Shown here in pieces: positions 1 to 44,896 of a DNA stretch of 44,896 nucleotides. Under the pieces are notes generated by a model. That model did not search any database. It had not been told where the DNA came from and saw only the letters and a program-made list of their open reading frames with translations. The position numbers were made by a program, and so were the translations under genes. Source of the stretch: Myxococcaceae bacterium (GTDB taxonomy: Bacteria > Myxococcota_A > Polyangia > Polyangiales > Ga0077539). How positions within the stretch are numbered: the first letter of the stretch is position 1; each line of letters starts with the position of its first letter. Location of the stretch: assembly GCA_028287085.1 (NCBI GenBank), contig JAQBQI010000389.1, forward strand, positions 1 through 44,896. Reading direction: 5' to 3'.

Positions 1-67
1 CCCGAACGATCGCTTGGAGGCGTCGTCGCTGGGCTGCGGTCACCCGAATCGTGCCCTCGTTGCTCAC
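1..67 (-). CDS. partial ORF at the window edge: either a further translationally coupled downstream gene or an out-of-frame continuation of the methyltransferase
   Basis: GTG at 67..65 overlaps the methyltransferase TGA (66..64) as GTGA, the same coupling seen at 21123 and 41106. The ORF is open to base 1 and reads VSNEGTIRVTAAQRRRLQAIVR with mostly G/C third positions. The same frame is already open from base 124 (ATRHKYFPTPWWIYGTLPG). Confidence 0.25.
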   Translation of the reverse strand, partial: MSNEGTIRVTAAQRRRLQAIVR

Positions 68-3000
68 GCCGGGGAGCGTGCCGTAGATCCACCAGGGGGT
101 GGGAAAATACTTATGACGGGTGGCTTAACAAGTGTCTCCGCGTCGAACGAGACGGCCACGTTATCGCGCGCCGTCACCACCCCCATGCTTCCCACTGGGA
201 ATATGTCGGATACCTTCCAACCTCTATCATACTCCGCTTCGTTGGCAGTCAGTGTCGGAACGAACAAATACGAAGGAGCTGCCGGCGCGAACCGGCGCAC
301 TGCAAGCGACGGTGCCCCACCCAGCGCGCAGTACTTTTCTTCGCGTGTACCCCAGAGCTCCGAGTATCCCACATCATGAGCGAGAGTGACGGTACGAGGC
401 GGGTCGACCACGCCAGCCGATCCGTCGTCCGTGCCTAGGTGGTCCTGCAGGACTTCCTCATCCGGTGGCTGGTCGTTGGCTGAATCGTCGGCAGGGCCCC
501 TCCGGGCGCCGAGAAAGATCGCCACCCCCTGCTTGATGTCGAAGACGTTCTGATCTTCAACCCCTTCAGGCACGACCGCACTTTTCGCGTTGCTTCCATG
601 TAAATTGACGCAACGAATATAGTCGAACGAAGACAGGAGACTGTACCGCATCCCGCGTAGCGTCTGATTATCCAAAAAACCATGATTGGCGACAAATCCG
701 AGAACGCCGACTCCCGCAGTCAGGACAGAAATTTCGGCGACTCGAAAGAACTTGACGTAGTCATCCTGAATAATCTTCTCAAACTGAAGCGCTCCTTTCT
801 CCTTGATCGGCACGCCGCCAACGGACCTGTACGGGTTCACGATTGCCCGAGACTCATCGTTCATGTTCTGCGAATGAAGAGAATAGGGTGGATTGCCCAG
901 AACCACGGTAAATCGCTGACTCTCTTTAATAGAATTAACGACCTGCGCCTCCGAAGCCAACGTACCGAGCAAATCCGCTCTCCCTTCGGAGACTTCAACA
1001 GACGATTCGAGCGAGTTCGTCAGAAGCACGTTCAGGCGATCATTTTCGCCAAGAACGTAACCGGTCTCCTTGAGCTTAGCCGCCAATCGCATATGCGCGA
1101 TGGCGTACGGTGCCACCATCAACTCGAAGCCGAACAACCTGGGAAGCAGGTGCCTACCGACGTATTCCCGCCAACCCCTCAACACGCGGATATCCTCCCA
1201 GTCATCGACGAGGAACTCGGCACACAACCGCCGCTTTACCGTCTCTTCGATGACGTCCACGCATGCGAAGAGGAACGTGCCAGTCCCAGCAGCTGGATCG
1301 AGTATGCGAACGAATTCATTTTCTCCCGCCGAACCAACGGATTCACTCGTCACTCGCACCCGCTCGCCTACGCCCTCCCCCTGCCAAGCCGTGACGTCGG
1401 CCAAACCGTCAGCAAGGAGAAAAGGGTGGGTCTGAAGTAGTTCGTGAGCCTGACGGACGATGTACTTAACCACCGCTTGTGGGGTGTAAAATACGCCTCG
1501 CTTGCTCTTGAGTTTTTTGTCAAACGCCGCCAGAAACGGCTCATAAAAATGGATGACCGGGTCAGGCACTTCGACCACACTCTCGCGGCCCGCCGTCAAC
1601 ACGTTTCCGTCGTGCGCCCTTCCAACCGCCGCCCCCGAGAAGACGACATCGATATCGACACGATTTAGCAGATCCGCCACGTCATCGAGCAGCCACACTT
1701 GCTTGTAATCGAAACCTGCATCGAGCACCTTGTCAAACAGCGCGCGCAAGAACGGGCTCGTCCTCGGGAAATGACCCCGGGCGTTGTTCCGAGTAAACCG
1801 CACGCCCGCGCGCAAAAATTCATCCTTGGAAATCCAGCGCGCTGCAAGCAGTCCATAGGTTAAAGTCTGCGCGTACGCATCGGCGAACTCTTTCGGCGTC
1901 TGACTATGAACCAGATGCTGCTTGAAACTCTCGTAAAGCGCCTTCAATTCACTGAGCTCTTCGACCTGTCGAAGCGCTAGCTGTTGAAGATATCGCGCTC
2001 GGTAGGCCAACTCTTCGGCGAGCTCCTTCGGATCGGCGATCTCGCTGCGACTTATCACGAAGAAGCGAGAGAGGAAGCTGATTACGCGACCTTCATTCTT
2101 GTAGTGCGCCCCGGACTTCGTGAGCTTGCCCTCCATCCGCTGCCGCCCTTGCCAGAGTTCGACCTGAACGCAGTCCGTCGCCGGATAGATGACGAGCACG
2201 TTGTGAAACCGGTTGTGGGATCCCAGGCGCTCCCGAAGATCGGCCGCTTCGGTCTCGTTGCCGAGACAGTATATGACGTACCCGAGTAACGATGTATCCT
2301 CGCGACGTACCGCAATGCCCGGGACCGCGACAGGCAACCCGGCTCGGTCGCCGATTTCAGACCGCGCGGGGCTCCCGATGTCGTGATCGATGGGAAGCTC
2401 AGTACACTGGATTTTCTGCCCCAACGAAGCGGTCTGGGGGTCGTATGTGCTGGCGATCTCGGACAGCAATTTGACGACGCGATCGTGGATCTCCTCTTTC
2501 TTCGGACTCGGCGCGAGACAGGCCTTCGCGACCTCCCTGAGTTTCTCGCGCTCCGGCTGCCTCGCGAACGCGTCTTTCCATGCTGACCCGTCAATCTTTT
2601 TGAACGCGCGCTCGTAAACCCGGCGCATGTACTCGCCGCTGCGGGGCACATCCCAATCGACGCATTCCTGTCGGATCACGAAGCTCTCCAGGGCTTCGTC
2701 GGGCTCCGCCGTCACGGTCGAGAAGTGCACGAGGTGGTTGTTGTTCCCGTTACCTTTGACGCGGGCATCCCGCACTGCGAAGACGCACAGAGTCTCCTGG
2801 ACGTGCTTTGCGCCGGGAACTTCCGGGGCCCTCGGTTTCGCGAAGCCCCGCAGCACTTCCTGGGCGAAGCGGTCGAGCGCATCCTCCACCAGGTTGAACT
2901 GGTACTCACTCGGGAAGAGCGACTTCGCGCCCTTGAGCAGTTCGCTGGACCCGACAGCGGCGAACTCCAAGAGGATCACGTGGGGCTGCCCTTCTCCCTT

Positions 3001-3291
3001 CGACTTGAAGTAGCGCACCGTACTCGGCAGGTGACTCAAGGCGACCCCGACCCCGAGGATCACCTGGCTCAACGGGATCTCCGTCGGCACGCCGAAACCC
3101 GAAGCCGCCATGAGGTCCTGCGCGAAGGTCGTTCCGACCCGCGTCGCCACCTTCTGCCGAGCGTCCGCCTTGACCTTCCCCTGAGCGAATCCCCTGGTCT
3201 TCGACGGAACCGCCGTCACATCCGCCGAAGCAGGCTCTATCGCGTCTGACTCGCCGCGTAGTCTTCGAACGAACTCGTCATATCCGATCAT
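64..3291 (-). CDS. large N6-adenine DNA methyltransferase, type ISP / YeeA / PglX-like architecture
   Basis: 1075-aa ORF. It has SAM motif I ILDPAAGTGTFL, catalytic motif IV VLGNPPYS, FYTPQAVVKYIV, and C-terminal blocks GVLGFVANHGFL and GVVTARD typical of large gamma-class enzymes. About 430 aa at the N-terminus are of unknown function. The ATG at 3291..3289 overlaps the SNF2 stop (ATGA). G+C is clearly lower than in neighbouring genes. Confidence 0.9.
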   Translation of the reverse strand: MIGYDEFVRRLRGESDAIEPASADVTAVPSKTRGFAQGKVKADARQKVATRVGTTFAQDLMAASGFGVPTEIPLSQVILGVGVALSHLPSTVRYFKSKGEGQPHVILLEFAAVGSSELLKGAKSLFPSEYQFNLVEDALDRFAQEVLRGFAKPRAPEVPGAKHVQETLCVFAVRDARVKGNGNNNHLVHFSTVTAEPDEALESFVIRQECVDWDVPRSGEYMRRVYERAFKKIDGSAWKDAFARQPEREKLREVAKACLAPSPKKEEIHDRVVKLLSEIASTYDPQTASLGQKIQCTELPIDHDIGSPARSEIGDRAGLPVAVPGIAVRREDTSLLGYVIYCLGNETEAADLRERLGSHNRFHNVLVIYPATDCVQVELWQGRQRMEGKLTKSGAHYKNEGRVISFLSRFFVISRSEIADPKELAEELAYRARYLQQLALRQVEELSELKALYESFKQHLVHSQTPKEFADAYAQTLTYGLLAARWISKDEFLRAGVRFTRNNARGHFPRTSPFLRALFDKVLDAGFDYKQVWLLDDVADLLNRVDIDVVFSGAAVGRAHDGNVLTAGRESVVEVPDPVIHFYEPFLAAFDKKLKSKRGVFYTPQAVVKYIVRQAHELLQTHPFLLADGLADVTAWQGEGVGERVRVTSESVGSAGENEFVRILDPAAGTGTFLFACVDVIEETVKRRLCAEFLVDDWEDIRVLRGWREYVGRHLLPRLFGFELMVAPYAIAHMRLAAKLKETGYVLGENDRLNVLLTNSLESSVEVSEGRADLLGTLASEAQVVNSIKESQRFTVVLGNPPYSLHSQNMNDESRAIVNPYRSVGGVPIKEKGALQFEKIIQDDYVKFFRVAEISVLTAGVGVLGFVANHGFLDNQTLRGMRYSLLSSFDYIRCVNLHGSNAKSAVVPEGVEDQNVFDIKQGVAIFLGARRGPADDSANDQPPDEEVLQDHLGTDDGSAGVVDPPRTVTLAHDVGYSELWGTREEKYCALGGAPSLAVRRFAPAAPSYLFVPTLTANEAEYDRGWKVSDIFPVGSMGVVTARDNVAVSFDAETLVKPPVISIFPPPGGSTARSPA

Positions 3292-6200
3292 GCGTCCCCC
3301 ATTCCCATCACGTCCATCATCCGTGTCACCGCCCCCACCTGCACGATGAACACTTGGCTCATCTCGATCTGCACGCGCTCTTCTTGCGACGCAAAGTACC
3401 CCGGCGCGAGCGCGGGCACCCCCTGGAAAACCTCCGCACCCACCGCCTCATCTTCGCGGTTCCTCTCGCGGAGATGAGTCTTCGGGTCCATGACCACGGC
3501 GGCGGCGGCCAAGAGGTGTTCGGGCCGCAGCGTCTGCGTCGCCTGCGGCTCCGCTGTAGGGTCGGGCCACGACTCGCCGGCGTGCTCCATCGACAGGGGC
3601 AGCCAACGCGACGCCTCGGCGTGGAAAGGCTGATACGACCAAAGCCAGCACGGCACCCCGCGCACGACCGACGGTCGCAAGAACCGCGTGTAGGGCTTCG
3701 GGTCCGTCCACGGCAGGTGCAGCAACGCGCGGCCGATTACCGGCGCCACATCGTCCGCGCGCTCGTCGCGAATCCACGCGTTGAGCTCGTCGCTCCAAAC
3801 CGGGTCGACGCCTCGCGCGGCCAGAGCCCTTTCGACCCGTCGATACATTGCCCCCAGCCGCTCGATGGCACGGTCCCTCTGGAACGTATTGAGGCTGGTG
3901 ACCCCGTTGTAGCGATACCCATGCATCCAGTCCGCCTCAGCGCCGGTGCCGCGTTCGAGCCCGAGGGTGAAATCGATCGCCAGGGTCTTGGTTGCAAGGC
4001 GCTCTCGCAGCGCGAGCTCGGCCTCCAATTCATCGGGCAGGATCATGTTGGCGATGACCGGGGCTTCGCCGGGCCGGTCGCGCCAGCCGTACCGCGGCGT
4101 GACGAGTCCCTCCCTCTGCGCGATCACGTGCAGCAACGGGAAGGCCACCGCCGTTTCGATGCGGGGGTCGAGCCGCCGGTCAACGCGGCCCGCCCGCTGG
4201 ATCATGCGCACGGGGTTCCAGTGGACGTCGAAGTTCACGAGGACGGAGACGTCCTGAAGGTTGACGCCCTCAGCGAGCACGTCGGAGCTGAACAGCACGT
4301 CCACGGGGCGGCGCATGGCGTCGAGCCAGTCGGATTCCCAGACCACGCCGAGGTCCCCGGGGGGAGGAAAGGGACGCAGGCGGTAGAAGGGCGCGAAGCG
4401 ATCGACCACCCGGTTGCGGTCGTCGGTCTCGCCGGTGACGGTAGCGGTGGTGGCGAGGAGGGTGTCGAAGGCATCGGGTGCGACGCCCTCGATGCCGAGG
4501 TCGATGAGCAGCTCGCGTCGCCGCGCGGGGTCGAGGGCGCGGCAGGCGTCGAGCACCGAGCGCACGTACGCGATGGTGTCGGTGAACTGCGAGAATACCA
4601 GCACCTTGCGCCCCTCCCGGCGGGCCTGGAAGAGCCGTCGGAAGAGCGCCAGGAGCTTCGGGTCGGTGGCCATGCGTCCGGCCCAGGCGGCACTTTCGGG
4701 CCAGCGGCGGCTGGCGCCGCTGAACCCCCCAGGCCAGTCATCGACGTCGAAACGCCCGAACACCACGTCCGCGAGTTGGGGCACCACGCGCAGGAGGATC
4801 GCGAGGTCAGCCAGCAGCAGGTCGCGCAATCCCAGTAACCGCCGGACCTTCGCGAGTTCGCCGTCAGCCGTGGGCGGCGGTGCGTCGAAGAACCCCAGCT
4901 GGATGGGCTCGTCCTCCCCCTCGTCCTCGTCGGGCCGCGCCCCCGCGAGCCGCGCGAGAAACTGCGACGACGGGTTCTCGGGACGGTCGCCCGCGGTGAG
5001 CCAGCGGATCGTGCGGAGCTGCTTCGGCGCCGACGCCTTCAGGATGATCTCGGACGCCACGGAGATGCGCCTCGCCTCGTCGTGTAGCCCGGCGGCGCTG
5101 CATCGCGCGATGAGCTGCTCGACGCGCGCGGCATGGAGCACCGTGAGCCGCAGCACCGTGATGAGGAAGGAGACCGGCGAGCTCTCCAGGCGCTTGAGGG
5201 CGAGCACCCGCTGGAGGCCGACCGCCGGGGACGCGTCCTCCGCGGTGTGCGTGGCGTCCTCGACGTCGCGCCACATGTAGACGCGGAAACTAAGCGCCGA
5301 CGCGCTGCCCTCGTCGAAGAGCGGGAGGAACTGCGCGAGCACGTTGCTCGTGTCGGCGTAGCGGAGACGCTCGGGTTCCCCGGCATCGGGGCGGAAGAGC
5401 AGGTCGACGGACGATCCCTCCTGCCGCTCGATCTCCTTGCAGAGCGCGCGGGAGCGTTGCACCACCACGCGATCGAGGAGTTCCTCGGCAATGCGCGGGC
5501 GGGGCCCGTCGTCGCGGACGCCCGTGGCGGCGGCGCTGCGCACGCGGGTACGAAGTTCGTGGAGCTTCGTCTCCTGCTCCTTGAGGTATTTTGAAAGGTT
5601 GTAGGTGCCGATGGGCAGGTCGCTGCGAAACGAGAACGATGGCCGCACGCGCCCGTCGCGCCCGTGGAGGATCTCCTCGATGGCGTCTCGCTGCCGGTTG
5701 GCGTGGTCGCGCGCGCGCTGGCACCGTTGCTGGAGCTCGGCGAGCGCGGCCCTCTCCCACGCCGCGTCGCCCTTCTGCGTGAGCCCCGCGAAGGTGTACG
5801 GCTCGGCGAAGAGGAGCGAGCACTCCTGTTCCAGGTCTTCGAGGCTGTTGTTGATGGGCGTGGCCGTGAGCAGCAGCACACGGCGGAAGCGTCCCCGCTT
5901 CATCCGAAGCCGGAGGAGGTCACGCAGCACGAGGGTGCGGCGGGCCGAAGCGGTGCGGAAGTTGTGCGCCTCGTCGACCACGACGAGGTCGGAGAGCACG
6001 AGGTGTTCGAGGTCGGAGAGCCCGTCGCCCCGGGGAACGAGCACGGCGCTCCCGGCCGTGACGCGCGAGAGCTTCGCGTGGGAGATCACCCTCACCCGTG
6101 AGGTCTCGACCCCGTGCGCCGCGAGCGGTGGAATGGCCTCGCGCTCCCAGGTCTCGACGACCGAGCCTGGCGCGAGCACCGTCACGCGGAGGGCGTCGGC

Positions 6201-7589
6201 GTGGCCCCCGGCACGCCACCGGGCGGCATCGTGGACGATCACAGTGGTCGCGACGTAGGTCTTTCCGAGGCCGACGCCGTCGCAGAGCATCGAGCCCCGC
6301 AAGGTGTCGAGCTGCGCGACCACACGCTGCGCGGCCTGTCGCTGGTACGCTGCCTTCTGGTAGCGGACGGCCTCCTCGGCGAGCGTCTCGGCGCCACCGA
6401 GGCGGTCGCGCATGAGGCGATGGAGGCCGAGCAGGGCCTTGTCCCGCGGCGTGCATTCGTCGAGGGAGCGCGGCCGCTCTGGCTCGAACCAGCGTGCGAA
6501 GGCCTCGCGCACGTCGCGGTCCCAGCGGCGCTCGGGGTGCGGCGCGGAGAGGGTCGCGGCGGTGTCCCAGAGGGCGAAGGTATCGCCTGCGCGCACGTGA
6601 CCGAGGGCGACATGGCCTAGCGCGTGAAGGATCGCGGTGATGCGCAGGGCAGGAGCGAGGGAAGGCGCCAGGGCGATGGTGACGCCTTGCGCGTCGGCAA
6701 GGGTCACGAGCGCGAGGTCGGCAGGCGCGGCGCAGCGGAAGCGTGGGGAGAGCGTTGGGCTGAGGTGACGGACGCTGAGTGGTGGGAGCCCGAGGGGCCC
6801 TGTCGCGAGGAACTCCGAGAGCGCGACGGTTTCGAGCGCCGGGTCTCCCGCGGCGGCGGTAAGGGCGACGCGCAGAGCGGCCGGAAGCTCGATGGGTGCA
6901 GCAGACTCGGGGGGGAACGCGGGAGAGGTCGTCTCGTCGGGCGCGGCGCTCTCGTACGGACGGGTCGTGCGCGCGAGAGCGATGAGGTCGGTGGCGTGCC
7001 AGTCGCGGGTGTGCGTGCCATCGGGGGAAGTCCAGCGAGCGTGAGTACAGAGGCCGCTGGAGAGGGAGCGCTCGACGAGGCTGAGCAGTGACCACGGGTG
7101 AAGCCGCCGCCCGACCATCGCGAATGGGACCACCCCGATTTGTGCGCGGCGTGAAGCCACGAGATCGAGCCAGAGCACAAGGGCGTGGGCTGGCAGGGGT
7201 GCGTCGAGGCCGACCGGGATCACCGAGTCGGGCGAAAGATCCAGCGTGACGGTGCGCGGCGCGCCTGCGGAATCGGACAGCGACACCGACCACCGGAACG
7301 GCAGCGCCGCACCAGAGAGATTGTCGGCGGCGATCTGCGACAAGTCCCGGGGTGGCGCGTCGATCAGCTCGTGCGAGGGGACAGTCAGCGGAGCGTTGTT
7401 GCCCTGAAGGACGCGAACGGTCGAGGAGCCCGTCGAGAGCAGCGCAGCGAGGTCGGCGGCGAAGGCACGCGGATCGGCGGCCTCAGAGAGCGTGAAGAGC
7501 ACACGATGGCCACCAGCGAGGACGGTCGAAGGACCATCTCCCGGCGCCGCTCCGGAACGCTCTACAGATTCGGTCGGGCTGATCTCCAT
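3288..7589 (-). CDS. SNF2-family helicase with a ~450-aa uncharacterised N-terminal extension
   Basis: Motif I LCDGVGLGKTY, motif II VVVDEAHNFR (DEAH), motif III LLLTATPINN. The C-terminal lobe has KVLVFSQFTDT, DVLAEGVNLQ and WNPVRMIQRAGRVDR. The start is uncertain: the ORF opens with TTG at 7664, and the first ATG (MEISPTE) at 7589 has AGG 4 nt upstream. Confidence 0.88.
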   Translation of the reverse strand: MEISPTESVERSGAAPGDGPSTVLAGGHRVLFTLSEAADPRAFAADLAALLSTGSSTVRVLQGNNAPLTVPSHELIDAPPRDLSQIAADNLSGAALPFRWSVSLSDSAGAPRTVTLDLSPDSVIPVGLDAPLPAHALVLWLDLVASRRAQIGVVPFAMVGRRLHPWSLLSLVERSLSSGLCTHARWTSPDGTHTRDWHATDLIALARTTRPYESAAPDETTSPAFPPESAAPIELPAALRVALTAAAGDPALETVALSEFLATGPLGLPPLSVRHLSPTLSPRFRCAAPADLALVTLADAQGVTIALAPSLAPALRITAILHALGHVALGHVRAGDTFALWDTAATLSAPHPERRWDRDVREAFARWFEPERPRSLDECTPRDKALLGLHRLMRDRLGGAETLAEEAVRYQKAAYQRQAAQRVVAQLDTLRGSMLCDGVGLGKTYVATTVIVHDAARWRAGGHADALRVTVLAPGSVVETWEREAIPPLAAHGVETSRVRVISHAKLSRVTAGSAVLVPRGDGLSDLEHLVLSDLVVVDEAHNFRTASARRTLVLRDLLRLRMKRGRFRRVLLLTATPINNSLEDLEQECSLLFAEPYTFAGLTQKGDAAWERAALAELQQRCQRARDHANRQRDAIEEILHGRDGRVRPSFSFRSDLPIGTYNLSKYLKEQETKLHELRTRVRSAAATGVRDDGPRPRIAEELLDRVVVQRSRALCKEIERQEGSSVDLLFRPDAGEPERLRYADTSNVLAQFLPLFDEGSASALSFRVYMWRDVEDATHTAEDASPAVGLQRVLALKRLESSPVSFLITVLRLTVLHAARVEQLIARCSAAGLHDEARRISVASEIILKASAPKQLRTIRWLTAGDRPENPSSQFLARLAGARPDEDEGEDEPIQLGFFDAPPPTADGELAKVRRLLGLRDLLLADLAILLRVVPQLADVVFGRFDVDDWPGGFSGASRRWPESAAWAGRMATDPKLLALFRRLFQARREGRKVLVFSQFTDTIAYVRSVLDACRALDPARRRELLIDLGIEGVAPDAFDTLLATTATVTGETDDRNRVVDRFAPFYRLRPFPPPGDLGVVWESDWLDAMRRPVDVLFSSDVLAEGVNLQDVSVLVNFDVHWNPVRMIQRAGRVDRRLDPRIETAVAFPLLHVIAQREGLVTPRYGWRDRPGEAPVIANMILPDELEAELALRERLATKTLAIDFTLGLERGTGAEADWMHGYRYNGVTSLNTFQRDRAIERLGAMYRRVERALAARGVDPVWSDELNAWIRDERADDVAPVIGRALLHLPWTDPKPYTRFLRPSVVRGVPCWLWSYQPFHAEASRWLPLSMEHAGESWPDPTAEPQATQTLRPEHLLAAAAVVMDPKTHLRERNREDEAVGAEVFQGVPALAPGYFASQEERVQIEMSQVFIVQVGAVTRMMDVMGMGDA

Positions 7590-7730
7590 GCACCTGGTGG
7601 CTCCGCGAGAGACATCGACCGGTCGAGGCGGGCGGATCGTTGCTGACGGCACCAGCAGGGTCAAGGCATTCCGCCAGCGACCAGACCTCGGCGACGGCGG
7701 CCCGCCATCCGCCTCGAACGATCTACTCGC

Positions 7731-8933
7731 TCAGCTTGTGGCGGTCCGTGGCACCAGCAGCACCAGTTCATCGGAAGCGGACGCGTCCGCCAGTCGCTCC
7801 CATTGTGCCGGAGGAAGAGCGTACTGCTCGCAGACCGTGTACTCCTCGCGCAATGTTGCGAGCATCTCCATGACCTCGGTCGTCCGTCGTGCGGCCTCCG
7901 CGCGCTCCACCCAGGCGTCGATCTCGGTCCGGAGGCTTCGCAACAACGCCAGCGTCTCAGGGGTGCCGGCGGCGACGGTTGCCGACCACTCCTCCCGGAG
8001 CTTCCTCATCGGATCGACCGACTCGGGCTCGAGCAGCCGCGCGATGGACGCCAGCGCGGGCTCCCCCACTCGCGCCACCAGGGGCCGCGCCGCCAGGATC
8101 GACGGACGCCGATCACAGAGTTGCCCGACGATCTCGGTCGCTGGGAGTCGCAGTTGCGCGAGCCCCGACTCCAAGCGGCGCCGAGCCAGGGCCGTCTCGC
8201 CCGCGGCGCGCAGCGTGCGAGCTTCCAACACCAGCGCCAGCGCCGAAACGTCGAGGTACGCGATCGAGGCGACGAAGCGCGGATCAGTAGGGGATAGACG
8301 GGCGACATCGTTCCGCTGCAGCATCGCGACGCAGTAGTTGCGGACCTGCTGGGCTCTGTCGGCGTGCCCGATGAACCACGCCGGCGAGGGCAGCTCGCGC
8401 CGCGCGTCGACCTCGGAAAGCTGTTCGAAGGAGGAGGCAAGCGGCGCGAACTGTGCGAGGTCGATCTGCGCCGACACGCGATCGAGCTTGTCCTCGACCC
8501 GGGCCAGGTCCGAGTGGACCCGGGCAGTAAGGAGGCGCAGGGCCACCATCTGCGCGCCGATGTCGTCGAGACGACCGTTCACCTGATCGAAGCCATCCTT
8601 CATGGCCCGATCCAGCAGACGGATGCCATCCTGCACCTGGTTGAGCTTCCGATTCAGCAGGGCGAAGCCGACCACGCTGACGCCGAGGTTGAGAATGGAA
8701 GCCGCAGCCCCCACCTGCATCAGCCCCGACGCAAACGACGAGACCACTCCGCCGAGCTCACTGCCTCCGTCCTTCACTCCACGAAGGAAGGCAACAAACC
8801 TCCCCGTCTTCGCGTTGCGAATGACTCCGCCATCTTGATAAAAATCTCCACGGGCGACGCCCTCCACGACCTCTCTCGCGCGCTCCAGCGGAAGCTTGAG
8901 GAAGGGATGCATGTCGATGACTGATCCATTCAT
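7731..8933 (-). CDS. hypothetical membrane-anchored helical protein (third gene of the dynamin block)
   Basis: 400-aa ORF with high GC3. GAAGGAAGG Shine-Dalgarno lies 8 nt upstream of the ATG at 8933. It has a hydrophobic segment GGVVSSFASGLMQVGAAASILNLGVSVVGFALL followed by long heptad-like helical sequence. I recognise no catalytic motif. Confidence 0.7.
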   Translation of the reverse strand: MNGSVIDMHPFLKLPLERAREVVEGVARGDFYQDGGVIRNAKTGRFVAFLRGVKDGGSELGGVVSSFASGLMQVGAAASILNLGVSVVGFALLNRKLNQVQDGIRLLDRAMKDGFDQVNGRLDDIGAQMVALRLLTARVHSDLARVEDKLDRVSAQIDLAQFAPLASSFEQLSEVDARRELPSPAWFIGHADRAQQVRNYCVAMLQRNDVARLSPTDPRFVASIAYLDVSALALVLEARTLRAAGETALARRRLESGLAQLRLPATEIVGQLCDRRPSILAARPLVARVGEPALASIARLLEPESVDPMRKLREEWSATVAAGTPETLALLRSLRTEIDAWVERAEAARRTTEVMEMLATLREEYTVCEQYALPPAQWERLADASASDELVLLVPRTATS

Positions 8934-8948
8934 GGTCTTCGCCTTCCT

Positions 8949-11576
8949 TCAATTCGATCTATTTGAACGTGATGCAGTGCCTGAGGCGCCTCTCGCCATC
9001 AGTGCAGACTCCCGCGCGACGGCCTCGATGAGCTTCGGCAGCCGGTCGACGACAGAGGCCAGGTCGCCCGCGCGAGCCTCAAGGTCTCCGAGGCGCCGGA
9101 GCTCGCGGTCGATCTTCCGCTGCTCTTCCGCCACGAGGCCTTCAATCCAGCGGTTGAAGACGACGAGCTGTCGATCGAGCAGCGACTCGAGCGCCGCGAC
9201 GGACTGTTGCAGGAGGTGGGCGCTGTCCTGTTCGATGTGCTGAACCGCCGCAGCCCGAAATGCGCGGACATCCTCAGCGGTCTTGGCGAACACCTTCTTC
9301 TTCAGGTCATCGAGGCTCGGCCCAAAAGCAAAGCCAATCAACCCGCCGACGAGGCCCCCGATGACGGAGCCTACGCCCGGAAAGATCAACGTCCCGATCG
9401 CAGCGCCAGCTCCCATGCCGGCCGCGCTGGCGAAGATGTTCTCGGAATCGTGCCCGGACAGCATCGACGCGAGACCGCCCGCGAGTTCGTCGCCGCCCGC
9501 CCCCAAGGTCAGCTCCAGTCCATCCAACCGAACATTCGCCTCGCCGGCGACCAGCCGGCTCACGACCCGATACCGCTCACGAATCTCGTTCGCGGCGGCG
9601 GTCGCCTCCCGCGTCAACTCTTGGTGGAGTTGATCGCGCTGGGTCTCCATCACCTTCTCCGTCAGGACCTTCAACCGCTTGAAGCGCCTGGGCATCTCCT
9701 CCTGCACGAATTTCTCGAGTTGCGTCTTGTCTGGCTGCGACGACAGTACTGCCTCGACCGAATCACACCACTCATCGACCTGCTGATTGAACGCCACCAC
9801 GCTCGCCTGCTGCACAGATTCGTAGGCCCCTCGCAGCGTCCTCCGATGCGCCGTCACCAGCCTCTTAACTTCCTTCTGCGGATCAGGGAGCCGGCTGTTG
9901 GTCAGGGTTCTGATTCGCTCGTTGTACGCCGCCTTGAGCTGCTCGACTGCTTCTCGGGATGACCTGACCACGGCGGTCGCGATCTGCGCGCAACGCACTG
10001 CCAGGACCGTAGTGCGCTCCGCCGCCAGCACCCGTAACAGGCGGGCCATCGACTCGTCGAACGCCCGAGCCCAGGACTGATCAAACGAGGGATCGTCCGC
10101 GATCGCCCGATCGGCCGACACATCGACAAGGAAGACCTCTTCGGACCTTCGGCCTACCACCTTCGCGAACTGCTGCCGCGCAACTGTGATCGCTTCTGCG
10201 CACTGCTCCCGGGCCTCGTCCTCGTCCTCCGTGATGAGCAGCGCGTTCTTGTGCGCGGCATCAACCTGGGTCACAACCAGCGCGACATGGGGAATATACT
10301 CGGTGAGTCGCGCGACGATCTTCTGCGTCTCCTGCGACATCACCTGCCGCATCGGCGTCAGCAGAACACACGCATCCGCATCATGCTCGATCGCCTTCCA
10401 GGCGCGCTCCTGGAACACCTTGTTCGGAGTATTCACCCCGGGCGTGTCCATGAGCACGAGCCCTCCCTTCAGGCGCTGCGCCGGAAACTGGATGTGAACC
10501 TCGCTAACCGTTGCCCCCCGACCGTGCAGGTCACCGAGGTCGCGCACATGCCGTCGAAACTGTCGGTCCCGGTCGTCACGATGCCTCTGGAGCGCAGCGC
10601 TCAACTCGGGGATCGCCCGCCTCGAATCCGCGAGCCGACGCTCGGCGAGGGCAACGCTGTCCACCGCCGCACGAACAGCGCGGGCAGCGGCATCGGCGGC
10701 CTGAGTTGCGTCGGCGGTCGCACGCTGCGATGACAGGTGTCGGAGGTCGGCCTGGTGGCGCAGGCCTCGACTGGCGTTGAGGGCAGCTCCACCGTGCTCG
10801 CGGTGCCCGACCGCGCGGCGCCACGCCTGTCGCTTCGTCCCCCAGAGCCAGCCGAGCAGCACCCGCGCCGTCCACCACCAGAATGCCCACCAGCGCGGCT
10901 CTTCTCGCAGCATCAACGGGACGGCCGACGCATGCTCCTGCTCCACGAGGGAAGCGCGCTGGAGAAACGCCCCCGCTTCAACGAGCTTGCGCTCTTCGGC
11001 GTCAAGCTGCGCCCTGTCGAGCTCCTCCGTCTGACATGCACCAACGACCTCGTTGCTCTTGCGATTTCCTTCCTTGATCGCCACATCTCGAGCACGTACT
11101 GCCGAGTCGAGGTCCGCCCGACGCAGACGCGCGAGGGCCTCGCCCGCGCGCAATCGCTCCACCAGTCCGGAGCGCTGATCTGGAACCTCATCGTTGAATC
11201 GTACACGGCGGCCACTCGATTCGAGATACCAGTAGTCGGCGTCGATTCCTTCGCGAAGGTAGGTGACCGAGCCGGTGAACTCCCCCGTCGCGGCCCCCAA
11301 CAGACGCGTTCCCAACATGGCGTTGAGGAACGTGCTCTTGCCCGCCTTGAACTCACCTACGATCGCAACGTACATTTCCTCGCGATCGAGCCGCCTACGC
11401 ATGTCCGCGGTGGCTTCCGCGAGCGCCGTACGAGCCTTCGCAGACAGCTCGGGGTGCTCGCGTACGAAGGCCTCGATGTCCCGCGCCGTTCGTTGCACGA
11501 GCGACTGGAGCTCGCCTGCGCTCCGGGCGGCGCGGAGGTCGTAGACGAGCGTCTGCTGGCGTTCAGTGCTCGGCAT
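8949..11576 (-). CDS. bacterial dynamin-like GTPase (BDLP), second of a tandem pair
   Basis: P-loop VGEFKAGKSTFLNAMLG, G3 LMDTPGVN, G4-like VVTQVDAA. There is a Gly-rich hydrophobic paddle FASAAGMGAGAAIGTLIFPGVGSVIGGLVGGLIGFAFGP near the C-terminus. The start overlaps the upstream gene by 14 nt. Confidence 0.85.
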   Translation of the reverse strand: MPSTERQQTLVYDLRAARSAGELQSLVQRTARDIEAFVREHPELSAKARTALAEATADMRRRLDREEMYVAIVGEFKAGKSTFLNAMLGTRLLGAATGEFTGSVTYLREGIDADYWYLESSGRRVRFNDEVPDQRSGLVERLRAGEALARLRRADLDSAVRARDVAIKEGNRKSNEVVGACQTEELDRAQLDAEERKLVEAGAFLQRASLVEQEHASAVPLMLREEPRWWAFWWWTARVLLGWLWGTKRQAWRRAVGHREHGGAALNASRGLRHQADLRHLSSQRATADATQAADAAARAVRAAVDSVALAERRLADSRRAIPELSAALQRHRDDRDRQFRRHVRDLGDLHGRGATVSEVHIQFPAQRLKGGLVLMDTPGVNTPNKVFQERAWKAIEHDADACVLLTPMRQVMSQETQKIVARLTEYIPHVALVVTQVDAAHKNALLITEDEDEAREQCAEAITVARQQFAKVVGRRSEEVFLVDVSADRAIADDPSFDQSWARAFDESMARLLRVLAAERTTVLAVRCAQIATAVVRSSREAVEQLKAAYNERIRTLTNSRLPDPQKEVKRLVTAHRRTLRGAYESVQQASVVAFNQQVDEWCDSVEAVLSSQPDKTQLEKFVQEEMPRRFKRLKVLTEKVMETQRDQLHQELTREATAAANEIRERYRVVSRLVAGEANVRLDGLELTLGAGGDELAGGLASMLSGHDSENIFASAAGMGAGAAIGTLIFPGVGSVIGGLVGGLIGFAFGPSLDDLKKKVFAKTAEDVRAFRAAAVQHIEQDSAHLLQQSVAALESLLDRQLVVFNRWIEGLVAEEQRKIDRELRRLGDLEARAGDLASVVDRLPKLIEAVARESALMARGASGTASRSNRSN

Positions 11577-13530
11577 ATGAGCGCGCCGCGCGCAGCCCCT
11601 CCTGGACGGCCGCGGCCCGATGGCGGAATCTGTCGAGTTCGCGCACCCGACGATCGACGCTTTCCTGGCCGCGCTGTAGCTCCGCGAGGCTGCTCTCGAC
11701 CTGCCCCCGCAGCTCGTCGAGCATCATCGTGAGCGCATCATCGATCTTTCCCTTGAGGACAACGATCTGCTTTAGCGCCTCTTCGGCGATCACCCCGCCG
11801 TCTGTACTGGCCGTCGCGGCGAGCCCCTCATGGAACTTCGTCGCGAGCTTCTCCTTGACGTCGTCCCTCATGCTCCCTGACTGAACGGCGGTGCCGGCGA
11901 GACCGGAGACGATGCTCGCGATGATGAGCGCGACAGGGTTGAGACCGAGCGCGACAAGCCCGAAGAGCGCGACGAGGTGCAGTCCGAGGCCCTTGAGCAT
12001 CCCTTTGAAGCCGACCGCGCCTCCCATGACGGCGCCGCCGACGCCTCCGAGCACGAGCCCGCCGACGCCCGCGAGCACTCGCTCGAGCGTGCTGACATCG
12101 TCGCCGTCGACCATGGAACTTGGCCCCATCGTGATCGCAGCCCGAATGGACTCGACCTCGCGGACGTACTTGGCTACCCCCTCGGCGAGATCGTCGCCGA
12201 GCGCCTCGAGCTCTCCCTGCAGCATTGGTTGCAAGACCGTCTCTGCCCACCGCTTCTGCTCGGTGCCGAGGGCGCCTCGAAGTGCGACCTCGATGCGCTT
12301 CGTCACACCGGATCGATCAGTCACGAGTTCGTGCCATCCGATCTCGACGCCCTTCACGGCCTCGCGCAGCTTCGGAAGTAGTCCGCTGACGAAGGTCACA
12401 TAGCTGTTCGAGATCCGCTCGTGCAGGCGATCTCTGGTGTGACCGATGCGACGCAGGACGCCCGCACGTTGCCTCTCGAGCTCCTTGAACCTTGGCTGCT
12501 GTGAGTCGTACCGCTGCTGGAGGTCGGTCAGCGATGCGCGAAGGAGGACCTCGCGCTGCTGGAGCAGCGGACCGAACTCCTTGATGGCGTGCTCGGCGGC
12601 CCCGAGGGGGCTCCGGAGCTTCAGGGCTCCGCGCTCGGACGCAAGAAAGCCCTCAAGCCCGCGTTCGAAGGTGGGGAGACCCGATTCGAGCAGCTTCTGC
12701 TGATCTTGTGCCTTGCGCGCCAGCAGCCCGTTGAGAGCAGACACGTAGAAGACCCGGGTGGCCCCTCCGATGTAGGGCTCGAGATACTGCCTGGACCTGG
12801 CACGAAGGTCGGCGTCATCGTCTTCGCTTCCCTGGACCGCATCGTACTCGTTCCAGATCGCGAAGATGCTCGTCGCGTCCTTCGCGTATCTGCCCAGGAC
12901 CTCTTGGATGAATTCCTTCTCCGACTGGCTGAGCTGTTGCTTGCAACTCAGCACGAGCACCATCGCGTCGGCCTGGTCGAGGAACGACCGGGTCACCTCG
13001 GTCCGGGTGTCGTCTTCGTTCAGTCCTGGCGAGTCCACGATGGAAACGCCCTGACGGCACAGGTCGATCGGTGCCAAGACGTCCATCCGCTCGAACTCGC
13101 TCCGTCGGATGCGGTCCGGCTCGCCATCGACTCGACCGATGGCGATGTACTTCTTGATATCGTTGGTTTCGATCTCAAGCGGGGCTCTCTTCTGGTCGGT
13201 GTAGAACAGCGTCGCCCTTTCGCGCTCTGCATAGGTGACCTTCGTGATCACCGCGGTGCAGGGCGCAATCTTCGCTGGAAGAATTGAGCGTCCGAGCATG
13301 GCGTTGATCAGCGTGCTCTTCCCGCGCTTGAACTCACCGACGACCATGAGGTTGAATGAATCGGAGAGCAGATGATCCGCCATGGACCTCAGTCGTGCTG
13401 AACGTGTCGCCGTTTCCGACGCACCGCCATCTCCGACCTCCTCCCACAGCGCGGCGACGTCCCGCAACGACTTGGCCAGACTCTCGGCGACTGTCTTGTA
13501 GTCCCCATACGATCGCTCAGATTGCGCCAT
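11563..13530 (-). CDS. bacterial dynamin-like GTPase (BDLP), first of a tandem pair
   Basis: P-loop VGEFKRGKSTLINAMLG, G3 IVDSPGLNE, G4-like WNEYD, and a Gly-rich paddle LAGVGGLVLGGVGGAVMGGAVGF...LIIASIVSGLAGTAV. I prefer the start at 13530 (MAQSERS) because GGAGG lies 6 nt upstream. The ORF also opens at an ATG at 13551. Confidence 0.85.
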   Translation of the reverse strand: MAQSERSYGDYKTVAESLAKSLRDVAALWEEVGDGGASETATRSARLRSMADHLLSDSFNLMVVGEFKRGKSTLINAMLGRSILPAKIAPCTAVITKVTYAERERATLFYTDQKRAPLEIETNDIKKYIAIGRVDGEPDRIRRSEFERMDVLAPIDLCRQGVSIVDSPGLNEDDTRTEVTRSFLDQADAMVLVLSCKQQLSQSEKEFIQEVLGRYAKDATSIFAIWNEYDAVQGSEDDDADLRARSRQYLEPYIGGATRVFYVSALNGLLARKAQDQQKLLESGLPTFERGLEGFLASERGALKLRSPLGAAEHAIKEFGPLLQQREVLLRASLTDLQQRYDSQQPRFKELERQRAGVLRRIGHTRDRLHERISNSYVTFVSGLLPKLREAVKGVEIGWHELVTDRSGVTKRIEVALRGALGTEQKRWAETVLQPMLQGELEALGDDLAEGVAKYVREVESIRAAITMGPSSMVDGDDVSTLERVLAGVGGLVLGGVGGAVMGGAVGFKGMLKGLGLHLVALFGLVALGLNPVALIIASIVSGLAGTAVQSGSMRDDVKEKLATKFHEGLAATASTDGGVIAEEALKQIVVLKGKIDDALTMMLDELRGQVESSLAELQRGQESVDRRVRELDRFRHRAAAVQEGLRAARSYAEH

Positions 13531-13662
13531 CCTCACCCTCCGTTCACCCATCGGTTACCACAGTCCGCCTTTCTCGGACAGAGGCTTCCACGGGATCGAT
13601 TGCCCGGTCGGCCTTGCTAGTCTTCAAGGCGGGCGTGGCCGTTGATGCTGACGCTGGAACCT

Positions 13663-13708
13663 AGCGGGTGCGGTTTGCCAACCAGCGGGTGCGGACGACA
13701 CGCCCGCT
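13663..13708. promoter_or_regulatory. operator-like repeats in the divergent intergenic region
   Basis: AGCGGGTGCGG occurs at 13663..13673 and again at 13684..13694 (21-bp spacing, two helical turns). An inverted partial copy GCCCGCT lies at 13702..13708. The repeats sit between the minus-strand dynamin block and the plus-strand operon. Confidence 0.3.
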
Positions 13709-14075
13709 GCCATCTTGTTGCTTGTCGGCAGTGGTGCTGCCCCTCCGTCGGTCAGCGTCACGCTGCTGCGAGCCACCAAGCCCGCTCCGCTCCCCATCGA
13801 CGTCTTCGAGCCTCTCCGAGGCCTGCGCCTCGAAGCGATACCGTTCGGTCGCTCGCGGTGTCCCTTGCCCGCCGGGAGCACTTCAGCTGGGTGATGGGCT
13901 GGAGTACCTTGGCGATCTCGGCACCAATCTTTCGGCCTCTTCGCCGTATGATGCGACCGAGCCCGCGACCAATCGTTGGGACTGCTGTCAGATTGTTCGC
14001 TAGGGGAGCGTCGAGCGGATGCTTTGTCCAAGAACGCCGGTGGTGGGGCGCAGGCCCGCGAAGGATGCTCGTCGC

Positions 14076-16157
14076 ATGTCGAATCCGCTTCCATTGCCTC
14101 TGTCCCAGCAGATGCTCGCGTGGCTCGTCCTGGCCCTCGGGCACGAGAACTCCGGCTCGCGCGGGCGCCGCCTGTCCCGCGGCACGCTCCAGAGCGCTCG
14201 CCACGGCAAGATCATCACGCGCAGCTGGCAGGACCTCGTGGAGAGTGTGACCGCGTTGCTGGGGCTCCCGCCGGTGGCACCCGCGCCGTGGCCCGAGCTG
14301 CTCCGCCGTTGGGACGCCGCGGTCACTACTATGCGCGCTCCGGCGCTCGAAGCTGGCGACGCGCTGCTCCCCGTCCTGCGGATCGCCGTCCCGCGAATCG
14401 GCGTCCGACTGGGCGCCGTGGCCGCGCTCGCCGCCTCCGCCACCGGAGCTCCGGAGAGTCGATGGGAGTGGCTCTGCGATCCACTCGACCCGCACCTGCC
14501 GAGGCGGGTGCTGGAGGGGTTGCTCACCCGCCATCGCCCGGAATGGCGAACCTGGGAGCAGCGCTACGCCGGGCTCGCCGGAGCGGTGGACCAGCGAACG
14601 ATCGAGAAGTGGAACGCCGGGGCCGTGCCGAGCCCGAAGGTGATCGGGAAGATCGCCGCGGCCGTGCACCGGGACGCCGAGGGGCCGCTCCGGTGGGCGC
14701 GGGCCCTGATGCTCTTGCGCGGCGAGTTGGAAGCGCTGGTCGGCGCCGTGGTGGTGAACTCCTGGCGGCGCGCCGTCCGGCAGGTCGCGACCTCGACCCT
14801 GGCCACCCTCACAGACCCGATGGCCATGTCCCGTGTCGCCGAGTTCTGGAACGAGGAGCTCGCCCGCGGCGCGACTCCCGAAGTCTTGGCCCTCTTCGCC
14901 GGGCTCGCGCAGATGGCCGGCGTCGAGTCCCGCGGGGACGACGCGGCCCCGTGGCTGGAGTGGGTCGCGGCGGCGCGGTACGGCGCGCGGTCTCCGACCA
15001 GGCCCGAGACCCACGCCGTTCTCCTGCTGACCATCCTGCAGCCGCACGCCCGACTGCTCAGCGCGTCGATGGGGCATTGCGACTCCCAGGTCGCCGATGC
15101 GCTGGCCCTGGCAGACCTCGGACGCTGGCTCGCGGGCGAGTGGGACCTGCTGTCGATGCTCCGTCGCCTCGTGCGAGGGGAGCCGATCGAGTTGTTGCAT
15201 CGCGGTCGCCCCAGGACGACGGGCCCGGTCCCCGACGATGTGCGCGACGCCGCGAAGGTCGCCCTCGAGAGCACACAGCGCTTCATCCGGGAGCGGGCAG
15301 ACAACACACGAGATCGAGAGGCCGACCGAACCGTCGGCCTGTTCCTGCTCGACGGGAACGCCCTCGACTACCGTGCGGAACTCACCGCATCGAGGGTGGG
15401 TCTCCCGCTCGCGGTGATCGACCGGGACCTCGAGCGCGCGATGCCGGAAGCAGACGTGCGCGCGACCCCAGCACTCGCATGCGCGCGGGCGCGACGGCTG
15501 GCGGAGGAGAACGACGTCCTCGGGGCGATCGCCATGTTCCAATCCATAGACGCCAGTGATCCTGTGCTGGATCGATCCGCACGCCGCGATCTCGCTCGGG
15601 CAATGATCGCGCTTGCGCACTCCCAGCTGGATGAATGCTACGAGAGTGTTCGAGAGTGGCTGGAGCTACGGGCGACGTTCCTCGTCGGGGATGACGCAAT
15701 GGCGATCGGCGAAGTGCTCACCGCTCTCGCCGACCGGGTCATCGCCGTCCTCGCCGCGCTGAACCAACTGCACTACTCGGCGGTCTTCATGCTCGTGCTT
15801 CCCGGGATCGCCGAGCCGCCCATCGATTCATTTGTGATGTCCTTCCCATTTGCTCTGCGATGCGAAGGCGTCTTTCGAGCGTTCGACCGCGAAAGCACGA
15901 TGCGGCCCGACTCGCTGACCTCCGCGGCAGTGCTCGCCTCGTGGGCAGAGAAGAACCCGAACGACGGCGAAGTGGCTGCGCTCCTCGCCCTCTGGGCTCG
16001 ATTCAGTGGCAGCTCTCCAGCGGCGCAAGCCAGCGCCGACAAGCTCTGTGAGCACCTCGGGACCGCGCCACTCCGCGACCAATGGATTGCGCGCCTCGAC
16101 CGCGACCTCCCTTTGACCACGAACGCCGGTTCTGGCCGGACCCTGGGGGAGGCATGA
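14076..16157 (+). CDS. hypothetical large alpha-helical protein (first gene of the plus-strand operon)
   Basis: This frame has very high GC3 and an ordinary amino-acid composition, whereas the overlapping 13758..15620(-) and 13976..15559(+) ORFs are Arg/Pro/Gly-rich. The ATG at 14076 (MSNPLPL) follows GAAGGA; the ORF opens at 14019. I recognise no domain. Confidence 0.65.
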   Translation: MSNPLPLPLSQQMLAWLVLALGHENSGSRGRRLSRGTLQSARHGKIITRSWQDLVESVTALLGLPPVAPAPWPELLRRWDAAVTTMRAPALEAGDALLPVLRIAVPRIGVRLGAVAALAASATGAPESRWEWLCDPLDPHLPRRVLEGLLTRHRPEWRTWEQRYAGLAGAVDQRTIEKWNAGAVPSPKVIGKIAAAVHRDAEGPLRWARALMLLRGELEALVGAVVVNSWRRAVRQVATSTLATLTDPMAMSRVAEFWNEELARGATPEVLALFAGLAQMAGVESRGDDAAPWLEWVAAARYGARSPTRPETHAVLLLTILQPHARLLSASMGHCDSQVADALALADLGRWLAGEWDLLSMLRRLVRGEPIELLHRGRPRTTGPVPDDVRDAAKVALESTQRFIRERADNTRDREADRTVGLFLLDGNALDYRAELTASRVGLPLAVIDRDLERAMPEADVRATPALACARARRLAEENDVLGAIAMFQSIDASDPVLDRSARRDLARAMIALAHSQLDECYESVREWLELRATFLVGDDAMAIGEVLTALADRVIAVLAALNQLHYSAVFMLVLPGIAEPPIDSFVMSFPFALRCEGVFRAFDRESTMRPDSLTSAAVLASWAEKNPNDGEVAALLALWARFSGSSPAAQASADKLCEHLGTAPLRDQWIARLDRDLPLTTNAGSGRTLGEA

Positions 16158-16179
16158 ACTCCGTGGAGGTCACTCATCC

Positions 16180-16491
16180 ATGGAACGTCCCGATTCATCA
16201 TCTCTCCTCGCACGCGCGGTTCGTGTCGCCGTCTTCGGTGGAGACGCCCGACAGGAGCGCCGCTTTCGACACCTCGGCGAGGTCGCCTTCTACCCGGCTG
16301 CCGGGTGCGGCGGCCCCCACCACGCGCAGCGGCTACTCGATTCGATCCGGCACGGCGGCGTCGACCGGGTCTTCATCCTCGCGCGCTGGAACGGCCACAG
16401 CGCGTCGGGCAGGGTCCGCGACGTCGCCCGTCGGCACGGCGTCCCCGTGACGATCCTCGCAGGGGTACAGGCCCCCCGCACCACTACTTAA
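16180..16491 (+). CDS. small DUF2325-like protein
   Basis: 103 aa. The pattern VAVFGGD...HGGVDRVFILARWNGHSASGRVRDVARRHGVPV resembles DUF2325 (GG...aD.Vv..td.vSH......k..a...g.P) from memory. It starts 22 nt after the upstream stop and ends 8 nt before the epimerase start. Confidence 0.5.
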   Translation: MERPDSSSLLARAVRVAVFGGDARQERRFRHLGEVAFYPAAGCGGPHHAQRLLDSIRHGGVDRVFILARWNGHSASGRVRDVARRHGVPVTILAGVQAPRTTT

Positions 16492-16499
16492 CGGAAGGG

Positions 16500-17407
16500 A
16501 TGACCCGGATGCCCAGACAGATTCTCATCACTGGTTCGTGCGGCCTCGTCGGGCGCGCGCTGACCCGCACGCTCACCACCGCGGGCTACGCCGTGCGCGG
16601 CCTCGACCCGGCGGCCGGGAACGCCCGCGACCGCGGCGACGTGCGCGACGCCGACGCCGTCCGCGCGGCGGTTGCCGAGAGCGACGCCGTGCTGCACCTC
16701 GGTGCGGTCTCCCGCGTCGTCTGGGGCGAGCGCGACCCGGCGCTCTGCCAGGCCACCAACGTCGAGGGCACCCGCAACGTCCTCCTCGCCGCCGCCCGCG
16801 CGCCGACCCGCCCGTGGGTGGTCGTCGCGAGCAGCCGCGAGGTCTACGGCCAGGCCACTACGCTGCCGGTCACCGAGGACGCCCCGCGACGACCGATGAA
16901 CGTCTACGCGCGCTCGAAGGTCGCCGCCGAAGAGCTCGCCGAGGCCGCCCGGCGGGACGGCGTCCGCGCCACGGTGGTGCGCCTGTCCAACGTCTACGGC
17001 TGCACCCGCGATCACCACGACCGGGTGATCCCGGCCTTCGCGCGGGCGGCGACCTTCGGTGACGCGATTCGAGTCGAGGGGGCCGACCGCCTGTACGACT
17101 TCACCCATATCGACGACGTCGCTCGCGGCCTCACCGCCCTGGTTCGTCGCCTCGACACCGGCATCGAGTTGCCGCCGATCCATTTCGTTTCGGGCGTCGG
17201 AACGACCCTCGGCGAACTCGCCTCTCTCGCGACTGCGCTCGCGGGCACGACTTGCGAGATCGCCCCCGCGCCGCCGCGCACCTACGACGTCGCGCGCTTC
17301 GTGGGCGACCCCGCACGGGCGTCCGACCTCCTCGACTGGCGACCGACGACTCCGCTGTCCGAAGGCCTTGCCCGACTGATCACGATGTTCCGCGAGGAGG
17401 GATCCCG

Positions 17408-17411
<4 letters not shown>
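16500..17411 (+). CDS. NAD-dependent epimerase/dehydratase (SDR family)
   Basis: Rossmann motif ILITGSCGLVGRAL and catalytic YARSK (YxxxK). The ATG at 16500 is preceded by GGAAGGG. The supplied ORF's upstream extension from 16305 is Arg/Pro-rich and unlikely to be coding. Confidence 0.9.
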
Positions 17412-19758
<2,347 letters not shown>

Positions 19759-19762
<4 letters not shown>

Positions 19763-21126
19763 ACTGGCGGACACTGCTCCCCTCCGACGACGGGACCCAC
19801 CACATCCGCGCGGGTGCCCCTGCCTACGCGCATCGCTTCGACGAGGTGTTGAAGTTCCACGAGCCGGGCCTCGCGCCAGTACGGCGCTGCGACGAGGCGT
19901 GGCACATCGACCCGTCGGGCGCGGCCGCGTACTCGCGTCGCTTCCGGCGCACCTTCGGCTTCTACGAGGGCCGCGCGGCGGTCGAGTCCGGCGACGGCTG
20001 GCATCACATCACGCCCGACGGCAAGGACGCCTACGGGCAGCGCTTCGCGTGGTCCGGCAACTTCCAGGGCGGCCGGGCGACGGTGCGCGCGCACGACGGT
20101 CGCTACCACCACCTGCTCCCCGACGGCGCGCCCTGCTACGCGGAGCGCTGGCGCTACGCGGGCGACTACCGCGACGGCGTCGCGGTGGTGCAGGCCGACG
20201 ACGGCAGCTCGTCCCACCTCGACGCGGCGGGAGCGCTGCTCCACGGGCGGTGGTTCGTCGACCTCGACGTGTTCCACAAGGGATTCGCGCGGGCGCGGGA
20301 CGAGTGGGGCTGGACGCACGTCGATCGGGCGGGCCGCCCCGCGTACGACCGACGCTTCGCGATGGTGGAGCCCTTCTACAACGGCCAGGCCCGGGCCGAG
20401 CGCGACGACGGCGCGCTCGAGGTCATCGACGAGGGAGGCCGCACGCTCACCGCGCTCCGCGAGCCGCCGCGCAAGGAGTCTGCCGTGGGCACCGACGAGA
20501 GGGCCGTCCGCGCGGAGCTCGCCCGCGTGGCGCGGCTCATCTACGAGCGCGGGTACAACGTCTCGATCGACGGCAACCTCTCCTACCGCCTCGACGACGG
20601 CACCCTGCTCATGACCCCGAGCGGGTCGCACAACGGGTTCATCCGCCCGGAAGACTTCGTCGTGACGCGCGCCGACGGATCGATCCTGCGGGGCGACCGC
20701 GCGCCGACTTCGGAGTACCGACTCCACGTCGAGATGCACCGCGTCCGCCCGGACTGCCGGTGTGTCATCCACGTGCACTCGCCCAACGCGCTCGCCGCCT
20801 CGCTCGCTGGGATCGACCTGCACGAGAGCTGGATCACCGTCGCGCCCGTCCCCACCACCCGGTACGCCCGCATCTCGTCGGAGCAGACCCCCGAGGTGCT
20901 GCGTCCCTACATGGACGACTACAACTGGGCGATCCTCCCGCGCCACGGCATCGTGACCTGGGCCGACACGGTGTGGAACGCCTTCCTCCGCGTGGAGGGC
21001 CTCGAGCACTACGCGAAGGTGCTGATCGCGGCGCGCTCGTGCGGTCCGATCGAGCCCATGCCCGACGACCGTCGCATCGAGCTGCTCTCGTTCTGGAACC
21101 TCGAGCACCTCGCGAGGAAGCCGTGA
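19759..21126 (+). CDS. fusion protein: WG-repeat domain plus class II aldolase/adducin-family domain
   Basis: The ATG at 19759 overlaps the upstream TGA (ATGA). There are about six ~38-aa repeats of the form G.W.HI...G...Y..RF......F..G.A.V. The C-terminal half carries class II aldolase motifs DGNLSYRL, LMTPSGS, SEYRLHVEMH and VIHVHSPNALA. Confidence 0.8.
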
Positions 21127-21761
21127 CCACGACCGCCGACGACCTCGCGCGCACGCTCGCCGCGCTCGACCGCACCCTCCCCTTCGCGCTCTTTCTCCGC
21201 CACGCCGAGCGCGAGGAGGTCCCCGCCGACGCCCCCTACGCCGACGTCGATCTGACCCCGGCGGGCGTACTCGCCGCGCGCGCCCTGGGCCGCTCGATCG
21301 GCGATGCGCTCGGCTGGGCGGCGACGAGCCCCTTCCTCCGCTGCCGTCGGACGGCCCGCGAACTCTCCGGGGGTCGCGACATCCCGATCGATGAAGACAC
21401 ACGCCTCGGGAGCCACGGGCCCTGGGTGCTCGACCACGAGGAGGGCGGGCGCCTCTTCGCCTCCCTGGGCATGAAGGGCGTCGTCCATGCGCAGATAGCC
21501 GGAACGCGCTGGCCCTGCATGCGCCCGTTGGACGAGGGCACGCGGCTCCTGCTCTCCTGCGCGCTCGACCGCATCGAGCGCGGCGGCAGCGGCGTGTGCG
21601 TGAGCCACGACGCGGTGCTGATGCCCGCCATCGCCTGGCTCACGGGCGACACCTTCGACGGGCGTTGGCTCTCGCCGCTCGACGGCTTCGCGCTCCAGCG
21701 CCACCCCGGCGGGTGGCGATGCGTCTGGCGCGGCTCGACCTTCGAGGTGCCGCCGTGCTGA
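21123..21761 (+). CDS. histidine phosphatase family protein (phosphoglycerate mutase-like)
   Basis: The GTG at 21123 overlaps the upstream TGA (GTGA). It has an RHG-type motif FLRHAEREE near the N-terminus and a second His block VCVSHDAVL. Length is 212 aa. Confidence 0.75.
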   Translation: MTTTADDLARTLAALDRTLPFALFLRHAEREEVPADAPYADVDLTPAGVLAARALGRSIGDALGWAATSPFLRCRRTARELSGGRDIPIDEDTRLGSHGPWVLDHEEGGRLFASLGMKGVVHAQIAGTRWPCMRPLDEGTRLLLSCALDRIERGGSGVCVSHDAVLMPAIAWLTGDTFDGRWLSPLDGFALQRHPGGWRCVWRGSTFEVPPC

Positions 21762-23416
21762 CCGTCGGGCTCTACGGGATCCGCGACACCACGCATGGGC
21801 AGCACCCGACGTACACGCACGACCACGGCGTCGCGTTCATGCGCGAGGGTCGCGTCGAGCGCGTCGTCGAGCTCGAACGCCACACCGGGCGTCGCCACGA
21901 CAACCGACTCGATCGCTATCTCCCAGAGCTGCTTGCGGCGCACGGCGAGGGCGGCGGAGAGGTGCGCTTCGTGTCGGTGAACTCCTTCGTGGGTGCCGCG
22001 TTCGTGAGCGCCGACGGCAACCTCCGCATCGAGCCCGAAGGGCGCGTGACGATCGACGCGCAGCCCGTTCCCGCCCGCGTGCACTGGTTTCCCGACGGGA
22101 TCACGAAGCGCGAGGCGACCGGCGAGGTGCTGTGCCACGAGTTCGCGCACGTCGCGAGCGTGCTGCCCTTCGTGGGGCGCTTCGAGGCGCGCAGCCTCCT
22201 GGTACACATCGACGGCGGGGCCTCGGACTCGGCGTGCTCGTTCTGGTGGTGGGACGGCGCGTCGGCCCGGCTGCTCGACGCGTCGTGGGATCGCATGAAG
22301 GACGCGGTGAACAACTTCAACGTCAACCCGCTCGTGCGCGCCATCCTGGGCTTCGAGACGCACGAGCACCTCTCGATCCCGGGCAAGCTGATGGGCTACG
22401 CGGGCCTCGGAACCAGTTCGCCGGCCGTGCGCTCGTGGCTGGAGGAGCGTCGCTTCTTCCTCGACCGCCCGTGGTCGCACGAGGAGTTGTGCGAGGCCGT
22501 GCGCGCCCGCTTCGGCGTGCGGTGGGAGCGCTTCGACGCCCGCGACCCGCTCTGCATGGACCTCTGCGCGGCCATCCAGGGACACTTCGAGGAGCGCGTC
22601 AGCGCAGAGATCCTTCGGTGGCAGGCGGAGACGGGAGCCACGCACCTGTACTACGCGGGCGGCGCCGCGCTGAACGTCCCGACCAACGCGCGCCTCGAAG
22701 CCTCAGGGGCCTTCCGCGCGGTGCACGCCCCGCCGTGCACGAACGACAGCGGGCTGGCGCTCGGCGCCGCGGCCTGGCGCGAGTTCCTCGACCGCGGCGA
22801 GGTCGAGGTCCACAGCCCCTTCCTCGGTCGCGCGGGGGCCACGGCCCGGCGCGTGGCGGTGCCGGATGACGTGGTCGACGAGGTCGTCGCGCGTCTCGCG
22901 GCGGGCGAGGTGCTCGGGGTCTGCGTGGGCGACGCCGAGGTCGGGCCGCGCGCCCTCGGACACCGCTCGATCCTCGCTCGTCCCGACCGCGTCGAGATTC
23001 GCGTGCGGGTGAGCGAGGAGATCAAGCGCCGCGAGTGGTACCGCCCCGTCGCGCCCGTGATGCTCGACGAGGTCGCGGCGCTCGCGCTCCCGCCCGAGGC
23101 GACGCGCAGCAACCTCGCGCCCTACATGCTCGGCGCGTGGCGGTTGCGCCCGGAGTGGCGGGCGCGCTTCGCGGGCGTCGTGCACGCCGACGGGACGATC
23201 CGCGCGCAGGTCGTCCGCTCCGACGACCCGGAGCAGGCCTTCCTCGCGGCCGTCCTGCGTCGGCTCTGGCAGCGCCACGGCGTCGCCGGGTTGATCAACA
23301 CGTCCTTCAACGGTCCTGGCGAGCCGATGCTCAACCGCCCCGAGGACGCGCTCGCCAGCGCGCGACGCCTCGGGCTCGACGGGGTGGTGATGGATGGATC
23401 CCTATATCGACCCTGA
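21755..23416 (+). CDS. carbamoyltransferase (NodU/CmcH/TobZ family)
   Basis: The N-terminus VLTVGLYGIRDTTHGQHPTYTHDHGVAFMREGRVERVVELERHTGRRHD is ASKHA-like. The C-terminal blocks are AEVGPRALGHRSILARP, KRREWYRPVAPVML and INTSFNGPGEPM. The GTG at 21755 overlaps the upstream gene by 7 nt. Confidence 0.85.
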   Translation: MLTVGLYGIRDTTHGQHPTYTHDHGVAFMREGRVERVVELERHTGRRHDNRLDRYLPELLAAHGEGGGEVRFVSVNSFVGAAFVSADGNLRIEPEGRVTIDAQPVPARVHWFPDGITKREATGEVLCHEFAHVASVLPFVGRFEARSLLVHIDGGASDSACSFWWWDGASARLLDASWDRMKDAVNNFNVNPLVRAILGFETHEHLSIPGKLMGYAGLGTSSPAVRSWLEERRFFLDRPWSHEELCEAVRARFGVRWERFDARDPLCMDLCAAIQGHFEERVSAEILRWQAETGATHLYYAGGAALNVPTNARLEASGAFRAVHAPPCTNDSGLALGAAAWREFLDRGEVEVHSPFLGRAGATARRVAVPDDVVDEVVARLAAGEVLGVCVGDAEVGPRALGHRSILARPDRVEIRVRVSEEIKRREWYRPVAPVMLDEVAALALPPEATRSNLAPYMLGAWRLRPEWRARFAGVVHADGTIRAQVVRSDDPEQAFLAAVLRRLWQRHGVAGLINTSFNGPGEPMLNRPEDALASARRLGLDGVVMDGSLYRP

Positions 23417-24575
23417 CCGGCTCGATCCCAGGCACCCGTCGTACGCGCGCAAGATCGACAACCTCCGGCGCGGTGACGAGGCGCATCGCTCGCGCGCCGA
23501 GGTGCTCGATGCGCTACCGGTCAAGCTCACGCTCCAGACCAACGACACCTGCAACCTCGACTGCCCGCACTGCCAGATTCCGCGCGCCGAAAAGCCACCG
23601 AAGATGAGCGCCGCGGTGCTCGAACGCGTGGTCGCCGAGCTCTTCCCCACGCTGGTCGAGCTGCACCCGAGCAACCTCGGCGAGGCCCTCCTGTGGCCGC
23701 TGTTTCCGCGGCTGTGCGCCGAGATGGCGCGCCACGGCGTGCTCCTCGACCTGACGACCAACGGCACGCTCCTCACCAACGAGCGTATCCTGTGGATCCG
23801 CCCGATCGCGCGCGACGTGAAGGTGTCCTTCGACGGCGCCACGCAGGAGACCTTCGAGCGACTGCGCCGCGGCGCTTCGTTTGCCGAGGTCTGTGAGGGC
23901 GTCGGTCGACTGGTCGATCGCCTCCGTGGGTCGCCCGCCCGCCCGACCGTCGCGCTCCAGATGACCCTGATGCGCTCGAACTACCGCGAACTCCCCGCGC
24001 TCGTGCGCCTCGCGGCGGAGCTCGGCGCGAGGCGCGTGAAGGCGTATCACCTGTTCTCGTTCTCGCCGGCGATGGACGACGAGTCCCTGATGGGCGACCT
24101 CGGCGTGTGGCCCGCCGTGCTGGCCGAAGCGCTCCGCGAGGGCGAGCGCCTCGGCATCGAGCTGCAGTGCGCAGAGCCCGAGGGCACGGGCGAGACCTCA
24201 CTCCGGCGCAGCGTCTGTCACCTGCCGTGGCACGAGGCCTGGCTCGACATCGACGGCTCGGTGCTGCCCTGCCACTCGCACGGCGGCGACTCGGCGGGCA
24301 ACGTGCTCGACGCGCCCTTCGTTGCGGCGTGGAACGGCCCTCTCTACCGAAAGGTCCGGCGCGCGTTCGCGCTCGATCGTCCGGCCTGGTACTGCGACGG
24401 GTGTGGGATGAACCTGGTGAAGTCCGCGGAGCACGACGCCGTGCCCTACGATCGCGAGAGCTTCCTGGCGCGAACGGCGCGCGGGGGTGGTGCGCTGCTA
24501 CCGACCTCGTCGCTGGTGCGCTGGAGCGGCCGGATGCGTCAGTTCGAACTCACGGGGCGCCGCGATGGACGATGA
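23394..24575 (+). CDS. radical SAM enzyme with SPASM/twitch-type C-terminal Cys cluster
   Basis: CX3CX2C motif NDTCNLDCPHCQ. The C-terminal cluster is CHLPWHEAWLDIDGSVLPCHS...GNV...WYCDGCGMN. The ATG at 23394 overlaps the carbamoyltransferase by 23 nt. Confidence 0.85.
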   Translation: MDPYIDPDRLDPRHPSYARKIDNLRRGDEAHRSRAEVLDALPVKLTLQTNDTCNLDCPHCQIPRAEKPPKMSAAVLERVVAELFPTLVELHPSNLGEALLWPLFPRLCAEMARHGVLLDLTTNGTLLTNERILWIRPIARDVKVSFDGATQETFERLRRGASFAEVCEGVGRLVDRLRGSPARPTVALQMTLMRSNYRELPALVRLAAELGARRVKAYHLFSFSPAMDDESLMGDLGVWPAVLAEALREGERLGIELQCAEPEGTGETSLRRSVCHLPWHEAWLDIDGSVLPCHSHGGDSAGNVLDAPFVAAWNGPLYRKVRRAFALDRPAWYCDGCGMNLVKSAEHDAVPYDRESFLARTARGGGALLPTSSLVRWSGRMRQFELTGRRDGR

Positions 24576-25500
24576 CGACACGCGGGCCGTGGTGTCCTCG
24601 GTGCAGGCGTGGCCATCGGCGCGCCGGCGCGCGGTGAGCCTGCGCGTGCTCGAGGAGGCGCCGCTCTTCGACCTCGAGGCAGCGTCGGCATGCAACATCG
24701 TGTGCAGCTTCTGCCCGCGCGACGAGATGGCGCGGCCGGAGCGGTTGATGTCGCCGGAGACCTTCGCGCGGGTGCTCGCGTTCCTGCCCGACGGCGCGGT
24801 CGTGATGTTCAGCGGGCTGGGCGACGCGCTGCTGAACCCGCGCCTCGAGGGCTTCGTCGCGGCCCTCACGGCGCGGGCGATTGCCTCGTGCGTGATCACC
24901 AACGGCCTGCGGCTCACGCCCCAGCGTGCGCGGGCGCTGATCGACGCGGGACTGCGCGAGTTCCAGGTGAGCGTGCACGGCCTCGACGCGGGCTCGCTCG
25001 CGCCGATCGTGACGCGCGGCGCCGACCCCGGACGGGTGGCCCGGCACCTCGACGCGCTCGCCGGGTTGCGGCCGCCCGACGTGCGCGTGCGCGTCAACTT
25101 CGTCGAGACGCCGGAGAACGTCGCGAGTCGCGAGCTGGTGCGCGCGTGGGCCGAGGCGCGGGGCTTCCGGTTCTTCTTCCGTCGCCTCCACACGCGAGGC
25201 GGCACGCTCACGCGGCGGCGCCCGGCGGAGGCCGTCGAAGGCTGTGGAATCTTCGCGGCAGTCACCTTCGTCACGGTCGAAGGCGACATCCTCCCCTGCG
25301 TCAACGACGTGCGCTCGGAGGGCGTGCTCGGCAACGTCGCCGACACGACCTTCGAGCGCCTGCGGGCTCGCAAGCGCGAGGTGATCGAGGGCGGAAGCTG
25401 GTTCGCGCCGTGCGCCGGATGCAATGACGACTATCGCTGGATCATCCTCGCGAACGGCGCCGTCGATGAGCGCCGATCGACGGCGCCGCCGGCTCGCTGA
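24565..25500 (+). CDS. radical SAM enzyme with SPASM-like C-terminal Cys cluster
   Basis: CX3CX2C motif ASACNIVCSFCPRD. The C-terminal cluster is GCGIFAAVTFVTVEGDILPCVND...GNV...FAPCAGCND. The ATG at 24565 (MDDDDTR) overlaps the upstream gene by 11 nt. Confidence 0.8.
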   Translation: MDDDDTRAVVSSVQAWPSARRRAVSLRVLEEAPLFDLEAASACNIVCSFCPRDEMARPERLMSPETFARVLAFLPDGAVVMFSGLGDALLNPRLEGFVAALTARAIASCVITNGLRLTPQRARALIDAGLREFQVSVHGLDAGSLAPIVTRGADPGRVARHLDALAGLRPPDVRVRVNFVETPENVASRELVRAWAEARGFRFFFRRLHTRGGTLTRRRPAEAVEGCGIFAAVTFVTVEGDILPCVNDVRSEGVLGNVADTTFERLRARKREVIEGGSWFAPCAGCNDDYRWIILANGAVDERRSTAPPAR

Positions 25501-25544
25501 TGCCGCTTTGGGCACGCAAGCTCTCCCCCGAGGGAATGAGGCGA

Positions 25545-27359
25545 TCACCCGGAGACGCGCCACTCCAGCAGACTCTTCAAGGCAACGGGCGCATCGAGGG
25601 TCAACGCCCTCTTGAGCGCGTCGACCGAGACGCGGTCCAGGGACAGTCCCGTCGAACGACCGTCCGCGACGGCGTTGCGAATGTCGACGAGGTGCACCGG
25701 CGCACCCGCCACGGAGATGACCTGCCGCCCCACTCCCGCGATCGACGCGAGGCCATCGAGCGCTGATCGATCGATCGCAGCCTCGAAGCTCGCGCGCACC
25801 CGCGGATCGTGGGTCTGTTCGAGCATGGTCACCATCGTCCCGAGCGACGGCGTCTTCTCCTGCTCGAGAAACATCTTGAACTCCGCCTTCGGCAGGAACG
25901 ACCCGGCATTGTCACGGGCGACCGCGCGTAGCGGCGCGAGCACGCGCTCTCGCAGCTCACGTTCGAGCGCGATCGCCAGGAGGTGAGCGCTGCGCCCGAG
26001 GTCATCGACGGCGCCGTGGTAGGTCACGTCGGCGCGCACGAGGTCATCCCTCGAATCGGAGTTCAGCCGCCCGAATCCATCCCCCAGAATCTGCTCCCAG
26101 CGCAATTGGGACTGTTTGCGTAGCCGATCGTGCCACTCCCAAGGGTTCACCGCGACCGGAGCTGCCGGCGTCACGTCGGGCCCGAGGACGCCCGTGATCC
26201 TCGCGAAGAGCGCGTCGAACGCCTCCCTCTCGGCCGCGCCTCGCGGCAGCAGGAACGCCTCCGCCCGCAGTTCGTTCGCCATGGCGCGCAGCTCTTCGAC
26301 CCACGCGCCCGTCATGGCACGCACGCGATCGTTCCTCAGACCGGCGATGACCTCGACCCGACGACGCGTGGCGCGCTCCAGGTACCAGAGCGCCTCACCG
26401 TGAAGTCCCGCGTCGGCGCAGACCCTGGCACGCAGCTGATCAAGCTTGGGGGTCACCACCGGATGGTCCAGCGCCTCCGCCATCGGGCCCACCTCGCCGA
26501 GCGCGGCGTGCGCGTCCGCGATTCGCCCGCGGCCCCGAAGGAACTCCGCGCGCTTCAGCGCGATGCGCAGGCGCACCTTCCGGTCGTCGTTCGGGTCGCT
26601 CGCGGCCCACGCCGCAGCGAGCGCCTCCTCGGCCTCCTTGGAGAGCCGCTCGCTGTCTCGCGGATCCCCGCCGACCACACGTGCGAGACGGGCGATCGCC
26701 AGCTCGGCGCGATGCTTTTGTGCGCTGCATCGACGGCGGCGGTCGCCGAGCAGTTCGCCGGCCCTCATCTCCTCGTCGAAACGCCACGCGGCCCCGTCGA
26801 GGTCGCCCCGGAGCAGCGCCGCGCGGCCGGCGAGGGCGCGAGCGTTGGCCAGGCGACGCGGATCCCCGAGGTTCTCGAGCAACTCCTCGTAGCGCGCGTA
26901 GCAGTCGTCGGCGCTGGCCCGCTGGTCGAGTTCGTCAAAGAGCGCTCCGAGGTTCCCAAGCAGCCTCGCTCGCACGCCGATGAGCGCGGGTCCGACCGCC
27001 ACGCGCAGCGCCTCGCGGAACAGGTCGTACGCCTCGTCGTGCCGCCCGAGGTCTCGGAGCGTCGCGCCGAGGTGGTTGCTCACGGCGAGCCATAACTCCG
27101 TGTCGTCCGCCCGCTGCGCAAGGTCGTGCGCTCTGCGGAAGTGATCCTCCGAGCGGGCCAGAGCAGCGGCTCCGCCCGCGCGATACAGGGACAAGCCTAC
27201 AAAGCGGTGGCAGCGCGACTGCGTGCGCAGGTCCTCGACAGCCGAGGCGAGCGCGAGCGCCTGCTCGTCGCACGCGAGTGCCGCCATCCAATCCTGGCGC
27301 AGGTACGCCTCCTTCCCTCGCGCGAGGTGCGCCTCGACCTCTTCCGCCGCGGTCGCCAT
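25545..27359 (-). CDS. TPR-repeat protein with an uncharacterised C-terminal domain
   Basis: The ATG at 27359 (MATAAEEVEAHLARGKEAYL) lies 1 nt after the upstream stop. It has repeated Ala/Leu/Arg-rich 34-aa-like helical units in the N-terminal two-thirds. The supplied ORF's 67-aa upstream extension is Arg/Gly/Cys-rich and overlaps the upstream gene. Confidence 0.75.
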   Translation of the reverse strand: MATAAEEVEAHLARGKEAYLRQDWMAALACDEQALALASAVEDLRTQSRCHRFVGLSLYRAGGAAALARSEDHFRRAHDLAQRADDTELWLAVSNHLGATLRDLGRHDEAYDLFREALRVAVGPALIGVRARLLGNLGALFDELDQRASADDCYARYEELLENLGDPRRLANARALAGRAALLRGDLDGAAWRFDEEMRAGELLGDRRRRCSAQKHRAELAIARLARVVGGDPRDSERLSKEAEEALAAAWAASDPNDDRKVRLRIALKRAEFLRGRGRIADAHAALGEVGPMAEALDHPVVTPKLDQLRARVCADAGLHGEALWYLERATRRRVEVIAGLRNDRVRAMTGAWVEELRAMANELRAEAFLLPRGAAEREAFDALFARITGVLGPDVTPAAPVAVNPWEWHDRLRKQSQLRWEQILGDGFGRLNSDSRDDLVRADVTYHGAVDDLGRSAHLLAIALERELRERVLAPLRAVARDNAGSFLPKAEFKMFLEQEKTPSLGTMVTMLEQTHDPRVRASFEAAIDRSALDGLASIAGVGRQVISVAGAPVHLVDIRNAVADGRSTGLSLDRVSVDALKRALTLDAPVALKSLLEWRVSG

Positions 27360-27360
27360 C

Positions 27361-28152
27361 TCAGCTCCCCGACCTCCCAGCGTCCCCAACCACCGTCGGC
27401 AACCCGAGCTCCCTGCGCAGCCCATCGAGGTCCAGCATCCTCCCGCCGGTCCCCTCCGTCGGCTGGCCCCGCAGCTCGAGTCCGCGCAGCCACGCCTCGA
27501 CCGCGGCGCGCCCCTCCTCCGTCGCCACGCGCCGCCGCGGAACACCTCCCACCGCCGCAATCTCCCGGTCCAGCGAGTCGCGCAGCGAGCGCGCCGTGAG
27601 CTCCGCCGCGGTGACCCTCGCCTCTTCTGGCGACTCGACGGGAACCGGGCGATTCGAGATCACCATCGTCTCATCGGCCTCGGCCTTCGTCCGGGCGACG
27701 TTGGGCTCGTCCTTCCACGGCGCCGTCATGGCGCGCGAGACCTCCTTCGGGCGCTCGCCCACGATCGCCTCGATGCGATCGAGCATCCGCGCCAATCGCG
27801 GCCCCGAGTTCGCCCGCACAATCCACCGCGAGCCCTCCCGTTCGAGCATCCCGAGCGCCTCACCCACCGGCGCGAGTGCCGTCGGAGCACCCGCCATCCA
27901 GCTCCACGCACGATCGCCGGTCTCCTCCATGTCGCCGGCCGCGCGCATCCGCGACGCCACCGTCGCGACCGTCGCCTTGAGCTTCACGACCACGTCGTAG
28001 AACTCCACGCAGTCGCCCTCGCTCGTGCTCAAGAAGGTGCGCGTCGGCTTCTTCGTCGCGAGGACCTCCTCGCCCAGTCGTGTGAGCACCCCATACGCGA
28101 CGCCCCACTGGCGCCGCAGCCCGGGCCCCGGCGCCGCCGGGTCGACCGCCAC
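27361..28152 (-). CDS. hypothetical protein (or the C-terminal part of a frameshifted larger gene)
   Basis: This frame has high GC3 and protein-like sequence only from about 28150 downward (VAVDPAAPGPGLRRQWGVAYGVLTRLGEEVL...). GTG at 28152 is the first plausible start. Upstream of that the frame is Arg/Gly-rich. TGA at 27363..27361. Confidence 0.5.
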   Translation of the reverse strand: MAVDPAAPGPGLRRQWGVAYGVLTRLGEEVLATKKPTRTFLSTSEGDCVEFYDVVVKLKATVATVASRMRAAGDMEETGDRAWSWMAGAPTALAPVGEALGMLEREGSRWIVRANSGPRLARMLDRIEAIVGERPKEVSRAMTAPWKDEPNVARTKAEADETMVISNRPVPVESPEEARVTAAELTARSLRDSLDREIAAVGGVPRRRVATEEGRAAVEAWLRGLELRGQPTEGTGGRMLDLDGLRRELGLPTVVGDAGRSGS

Positions 28153-29819
28153 CCGGGCTTCTTCAACGCCGCGACCGTCGCGTTCACCGTCGCCACGAAG
28201 CGCGCGGGATCCACCTTGGCGAAGTGCTCGCCCACCGTAAACACGCTGGGGAAGATCCACCGGCCGTCGTCGCGCGGGAGCACCAGCCCGAAGCAGCGCA
28301 CCCACCGCGTCAGCAGCTCGAGCTGCGCGCCGACCCACCCGAGCACGGTGTACCGCGTGTGATCGAAGACGTCCTCGACGAGTACCGTCCCCGCCGCGCG
28401 ATCGACCGCAAGCACGTCGCCGAAGATCACCCGCGCGTTCGCGAGGTTCAGCCGCGCCGCGCGTGACGCCGCGTCGGCCAGCGACCGGTCGGCGGCGGCG
28501 AGGTCGAGGCCCGTGCGTCCGTTCTCGCCGGCTCGGTAGAGCGCCGCCCAGGTGGGTACCAGCGAGCTCCCGAGGTGCATCGACAGTCGGGGTCCGTCGT
28601 CGCGCGTGAAGGTCCGCCCCAGCAGCGCGAAGCCCACCTCGCGGAGGGCGGCCTCGAACTCCGCCGGGTGCTCCTCGGCGTAGCGCTCCTTCCACACGTG
28701 GATGAACCGCGCGGTGCCCAGCTGCTCCGCGGTGGCCGGTTCACCGGGCTCGTCGAAGTCGTCGTCGAGGTCTTCGTCGAAATAGTCGTCCTCGTACGCG
28801 GGGTGTGGGTGCTCGACAGTCACCTTCACCTTGCCCTTCCCCGCGACGACCTCGTAGCGTTCCACGCACTGGGCCAGCATGTCGAAGATCGACTCGCCGT
28901 GCTTCGACAGAAACAGCGTCAGCGCCTCCATCAGCACGGTCGCCGTGAGCACGTCGTCGCGGGTCATGGAGCGTGGCGCCCCGGTGGGCGACGAGCACAT
29001 CAACCACGGCACCCCGGACGGCGCCGCGACGGGCCACCGCCGCCGACGAAGCTCCTTCCGGAAGTCGGGCGGAAACTCGCTCGTCGTCTCGAAGTTGACG
29101 GCGATCGACGGCGGAATCGCGCCCACGGCCTCGCCCGGCGCGCCCGCACCCTCAGCGCCCCGCCGGAACGCCATGAAGCGCTCGGCGGACTCGAAGCACA
29201 GCACGCCGTAGCTCTGCCGGATCTGGCCGACGACGCTGACGCAGGCATCGTGGAGGCCGAGCGCAGGGGCATCGACGCGGAGCACATCCGAGTCGGAGGG
29301 GAGCAGCATCCAGGGACCGAGCTTGTAGAGCGCCGCGCCCGCGGTGAAGAAGCGCGTGACCAGCACGGGGTCGTCGTCTGCGAGGGCGACGATCTCCTCC
29401 AGCGGGCTGACCGCACGCTGTGCTCCGGCGATCGCAGCCGCGAGCTCGGCGAGCGCCTCGACGGCCTCGGGCACCGGCCCGACGGTCACCGGGACGGTCG
29501 GGCCCACCAGCGCGGCGACCGCGGGGACGGCCGCGGCGTGGGAGACGCGCAGCCGTTGTGGCAGCGGGCCCTTGGGCGACGCGAGGGCGTCGCGGAGCGC
29601 GTCCGCCATCGCGCTCACCGGCGCGGAGCGGGCGACCGGGACGGCTGCGACGACGCGCGGACCGTCCATCCAGAAGCTGAAATCGAGCCCATCGACGTCG
29701 CGCACCGCGAGGCCGGGCGGCGCAGAGAGCCGGGCACCGGCCCACTCGACCGACGCCTTGGAGCGCAGCGCCACTCCGCGATGGGAGACGACCGGAGCGA
29801 CCTTTGGGCGGCGTGGCAT
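28029..29819 (-). CDS. hypothetical protein with an acidic linker (EDDYFDEDLDDDFDEPGEP)
   Basis: GC3 is high from about 29819 (MPRRPKVAP) to about 28150. The last ~40 codons before the TGA at 28029 become Arg-rich with falling GC3 while the neighbouring frame takes over. I recognise no domain. Confidence 0.55.
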   Translation of the reverse strand: MPRRPKVAPVVSHRGVALRSKASVEWAGARLSAPPGLAVRDVDGLDFSFWMDGPRVVAAVPVARSAPVSAMADALRDALASPKGPLPQRLRVSHAAAVPAVAALVGPTVPVTVGPVPEAVEALAELAAAIAGAQRAVSPLEEIVALADDDPVLVTRFFTAGAALYKLGPWMLLPSDSDVLRVDAPALGLHDACVSVVGQIRQSYGVLCFESAERFMAFRRGAEGAGAPGEAVGAIPPSIAVNFETTSEFPPDFRKELRRRRWPVAAPSGVPWLMCSSPTGAPRSMTRDDVLTATVLMEALTLFLSKHGESIFDMLAQCVERYEVVAGKGKVKVTVEHPHPAYEDDYFDEDLDDDFDEPGEPATAEQLGTARFIHVWKERYAEEHPAEFEAALREVGFALLGRTFTRDDGPRLSMHLGSSLVPTWAALYRAGENGRTGLDLAAADRSLADAASRAARLNLANARVIFGDVLAVDRAAGTVLVEDVFDHTRYTVLGWVGAQLELLTRWVRCFGLVLPRDDGRWIFPSVFTVGEHFAKVDPARFVATVNATVAALKKPGWRSTRRRRGPGCGASGASRMGCSHDWARRSSRRRSRRAPS

Positions 29820-29963
29820 GGACAGCGACGCTCGCACGAGGGCCGCGCGCGATTCAATCTCTCGAAACGGTCCCCGACGCGGTGAGGCTGCCGTCACCGT
29901 CGTGGCCCGCGTCGGCCCGCTAGCGTCGTCCGACCGCGCCTCGACGGCCCGCTGGCGCGATCG

Positions 29964-31208
29964 CTACTGAGGTCGCAGCGTGAAGTTCCACCGCCCGCTG
30001 CCGCATGCGCGCGAGCCGCCGCCGGACACGAACGTCTCCCTCACGAACGCGAGCGTGATGTCCTCGCAGATCGCGTCGGCGCCAGCGACGTCACGGTCCT
30101 TGAACACCGTCGGCACGCCCGCCATCAACATGCCGGCGGTCACGGCTGGCAACGCGTAGCTCCACCTCGGCGCGTAGGTGTCGCTCGCGTCGGGGGTGCA
30201 GTTCTGCCGGCCGTTGTAGGTGACGCACACAAACGGATCCGGCGCCCCACCGAGAGAGTCCCAGCTGCCGCCGGTTCCGGTGCGCTCAGCGACGGTCCCG
30301 TCCGTGACGGTGATGATCCAGGCCGAACCGGGCACGACGTCGCACATGCCGCTGCGACCGCATTCGAAGCCGCGGCTGCAAGCGCTCCCGCAGGTCCCGC
30401 CGCAGCCGTCCGGTCCGCAGTTTCGCCCGGTGCAGTTCGGCGTGCAGATGCACCGCCCCACGGTCGAGCACGGCTGCCCGCTCGGACACGGCCCGCAGGT
30501 CCCTCCGCAGCCGTCGGGTCCGCACGTCCGACCTGTGCATCGCGGCGTGCACACGCACTGCCCGAGCATACACGTCGAGCCCGCTGGACAGGCGCCGCCG
30601 AGTGAACCGCAGGTGCGTCCGTCGCAGTACAGTCCGGGGTCGTCCCCGCATCGCCGCGACCCGCACTCCGAGCGGCACGTCATCGACGGGTTCATTTCGA
30701 CGCACCGCCCCAGTGGATTGCACGCCTGCCCGCTCGGACAGGCACCGCTGTTCGTCCCGCAGACCCTCCCCTCACAGTTGGTCCCTGGATCCGATCCGCA
30801 CTGCCGTGCCTCGCACGCCGACTGGCAGGTCGGCGCCGGCGGTACGCACAGGCCCCGCAAGCACTTCAAGCCGTTCGAGCAGGTACCGCACGACGCGCGA
30901 GAGCCATCGACTCCGCATGGCCGCGTCGCGCAGTCGTTGTCGCCGCAGCGCCCGCACGGACTCCAGCGATGGTTCAGTCCGCAGGTCTGAAATCCGCCTC
31001 GGCCGTCGGCACATCTGCACGACCGAAGTCCCTCATCGTCGGCGCACGGCTCGCCCGGTTCCACCACGACCTCTGGTGCATCGCCGCCGGCGTCCATCGT
31101 CAGGAGCGGAACCGGTGCACATCCCACCGACCACACACTCATGCACCACACGCCGAACCAGACGAGCCACCACCCGCGCGTCCTCGTCGCCGTGCTCACG
31201 TTGACCAC
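29964..31208 (-). CDS. secreted Cys-rich repeat lipoprotein with a C2-like C-terminal domain
   Basis: GTG at 31208 has GGGGAAG 5 nt upstream. The signal/lipobox-like N-terminus is TRTRGWWLVWFGVWCMSVWSVGC. There are five Cys-rich modules (for example CTGRTCGPDGCGGTCGPCPSGQPCSTVGRC). The C-terminal ~130 aa contain DPFVCVTY...DTYAPRW, reminiscent of C2 domains. The start is uncertain (the ORF opens at 31448). Confidence 0.7.
   Translation of the reverse strand: MVNVSTATRTRGWWLVWFGVWCMSVWSVGCAPVPLLTMDAGGDAPEVVVEPGEPCADDEGLRSCRCADGRGGFQTCGLNHRWSPCGRCGDNDCATRPCGVDGSRASCGTCSNGLKCLRGLCVPPAPTCQSACEARQCGSDPGTNCEGRVCGTNSGACPSGQACNPLGRCVEMNPSMTCRSECGSRRCGDDPGLYCDGRTCGSLGGACPAGSTCMLGQCVCTPRCTGRTCGPDGCGGTCGPCPSGQPCSTVGRCICTPNCTGRNCGPDGCGGTCGSACSRGFECGRSGMCDVVPGSAWIITVTDGTVAERTGTGGSWDSLGGAPDPFVCVTYNGRQNCTPDASDTYAPRWSYALPAVTAGMLMAGVPTVFKDRDVAGADAICEDITLAFVRETFVSGGGSRACGSGRWNFTLRPQ
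30387..30525 (-). repeat. in-frame 105-bp tandem coding repeat within the Cys-rich lipoprotein gene
   Basis: cccgcaggtcccgccgcagccgtccggtccgca at 30387 recurs with three mismatches at 30492 (105 bp = 35 codons). These encode the two CGPDGCGGTCG modules. Confidence 0.7.
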
Positions 31209-31432
31209 CCGGACTTCCCCCAGCGCGGTCGACCTTCGTCGCCACGACCGCCCATCGCCGACCGGGCGTTGCTCGCCGTCGTCACCCATCGTCGCGTCCA
31301 CTCGTCCCTCCTGGCGTTCGCCCGCGCCTCCCCCGACGAAGCGCTCCATGCGCTCGCCGTCGGCCTGCTGGCGCGGGCAACCATAGACCACGGCGTCTGT
31401 TACGCAACAACTCTTGGTGACCACGATCGCGC

Positions 31433-32284
31433 GTGCGGAGGAAGCCAACCACGCGTGATCCGCTCTACCGGTCGCGCGAATACCTGGACCTCGTCGGACG
31501 GGTCGCGACCAACCTCCGCCAGCTCCGCCAGCTTCGTGGCTGGACGCAGGAAGACGCCGCCACCCGCTGCGGCCAGCTGTCGGTCTACGTCCTGCGGCAG
31601 ATCGAGAGCGCGCAGACCAACGTGACGGCCGTGACCCTCGCCCGCCTCAGCGCGGGATTCGGCGTGGACGTCGCGGCCTTTCTCGTCCCGGCACCGACTC
31701 CCACGCGGCGGGCTCCGGGCAGGCCAGCCGGCGTCCCGCGGGTGTCGTCGGCGGACCTGGCACCACCACCGAGGCGACGCAAAGGAGATGTCGGGGCCCA
31801 AATCGTCGCGCCCTCGCCCCACGAGGCCACGAACCCTGCGACCCACGAGGGGGCGACGTCGTCGTCCGTCGATGCATCGCCGGGGTTGCACGCCGTCGCT
31901 CCGAATCTTCCAGAGCGCATCGACGATTCGGCCACGACCCGGTCTGCCGCACAGATCGGTGCGTCCACACGCCTCGTCGCGACGGCGTTCGTGGTGCCGA
32001 CGTACCCTTCGGCGCGAACGCAGACCTTCACGCTCCCCGAGCTCCGTGACTTCATCGCGACCGTGCTCGCTGCCAATCCCGGCGGGCTCACCGCGAGCGA
32101 GCTGCTCCACGCAGCGCGTACCTCCGGACAGGAACGCCTGCTCGCCAACAACCTCCACTACGCCCTGCACCACCTCGTTCGAAGAGGGTACGTCCAGCGA
32201 ACGGGGAGCCGCGGCAGCTACCTGCACCAGTGGCTAGGGACGGCTCGCGCCGGCTCCTCCGAGCACCGCACCCCCGCGACCTGA
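31433..32284 (+). CDS. XRE-family HTH transcriptional regulator with a winged-helix-like C-terminal domain
   Basis: HTH_3-like LRQLRQLRGWTQEDAATRCGQLSVYVLRQIESAQTNVTAVTLARLSAGFGVDVAAFL, a Pro/Ser-rich linker, and C-terminal LTASELLHAAR...LHYALHHLVRRGYVQR. GTG start at 31433. Confidence 0.8.
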   Translation: MRRKPTTRDPLYRSREYLDLVGRVATNLRQLRQLRGWTQEDAATRCGQLSVYVLRQIESAQTNVTAVTLARLSAGFGVDVAAFLVPAPTPTRRAPGRPAGVPRVSSADLAPPPRRRKGDVGAQIVAPSPHEATNPATHEGATSSSVDASPGLHAVAPNLPERIDDSATTRSAAQIGASTRLVATAFVVPTYPSARTQTFTLPELRDFIATVLAANPGGLTASELLHAARTSGQERLLANNLHYALHHLVRRGYVQRTGSRGSYLHQWLGTARAGSSEHRTPAT

Positions 32285-32385
32285 ACCGACGCCCCCGACC
32301 GCGGCTCGGTGATGGACATCGCCGGTGCGTGGGCGGTCGGGATGAGGTTGATTCGACCAGTCCATCCAGGCGTGGCACGTGCTTT

Positions 32386-32420
32386 TGTCACATCTGTCAC
32401 TTTCACCACTTCCACCTGGA
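32386..32420. repeat. iteron-like motifs upstream of the replication-like gene
   Basis: TGTCAC occurs at 32386 and 32395. This is followed by CACTTTCACCACTTCCACCTGGA (32398..32420), a compact version of the motif cluster at 34074..34166. Confidence 0.4.
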
Positions 32421-32430
32421 GTTGGCCACC

Positions 32431-34065
32431 ATGTCGTCCGCGTCGAAGCGCCTTACCACCACCAGGAAGAAGCCCGCGGTGTCGTCCAGTCCTCGCGCTC
32501 ACCCGCGGCCCCGCCGCCCGCCGCCTGTGGCCGTAGCGGGAGCGTCGGATCGTCCGGTCGCCCGCGAGATCATCGTCACCTTCGACGAGGAGGCCGTCGC
32601 CAACGAGGGCATCGCCGCGCTCGCGACCTGCCCCGAGGTCTTCACCCACGCGGGCCACCTCGTCTCCCTCGTTCCCAGCGCGATTCCCGGGACCGCGCTC
32701 GGTCGCTCTTCGCCGGTGCTGCGCATCGAACGACTGCCGCTGCCGCGTCTCCGCGAGTTATTGAGCCGGTCAGCCCGCTGGCTGGTGCCGAGATCCGACG
32801 ACCCAGGCGATCAAATCGTCAGCCAGGTTCCGCAGCGGATCGTGGCGGGCATCGCCGCGCGGCGCGACTGGCCCGGTCTCCGTCCGCTCGCCGGCCTCGT
32901 CGTGACCCCTGTCCTTCGGCCCGACGGCACCGTCCTGCGGACCGCCGGCTACGACCCCACGACCGGTCTCTACCTCGCACCCAACGCCCAGTACCCCCCG
33001 ATCGCCACCCGGCCGACCAGGGCCGAGGCGCAAGCCGCCGCGGCGATGCTCAACGGGGTCGTCAACCACGTGCCCTTCGCGACGCCGGGCGACCGCGCGG
33101 CATGGGTTGCGATGGTCGCCTCGATCTTCGCGCGCTTCGCGGTCGGCGCAACCTCGCCGCTGTGCATCGTCGAGGACACGCGCGCCGCGCGATGGGGAGA
33201 CGAGCTGGTCGATCACCTCGTCGCGATCGTCGGCGCCGATCAGGTAGCCTCCATCGACGCCGAGGACGTGGGTGCCGCGCCTCGTCGGCTGCTCGACACC
33301 CTGCTCGCGAACGGCGAGTCCCTGGCGCTCCTGAACAACCGCTCGTCGCACACGCCGACCGATTGGAAGCGCCTCCAGGATGCGCTGCATCGCGCGCATG
33401 CAACCCACGGCGTCGTCTGGTGCGCCTCGATTGTTCGGGCGCCCCGCGACCGTGACCGTCCCCGCGCGGGCCTCTCGATCCGTTGCGATGGGGCGGATCT
33501 CTTCATCAAACAGGATGCGCCGCGACGACCGCTGGGCGAGCCCTCCGACGGACCCTCGGTTCGCCTCGCCTCGGCGGCGCTCACCCTGCTCCGGGCCTAC
33601 CAGGCTGCGGGTTCGCCCTACGTGCATCTACCTCGCTGGCCCGGCTTCGAGCGGTGGTCCCGGTTCGTGCGCTCGGCCGTGGTCTGGAGCGGGTGCGACG
33701 ACCCCGTCGTGACGGAGGTCGCCCCCCACGACCAGCAGCCTGCGACGGAGGCTGCGAGCGCCGACCTGGTCCGCGGCTGGTCGGAGTTGGTGATGGACCA
33801 TCCCGGTGGCTGCAGCGCGAGGCAGGCGCTCGACGCGCTGAAGCGTCAGCCGCCGACGAAGTACGCTCACCTGCGGGAAGCGTTGAAGGTCTTCGCGCCG
33901 GGTCCGCTCGACGATCGCAGCACGGCCGACCGCCTGGGCCGCTGCCTGACCCGGCTCCGCGACGTCGAGCACCACGGGTACGCTCTCGTCTTCGTGGCCA
34001 GCGGAAACCAGGGCAACCGATGGACGGTGCGACCGACGACGACGGCCCGGAGGAGCGAACGGTGA
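32431..34065 (+). CDS. putative replication-associated protein of the integrative element (function uncertain)
   Basis: ATG at 32431 (MSSASKRL) with high GC3. The block LAGLVVTPVLRPDGTVLRTAGYDPTTGLYLAPN resembles, from memory, a conserved block in primase/helicase-associated proteins of integrative elements. No intact Walker A is seen at the expected place (SPLCIVEDTRAARWGDELVD). Confidence 0.6.
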   Translation: MSSASKRLTTTRKKPAVSSSPRAHPRPRRPPPVAVAGASDRPVAREIIVTFDEEAVANEGIAALATCPEVFTHAGHLVSLVPSAIPGTALGRSSPVLRIERLPLPRLRELLSRSARWLVPRSDDPGDQIVSQVPQRIVAGIAARRDWPGLRPLAGLVVTPVLRPDGTVLRTAGYDPTTGLYLAPNAQYPPIATRPTRAEAQAAAAMLNGVVNHVPFATPGDRAAWVAMVASIFARFAVGATSPLCIVEDTRAARWGDELVDHLVAIVGADQVASIDAEDVGAAPRRLLDTLLANGESLALLNNRSSHTPTDWKRLQDALHRAHATHGVVWCASIVRAPRDRDRPRAGLSIRCDGADLFIKQDAPRRPLGEPSDGPSVRLASAALTLLRAYQAAGSPYVHLPRWPGFERWSRFVRSAVVWSGCDDPVVTEVAPHDQQPATEAASADLVRGWSELVMDHPGGCSARQALDALKRQPPTKYAHLREALKVFAPGPLDDRSTADRLGRCLTRLRDVEHHGYALVFVASGNQGNRWTVRPTTTARRSER

Positions 34066-34073
34066 ACCCCCAA

Positions 34074-34166
34074 GTGGAAGTGGAAATGCTTGACTTCAAG
34101 CACTTTCACGAAAGCTTCCACGACCTGGAACCACTTCCACAAGACTTCCATCGATCTTCGGTGGAA
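34074..34166. repeat. iteron cluster (GTGGAA/TTCCAC) downstream of the replication-like gene
   Basis: Exact GTGGAA occurs at 34074, 34080 and 34161. Exact TTCCAC occurs at 34116 and 34135. Near copies are TTTCAC at 34104 and TTCCAT at 34146. The stretch is locally AT-rich in a ~70% GC context. Confidence 0.45.
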
Positions 34167-34258
34167 GCGACGATCCTCCGCCCATGAACCCTCGTGGACC
34201 GACGCGGACGACACGGCGGCTCTCCGCCCCTCGCGCCCGCGCTCATCCTGCCGGGCCC

Positions 34259-35815
34259 CTACAGCCGAACGACCTTCACCGCTCGCCCGCCTGCCGTGGT
34301 GACCGCCTCGACGGCCTGTCGCCCGGGTAGCTCAGGGACGTTCTTCCGCTGATCGAAGAGCACCAACCACCCCTCCGCCACGCCCATCCGCGCGAGGTAC
34401 CCGTCGAGTTGCGTGAGCCCGTCGATCGTTGGGTCCTTCGCCTTGTCGGCGTCGCGCCAGGTCTTGACCTCGATGCCGAGCCGCTCGCCCCGATACGCCA
34501 CGCAGAGGTCGAGCCGCTTCGAGCCGATGGCGTACTCGCGCTCGATCCGCCCGCCGCCATTCACCACCCGGTGCAGGAACGCCATCATCACCAACTGCGG
34601 CGCCGCCTCGTTGTACGGCGAGCTCGCGAGCAACGCCTCGCCGTGCTGCACCCAGAACGCAACGAAGGCCTCCAGCAGCCGATCGAAGTCCATGCGCCCG
34701 TCCGCCGCGAGCCACGTCGGCGCCATCACCGGCAGCGACGCGCGCATCGTCACCGTGAGCTGCCGCGCGATGATCTCGCGGTAGATCGGGTTGGCCACCT
34801 CGACACCGCCGTCGGCGCGCTCGCGCACCAGCCCGAGGTCGAGCACGAAGCGCAGGTCGTCGGGCGCGAGCGCCGCCAGCGACTCCCCCTGGATCATCGG
34901 CTCGATCACCGCGCGCACCCGCGGGTCGCGCAGCCGCTCGGCCAGCGAGTCCAGGTGCGTGTCCTGGCGATCGACGAGGACGTCGCGGGCGCGATCGATG
35001 TCGGCCGCGGTGACCGACACCGCGCGGTCGGGCTTCAGCTCCGTCGTCACGACGTACGCGAGCGCGTTGACCAGCCACGGCTGCCCATGCGTGTGGGCGA
35101 AGGCCTGCCGAAGCGCGTCGTCCTCGAAGCGTTGCCCCGTATCGGCGGTGTGCTGCGCGTAGAGCTCGGCGACCTCGTCGGCCGTGAACTCGCGCATCGT
35201 CAGCGAGCGCACCTTGATGTTGAACGGCGACGCCGTGTGCAGGTGCTCGCTGCCGCCCGAGGCGACCTTGTAGTCGCGCACGTCTCGCAGCCCCACGAGC
35301 CCCAGCGCCCATGGGAAACCCTCCGGCCTCGAGCGATGCCCCGCGCGGAGCTGTCGCAGCACCGACAGCAGCACGTTGTCCCGCAGTGCGTCGATCTCGT
35401 CGAGGAAGACCACCAGCGGCCGTGCGCTCGACGCCGACCACGCCTCGAGCGCCGCGCCGATGCGCGACCCCGGCTGCGTGTCGGGCCACGGCGGCGGCTG
35501 CAGGTCGGCCGGGAGCTGGTGTCGCGCCGACCGGCGCCACTCGGCGAGGATCGCGTGCTCCGCGGCGCCGACGTCGTCGGGGAATGCGGCCCCGGTCTCC
35601 ATCGACACGAGCAGCGCTGCGTACCGGCCCTCGGCCGTTAGCCCCGCGCCGAGCGAGAGCAGCGCGGTGGTCTTGCCCACCTGCCGCGGCGCATGCAGGA
35701 CGAAGTACGCCTTCTGGTCGATCAGCTCGCGAACCTGCGGAAGCCGCCGATCGGGCGGCAGCATGTAGTGATCCGCGGGATCGCACGGACCGGCGGTGTT
35801 GAAGTGGCGGCTCAT
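34259..35815 (-). CDS. AAA-type ATPase with a C-terminal PD-(D/E)xK nuclease-like domain
   Basis: ATG at 35815. The N-terminal signature is MSRHFNTAGPCDPADHYMLPP, Walker A is LHAPRQVGKTT, and Walker B is LVVFLDEID. The C-terminal RIEREYAIGSKRLDLCVAYRGERLGIEVKTW fits D...E.K. The supplied ORF's 50-aa upstream extension lacks support. Confidence 0.85.
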   Translation of the reverse strand: MSRHFNTAGPCDPADHYMLPPDRRLPQVRELIDQKAYFVLHAPRQVGKTTALLSLGAGLTAEGRYAALLVSMETGAAFPDDVGAAEHAILAEWRRSARHQLPADLQPPPWPDTQPGSRIGAALEAWSASSARPLVVFLDEIDALRDNVLLSVLRQLRAGHRSRPEGFPWALGLVGLRDVRDYKVASGGSEHLHTASPFNIKVRSLTMREFTADEVAELYAQHTADTGQRFEDDALRQAFAHTHGQPWLVNALAYVVTTELKPDRAVSVTAADIDRARDVLVDRQDTHLDSLAERLRDPRVRAVIEPMIQGESLAALAPDDLRFVLDLGLVRERADGGVEVANPIYREIIARQLTVTMRASLPVMAPTWLAADGRMDFDRLLEAFVAFWVQHGEALLASSPYNEAAPQLVMMAFLHRVVNGGGRIEREYAIGSKRLDLCVAYRGERLGIEVKTWRDADKAKDPTIDGLTQLDGYLARMGVAEGWLVLFDQRKNVPELPGRQAVEAVTTAGGRAVKVVRL

Positions 35816-35985
35816 CGGCGGCGCAGCATAGCCCACGAGCCGGAGGCTCCCGGCGCTTCGTCGTTCGATGGCGGCGACGGTCCAGGACGCGCGCGACCGC
35901 CTCGCGAGAGGATCGCCTCGGCCGGGTGCAGCTCGTCGAAGTACCCGCGGGACGGCGCCATCCATAACCTATTGAAATCAGGCGA

Positions 35986-36263
35986 CTTACACTTCTCGTG
36001 AAAGTGATCTGTAAGTACCCGCACTCAGCTTTCAGGTCGCGGATCTGAAAGTGGGCGGCCGCCTCTCGCGAGCGGGTGACCTCGAAGGCAGGGTTGAGCC
36101 TCGAAGGCCAACGCGGGCTGGTGGTCGAGGACGTGACGGCGGTCCCAAGAGCGGGACGGCGATCGCATGAAACCGGCTTGCGAGCAGCACGATCGCGCAC
36201 TTGTGCGACGGCCGGCGTGGCTCCGGTCGGGCAAACGTAAGCCCTGGTGAAAGTCGTGTAAGT
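35986..36263. repeat. repeated motifs in a 584-bp intergenic region
   Basis: GTGAAAGT-GATC-TGTAAGT occurs at 35998..36016 and GTGAAAGT-CG-TGTAAGT at 36247..36263. There is an inverted ACTTACAC at 35986..35993. CTTTCAG (36029..36035) and CTGAAAG (36045..36051) form a 7-bp inverted repeat with a 9-bp spacer. Confidence 0.4.
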
Positions 36264-36399
36264 CGTCCTGCAAGCGCCACCTCTTCGAGAGCCCCGCAGC
36301 GGATGACCCCGGCGCGGCCGGCACCCCTGATCTCCGGCAACGGCGGCACCGCGCGCATCAAGTTGGCACCTTGAGATTCGTCGGTCAGGAAGAGGGACC

Positions 36400-37374
36400 A
36401 TGACGAAACCCTCGCGTGACTCTCAACCTCCGACGACCTCACCCTCGGGATCCCGACGGCGCCTCCGCTTGAACGCGAGGTTGTCGGCGATGGGTGCCGC
36501 CCCAGCGCTGGGTGTGCCCGCCCCCATCGACGAGGCCTTCACCGAGACGCTGCAGCTCACCGCGAGGTCGCGCCTCGTGATCAGCACGACCGGCAACCTG
36601 TCGTCCTGGTGGACGCGGGTCGAGAGGCTCCGACGGGACGGCAGCTGGCAGGTCGATCCCTCTCCTGGTCTGCGCCTCGAGGACGTCCATGTGGATCAGT
36701 ACCGCGATCTCCTGGAGGCGCGCTTGCTGAGGGCCGGCGCGCTTCCACCCGCGGTCCCGTTGATCGCCCTCGCCGAGCGTCACGAGTGGGATGCGCGCAC
36801 CGGTGACCCGGACGCTCTCGTCATCGCGAGGGTGCTGCAGGCGCTGGCCTACGCCCTGCGCGACGATCCGGAAGTCGCCACCGAGTTCCTCAACTTCGCG
36901 CACGCGTACATGCTTCAGCGCCGCCCGCGCAGTGTTCCGCTGGGCTCGGGAGACCCGCGGATCAAGCGATCGGGACGGCGACCGGTCGCCGCGCACTGGC
37001 TCCTTCGGTGCGCCGAGCTCGCAATGCGCGCCCTGCCTGCGCGGCGCCGAGGAGGTCCGACCGAGGAAGAGCTCGGTGCGTACCTCGACGAGGCCGAGGA
37101 GATCGCCTGGGTGGTCGAGCATCTGTACCCGGCCATCTACCCAAGGGGGCACGTCGCGCAGGAGGAGGCGGTGAAGGTGCTCGCCGAGGCGTTGCGCGCC
37201 ATGACGAAGCGCGCTCCAGAAACCATCGCCAAGGCAGCGCTGCGGGCGTGCGGCATGTCCAGCAGGCAGGCGTCCGACACCTTCGGGTTCCTGGACAAGA
37301 AGACGAAGCGCAAGGCAGCCGCCGAGCCTCACGCGTCGCGAGCGCCTGCTGCTGCCGCGGAGCGGTCTCGGTGA
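36400..37374 (+). CDS. hypothetical protein
   Basis: 324-aa ORF. GGAAGAGGG lies 4 nt upstream of the ATG at 36400, and GC3 is high from about 36490 onward. I recognise no domain. Confidence 0.6.
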   Translation: MTKPSRDSQPPTTSPSGSRRRLRLNARLSAMGAAPALGVPAPIDEAFTETLQLTARSRLVISTTGNLSSWWTRVERLRRDGSWQVDPSPGLRLEDVHVDQYRDLLEARLLRAGALPPAVPLIALAERHEWDARTGDPDALVIARVLQALAYALRDDPEVATEFLNFAHAYMLQRRPRSVPLGSGDPRIKRSGRRPVAAHWLLRCAELAMRALPARRRGGPTEEELGAYLDEAEEIAWVVEHLYPAIYPRGHVAQEEAVKVLAEALRAMTKRAPETIAKAALRACGMSSRQASDTFGFLDKKTKRKAAAEPHASRAPAAAAERSR

Positions 37375-37547
37375 GAGTCCGATGACCCTGGCCGAGGTCT
37401 CATGCCTCTGCTCCGCTGCGGGACATGACCCGACCGAACACAGCGAGCAGCACCCCCGCAGAGGTCACGACGACCTCGGGCCGCGTCCGCTCCGGCAGGC
37501 CGATCGGCGGGGCTCGTGAACCGGTGGCTGGCGCCGCGACCGCGACG

Positions 37548-37910
37548 ATGGACGCACCCGTCGAGCCGCCGCGCTACCTCACGACGAAGGACATCAACGC
37601 GCAGGTGCCTGGCCGATCGCGGCGGTGGATCTACGATCACATCGCGAAGGCCGGGGGCGCGAACGGCTTGATCCGCGAAGACCACTGGCTCCGCTATCTG
37701 GAAAGGCTCGCAACGTGGCAACCCTCCGACGAAAAGGCCCCTACTGGTACCTCCGCGACCGCTCTGGCGGCAGCGACACCGAGATCGCGACCGGCTGCAC
37801 CGACCGCAAGGCGGCCGAAGTCTGGCTGCGCCAGTGGGAGCGCGACCGCGCCGACCCCGAGGGTGCTGCCCGTCGCGCGGCAGCGGCGAGCACGATCCAA
37901 GAGGCCGTAG
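37548..37910 (+). CDS. possible excisionase/AlpA-like HTH protein; 3' end unresolved
   Basis: MDAPVEPPRYLTTKDINAQVPGRSRRWIYDHIAKAGG...WLRYLERL resembles HTH_17/AlpA-type proteins. GC3 in this frame collapses after about 37715, where the integrase frame takes over, yet the first in-frame stop is at 37910. Confidence 0.35.
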   Translation: MDAPVEPPRYLTTKDINAQVPGRSRRWIYDHIAKAGGANGLIREDHWLRYLERLATWQPSDEKAPTGTSATALAAATPRSRPAAPTARRPKSGCASGSATAPTPRVLPVARQRRARSKRP

Positions 37911-38914
37911 ATCTGGAGCACGCCCGCCACCTCGCCGAAGAGCGCGCGGGCAAGCTCGCGAGCGACACCGTCGCCTTCTACAAGCGCAAGCTCGGCGTGG
38001 TGCTCGACGTGCTCGGCGGAGCCTTCCTCCTCGTCAACTTCACCTCGGCGACCAGCGACCAGTACATCGCCACCCGCCGCGACGACGGCGTCTCCGACCA
38101 CACCATCTTCAAGGAGCTGCACGCCCTCAAGGGCGCCCTCTCCACCGCGCGTCGTGCACGCATCTGGTTCGGCCGCGTGGACGACGTGATGCCCGAGCGC
38201 TTCTCGGCCAACTACCAGCCGCGCACGCGGTTCCTCACGCTGGTCGAGGTGCAGCGCGTGATCGGCGAGCTCACCGTCGATCGCGCCGGCTGGGTCGCCC
38301 TCGCCGTCGGTGCTGGCGCCGAGCTCTCGGCCCTTCAGCAGGCCGAGCGCATCGACCTCGACCTCCCTCGCGGCCTCGTCCGCATCCGCGGGACCAAGAA
38401 CGCCCGCCGCGACCGCGAGGTCCCCCTCGTGCTGCCCGTCTGCCGGCAGCTCGTCGAGCACGCCTTCGCGTGGGGCCTCGGCTCCGAGGGGAAGCTCCTT
38501 CGCCCCTGGCCCATGAACTGGCGCGACCTCCAGGACGTCGCCCGCGACCTCGAGATCGAGGCCTTCTCGCTGCACTCGCTCCGGCACACCTTCGCCGCGT
38601 GGCACCTCGCCGAGGGCGTCTCGTGGGACGACGTCGCCCGCGCGCTGGGCCACGCCGACACCACGATGCTCCACCGCCTCTACGGCCACCTGAGCGGCGA
38701 GGCCCTCCGCGCTCGCCTCTTCCGCGCGCTCAACCCGGCCGAAACCAGCGCTCCGCATCTTCCCCGCGACGGGGCGCCGGGGGCGCGTCCAGCGCGTCCG
38801 GCGCGCTCCCCTTCAAATGACGAAAGCCCTTCTTGCGAAGGGCTTTCTGGGTACCGGCGGTCGGAATTGAACCAACGACCTTGGGATTATGATTCCCCTG
38901 CTCTAACCGACTGA
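37715..38914 (+). CDS. tyrosine recombinase / phage-type integrase
   Basis: The catalytic C-terminus is LHSLRHTFAAWHLAEGVSWDDVARALGHADTTMLHRLYGHL (R, HxxR and Y). The N-terminus is VATLRRKGPYWYLRDRSGG. GTG at 37715 is the first start where GC3 becomes high (the ORF opens at 37625). The ORF reads through the hairpin at 38822 and into the tRNA gene before its stop. Confidence 0.85.
   Translation: MATLRRKGPYWYLRDRSGGSDTEIATGCTDRKAAEVWLRQWERDRADPEGAARRAAAASTIQEAVDLEHARHLAEERAGKLASDTVAFYKRKLGVVLDVLGGAFLLVNFTSATSDQYIATRRDDGVSDHTIFKELHALKGALSTARRARIWFGRVDDVMPERFSANYQPRTRFLTLVEVQRVIGELTVDRAGWVALAVGAGAELSALQQAERIDLDLPRGLVRIRGTKNARRDREVPLVLPVCRQLVEHAFAWGLGSEGKLLRPWPMNWRDLQDVARDLEIEAFSLHSLRHTFAAWHLAEGVSWDDVARALGHADTTMLHRLYGHLSGEALRARLFRALNPAETSAPHLPRDGAPGARPARPARSPSNDESPSCEGLSGYRRSELNQRPWDYDSPALTD
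38822..38847 (-). terminator. perfect 11-bp stem-loop immediately 3' of the tRNA
   Basis: GAAAGCCCTTC-TTGC-GAAGGGCTTTC. On the minus strand it follows the tRNA 3' end by about 4 nt and is followed by GTCATTT. Confidence 0.5.
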
Positions 38915-38925
38915 GCTACACCGGC
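38852..38925 (-). tRNA. tRNA with CAU anticodon (elongator Met, or Ile2 if lysidine-modified)
   Basis: Minus strand GCCGGTG-TA-GCTC-AGTCGGTTA-GAGC-A-GGGGA-ATCATAA-TCCCA-AGGTC-GTTGG-TTCAATT-CCGAC-CGCCGGT-A folds as a 74-nt cloverleaf. There is U before CAT in the 7-nt loop, one G.A at the top of the anticodon stem, and G1-U72. The 3' tail is encoded as CCC, not CCA. Confidence 0.85.
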
Positions 38926-38937
38926 GTCGGGGCGCGC

Positions 38938-38965
38938 ACTCTACCGATCGTCGCGGGAGTGTCAA
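38938..38965 (-). promoter_or_regulatory. sigma70-type promoter for the tRNA
   Basis: On the minus strand, TTGACA (38965..38960), a 16-nt spacer and TAGAGT (38943..38938), with the -10 element ending 12 nt upstream of the mature tRNA 5' end. Confidence 0.5.
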
Positions 38966-39045
38966 CAACTTCCGCCGACCCGCGAGGCATTTTCGCGCCT
39001 ACCTGCGCCGCGGCCGATGGGGATATAACCGCCCGACCCCCACCG

Positions 39046-39705
39046 ATGAGCGACATCTCCCCGAACGATCGCGACCGGCTGCTCGAGCACTTCGGTCGCC
39101 GCTACGCCAACGGCGAGGTCATCTTCCGCGAGGGCGACGCCGCCCGCGAGGTCTTCATGCTCCAGGAGGGCCGCGTGCGCGTCGCCAAGCGCGTGCGCAA
39201 CGTCGAGCGCTCGATGCACATCCTCAAGCCCGGCGACCTCTTCGGCGAGGTCGCCCTCGTGCCCGCGTCGCTCCGCAACGGCAGCGCCTTCGCCCTCTCC
39301 GACGTCGTCGTGCTCGCCCTCGACCCCGACACCTTCACCCAGCTGCTCTCCGGCTCGCCCGCGGTCGCGACGCGCCTCGTGCAGCAGCTCGTGCGCCGCC
39401 TCCGCGACGCCGAAGACCAGCTCGAGAACGTGCTGCTCCGCGACCCCACCTCGAAGGTCGTCAACACGCTCCTCAAGCTCGCCGCCGAGACGGGCCGCAC
39501 CTCCGGCGGCGCGCAGATCGCCGTGTCGCCGCTCGAGCTCTCGGCCCGCGCTTCGCTCGACGTCGACGCGGTCAAGCGCGCGGTGCTCCAGCTGCGCGAG
39601 CTGCAGTACATCCGCATCGCCGAGGAGAAGGTCGCCATCGACGACATCGACGCACTCCGCCGCCTCTACACCCTGCTCGGCATGCAGGAACAAGTGCGCG
39701 GTTGA
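39046..39705 (+). CDS. Crp/Fnr-family transcriptional regulator
   Basis: cNMP-binding-type fold motifs GEVIFREGDAAREVFMLQEGRVRV and LKPGDLFGEVAL, plus a C-terminal HTH (SPLELSARASLDVDAVKRAVLQLRELQYI). I prefer the ATG at 39046, because the ORF's upstream part overlaps the tRNA promoter. Confidence 0.85.
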   Translation: MSDISPNDRDRLLEHFGRRYANGEVIFREGDAAREVFMLQEGRVRVAKRVRNVERSMHILKPGDLFGEVALVPASLRNGSAFALSDVVVLALDPDTFTQLLSGSPAVATRLVQQLVRRLRDAEDQLENVLLRDPTSKVVNTLLKLAAETGRTSGGAQIAVSPLELSARASLDVDAVKRAVLQLRELQYIRIAEEKVAIDDIDALRRLYTLLGMQEQVRG

Positions 39706-39720
39706 CCGCGCCCGCGGCCG

Positions 39721-39768
39721 GGAATTGTCAAATTCCTGGTTGACCCATCCCGAGGCCTTCGGTTAGAT
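39721..39768 (+). promoter_or_regulatory. inverted repeat plus promoter-like hexamers upstream of the TPR lipoprotein gene
   Basis: GGAATT-GTCA-AATTCC at 39721..39736, then TTGACC (39740..39745), a 17-nt spacer and TTAGAT (39763..39768). It lies between the Crp/Fnr gene and the start at 39801. Confidence 0.25.
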
Positions 39769-39800
39769 GCGGCGCTCTACGGCCGGGTCAGAAACGTGAC

Positions 39801-40637
39801 GTGATGCCTCTCAACGACATCGGTCGCCCGCTTCGCCGCCGTCCCTTCGCTTGCTTGATCGTCGGTTGGCTCGCGGTTGCAGGGTGGTCCTGCAGCGGCG
39901 TCAGTGAAGAAGCACACCTGCAATCACAGGCGGATTTGAACCTGGGACGCGCCATGTTCGCGGAAGAGCACAACGCCGAGGGGGCCATCCCCCACCTCGA
40001 GCGCGCCATCCGCCTCGACCCCGAGAACGCCGAGGCCCACGTCACCCTCGGGCTCGTGTTCGGCCAGCTCGGCTACTTCAACCGCGCCGAGGCCCCCCTG
40101 CGCCGCGCGGTCGAGCTCTTCACCGCGCAGTCGGTCAACAACGAGGCCCTGCGCTCGTCCCTCGCCGACGCCCGCAACTCCCTCGGCGTCGTGCTGATGA
40201 ACCTCGGCCGCTACGACGACGCGCTGCCCATCCTCCGGCTCGCCACCGAGGAGATCACCTACGGCAGCCAGCACCTCGCGCTCGGCAACTACGGCCTCGC
40301 CCTCATCCACCGCCAGCGCTACCCCGAGGCCATCGAGGTGCTCCAGCGCGCGGTGCGCCGGCAGCCCACCTTCTGCGTCGGCAACGCGCGCCTCGGCGAG
40401 GCCTACGCCCGCGCCAACGACGCCGCCCACGCCGTCGAGGCCCTCGACCGCGCCATCGCGACCACCGTCGCCGGGTGCGACCAGGTCCAGGTCGCCTTCC
40501 TCTGGCGCGCCAAGGCGCGCATCGAACTTCACCAACCAGACGCCGCGCGGGAAGACCTCCAGCGCTGCATCACCCTCGGCGCCACCACGCCCGAGGGCCA
40601 GGAGTGCGCGTCGCTCGGAAGGTCCGTGGCCCCATGA
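39801..40637 (+). CDS. TPR-repeat lipoprotein, PilF/PilW-like
   Basis: Signal/lipobox-like FACLIVGWLAVAGWSCSG followed by several TPR units (AEAHVTLGLVFGQLGYFNRAEAPLRRAVEL and others). Start is GTG at 39801 or ATG at 39804. Confidence 0.75.
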   Translation: MMPLNDIGRPLRRRPFACLIVGWLAVAGWSCSGVSEEAHLQSQADLNLGRAMFAEEHNAEGAIPHLERAIRLDPENAEAHVTLGLVFGQLGYFNRAEAPLRRAVELFTAQSVNNEALRSSLADARNSLGVVLMNLGRYDDALPILRLATEEITYGSQHLALGNYGLALIHRQRYPEAIEVLQRAVRRQPTFCVGNARLGEAYARANDAAHAVEALDRAIATTVAGCDQVQVAFLWRAKARIELHQPDAAREDLQRCITLGATTPEGQECASLGRSVAP

Positions 40638-40680
40638 GCGCGCGTCTGGTCAACCCTCACCATCCCGCACCGAGGTGTTG

Positions 40681-41109
40681 ATGGAACCCATCGGGACATT
40701 CCTCCGGCGCGAGCGCGAAGACCGCGGCCTCTCCCTCGACGAGATCGCCGACGTCACCCGCATCCCGTCGCAGTCCCTCGCCCTCCTCGAAGAAGGGCGC
40801 TTCGAGTCCCTCCCCGGCGACCCCTTCGTGCGCGGCTTCCTCCGCGCCTACGCCCGCGCCCTCGGCGTCAAGACCGACGACGTCCTCGCCCGCTACTCCA
40901 TCGAGGTGCGGCTCCGCGACGTGCTCCCGCTGCCGCCCCGCGCGCTCGACGACAGCGACGCCCGCGGCCGCCGCTTCGGCCTCGCCATCGCCCTCGTCGT
41001 CTTCGCCGTGCTCGCCACGCTCGCGATGTCCTTCCTCCTCCGCCCCCGCGTGCAGGACCGCCCCGAGCAGCTCTCCGGCCGCACCGTGCACCGCCTCCCC
41101 GCGGTGTGA
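40681..41109 (+). CDS. RodZ-like HTH membrane protein (short form)
   Basis: IGTFLRREREDRGLSLDEIADVTRIPSQSLALLEEGRFESLPGDPFVRGFLRAYARALGV matches the RodZ/HTH_25 N-terminal pattern. It has a single TM segment FGLAIALVVFAVLATLAMSFLL. The ATG at 40681 has AGG upstream (the ORF opens with GTG at 40675). Confidence 0.7.
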   Translation: MEPIGTFLRREREDRGLSLDEIADVTRIPSQSLALLEEGRFESLPGDPFVRGFLRAYARALGVKTDDVLARYSIEVRLRDVLPLPPRALDDSDARGRRFGLAIALVVFAVLATLAMSFLLRPRVQDRPEQLSGRTVHRLPAV

Positions 41110-41834
41110 CCGAGCACTCCGCCCGCGCCTTCGTCCTCGACCGCCGCCCCCACCGCGAGCAAGACCTCCGCGTCACCCTGCTCACCGAGCACGGCGCCCG
41201 CGTCGACCCCATCGCCCTCAACGGCCAGCGCTCCACCCGCCGCTTCATGGGCGGCCTCACCCCGCTCGCGCTTTACCGGGTCAGGTATACCGTCAGCGCC
41301 CGCGGCGCCCGCCTCGACGAGGCCGTCGTCGACCGGGTCTGGCCCGCCCTCGCCCGCGGCCTGCGCTCGCAGACCGCCGCCCTCGCCGCCACCGGCATCG
41401 TGCGCGCGGTGGCCGAGCCCACCCCCCACGACGGCGCGCTCTTCCTCCTGCTCGGCGAGCTCTACACCGCCGCCGCCGCCAGCGACGACCGCGACGCCCT
41501 CGCCGCCCGCCTCGTGCGCTTCGCCTTCGAGGTGCTCGACCACACCGGCCACGCCATCGCCCTCGACCGCTGCGTGCGCTGCGACGCCCCCGCGCCCGAC
41601 AACGCGCGCGTCACCCTCGACCCGCACCTCGGCGGGCTCGTCTGCCGGCAGTGCGGCGGCGGCCCCTACGCGATGTCCGCCGCCGACCGCGCCGACCTGC
41701 GCGCCGTGCGCGCCGGCGACTACGCCCGCGGCCGCGCCGAGATGCTCCGCTGGACGGCGCGCATCATCGAGGGCGTGTCGGTCGACGCCGCGGGCTCGAT
41801 CGCCACCGTCGTCGACCACTTCGACCCGCGCTGA
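41106..41834 (+). CDS. recO: DNA repair protein RecO
   Basis: N-terminal OB-fold pattern ARAFVLDRRPHREQDLRVTLLTEHG and a Cys4 zinc motif CVRCDAP...LVCRQCGG. The GTG at 41106 overlaps the upstream TGA (GTGA). Confidence 0.85.
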   Translation: MTEHSARAFVLDRRPHREQDLRVTLLTEHGARVDPIALNGQRSTRRFMGGLTPLALYRVRYTVSARGARLDEAVVDRVWPALARGLRSQTAALAATGIVRAVAEPTPHDGALFLLLGELYTAAAASDDRDALAARLVRFAFEVLDHTGHAIALDRCVRCDAPAPDNARVTLDPHLGGLVCRQCGGGPYAMSAADRADLRAVRAGDYARGRAEMLRWTARIIEGVSVDAAGSIATVVDHFDPR

Positions 41835-41838
41835 CCGC

Positions 41839-43299
41839 TCACCCCCACTCGGCCGGCGGAACCCACCCCGCGAGCGCCTCCTCCAGCGCCACCGCCACCG
41901 CGATGGGGACGTGGTCCTGCCCGCGCGGGCCGATGACCTGCACGCCGAGCGGCAGCGCCCGCGCGTCGAGCCCGAGCGGCACCTGCGTCACCGGAACCTC
42001 CAGCACGTTGAACACCCCCGTGAAGCCCGCGTCGGCGAAGCGCGGCAGCGCCGCGTGGTGCTTCGGCGCCACCCGCGGGTGCGACGGGAAGAGCATCACG
42101 TCGTGCGCCCCGAGCAGCCCGTCGACGCGCCCGCGCAGCCGCTCGATGCGCGCGTTCATCGTCAGCAGCCGCGTCGAGAGCAGGTAGGGCAGGTGCTCGA
42201 CCAGCGCGAGGCTCAGCGCGGGCAGCGTGAAGTCCGAGCGCCCCGCGATCGACATGGGCAGCTCGCGCAGCACCTCGCGCGTGGTCATCGCCGCGCCGTC
42301 GCGGCCCAGCAGCGACGCGAAGCTCACGTCGTTGCGCGAGTGCATCGCCGCGCTCCACAGCTCGAAGGCGTCGGAGAGGCCCGGCACCGAGGTCTTCACC
42401 ACGCGGGCGCCGCGGCGCGCGAGGGCCTGCACCGCGGCCTCCTGCGCGTCGAGCAGCGCCGCCTCGATGGGGAAGCGCTGGAGGCTCTTGTCGTCGCGGA
42501 CGTCGTGCACGGTCATCGCGGCGAGGTCGACCTCGGCCGGGTCGCCCAGGTGCATCGGCCGACACATCGGGTCGCCCGCGTCGGGCCCCGCCAGCAGCCG
42601 CAGCAGCGGCATCAGGTCGCGCGCGCTGCGCGTCAGCGGACCGGTCGACAGCATCAGCGCCGCGGCCCCCATCGCCTGCGGGTACTGCCCGCTGCCGGGC
42701 ACCAGGCCCCCCGAGGGCTTGTGCCCGAACACGCCGTTGAAGAAGGCCGGCATGCGGATCGATCCGCCGATGTCGGAGCCGAGGCCGAAGGGCGACGCGC
42801 CGCTGCCGACCATGGCCCCCTCGCCGCCGGAGCTTCCGCCCGAGGTGCGCCCGCTGTCGTAGGCGCTCGTCGTGCGGCCGTAGACGCGGTTGACCGACTC
42901 CATCCACATGCAGAGCTCGGAGGTGTTGGTCACCCCCATCACGATGGCGCCCGCCGCGCGCAGGCGGCGCACCGTCACCGCGTCGGTCGTCGCGCGCACG
43001 TCGCGGCGCGAGACCAGCCCCGCCGTCCACGGCATGCCCGTCACCGCGAAGGACTCCTTGATGGTGCACGGAACACCGTGCAGCAGCGGGAGGTTCTCGG
43101 GGTCGCGGGCGAGCCGGGCGTCGGCGGCGTCGGCCTCGGCGCGCGCGTCGTCGAAGCGGTCGCGCACCATCGCGTTGAGCCGCGGGTTCACCCGGCGCAC
43201 CCAGGCGATGTGCGACTCGACCACCTCCCGGCTGCTCGCGCGGCCCGTGCGGATCATCGTGGCAAGGTCGAGGGCGGAGCAGCGGTGGAGCTCGTTCAC
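41839..43299 (-). CDS. amidase-signature family amidase
   Basis: Gly/Ser-rich signature GRTSGGSSGGEGAMVGSGASPFGLGSDIGGSIRMPA. The N-terminus DLATMIRTGRASSREVVESHIAWVRRVNPRLNA is typical of the family. Confidence 0.9.
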   Translation of the reverse strand: MNELHRCSALDLATMIRTGRASSREVVESHIAWVRRVNPRLNAMVRDRFDDARAEADAADARLARDPENLPLLHGVPCTIKESFAVTGMPWTAGLVSRRDVRATTDAVTVRRLRAAGAIVMGVTNTSELCMWMESVNRVYGRTTSAYDSGRTSGGSSGGEGAMVGSGASPFGLGSDIGGSIRMPAFFNGVFGHKPSGGLVPGSGQYPQAMGAAALMLSTGPLTRSARDLMPLLRLLAGPDAGDPMCRPMHLGDPAEVDLAAMTVHDVRDDKSLQRFPIEAALLDAQEAAVQALARRGARVVKTSVPGLSDAFELWSAAMHSRNDVSFASLLGRDGAAMTTREVLRELPMSIAGRSDFTLPALSLALVEHLPYLLSTRLLTMNARIERLRGRVDGLLGAHDVMLFPSHPRVAPKHHAALPRFADAGFTGVFNVLEVPVTQVPLGLDARALPLGVQVIGPRGQDHVPIAVAVALEEALAGWVPPAEWG

Positions 43300-43462
43300 G
43301 GTGGGCTAACGCCGACGTTTCCGCGAGGTAGCGCGCCGCGTCAAGCACCGCGGGCTTACCCCTGCCGGTATTCCCCAGCGCCGCCCCGCCGAATGCGCGC
43401 GACCGCGCGTCGGACGCCTTGACCCCCCGCACGGAACCCGACTACACCCCGCAGCCGATTCC

Positions 43463-44767
<1,305 letters not shown>

Positions 44768-44774
44768 GAGCCCC

Positions 44775-44896
44775 ATGCGACCGCTCCCCTCCGCCGCGAC
44801 CGGGGCCCTGTGCCTCGCCCTGGGCCTCAGCGCCGCCACCGCCCGCGCCCAGACCGGCGCCGCCGCCGACCCTCCCGCCGAGCCCGCCGCCGCGGC
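44775..44896 (+). CDS. 5' end of a secreted protein (partial, runs off the window)
   Basis: The ATG at 44775 gives MRPLPSAATGALCLALGLSAATARAQTG, a signal-peptide-like sequence with an A-x-A cleavage motif, and the ORF is open to the window end. Confidence 0.4.
   Translation, partial: MRPLPSAATGALCLALGLSAATARAQTGAAADPPAEPAAA

What the first reader, a model, noticed from the sequence alone, without database searches (positions are those of the whole stretch)
64..13530. Dynamin-like GTPase pair, membrane protein, SNF2 helicase and N6-adenine methyltransferase in one co-directional block: candidate undescribed defence-type system
Seen: five minus-strand genes have operon-like junctions. BDLP1/BDLP2 overlap by 14 nt at 11563-11576. 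A 15-nt gap with a GAAGGAAGG Shine-Dalgarno precedes 8933. There are 66-141 nt before the SNF2 gene, and an ATGA overlap at 3288-3291. The block follows a 0.5-kb divergent intergenic region. Both GTPases have a P-loop (GEFKRGKST / GEFKAGKST), DxPG (DSPG / DTPG) and Gly-rich hydrophobic paddles. The helicase has a full SNF2 motif set, and the methyltransferase has motif I and NPPY.
Established: tandem bacterial dynamin-like proteins remodel membranes. B. subtilis DynA limits phage spread, and LeoA/LeoBC dynamins form the Eleos defence system. SNF2 plus N6-MTase pairs occur in DISARM class 1 and are fused in type ISP enzymes.
Inference: no named system explains this gene set. There is no DrmA/DrmB/DrmC, no PglZ/BrxC, and no nuclease domain I can recognise. 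It may be one system with a membrane arm and a DNA arm, or two adjacent systems in a defence island. The block may also continue past base 1.
Basis: partly seen in the sequence, partly recalled or inferred. Interest (0 to 1): 0.8.

Follow-up and report, generated by a model that had tools for sequence, protein, structure and literature searches.

The report
Two adjacent defence modules, not one
The five co-directional genes are two separate mobile anti-phage modules lying side by side: a dynamin-pair module whose third gene is a distant relative of the pore-forming "jumbo-phage killer" protein JukB, and the cut-off front end of a helicase-methylase-McrBC restriction cassette.

Summary
In detail: the five minus-strand genes, their junctions and their motifs are as described. 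The reading as one five-gene system is not supported.

- **SNF2-methyltransferase side.** Orthologues of the SNF2 gene (45-60% identity) were found in 11 loci, each followed by the same large methyltransferase. Where DNA continues (6/6), McrB and McrC follow, and a conserved ~900-aa protein in five. None has a dynamin or 400-aa gene nearby.
- **Dynamin side.** The 400-aa protein is rare and sits in the order BDLP1-BDLP2-400aa wherever upstream DNA is present. Its downstream neighbours differ in each lineage. A 96%-identical copy is followed by SIR2/CARF genes, and synteny breaks about 18 nt after the 400-aa stop codon (window ~7712).
- **State of the window copy.** The methyltransferase (type ISP/IIL-like) lacks about 345 aa of its specificity domain and ends at the contig edge. 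McrBC, if present, lies beyond base 1.
- **New finding.** The N-terminal ~120 aa of the 400-aa protein are remotely homologous to JukB. Its nearest superfamily relatives are linked to dynamin-like GTPases across diverse taxa.

Verdict: a defence island with two modules. The dynamin + JukB-like trio is an undescribed variant of a known kind. The SNF2 cassette has been noted in the literature but is unnamed.

The parts
11563..13530 (-). BDLP1: bacterial dynamin-like GTPase (655 aa from ATG 13530; the ORF extends to ATG 13551). First gene of the dynamin trio.
   Evidence: Pfam Dynamin_N 6e-28 and Dynamin-like_hel_bact 3e-18. Best PDB match is Nostoc BDLP 2J68, E 1.7e-36. P-loop at aa 72, DSPG at aa 173, Gly-rich paddle. 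Orthologues are the first gene of the trio in L088, L089-92, L095 and L138-140.
8949..11576 (-). BDLP2: second dynamin-like GTPase (875 aa). A ~290-aa insert between G1 and G3 carries a conserved Trp-rich hydrophobic helix.
   Evidence: Pfam Dynamin_N in two stretches. Motifs. The insert is conserved in P0278, P0279 and P0281. Only 5 clusters were found among 5.8 billion sequences. The 14-nt overlap with BDLP1 is conserved in L088 and L089.
7731..8933 (-). 400-aa protein. It has an N-terminal small beta domain plus a hydrophobic helix (JukB-like module, aa ~15-130) and a C-terminal all-helical domain. Third gene of the trio.
   Evidence: PADLOC JukB E 3.6e-6. 85 of 101 superfamily members hit JukB, best 6.4e-20. 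The top PDB hit of the superfamily profile is JukB 9JHT, E 7.6e-5, aligned over profile positions 14-133. The AF2 model has pLDDT 80.8. It follows BDLP1-BDLP2 in every locus that holds upstream DNA.
7665..7730 (.). Boundary between the two modules. Synteny with the 96%-identical trio of L087 ends at about window 7712, roughly 18 nt after the 400-aa stop codon.
   Evidence: DNA alignment. No terminator-like or promoter-like site found. RNA folding is unremarkable, z -0.54.
3288..7589 (-). SNF2-family ATPase (1433 aa; an alternative TTG start lies at 7664). It has a conserved His-rich N-terminal domain. First gene of the SNF2-MTase-McrBC cassette.
   Evidence: Pfam SNF2-rel_dom and Helicase_C. 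243 homologues, 45-60% identical among those listed. Invariant residues listed. In 11 loci it is followed directly by the MTase.
64..3291 (-). Type ISP/IIL-like N6-adenine MTase-TRD protein, truncated. Homology ends at aa ~1057 and about 345 aa of the Type_ISP_C specificity domain are missing.
   Evidence: PADLOC REase_MTase_IIG 2.6e-123. The family profile hits DrdV 7LO5 at 2e-63 and LlaGI/LlaBIII at ~1e-49. Alignments to L082 and L003. Full-length relatives carry Type_ISP_C.
1..120 (.). Terminal sequence of unknown origin at the contig end. It replaces the rest of the MTase gene and supplies the stop codon at 64-66.
   Evidence: No similarity to MTase relatives in any frame. No repeat elsewhere in the window. 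No plasmid match.
13531..14018 (.). 488-nt divergent intergenic region upstream of the trio; presumed promoter region.
   Evidence: Sequence and ORF list. The sigma-70 consensus scan found nothing here, which is uninformative for a ~70% GC organism.

Best explanation
Window 1-13551 is the edge of a horizontally acquired, lower-GC defence island holding two independent modules that abut at about 7712.

Module A (7731-13551) is a three-gene membrane-acting unit. It has two dynamin-like GTPases of the Nostoc-BDLP/mitofusin class, both with membrane paddles, translationally coupled to a 400-aa protein. The N-terminal ~120 residues of that protein are homologous to the membrane-inserting end of JukB, the pore-forming effector of the Juk anti-jumbo-phage system.

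Inferred mechanism for module A: the GTPase pair binds and remodels membrane in a GTP-dependent way, and recruits, positions or activates the JukB-like protein on a target membrane. That membrane could be the cell membrane at an infection site or a phage-made vesicle. The outcome would be either to permeabilise it or to seal it. No step of this mechanism is shown here.

Module B (64-7664) is the first two genes of a conserved cassette: SNF2 ATPase, type ISP-like m6A methyltransferase with a specificity domain, McrB, McrC, and usually a ~900-aa protein.

Inferred mechanism for module B: it works as a modification-dependent restriction system. The MTase marks host sites, and the SNF2 motor and the McrBC GTPase-nuclease act on unmarked DNA.

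In this contig the MTase has lost the last ~345 aa of its specificity domain and the McrBC genes are not visible. This copy is therefore either disrupted or simply cut by the assembly.
For: Independence of the modules:
- SNF2 orthologues lie in 11 loci (L002-6, L008, L082-86). Each is followed by the MTase and none has a BDLP or 400-aa hit.
- McrB and McrC follow in 6 of 6 loci with downstream DNA. The ~900-aa protein follows in 5.
- The ATGA overlap between SNF2 and MTase is conserved.
- 400-aa homologues form 8 clusters only. Every fetched locus that holds upstream DNA shows the order BDLP1-BDLP2-400aa, and the cluster members differ in their flanks: ThsA-like SIR2 + CARF in L087; a 243-aa protein + a PycC-like protein in L089; PDC-S14 in L095; unknown genes in L088; MFS/FAD genes in L138.
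- The synteny break with L087 lies 18 nt after the stop codon.

JukB link. JukB forms tetrameric pores on the phage early-infection vesicle (PMC13282480, PMC13434031).

Dynamin link of the JukB-like clade:
- Of the 18 metagenome loci closest to the 400-aa protein, 14 of the 15 with usable flank carry a dynamin-like gene next door.
- A Nostoc plasmid record annotates 'dynamin family protein' two genes upstream.

Defence role of dynamin pairs: the Eleos two-gene system protects B. subtilis against jumbo phages only, and needs both P-loops (bioRxiv 10.1101/2022.05.11.491447).

MTase class: the family profile hits DrdV and the type ISP enzymes LlaGI/LlaBIII.

McrBC branches associated with SNF2/PglX-like cassettes are mentioned in PMC11090510.
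Against: - No experiment bears on either module.
- The five genes are co-directional with only a 66-141-nt gap and no detectable terminator, so read-through co-transcription is possible.
- One MAG (OH_CBlB_99) carries both modules, though on different contigs.
- More remote JukB-like genes are often embedded in, or next to, other MTase + SNF2 systems of the Hma type. A looser functional tie between 'JukB-like' and 'DNA restriction' modules is therefore not excluded.
- The JukB similarity covers only the N-terminal third of the protein. Foldseek did not recover a JukB structure with either model.
- Sample sizes are small: 9 informative SNF2 loci and 5 independent trio lineages.
Confidence: 0.8

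Rival explanations
1. One integrated five-gene (or larger) system. The dynamin/JukB-like arm breaches or marks a phage-protective membrane compartment, so that the SNF2-MTase(-McrBC) arm can reach and restrict the phage DNA.
For: - The genes are co-directional and tightly spaced, with no terminator-like site at 7665-7730.
- In the Juk model, JukB pores expose phage DNA to host nucleases, and JukA is reported next to RM enzymes and nucleases (PMC13434031).
- Remote JukB-like genes sit inside Hma-like operons, in the order DUF499 - JukB-like - DUF1156 MTase - SNF2/PLD.
- A dynamin/JukB-like trio lies beside a DUF499/DUF1156 system on a Nostoc plasmid.
- MAG OH_CBlB_99 has both modules.
Against: - 0 of 9 informative SNF2-orthologue loci have the trio upstream, and 0 of 5 other trio lineages have SNF2-MTase downstream.
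- A 96%-identical trio is followed by unrelated SIR2/CARF genes, with the breakpoint right after the 400-aa stop codon.
- In the MAG that has both modules, they are not adjacent.
- The SNF2 cassette is complete and self-contained elsewhere, with its own McrC nuclease.
Confidence: 0.1
2. The BDLP trio is a housekeeping or envelope-stress membrane-repair unit, like B. subtilis DynA or mycobacterial IniA/IniC. It is not a dedicated defence system, and merely happens to lie next to a restriction cassette.
For: - BDLP1 is most similar to Nostoc BDLP, Cj-DLP and IniA. It is not similar to LeoA, which gave no PDB hit.
- NCBIfam LeoA-family scores are 15-21 bits against a cut-off of 325.
- One trio lineage (L138-140) sits among MFS, FAD-binding and amidohydrolase genes.
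Against: - Distribution is extremely sparse: 5-8 clusters in a 5.8-billion-sequence collection.
- The block has lower GC than its host.
- Flanks vary even between close relatives.
- Neighbours are defence genes in the window, L087, L089 and L095.
- The third gene is related to a known anti-phage effector.
Confidence: 0.1

Closest known systems
Eleos (LeoA/LeoBC) two-gene dynamin defence system (Millman et al. 2022)
   Same: Two consecutive, overlapping dynamin-like GTPase genes with intact P-loops, located in a defence island. PADLOC LeoBC/LeoA models align over almost their full length (70-82 bits).
   Different: - Sequence similarity is only at the level of the superfamily. NCBIfam LeoA-family scores are far below cut-off, and the LeoA structure is not among the PDB hits.
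- A conserved third gene is present (the JukB-like 400-aa protein).
- BDLP2 has a ~290-aa insert with a hydrophobic helix inside the GTPase domain.
Juk (JukA sensor + JukB pore-forming effector) anti-jumbo-phage system
   Same: The N-terminal ~120 aa of the 400-aa protein (small beta domain + hydrophobic helix) are homologous to JukB. As with JukB, it is encoded directly after a partner gene that could recruit it.
   Different: - No JukA/YaaW match was seen among the six proteins scanned against PADLOC. The partners here are two dynamin-like GTPases.
- The C-terminal 270 aa are a different helical domain.
- No fold-level match to JukB was recovered.
Paired bacterial dynamin-like proteins (Nostoc BDLP, Campylobacter DLP1/DLP2, mycobacterial IniA/IniC)
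   Same: These are the best sequence matches in the PDB (2J68 at 1.7e-36; 5OWV; 6J72). They share the tandem-operon arrangement and the membrane paddle.
   Different: Those pairs have no JukB-like third gene and are not described as island-borne. Their described roles are membrane tethering/fusion or drug tolerance.
McrBC-associated SNF2 + PglX-like methyltransferase cassettes ('DISARM-like' and methyltransferase-associated McrBC branches; Bell et al. 2024, PMC11090510). Related: DISARM class 1 and ARMADA.
   Same: An SNF2 (BrxHII/RapA-like) ATPase gene overlaps a large N6-adenine MTase gene. In relatives these are followed by McrB and McrC.
   Different: - No YprA/DrmA-like helicase, DrmB or DrmC is present. 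Some relatives instead carry an N-terminal BrxHI/Lhr-like helicase fusion.
- NCBIfam DrmD scores 76 bits against a cut-off of 610.
- The window copy lacks the MTase C-terminus, and McrBC are not visible.
Type ISP (LlaGI, LlaBIII) and type IIL (DrdV) restriction-modification enzymes
   Same: The MTase + Type_ISP_C specificity module of the family is homologous to them (E 1e-49 to 2e-63).
   Different: The motor is a separate SNF2 protein and the nuclease is a separate McrBC pair, rather than an Mrr nuclease and helicase fused in one polypeptide. The N-terminal ~550 aa of the MTase protein have no solved relative.

Membership tests
Eleos (LeoA/LeoBC) | Two adjacent dynamin-like GTPase genes in one operon | tested here: met
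   14-nt overlap; Dynamin_N in both; P-loops intact.
Eleos (LeoA/LeoBC) | Proteins score as LeoA / LeoBC family members | tested here: inconclusive
   PADLOC LeoBC 82 and 74 bits, LeoA 71 bits, with near full-length alignment. NCBIfam LeoA/HP0731 family scores 15-21 bits against a cut-off of 325. No hit to the LeoA structure in the PDB.
Eleos (LeoA/LeoBC) | Protects against phage in a GTPase-dependent manner | not testable with these tools
   Needs cloning and phage challenge.
Juk (JukA/JukB) | JukB-family effector | tested here: inconclusive
   The window protein hits the JukB model at E 3.6e-6 over 30 aa. 85 of 101 superfamily members hit JukB. The superfamily profile's top PDB hit is JukB 9JHT at E 7.6e-5, over the N-terminal ~120 aa only. 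Foldseek did not recover JukB.
Juk (JukA/JukB) | Adjacent JukA (YaaW) sensor gene | tested here: not met
   None of the five block proteins, nor the divergent 712-aa protein, matched a JukA model at the E-value limits used in the PADLOC scans (0.01, 1e-5). The rest of the window was not scanned against PADLOC.
DISARM class 1 | DrmD-type SNF2 helicase | tested here: not met
   NCBIfam DISARM_DrmD scores 76 bits against a cut-off of 610. Only the generic helicase motifs match.
DISARM class 1 | DrmA (YprA-like helicase), DrmB (DUF1998), DrmC (PLD) | tested here: not met
   None of these Pfam domains is recorded or found for the block proteins or for the called genes of the orthologous cassettes L082-L085.
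ARMADA (types I/II) | YprA-like helicase together with a BrxHII-like SNF2 and a PglX-like MTase | tested here: not met
   No YprA-like gene in the block. Orthologous cassettes carry McrBC instead. The fused helicase in P0028 matches BrxHI/SngC (Lhr-like), not a YprA model.
McrBC-associated SNF2-MTase cassette (unnamed; PMC11090510) | Orthologous SNF2 and MTase genes with overlapping stop and start | tested here: met
   45-60% identity for SNF2 and 33-43% for the MTase across 11 loci. The ATGA overlap is conserved.
McrBC-associated SNF2-MTase cassette (unnamed; PMC11090510) | McrB and McrC genes directly downstream | not testable with these tools
   The contig ends 63 nt after the MTase stop codon. 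Both genes are present in 6 of 6 relatives with downstream DNA.
McrBC-associated SNF2-MTase cassette (unnamed; PMC11090510) | Full-length MTase with Type_ISP_C specificity domain | tested here: not met
   Homology ends at aa ~1057. About 345 aa are missing relative to L003, L082 and L083.
Type ISP restriction-modification | Nuclease, helicase, MTase and TRD in a single polypeptide | tested here: not met
   The MTase-TRD is homologous to LlaGI/LlaBIII, but the ATPase is a separate SNF2 protein and no Mrr domain was detected.
Hma (HmaA/B/C) | HmaA helicase, HmaB DUF1156 methylase and HmaC DUF499 ATPase | tested here: not met
   Only a 64-bit generic helicase hit to HmaA, and no HmaB or HmaC hit. 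Genuine Hma proteins in L125 score 204-330 bits.
BREX | PglZ, BrxC and a PglX methyltransferase | tested here: not met
   PglX models hit only at E ~0.009. No PglZ or BrxC in the block.

The most novel reading that the evidence does not exclude
The dynamin pair plus the JukB-like protein is a distinct, so far undescribed type of membrane-acting anti-phage system. In it, GTP-driven dynamin-like proteins take the place of the JukA sensor and deploy a JukB-like membrane-inserting effector, possibly against the membrane vesicles of jumbo phages. That would link Eleos and Juk mechanistically. A weaker extension is that its repeated placement beside DNA-restriction cassettes (SNF2-MTase-McrBC here, Hma elsewhere) reflects cooperation, with the membrane module exposing shielded phage DNA.
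Probability: 0.3. Interest if true: 0.7.

Novelty: new variant of a known kind. Interest (0 to 1): 0.5.

Why it matters
How the Eleos dynamin pair stops phage is unknown, and how widely JukB-type pore formers are used outside Juk is also unknown. A conserved operon that couples two dynamin-like GTPases to a JukB-like protein, with a second architecture (single dynamin + ~290-aa protein + JukB-like) seen in many taxa, gives a concrete and testable hypothesis: bacterial dynamins in defence work with a membrane-inserting effector. Eleos and Juk are both reported to act on jumbo phages, so the link is suggestive.

The SNF2-MTase-McrBC cassette is a widespread, uncharacterised restriction-type system. 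It would repay study from an intact copy rather than this truncated one.

The result also illustrates that operon-like spacing inside defence islands does not show that genes form one system.

Tried and rejected
- **Fold search of the 400-aa protein.** Two AF2 models were searched against the PDB (pLDDT 57.7 with 9 sequences, 80.8 with 101 sequences). Nothing reached E <= 0.001; the best hits were an SSU-processome chain at 0.085 and NlpI at 0.027. JukB was not recovered. The JukB link therefore rests on sequence profiles only.
- **Boundary signals at 7665-7730.** The promoter/terminator consensus scan of 1-14500 found nothing there, and RNA folding was unremarkable at z -0.54. These are uninformative rather than evidence of co-transcription in a ~70% GC organism.
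- **Terminal 120-150 nt of the window.** No repeat within the window, no match to any fetched locus in any frame, and no plasmid hit. An IS end could not be shown.
- **Profile search of the SNF2 family against the PDB.** Only generic RapA/eIF4A helicase hits appeared, and nothing for the N- or C-terminal domains.
- **Genome-contig scan.** The rest are distant SNF2 proteins.
- **Exact look-up of the window MTase.** Nothing found.
- **Hma, DISARM, ARMADA, BREX, MADS and Zorya/ZorD.** Considered and rejected, because the SNF2 and MTase hits to them were generic, sub-threshold scores only.
- **The divergent 712-aa ORF.** No family hit, and no homologue near any other trio.

Full report
**1. What is in the sequence**

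The window is a complete 44,896-bp contig.
- BDLP1 and BDLP2 overlap by 14 nt.
- A 15-nt gap with GAAGGAAGG precedes the 400-aa gene.
- A gap of 66 nt (TTG 7664) or 141 nt (ATG 7589, the database gene model) precedes the SNF2 gene.
- SNF2 and the methyltransferase share an ATGA overlap.

Upstream lies a 488-nt divergent intergenic region. The motifs are present: P-loops GEFKRGKST and GEFKAGKST, DSPG and DTPG, Gly-rich paddles, DPAAGTGTF and NPPY. Pfam confirms the domain calls. The block has 57-66% GC against ~70-72% for the rest of the contig, which encodes glycan-biosynthesis and other chromosomal genes. So this is an acquired island at a contig end.

**2. The SNF2-methyltransferase pair is the front of a larger conserved cassette**

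The SNF2 protein has 243 homologues at E <= 1e-10. The 120 listed are mostly 1400-1560 aa and 39-60% identical to it, and those with source names come from Myxococcota, Acidobacteriota, Proteobacteria and others. Motifs are strongly conserved, including an N-terminal His-rich motif.

In 11 loci with a true orthologue (L002-6, L008, L082-86), the next gene is always the orthologous large methyltransferase, and the stop/start overlap is preserved. Wherever DNA continues (6 of 6 loci), McrB (AAA_5 + McrB_lid) and McrC follow. In five of these a conserved ~900-aa protein without any family match follows as well.

The full-length methyltransferases are 1362-1393 aa and end in a Type_ISP_C specificity domain. 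The family profile matches the type IIL enzyme DrdV (2e-63) and the type ISP enzymes LlaGI and LlaBIII (~1e-49) over the MTase-TRD part. PADLOC's REBASE-derived models call them 'type IIG'.

The window protein aligns with these relatives only to residue ~1057 (window ~120). It then runs into unrelated sequence and stops at base 64, so about 345 aa of the specificity domain are missing. The last 120 nt match nothing I could find.

The literature mentions McrBC branches associated with a 'DISARM-like' cassette and with methyltransferases, using the domain labels SWI2/SNF2 and PglX. It defers them to a later paper (PMC11090510). ARMADA and DISARM class 1 share the SNF2 + PglX-like pair but are defined by a YprA-like helicase (PMC12458937). 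That helicase is absent here. Some orthologues instead carry an N-terminal BrxHI/Lhr-like helicase fusion.

**3. The dynamin trio is a separate, conserved unit**

The 400-aa protein has only 8 homologous clusters in a collection of 5.8 billion clusters, and BDLP2 has only 5. Every fetched locus that holds upstream DNA shows the same order, BDLP1-BDLP2-400aa, with the same tight junctions. The flanks differ in each:
- L087: ThsA-like SIR2 and a CARF protein.
- L089: a 243-aa protein and a PycC-like protein.
- L095: PDC-S14/DUF4357.
- L088: genes of unknown function.
- L138-140: MFS and FAD-binding genes.

None of these loci has an SNF2 or MTase hit.

The decisive case is L087. Its 400-aa protein is 96% identical to the window's. 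The two DNAs are near-identical through the stop codon and for ~18 nt beyond, then become unrelated.

A more distant BDLP pair (28% identity, L141-143) lacks the third gene.

One MAG (OH_CBlB_99) has both modules, but on different contigs and with other neighbours.

**4. What the 400-aa protein is**

A profile of its family finds 342 representatives at E <= 0.001, mostly 370-420 aa, with the N-terminal ~100 residues best conserved.
- 85 of 101 of these match PADLOC's JukB model, best 6.4e-20. The window protein itself scores 3.6e-6.
- The top PDB hit of the superfamily profile is JukB (9JHT, E 7.6e-5), aligned over profile positions 14-133.
- With the deep alignment, AF2 gives a confident model (pLDDT 80.8). 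It shows a small N-terminal beta domain, a poorly defined hydrophobic segment at aa 55-122, and a well-packed all-helical C-terminal domain.
- Foldseek finds no significant PDB match and does not recover JukB.

I therefore claim only a JukB-like N-terminal module. JukB is reported to form tetrameric pores that permeabilise the early-infection vesicle of phiKZ-like jumbo phages after recruitment by JukA (PMC13282480, PMC13434031). Some superfamily members fuse this module to class-3 lipase or LRAT domains, which fits a membrane-directed role.

**5. Dynamin and JukB-like genes go together more widely**

A metagenome scan returned 40 loci with remote relatives.
- Among the 18 closest to the window protein, 14 of the 15 with usable flank have a dynamin-like gene adjacent. 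Usually the order is a ~810-aa Dynamin_N protein, then a ~290-aa protein, then the JukB-like gene. In two loci the JukB-like gene precedes dynamin-like gene(s): a BDLP pair in L099, and one contig-truncated BDLP1-like gene in L102. These loci span 37-70% GC.
- An annotated Nostoc conjugative plasmid shows the same arrangement.
- The more remote relatives instead sit inside Hma-like operons, in the order DUF499/HmaC - JukB-like - DUF1156/HmaB - SNF2-PLD/HmaA.

**6. Mechanism**

Shown:
- Two GTPases with intact catalytic motifs and membrane paddles.
- A conserved, translationally coupled third gene with a JukB-like membrane module.
- Island location and defence neighbours.

Inferred: the BDLP pair remodels or tethers membrane under GTP control, and recruits or activates the JukB-like protein at a target membrane. 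The Eleos dynamin pair protects only against jumbo phages and needs both P-loops (10.1101/2022.05.11.491447), and JukB acts on a jumbo-phage vesicle. An anti-jumbo-phage, vesicle-directed role is therefore a reasonable but untested guess.

For the SNF2 cassette, the inferred mode is methylation of host sites by the ISP-like MTase, with attack on unmarked DNA by the SNF2 motor and McrBC. In this contig that module is incomplete.

**7. Comparison and verdict**

The BDLPs resemble Nostoc BDLP, Cj-DLP and IniA more than LeoA. They fail the NCBIfam LeoA family cut-off, while giving moderate PADLOC Leo hits. Eleos membership is therefore inconclusive, although 'works like Eleos' is plausible. Juk membership fails for lack of JukA. 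DISARM, ARMADA, Hma, BREX and type ISP memberships fail on defining components.

The single-system reading is not supported. The two-systems-in-an-island reading is supported. The trio is a new variant of a known kind, and the SNF2 pair is a truncated member of a noted but unnamed cassette.

Interest is moderate (0.5). It comes mainly from the dynamin-JukB-like link.

Noticed in passing
window 10500-11300 (BDLP2 aa ~100-360): BDLP2 carries a ~290-aa insert between the P-loop and DTPG. The insert holds coiled-coil sequence and a Trp-rich hydrophobic helix (PRWWAFWWWTARVLLGWLWG). It is conserved in the homologues P0278, P0279 and P0281, and suggests a second membrane-contact element inside the GTPase domain.
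   Followed up: partly
window ~6560-6630 (SNF2 aa 322-342 of the 1433-aa form): The N-terminal domain of the SNF2 family has invariant H322, H326, H331, D336 and D342 (HAxxHxALGH...D), which looks like a metal-binding site. There is no Pfam or PDB match. Some orthologues (e.g. P0028, 2221 aa) add an N-terminal BrxHI/Lhr-like helicase.
   Followed up: partly
window 64-3291 versus 3288-7589: The MTase gene has much lower GC3 (0.70) than the SNF2 gene (0.86). Its closest relative (L003, 41-43% identity) is not the partner of the closest SNF2 relative (L082: SNF2 60% identical, MTase 37%). This suggests the methyltransferase was exchanged between cassettes.
   Followed up: partly
window 1-120: The last ~120 nt of the contig are unrelated to the MTase family and to anything else searched, and they supply the premature stop codon. 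An IS end, a deletion scar or an assembly chimera could not be told apart.
   Followed up: yes
L002 and L140 (MAG OH_CBlB_99, JAEYZO01): The same metagenome-assembled genome carries an SNF2-MTase cassette (56% identical SNF2) and a BDLP-BDLP-400aa trio. They lie on different contigs and are not adjacent.
   Followed up: partly
L116-L127; L137 (Nostoc plasmid NZ_CP040300, locus 3511-14468): Remote JukB-like genes are embedded in Hma-like operons between the DUF499 ATPase and the DUF1156 methylase, often with a ~150-aa gene. On the Nostoc plasmid a dynamin/282-aa/JukB-like trio sits directly upstream of a DUF499-DUF1156 system.
   Followed up: partly
P0175, P0180, P0264, P0187: The JukB-like module occurs fused to class-3 lipase (Lipase_3) or LRAT/NlpC-P60-type domains in 490-690-aa proteins.
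   Followed up: no
L083 21560-24277; L084, L006, L008, L082: A conserved ~900-aa protein with no Pfam or PADLOC match follows McrC in the SNF2-MTase-McrBC cassette. It is a fifth, uncharacterised component.
   Followed up: partly
window 14019-16157 (+): The divergently transcribed 712-aa ORF (GC3 0.83) has no Pfam or PADLOC family and no homologue in any fetched locus.
   Followed up: partly
window 16305-25500 (+): A glycan-modification cluster: an NAD-dependent epimerase, a GT4 glycosyltransferase apparently fused to a radical SAM/SPASM domain (this may be an ORF-calling merge), a class II aldolase, a carbamoyltransferase and two more radical SAM proteins.
   Followed up: no

What the first reader, a model, noticed from the sequence alone, without database searches (positions are those of the whole stretch)
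14076..25500. Nine-gene translationally coupled operon: orphan sugar-type biosynthetic cluster with three SPASM radical SAM domains
Seen: the junctions are 22 nt, 8 nt, ATGA, ATGA, GTGA, a 7-nt overlap, a 23-nt overlap and an 11-nt overlap. The gene set is a helical protein, a DUF2325-like protein, an SDR epimerase/dehydratase, a GT-radical SAM fusion, a WG-repeat-class II aldolase fusion, a histidine phosphatase, a NodU/CmcH-type carbamoyltransferase and two further CX3CX2C enzymes with C-terminal Cys clusters.
Established: carbamoyltransferases of this family O-carbamoylate sugars and antibiotics. Twitch/SPASM enzymes such as BtrN oxidise aminocyclitols. Class II aldolase-fold enzymes and histidine phosphatases act on sugar phosphates.
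Inference: the product is probably a carbamoylated, radical-modified glycoside or cyclitol-type metabolite, or a cell-surface glycoconjugate, rather than a classical RiPP. There is no convincing precursor gene, and I see no B12-binding domain. I know of no characterised pathway with this combination.
Basis: partly seen in the sequence, partly recalled or inferred. Interest (0 to 1): 0.7.

Follow-up and report, generated by a model that had tools for sequence, protein, structure and literature searches.

The report
Mobile sugar-modifying radical SAM gene cassette
The nine genes are real, and seven of them form a rare version of a very widespread, highly conserved but biochemically uncharacterised sugar-modifying cassette whose core also sits in the "Undecim Cluster" of Wolbachia phage WO, so a free-living bacterium could be used to find out what that cassette makes.

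Summary
Nine same-strand genes (14076-25500) have exactly the junctions described, and every domain call was reproduced.

Three corrections.
1. The array is two modules. g1-g2 is a rare, separable pair that also occurs without the rest. g3-g9 is the biosynthetic cassette.
2. The cassette is not a complete orphan.
   - Its invariant heart is a GT4 glycosyltransferase fused to a radical SAM domain (g4), followed directly by a WG-repeat beta-propeller protein (g5 N-domain).
   - This pair occurs in at least 561 species-level genomes of eight or more phyla at 67-91% identity.
   - It also occurs at about 50% identity in Wolbachia phage WO (WD0612-WD0614, Undecim Cluster), on Rickettsia and Arsenophonus plasmids, and fused into megaproteins in a choanoflagellate and in Chromera.
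   - No function has been shown for any of these.
3. The three "SPASM" domains carry only four C-terminal cysteines, so they look Twitch-like.

The window's tailoring set (aldolase, histidine phosphatase, carbamoyltransferase, two more radical SAMs) recurs together in five other contigs. No precursor peptide, transporter or membrane protein is conserved with it.

The most likely product is a small soluble glycoside made through a phosphorylated intermediate, then O-carbamoylated and radical-modified. The operon lies in a defence island; a defence role is possible but untested.

The parts
13552..14075 (.). 524-bp divergent intergenic region upstream of g1; presumed promoter region
   Evidence: Lies between the minus-strand dynamin-like gene (ends 13551) and g1. 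No sigma-70 consensus or Rfam element was found.
14076..16157 (+). g1: 693-aa all-helical repeat protein with no known family. Separable accessory gene, possibly a sensor or regulator.
   Evidence: No Pfam, NCBIfam or PADLOC hit. Only 10 homologous clusters. AlphaFold model has pLDDT 82, pTM 0.81 and is an alpha-solenoid. No Foldseek PDB hit below E 0.06. Linked to g2+SDR in WIN, L005 and L090-L094, but without the cassette in L087-L089.
16180..16491 (+). g2: 103-aa protein, weakly DUF2325-like; constant partner of g1
   Evidence: DUF2325 at E 0.0014, 19 bits, below the cut-off. It is 62-88% identical next to g1 homologues in L001, L089-L094.
16500..17411 (+). g3: extended SDR, NDP-sugar epimerase/dehydratase type. 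Equivalent of Undecim UC2 (WD0612).
   Evidence: Epimerase 153 bits, with GxxGxxG and YxxxK motifs. Best solved relatives are UDP-sugar epimerases and dehydratases, including TunA, all at about 86 bits. Present directly upstream of g4 in about 52 of 83 loci. It is 39% identical to the phage WO gene.
17408..19762 (+). g4: fusion of a GT4 glycosyltransferase (aa 1-430) and a Twitch-like radical SAM domain (aa ~445-784). This is the invariant core and the equivalent of Undecim UC3 (WD0613).
   Evidence: Pfam. CNMKCVMC motif plus four or five C-terminal Cys. More than 3000 homologues, the best 120 being 71-91% identical. At least 561 species-level genomes. About 50% identical to phage WO and Rickettsia plasmid genes, about 55% to Arsenophonus plasmid genes. 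The GT domain is closest to sucrose-phosphate synthase, MshA, PimB', BshA and GlgM.
19759..21126 (+). g5: WG-repeat beta-propeller (aa 1-240) fused to a class II aldolase-fold domain (aa 247-455). The N-domain is the equivalent of Undecim UC4 (WD0614).
   Evidence: Pfam. AlphaFold pLDDT 87. The N-domain resembles BamB-type propellers. The C-domain resembles YgbL, DrdA and FucA. The WG domain lies directly after g4 in 83 of 83 loci. Elsewhere it is fused to O-methyltransferase, AAA_33 kinase, Pkinase or His_Phos, or stands alone.
21123..21761 (+). g6: histidine phosphatase (branch 1)
   Evidence: His_Phos_1 at 40 bits, with RHA and SHD motifs. A homologue is present in at least 42 of 83 loci. 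It is fused to carbamoyltransferase-GT4-rSAM-WG in a choanoflagellate protein.
21755..23416 (+). g7: NodU/CmcH/TobZ-type O-carbamoyltransferase
   Evidence: Carbam_trans_C 157 bits, Carbam_trans_N 56 bits. TobZ, GdmN and NovN at E 1e-32 to 1e-33. Co-occurs with g4 in L003, L074, L100 and L102, and is also found in L098/L099, short contigs that lack the g4 region. Fused to g4-type domains in P0259.
23394..24575 (+). g8: Twitch-like radical SAM enzyme, paralogue of the g4 radical SAM domain
   Evidence: Radical_SAM + SPASM. It is 31% identical to the g4 radical SAM domain over 348 aa, E 6e-34. Orthologues at 55-68% in L074 and L098-L100.
24565..25500 (+). g9: Twitch-like radical SAM enzyme; BtrN is its closest solved relative
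   Evidence: Radical_SAM 54 bits; SPASM exactly at the cut-off. BtrN at E 9e-11 over the N-terminal 105 residues only. Orthologues at 48-62% in L074, L099 and L100.
25545..27560 (-). Convergent 671-aa TPR protein; possible tenth, accessory component
   Evidence: TPR_12. Homologues at 31-73% lie next to the cassette in L005, L013, L021 and L024, on the cassette strand in the last three.

Best explanation
The window holds a genuine, tightly packed nine-gene array built from two modules.

Genes 3-9 are a self-contained, horizontally mobile sugar-modifying cassette. Its invariant engine is the GT4-Twitch radical SAM fusion (g4) working with the WG-repeat beta-propeller (N-domain of g5).

Proposed pathway. 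All steps are inferred; none has been shown biochemically.
1. The SDR g3 tailors an NDP-hexose donor.
2. The GT4 domain of g4 transfers that sugar to a small phosphorylated sugar or polyol acceptor, as sucrose-phosphate synthase and MshA do.
3. The fused radical SAM domain abstracts a hydrogen from the new glycoside. The outcome would be a BtrN-type oxidation or a rearrangement.
4. The propeller holds tailoring enzymes on this complex. Here the tethered enzyme is a metal-dependent class II aldolase-fold domain acting on the keto-sugar phosphate part.
5. g6 removes the phosphate.
6. g7 O-carbamoylates a hydroxyl by the TobZ mechanism.
7. g8 and g9 add further radical oxidations or deoxygenations.

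The product would be a small, soluble, carbamoylated, radical-modified glycoside.

The window carries the rare carbamoyl/aldolase/2x radical SAM version of a family whose common version uses an O-methyltransferase. That common version includes the UC2-UC4 core of the phage WO Undecim Cluster.

Genes 1-2, and perhaps the convergent TPR gene, are a lineage-restricted accessory pair. They are most likely regulatory or sensory, not catalytic.
For: Shown by computation:
- Gene structure and domains.
- Motifs read directly from the translations: YxxxK in g3, CX3CX2C three times, H-x-H plus His in the g5 aldolase domain, RH..SHD in g6, HxxxH in g7.
- The WG domain follows g4 in 83 of 83 loci, the SDR precedes it in about 52, and a histidine phosphatase is present in at least 42.
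- The full extended set recurs with g4 in L074, L100 and (without g8/g9) L102 at 39-76% identity, with the aldolase fused or free and in different positions. L098 and L099, short contigs, carry the tailoring genes alone.
- Rosetta-stone fusions. A choanoflagellate protein reads His_Phos - carbamoyltransferase - GT4 - rSAM - WG. Chromera and metagenome proteins read WG - O-methyltransferase - NTP_transferase - GalK-like GHMP kinase - GT4 - rSAM. These tie phosphatase, carbamoyltransferase and propeller to g4, and place sugar activation at the start of the pathway.
- The GT domain's best solved relatives are dominated by GT4 enzymes with small soluble acceptors, some of them phosphorylated: sucrose-phosphate synthase, MshA, BshA, GlgM.
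- g7 is closest to antibiotic O-carbamoyltransferases.
- g8 is a paralogue of the g4 radical SAM domain, which suggests the same class of substrate.
- No membrane segments, transporter, precursor peptide or RRE in g1-g9.
- g1-g2 are separable.
Against: - No member of the family has been characterised, so every chemical step is by analogy.
- The similarity to solved GT4 enzymes lies mainly in the donor-binding half (residues about 190-435 at most). It says little about the acceptor.
- The radical SAM domain of g4 has no solved relative by sequence.
- Identity of 59-75% across 44-72% GC genomes and eight or more phyla is unusually high for secondary metabolism. It could mean a conserved macromolecular partner.
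- Most cassettes, including this one, have no exporter or self-resistance gene.
- About 30 of 83 related cassettes carry a conserved small ORF that could be a peptide substrate.
- g1 and g2 are only guessed to be regulatory. No HTH model matches.
Confidence: 0.5

Rival explanations
1. The acceptor is a macromolecule rather than a small metabolite. The GT4-radical SAM/propeller pair would glycosylate and radical-modify a protein, a nucleic acid or a cell-envelope polymer, of the cell itself or of an invader. The swappable enzymes on the propeller (methyltransferase, kinases, phosphatase, aldolase) would then be effector-like modifiers, as in conflict systems.
For: - Housekeeping-level conservation across phyla.
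- g4 passes the Pfam GT4-conflict model (47 bits against a cut-off of 26), a family defined from conflict systems (PMC8195603).
- The propeller is fused to protein-kinase-fold domains in some relatives.
- The radical SAM domains score best, though far below cut-off, against protein-maturase families.
- The window, L001, L002 and L087 lie among restriction, DISARM-like, GmrSD and dynamin-like defence genes.
- The published Undecim prediction is exopolysaccharide/LPS synthesis (PMC9203015).
Against: - The general GT4 models score twice as high as GT4-conflict.
- No PADLOC system matches.
- No recurrent neighbour: 146 Pfam families among 116 nearest flanking genes.
- The nearby SNF2 helicases are not orthologous.
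- No membrane, flippase, polymerase or lipid-carrier enzymes.
- Fusion to a GalK-like kinase plus an NDP-sugar pyrophosphorylase, and to a phosphatase and a carbamoyltransferase of the antibiotic type, fits small-sugar chemistry better.
Confidence: 0.2
2. The cassette matures a ribosomal peptide or a peptide-derived cofactor. The logic would be mycofactocin-like: radical SAM/SPASM plus glycosyltransferase plus methyltransferase acting on a small precursor.
For: - A conserved 60-100 aa ORF with the motif DNRANQLNPxHPAYxxSRG, sometimes in two copies, lies directly upstream of the SDR or g4 in about 30 of 83 related loci.
- The radical SAM domains give weak hits to mycofactocin, PQQ and sactipeptide maturases.
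Against: - The small ORF is absent from the window, from every extended-version locus, and from phage WO and the Rickettsia plasmid.
- No other conserved small ORF exists among the extended loci.
- No RRE, peptidase or exporter.
- All maturase hits are far below the curated cut-offs.
- The SDR, phosphatase, sugar kinase and NDP-sugar pyrophosphorylase partners have no role in a peptide pathway beyond sugar supply.
Confidence: 0.08
3. The aldolase-fold domain of g5 is not a tailoring enzyme. It would dispose of 5-deoxyribulose-1-phosphate derived from 5'-deoxyadenosine, the by-product of the three radical SAM domains.
For: - The second-best solved relative, by sequence and by fold, is DrdA (6BTD/6BTG), the 5-deoxyribulose-1-phosphate aldolase of radical SAM by-product salvage (PMC6079011).
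- In the loci sampled, the aldolase was found only in versions with the carbamoyltransferase, most of which also carry the extra radical SAM genes.
Against: - The scores to YgbL/OtnC, DrdA and FucA are nearly equal, so specificity cannot be read from them.
- The kinase and isomerase of that salvage route are absent.
- Fusion to the pathway-specific propeller argues for a role on the pathway intermediate.
Confidence: 0.1

Closest known systems
Undecim Cluster of Wolbachia prophage WO (WD0611-WD0621; UC2-UC4 = WD0612-WD0614) and its copies on Rickettsia plasmids (pREIS2, pRA1)
   Same: Same gene order: SDR, then GT4-radical SAM fusion, then WG-repeat protein. Identities to the window are 39%, 47-53% and 46%. 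The cluster is mobile and its function is unknown (PMC9203015, PMC4701759, PMC12801941).
   Different: In phage WO the propeller is fused to an O-methyltransferase, not an aldolase. It is followed by a PhyH dioxygenase, an ABC transporter, two PLP threonine-aldolase-like enzymes, GlpT, UDP-glucose dehydrogenase and a GlmU-like gene. The window has instead a histidine phosphatase, a carbamoyltransferase and two more radical SAM enzymes, plus g1-g2. It lies in a free-living myxobacterial-type genome.
Canonical free-living version of the same cassette (for example Haliangium, Sorangium, Zoogloea, Halomonas, Azospira; loci L006-L084)
   Same: g4 is 67-78% identical, the WG domain 59-69% and the SDR about 55%. 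A histidine phosphatase is common.
   Different: 58 of 83 loci fuse the propeller to an O-methyltransferase. 34 have an unassigned 220-aa domain after the phosphatase. About 30 have the small DNRANQLNP protein. The carbamoyltransferase and the two extra radical SAM genes are rare: only the window, L074 and L003 among the 83-locus set.
2-deoxystreptamine aminoglycoside pathways (BtrM/BtrN of butirosin; TobZ of tobramycin; AprD4/AprD3 of apramycin)
   Same: The enzyme classes are shared: GT4 glycosyltransferase, Twitch radical SAM acting on a sugar or cyclitol, SDR, O-carbamoyltransferase. Pathway roles of the named enzymes are from my own knowledge.
   Different: No sugar-phosphate cyclase, aminotransferase or deacetylase. 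The match to BtrN covers only the N-terminal 105 residues of g9. GT and radical SAM are fused here.
Glycoside-phosphate synthase/phosphatase pairs (sucrose-phosphate synthase/phosphatase; MshA/MshA2; GpgS/GpgP)
   Same: A GT4 domain closest to sucrose-phosphate synthase and MshA, with a dedicated phosphatase in the operon. The logic of these pairs is from my own knowledge.
   Different: Those systems have no radical SAM, propeller or carbamoyltransferase. g6 has no close solved relative.

Membership tests
Undecim-type GT4-radical SAM cassette (UC2-UC3-UC4 core) | GT4 and radical SAM/SPASM domains fused in one ~780-aa protein homologous to WD0613 | tested here: met
   tblastn: 99% coverage, 49.8% identity to phage WO MN180251; 50% to Rickettsia plasmids.
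Undecim-type GT4-radical SAM cassette (UC2-UC3-UC4 core) | SDR gene directly upstream and WG-repeat gene directly downstream of the fusion | tested here: met
   g3 and g5 overlap g4 by ATGA at both ends. The order is the same in L085 and L086 and the WG gene follows g4 in 83 of 83 loci.
Undecim Cluster in the strict, eleven-gene sense | WG protein fused to O-methyltransferase; PhyH, ABC transporter, two PLP aldolases, GlpT, UDP-glucose dehydrogenase, GlmU-like gene; prophage WO or endosymbiont setting | tested here: not met
   None of these domains occurs in g1-g9. The window carries aldolase II, His_Phos, carbamoyltransferase and two radical SAM genes instead.
RiPP / radical SAM-SPASM peptide maturase system | Adjacent conserved precursor peptide | tested here: not met
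   No motif ORF in the window. No conserved small ORF among the six extended-version loci. A small ORF does exist in about 30 O-methyltransferase-type loci.
RiPP / radical SAM-SPASM peptide maturase system | Membership in a curated maturase family; RRE domain | tested here: not met
   All NCBIfam maturase hits are at 16-81 bits against cut-offs of 265-855. No RRE model was hit.
Full SPASM subfamily (two auxiliary clusters) | Seven-cysteine C-terminal motif | tested here: not met
   Only C-X17/18-C...C-X2-C (four or five Cys) in g4, g8 and g9. The Pfam SPASM model is still matched.
Known anti-phage defence systems (PADLOC 2.0) | Match to a defence-system protein model | tested here: not met
   Only generic radical SAM similarity to pVip, at 25-32 bits. 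The NCBIfam viperin model gives 25 bits against a cut-off of 180.
2-deoxystreptamine aminoglycoside gene cluster | 2-deoxy-scyllo-inosose synthase and aminotransferases | tested here: not met
   No such domains in g1-g9 or in the flanks.
Surface polysaccharide / LPS cluster | Membrane-bound initiating transferase, flippase, polymerase or exporter | tested here: not met
   No such Pfam domains. The maximum 19-residue hydropathy of any of the nine proteins is 1.75.
5-deoxyribose salvage (DrdK-DrdI-DrdA) | Kinase and isomerase next to the aldolase | tested here: not met
   Only the aldolase fold is present.
TobZ/NodU/CmcH O-carbamoyltransferases (g7) | Kae1-like N-domain with HxxxH and YrdC-like C-domain | tested here: met
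   Carbam_trans_N and Carbam_trans_C both above cut-off. CHEFAH motif. TobZ at E 2.5e-32. The substrate cannot be tested here.

The most novel reading that the evidence does not exclude
The GT4-radical SAM/propeller pair makes a conserved bioactive sugar scaffold. Its decoration would be swapped between lineages (O-methyl, phosphate, carbamoyl, extra radical modifications) because it is used in biological conflict or host manipulation.

The cassette would then be a mobile chemical weapon or signal. It is carried by defence islands in free-living bacteria, by plasmids of Rickettsia and Arsenophonus, by the eukaryote-association module of phage WO and by at least one other phage. It has also been captured as single megaproteins by a choanoflagellate and a chromerid alga.

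The window's version, sitting between dynamin-like, SNF2, type IIG and other defence genes, would be an anti-phage or anti-competitor small-molecule system of a new kind.
Probability: 0.2. Interest if true: 0.85.

Novelty: new variant of a known kind. Interest (0 to 1): 0.65.

Why it matters
The Undecim Cluster is one of the most conserved and most highly expressed accessory regions of Wolbachia prophage WO. As of December 2025 its function was still stated to be unknown (PMC12801941). Wolbachia cannot be grown or engineered easily.

This analysis shows that the core of that cluster belongs to a much larger family. The family is found in culturable free-living bacteria, named in the locus record titles as Sorangium, Polyangium, Myxococcus, Nannocystis, Halomonas, Azospira and Ramlibacter. 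It comes with interchangeable tailoring enzymes, and eukaryotic fusion proteins tie the parts together.

That makes the chemistry directly testable. It also gives a natural series of variants (methyl, kinase, and carbamoyl plus two radical SAM enzymes) from which the scaffold and its decorations can be deduced.

The fused GT4-Twitch radical SAM enzyme would also be a new enzyme type.

Tried and rejected
- Promoter and terminator scans around both ends of the array found nothing.
- Rfam found only the tRNA, and no riboswitch.
- A search for an att-type direct repeat of tRNA-Met found none, so the left end of the island lies outside the window or is not marked.
- PADLOC gave no system for any of g1-g9.
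- g1 has no Pfam or NCBIfam family, and its good AlphaFold model has no significant Foldseek match. From the residues 165-198 I suspected an XRE-like helix-turn-helix, but no Pfam model matches that segment even at E 10, so I do not claim it.
- I tested whether SNF2 helicases, which sit near the cassette in the window, L001, L093 and phage WO, are a conserved partner. They are not orthologous.
- I tested a tunicamycin-like reading through TunA (3VPS). It is among the top hits of g3, but at the same score as many generic UDP-sugar epimerases, so it is not informative.
- g6 has no informative solved relative.
- Literature searches for a GT-radical SAM fusion and for the small-protein motif found nothing.
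- The aggregated Pfam scan of 116 nearest flanking genes showed no recurrent partner.
- One context look-up (Haliangium protein P0108) returned nothing.

Full report
**1. The observation**

The window is about 70% G+C, so raw ORF lists are crowded with shadow frames. A GC1/GC2/GC3 frame test picks out one clean series of + strand genes between 14004 and 25500. The junctions are 22 nt, 8 nt, ATGA, ATGA, GTGA, and overlaps of 7, 23 and 11 nt, exactly as described.

Pfam and NCBIfam reproduce every domain call:
- extended SDR (g3)
- GT4 plus Radical_SAM plus SPASM (g4)
- WG repeat plus class II aldolase (g5)
- histidine phosphatase (g6)
- NodU/TobZ-type carbamoyltransferase (g7)
- two more Radical_SAM/SPASM proteins (g8, g9)

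g1 has no family. g2 is only weakly DUF2325-like (19 bits, below the cut-off). There is no B12-binding domain.

One refinement. After the CX3CX2C motif each radical SAM domain has only C-X17/18-C...C-X2-C. That suffices for one auxiliary cluster, which is the Twitch pattern as I recall it for BtrN, not a full SPASM. g8 is a clear paralogue of the g4 radical SAM domain (31% over 348 aa, E 6e-34).

**2. Setting**

The array lies in a defence-type genomic island.
- Left side, all on the minus strand:
  - a type IIG restriction-modification enzyme (64-3291), in DNA of only 57% G+C
  - a 1458-aa SNF2 helicase (3288-7664)
  - an unknown gene
  - two tandem dynamin-like GTPases matching the PADLOC LeoA/LeoBC models (8949-13551)
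- Right side:
  - a TPR protein
  - unknown genes
  - an HTH protein
  - an AAA-like ATPase
  - a tyrosine integrase (37625-38914) that abuts tRNA-Met (38850-38925)
- Ordinary genes (amidase, histidyl-tRNA synthetase) follow.

No att repeat of the tRNA lies inside the window.

**3. The cassette is widespread and its core is invariant**

*Distribution of g4*
- It has more than 3000 homologues. The best 120 are full length and 71-91% identical.
- A scan of one genome per species found at least 561 carriers.
- The best 80 are 67-91% identical over the whole protein.
- By their record titles they come from Myxococcota, Alpha-, Beta- and Gammaproteobacteria, Latescibacterota, Planctomycetota, Nitrospinae, Gemmatimonadota and sulfate reducers.
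- These loci range from 44 to 72% G+C. The protein conservation is therefore constraint, not only recent transfer.

*What travels with g4.* I clustered the ORFs of these loci and mapped domain queries onto them.
- The WG-repeat domain is encoded immediately after g4 in 83 of 83 loci, at 59-71% identity.
- An SDR precedes g4 in about 52 loci.
- A histidine phosphatase is present in at least 42.
- What is fused to the WG domain varies:
  - O-methyltransferase in 58 of 83 loci
  - nothing
  - an AAA_33 kinase
  - a protein-kinase-fold domain
  - a histidine phosphatase
  - or, as in the window, a class II aldolase

*The window's tailoring set is rare but recurs together.* It is found in an uncultured proteobacterium (L074: aldolase 73%, phosphatase 56%, carbamoyltransferase 63%, g8 67%, g9 57%). 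It is also found in a seawater contig (L100, where the aldolase is a separate last gene), and in L098, L099 and L102. L003 has the set without g8 and g9. Shuffled order together with retained content is good evidence that g3-g9 work together. No further conserved ORF, large or small, accompanies these loci.

**4. g1 and g2 are a separate module**

g1 has only ten homologous clusters in 5.8 billion sequences.
- In the window, L001/L005 and L090-L094, the order is g1-g2-SDR, continuing into g4 where the contig is long enough.
- In L089, g1-g2 follow a different radical SAM gene and no cassette follows.
- In L087, g1 stands alone among GmrSD, Mrr, AAA_21 and DISARM-like genes.
- A 27% relative sits in yet another context.

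g2 is better conserved (62-88%) than g1 (40-71%).

The AlphaFold model of g1 is confident (pLDDT 82, pTM 0.81) and is an all-alpha solenoid. It has no significant structural match, only weak resemblances to 14-3-3, TPR, AimR and IFIT. I read g1-g2 as an accessory pair, probably sensory or regulatory. This is a guess.

The convergent TPR gene (25545-27560) has homologues beside the cassette in four other loci, three of them on the cassette strand. It may also belong.

**5. Link to a named but uncharacterised system**

tblastn of g4 against plasmids and phages gave full-length matches:
- about 50% identity in Wolbachia phage WO (MN180251, MW788655)
- about 50% identity on Rickettsia plasmids (pRA1; a plasmid of the Ixodes pacificus endosymbiont)
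- about 55% identity on Arsenophonus plasmids

The annotated neighbourhoods are the Undecim Cluster, WD0611-WD0621, as defined by Bordenstein and Bordenstein (PMC9203015). Its parts are:
- UC2: SDR
- UC3: GT/radical SAM fusion
- UC4: WG-repeat O-methyltransferase
- UC5: PhyH dioxygenase
- an ABC transporter
- two PLP aldolases
- GlpT
- UDP-glucose dehydrogenase

Its functions are predictions only. Proteomics shows that WD0612 and WD0613 are abundant (PMC4701759). A December 2025 paper still calls the function unknown (PMC12801941). The window's g3-g4-g5(N) is therefore a free-living relative of UC2-UC4 with a different tailoring set. One further phage-like contig (L095, with a large terminase 5 kb away) carries the g4/WG pair.

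**6. Fusion proteins that tie the parts together**

An exhaustive search of 1.8 billion representatives found full-length relatives down to 35% identity, and several megaproteins:
- The choanoflagellate Stephanoeca diplocostata (2280 aa): histidine phosphatase - carbamoyltransferase - GT4 - radical SAM - WG propeller - weak GT2.
- Chromera velia Cvel_1502 (2458 aa) and a metagenome protein (2277 aa): WG - O-methyltransferase - NTP_transferase - galactokinase-like GHMP kinase - GT4 - radical SAM.
- Others: GHMP kinase - GT4 - radical SAM.

These fusions independently link phosphatase, carbamoyltransferase and propeller to g4. They also place a sugar kinase and an NDP-sugar pyrophosphorylase, that is sugar activation, at the head of the pathway.

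**7. What it most likely does**

Evidence bearing on each step:
- *GT domain.* By single sequence and by profile, its best solved relatives are sucrose-phosphate synthase, MshA, PimB', BshA and GlgM. Most of these are GT4 enzymes that glycosylate small soluble acceptors, some of them phosphorylated. The caveat is that the aligned part is mainly the donor-binding half.
- *Phosphatase.* A dedicated phosphatase is a frequent partner.
- *g5.* Its model (pLDDT 87) shows an N-terminal beta-propeller resembling BamB. Its C-terminal class II aldolase fold is closest to YgbL, DrdA and FucA, and the metal-binding histidines are present.
- *g7.* It resembles TobZ, GdmN and NovN.
- *g9.* Its best solved relative is BtrN, over the N-terminal part only.
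- *Location.* None of the nine proteins has a membrane segment.

From this I infer an NDP-sugar-dependent synthesis of a small glycoside through a phosphorylated intermediate. The fused and the two free Twitch enzymes would modify it by radical chemistry. It would then be dephosphorylated and O-carbamoylated. The propeller would act as the dock that brings lineage-specific tailoring enzymes to the core enzyme or its product. Gene structure, domains, motifs, co-occurrence and fusions are shown. Every catalytic step and the nature of the acceptor are inferred.

**8. Rivals**

*A macromolecular acceptor (protein, nucleic acid, envelope polymer).* It is suggested by the extreme conservation, the above-cut-off GT4-conflict match, the kinase-fold fusions and the defence-island settings. 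Against it:
- the lack of any recurrent neighbour
- the non-orthologous helicases
- no PADLOC match
- no membrane machinery
- the sugar-activation fusions

*A peptide route.* It is raised by a small conserved ORF (motif DNRANQLNPxHPAYxxSRG) upstream of about 30 O-methyltransferase-type cassettes. That ORF is absent from the window, from all extended-version loci and from phage WO.

*The aldolase as a 5-deoxyribulose-1-phosphate aldolase for radical SAM by-product salvage.* This is a lead from the DrdA similarity. It is not specific, and the partner enzymes of that route are missing.

**9. Verdict**

- no characterised pathway matches;
- g3-g9 are co-conserved;
- no precursor peptide accompanies this version.

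Four things must be amended: the two-module structure, the Twitch-type domains, the defence-island context, and above all the homology to the Undecim Cluster core and to a very large cross-phylum, cross-kingdom family. I rate it a new variant of a known, named but functionally unknown, kind. Interest is moderately high because it offers a tractable route to an open question in Wolbachia biology and to a probably new enzyme type.

Noticed in passing
window 64-3291 (-): Type IIG restriction-modification enzyme (PADLOC REase_MTase_IIG, E 3e-123) in DNA of only about 57% G+C, against about 70% for the rest of the window. It looks like a recent acquisition at the edge of the island.
   Followed up: partly
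window 3288-13551 (-): A co-directional run of four genes: a 1458-aa SNF2 helicase, a 400-aa unknown protein, and two tandem dynamin-like GTPases (875 and 662 aa, overlapping by 14 nt) that match the PADLOC LeoBC/LeoA models. Possibly a dynamin-type defence system with an unusual helicase partner.
   Followed up: partly
window 37625-38925: The longest ORF of the tyrosine integrase overlaps tRNA-Met (38850-38925, minus strand). No direct repeat of the tRNA end occurs in the window, so the other end of the island is not in view.
   Followed up: partly
L007, L010, L011, L013-L015, L017, L018, L020, L022, L029, L036, L040, L041, L044, L046, L047, L050, L055, L059, L061, L063-L065, L071, L075, L079-L081, L083 (just upstream of the SDR or of g4): A conserved small protein of 60-100 aa with the motif DNRANQLNPxHPAYxxSRG, sometimes in two copies, has no Pfam family and no literature. 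It accompanies about a third of the O-methyltransferase-type cassettes but none of the carbamoyl-type ones.
   Followed up: partly
proteins P0259, P0267, P0257, P0256, P0258: Eukaryotic or eukaryote-like megaproteins of 1300-2460 aa fuse the whole cassette into one chain. Examples are from Stephanoeca diplocostata and Chromera velia Cvel_1502. This implies transfer of the cassette to eukaryotes.
   Followed up: partly
g4 residues C132, C152, C160, C164 (window about 17801-17899): Four cysteines inside the N-terminal GT4 domain are invariant in 21 diverse homologues. They may form an extra zinc or iron-sulfur site not expected in GT4 enzymes.
   Followed up: no
L074 1748-5053: The SDR and the GT4-radical SAM fusion lie in one uninterrupted reading frame of 1087 aa from the first start codon. 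This is a possible triple fusion.
   Followed up: no
L001/L005 9759-10004: In the closest relative of the window (g4 91% identical), the SDR is reduced to an 81-aa C-terminal remnant. The tailoring set there is a WG-AAA_33 kinase, an alkaline-phosphatase-superfamily protein, a histidine phosphatase and a 219-aa unknown protein. Near-identical cores therefore carry different decorations.
   Followed up: partly
L095 1802-4087 and 8933-12105: An IMG/VR viral contig carries a large terminase (GpA nuclease domain) 5 kb from a g4/WG pair that is 59% and 51% identical to the window. This is a second phage-borne instance besides phage WO.
   Followed up: partly
window 30447-30510 and 30699-30762: A 64-nt direct repeat (75% identity, 252 nt apart) lies inside the unknown gene 30220-30990, so the gene has an internal duplication. 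This gene, the HTH gene and the 611-aa gene to its right are 60-67% identical to genes right of the cassette in L005. A block larger than the operon is therefore shared.
   Followed up: no
L023 14085-14765, L014 about 10000-10698 and 32 other loci: An unassigned domain of about 220 aa follows or is fused to the histidine phosphatase in 34 of 83 loci. It contains the sequence GGAFKSLLTGRPPRDLDLWAP, which looks to me like a nucleotidyltransferase motif. No Pfam hit even at E 1.
   Followed up: partly
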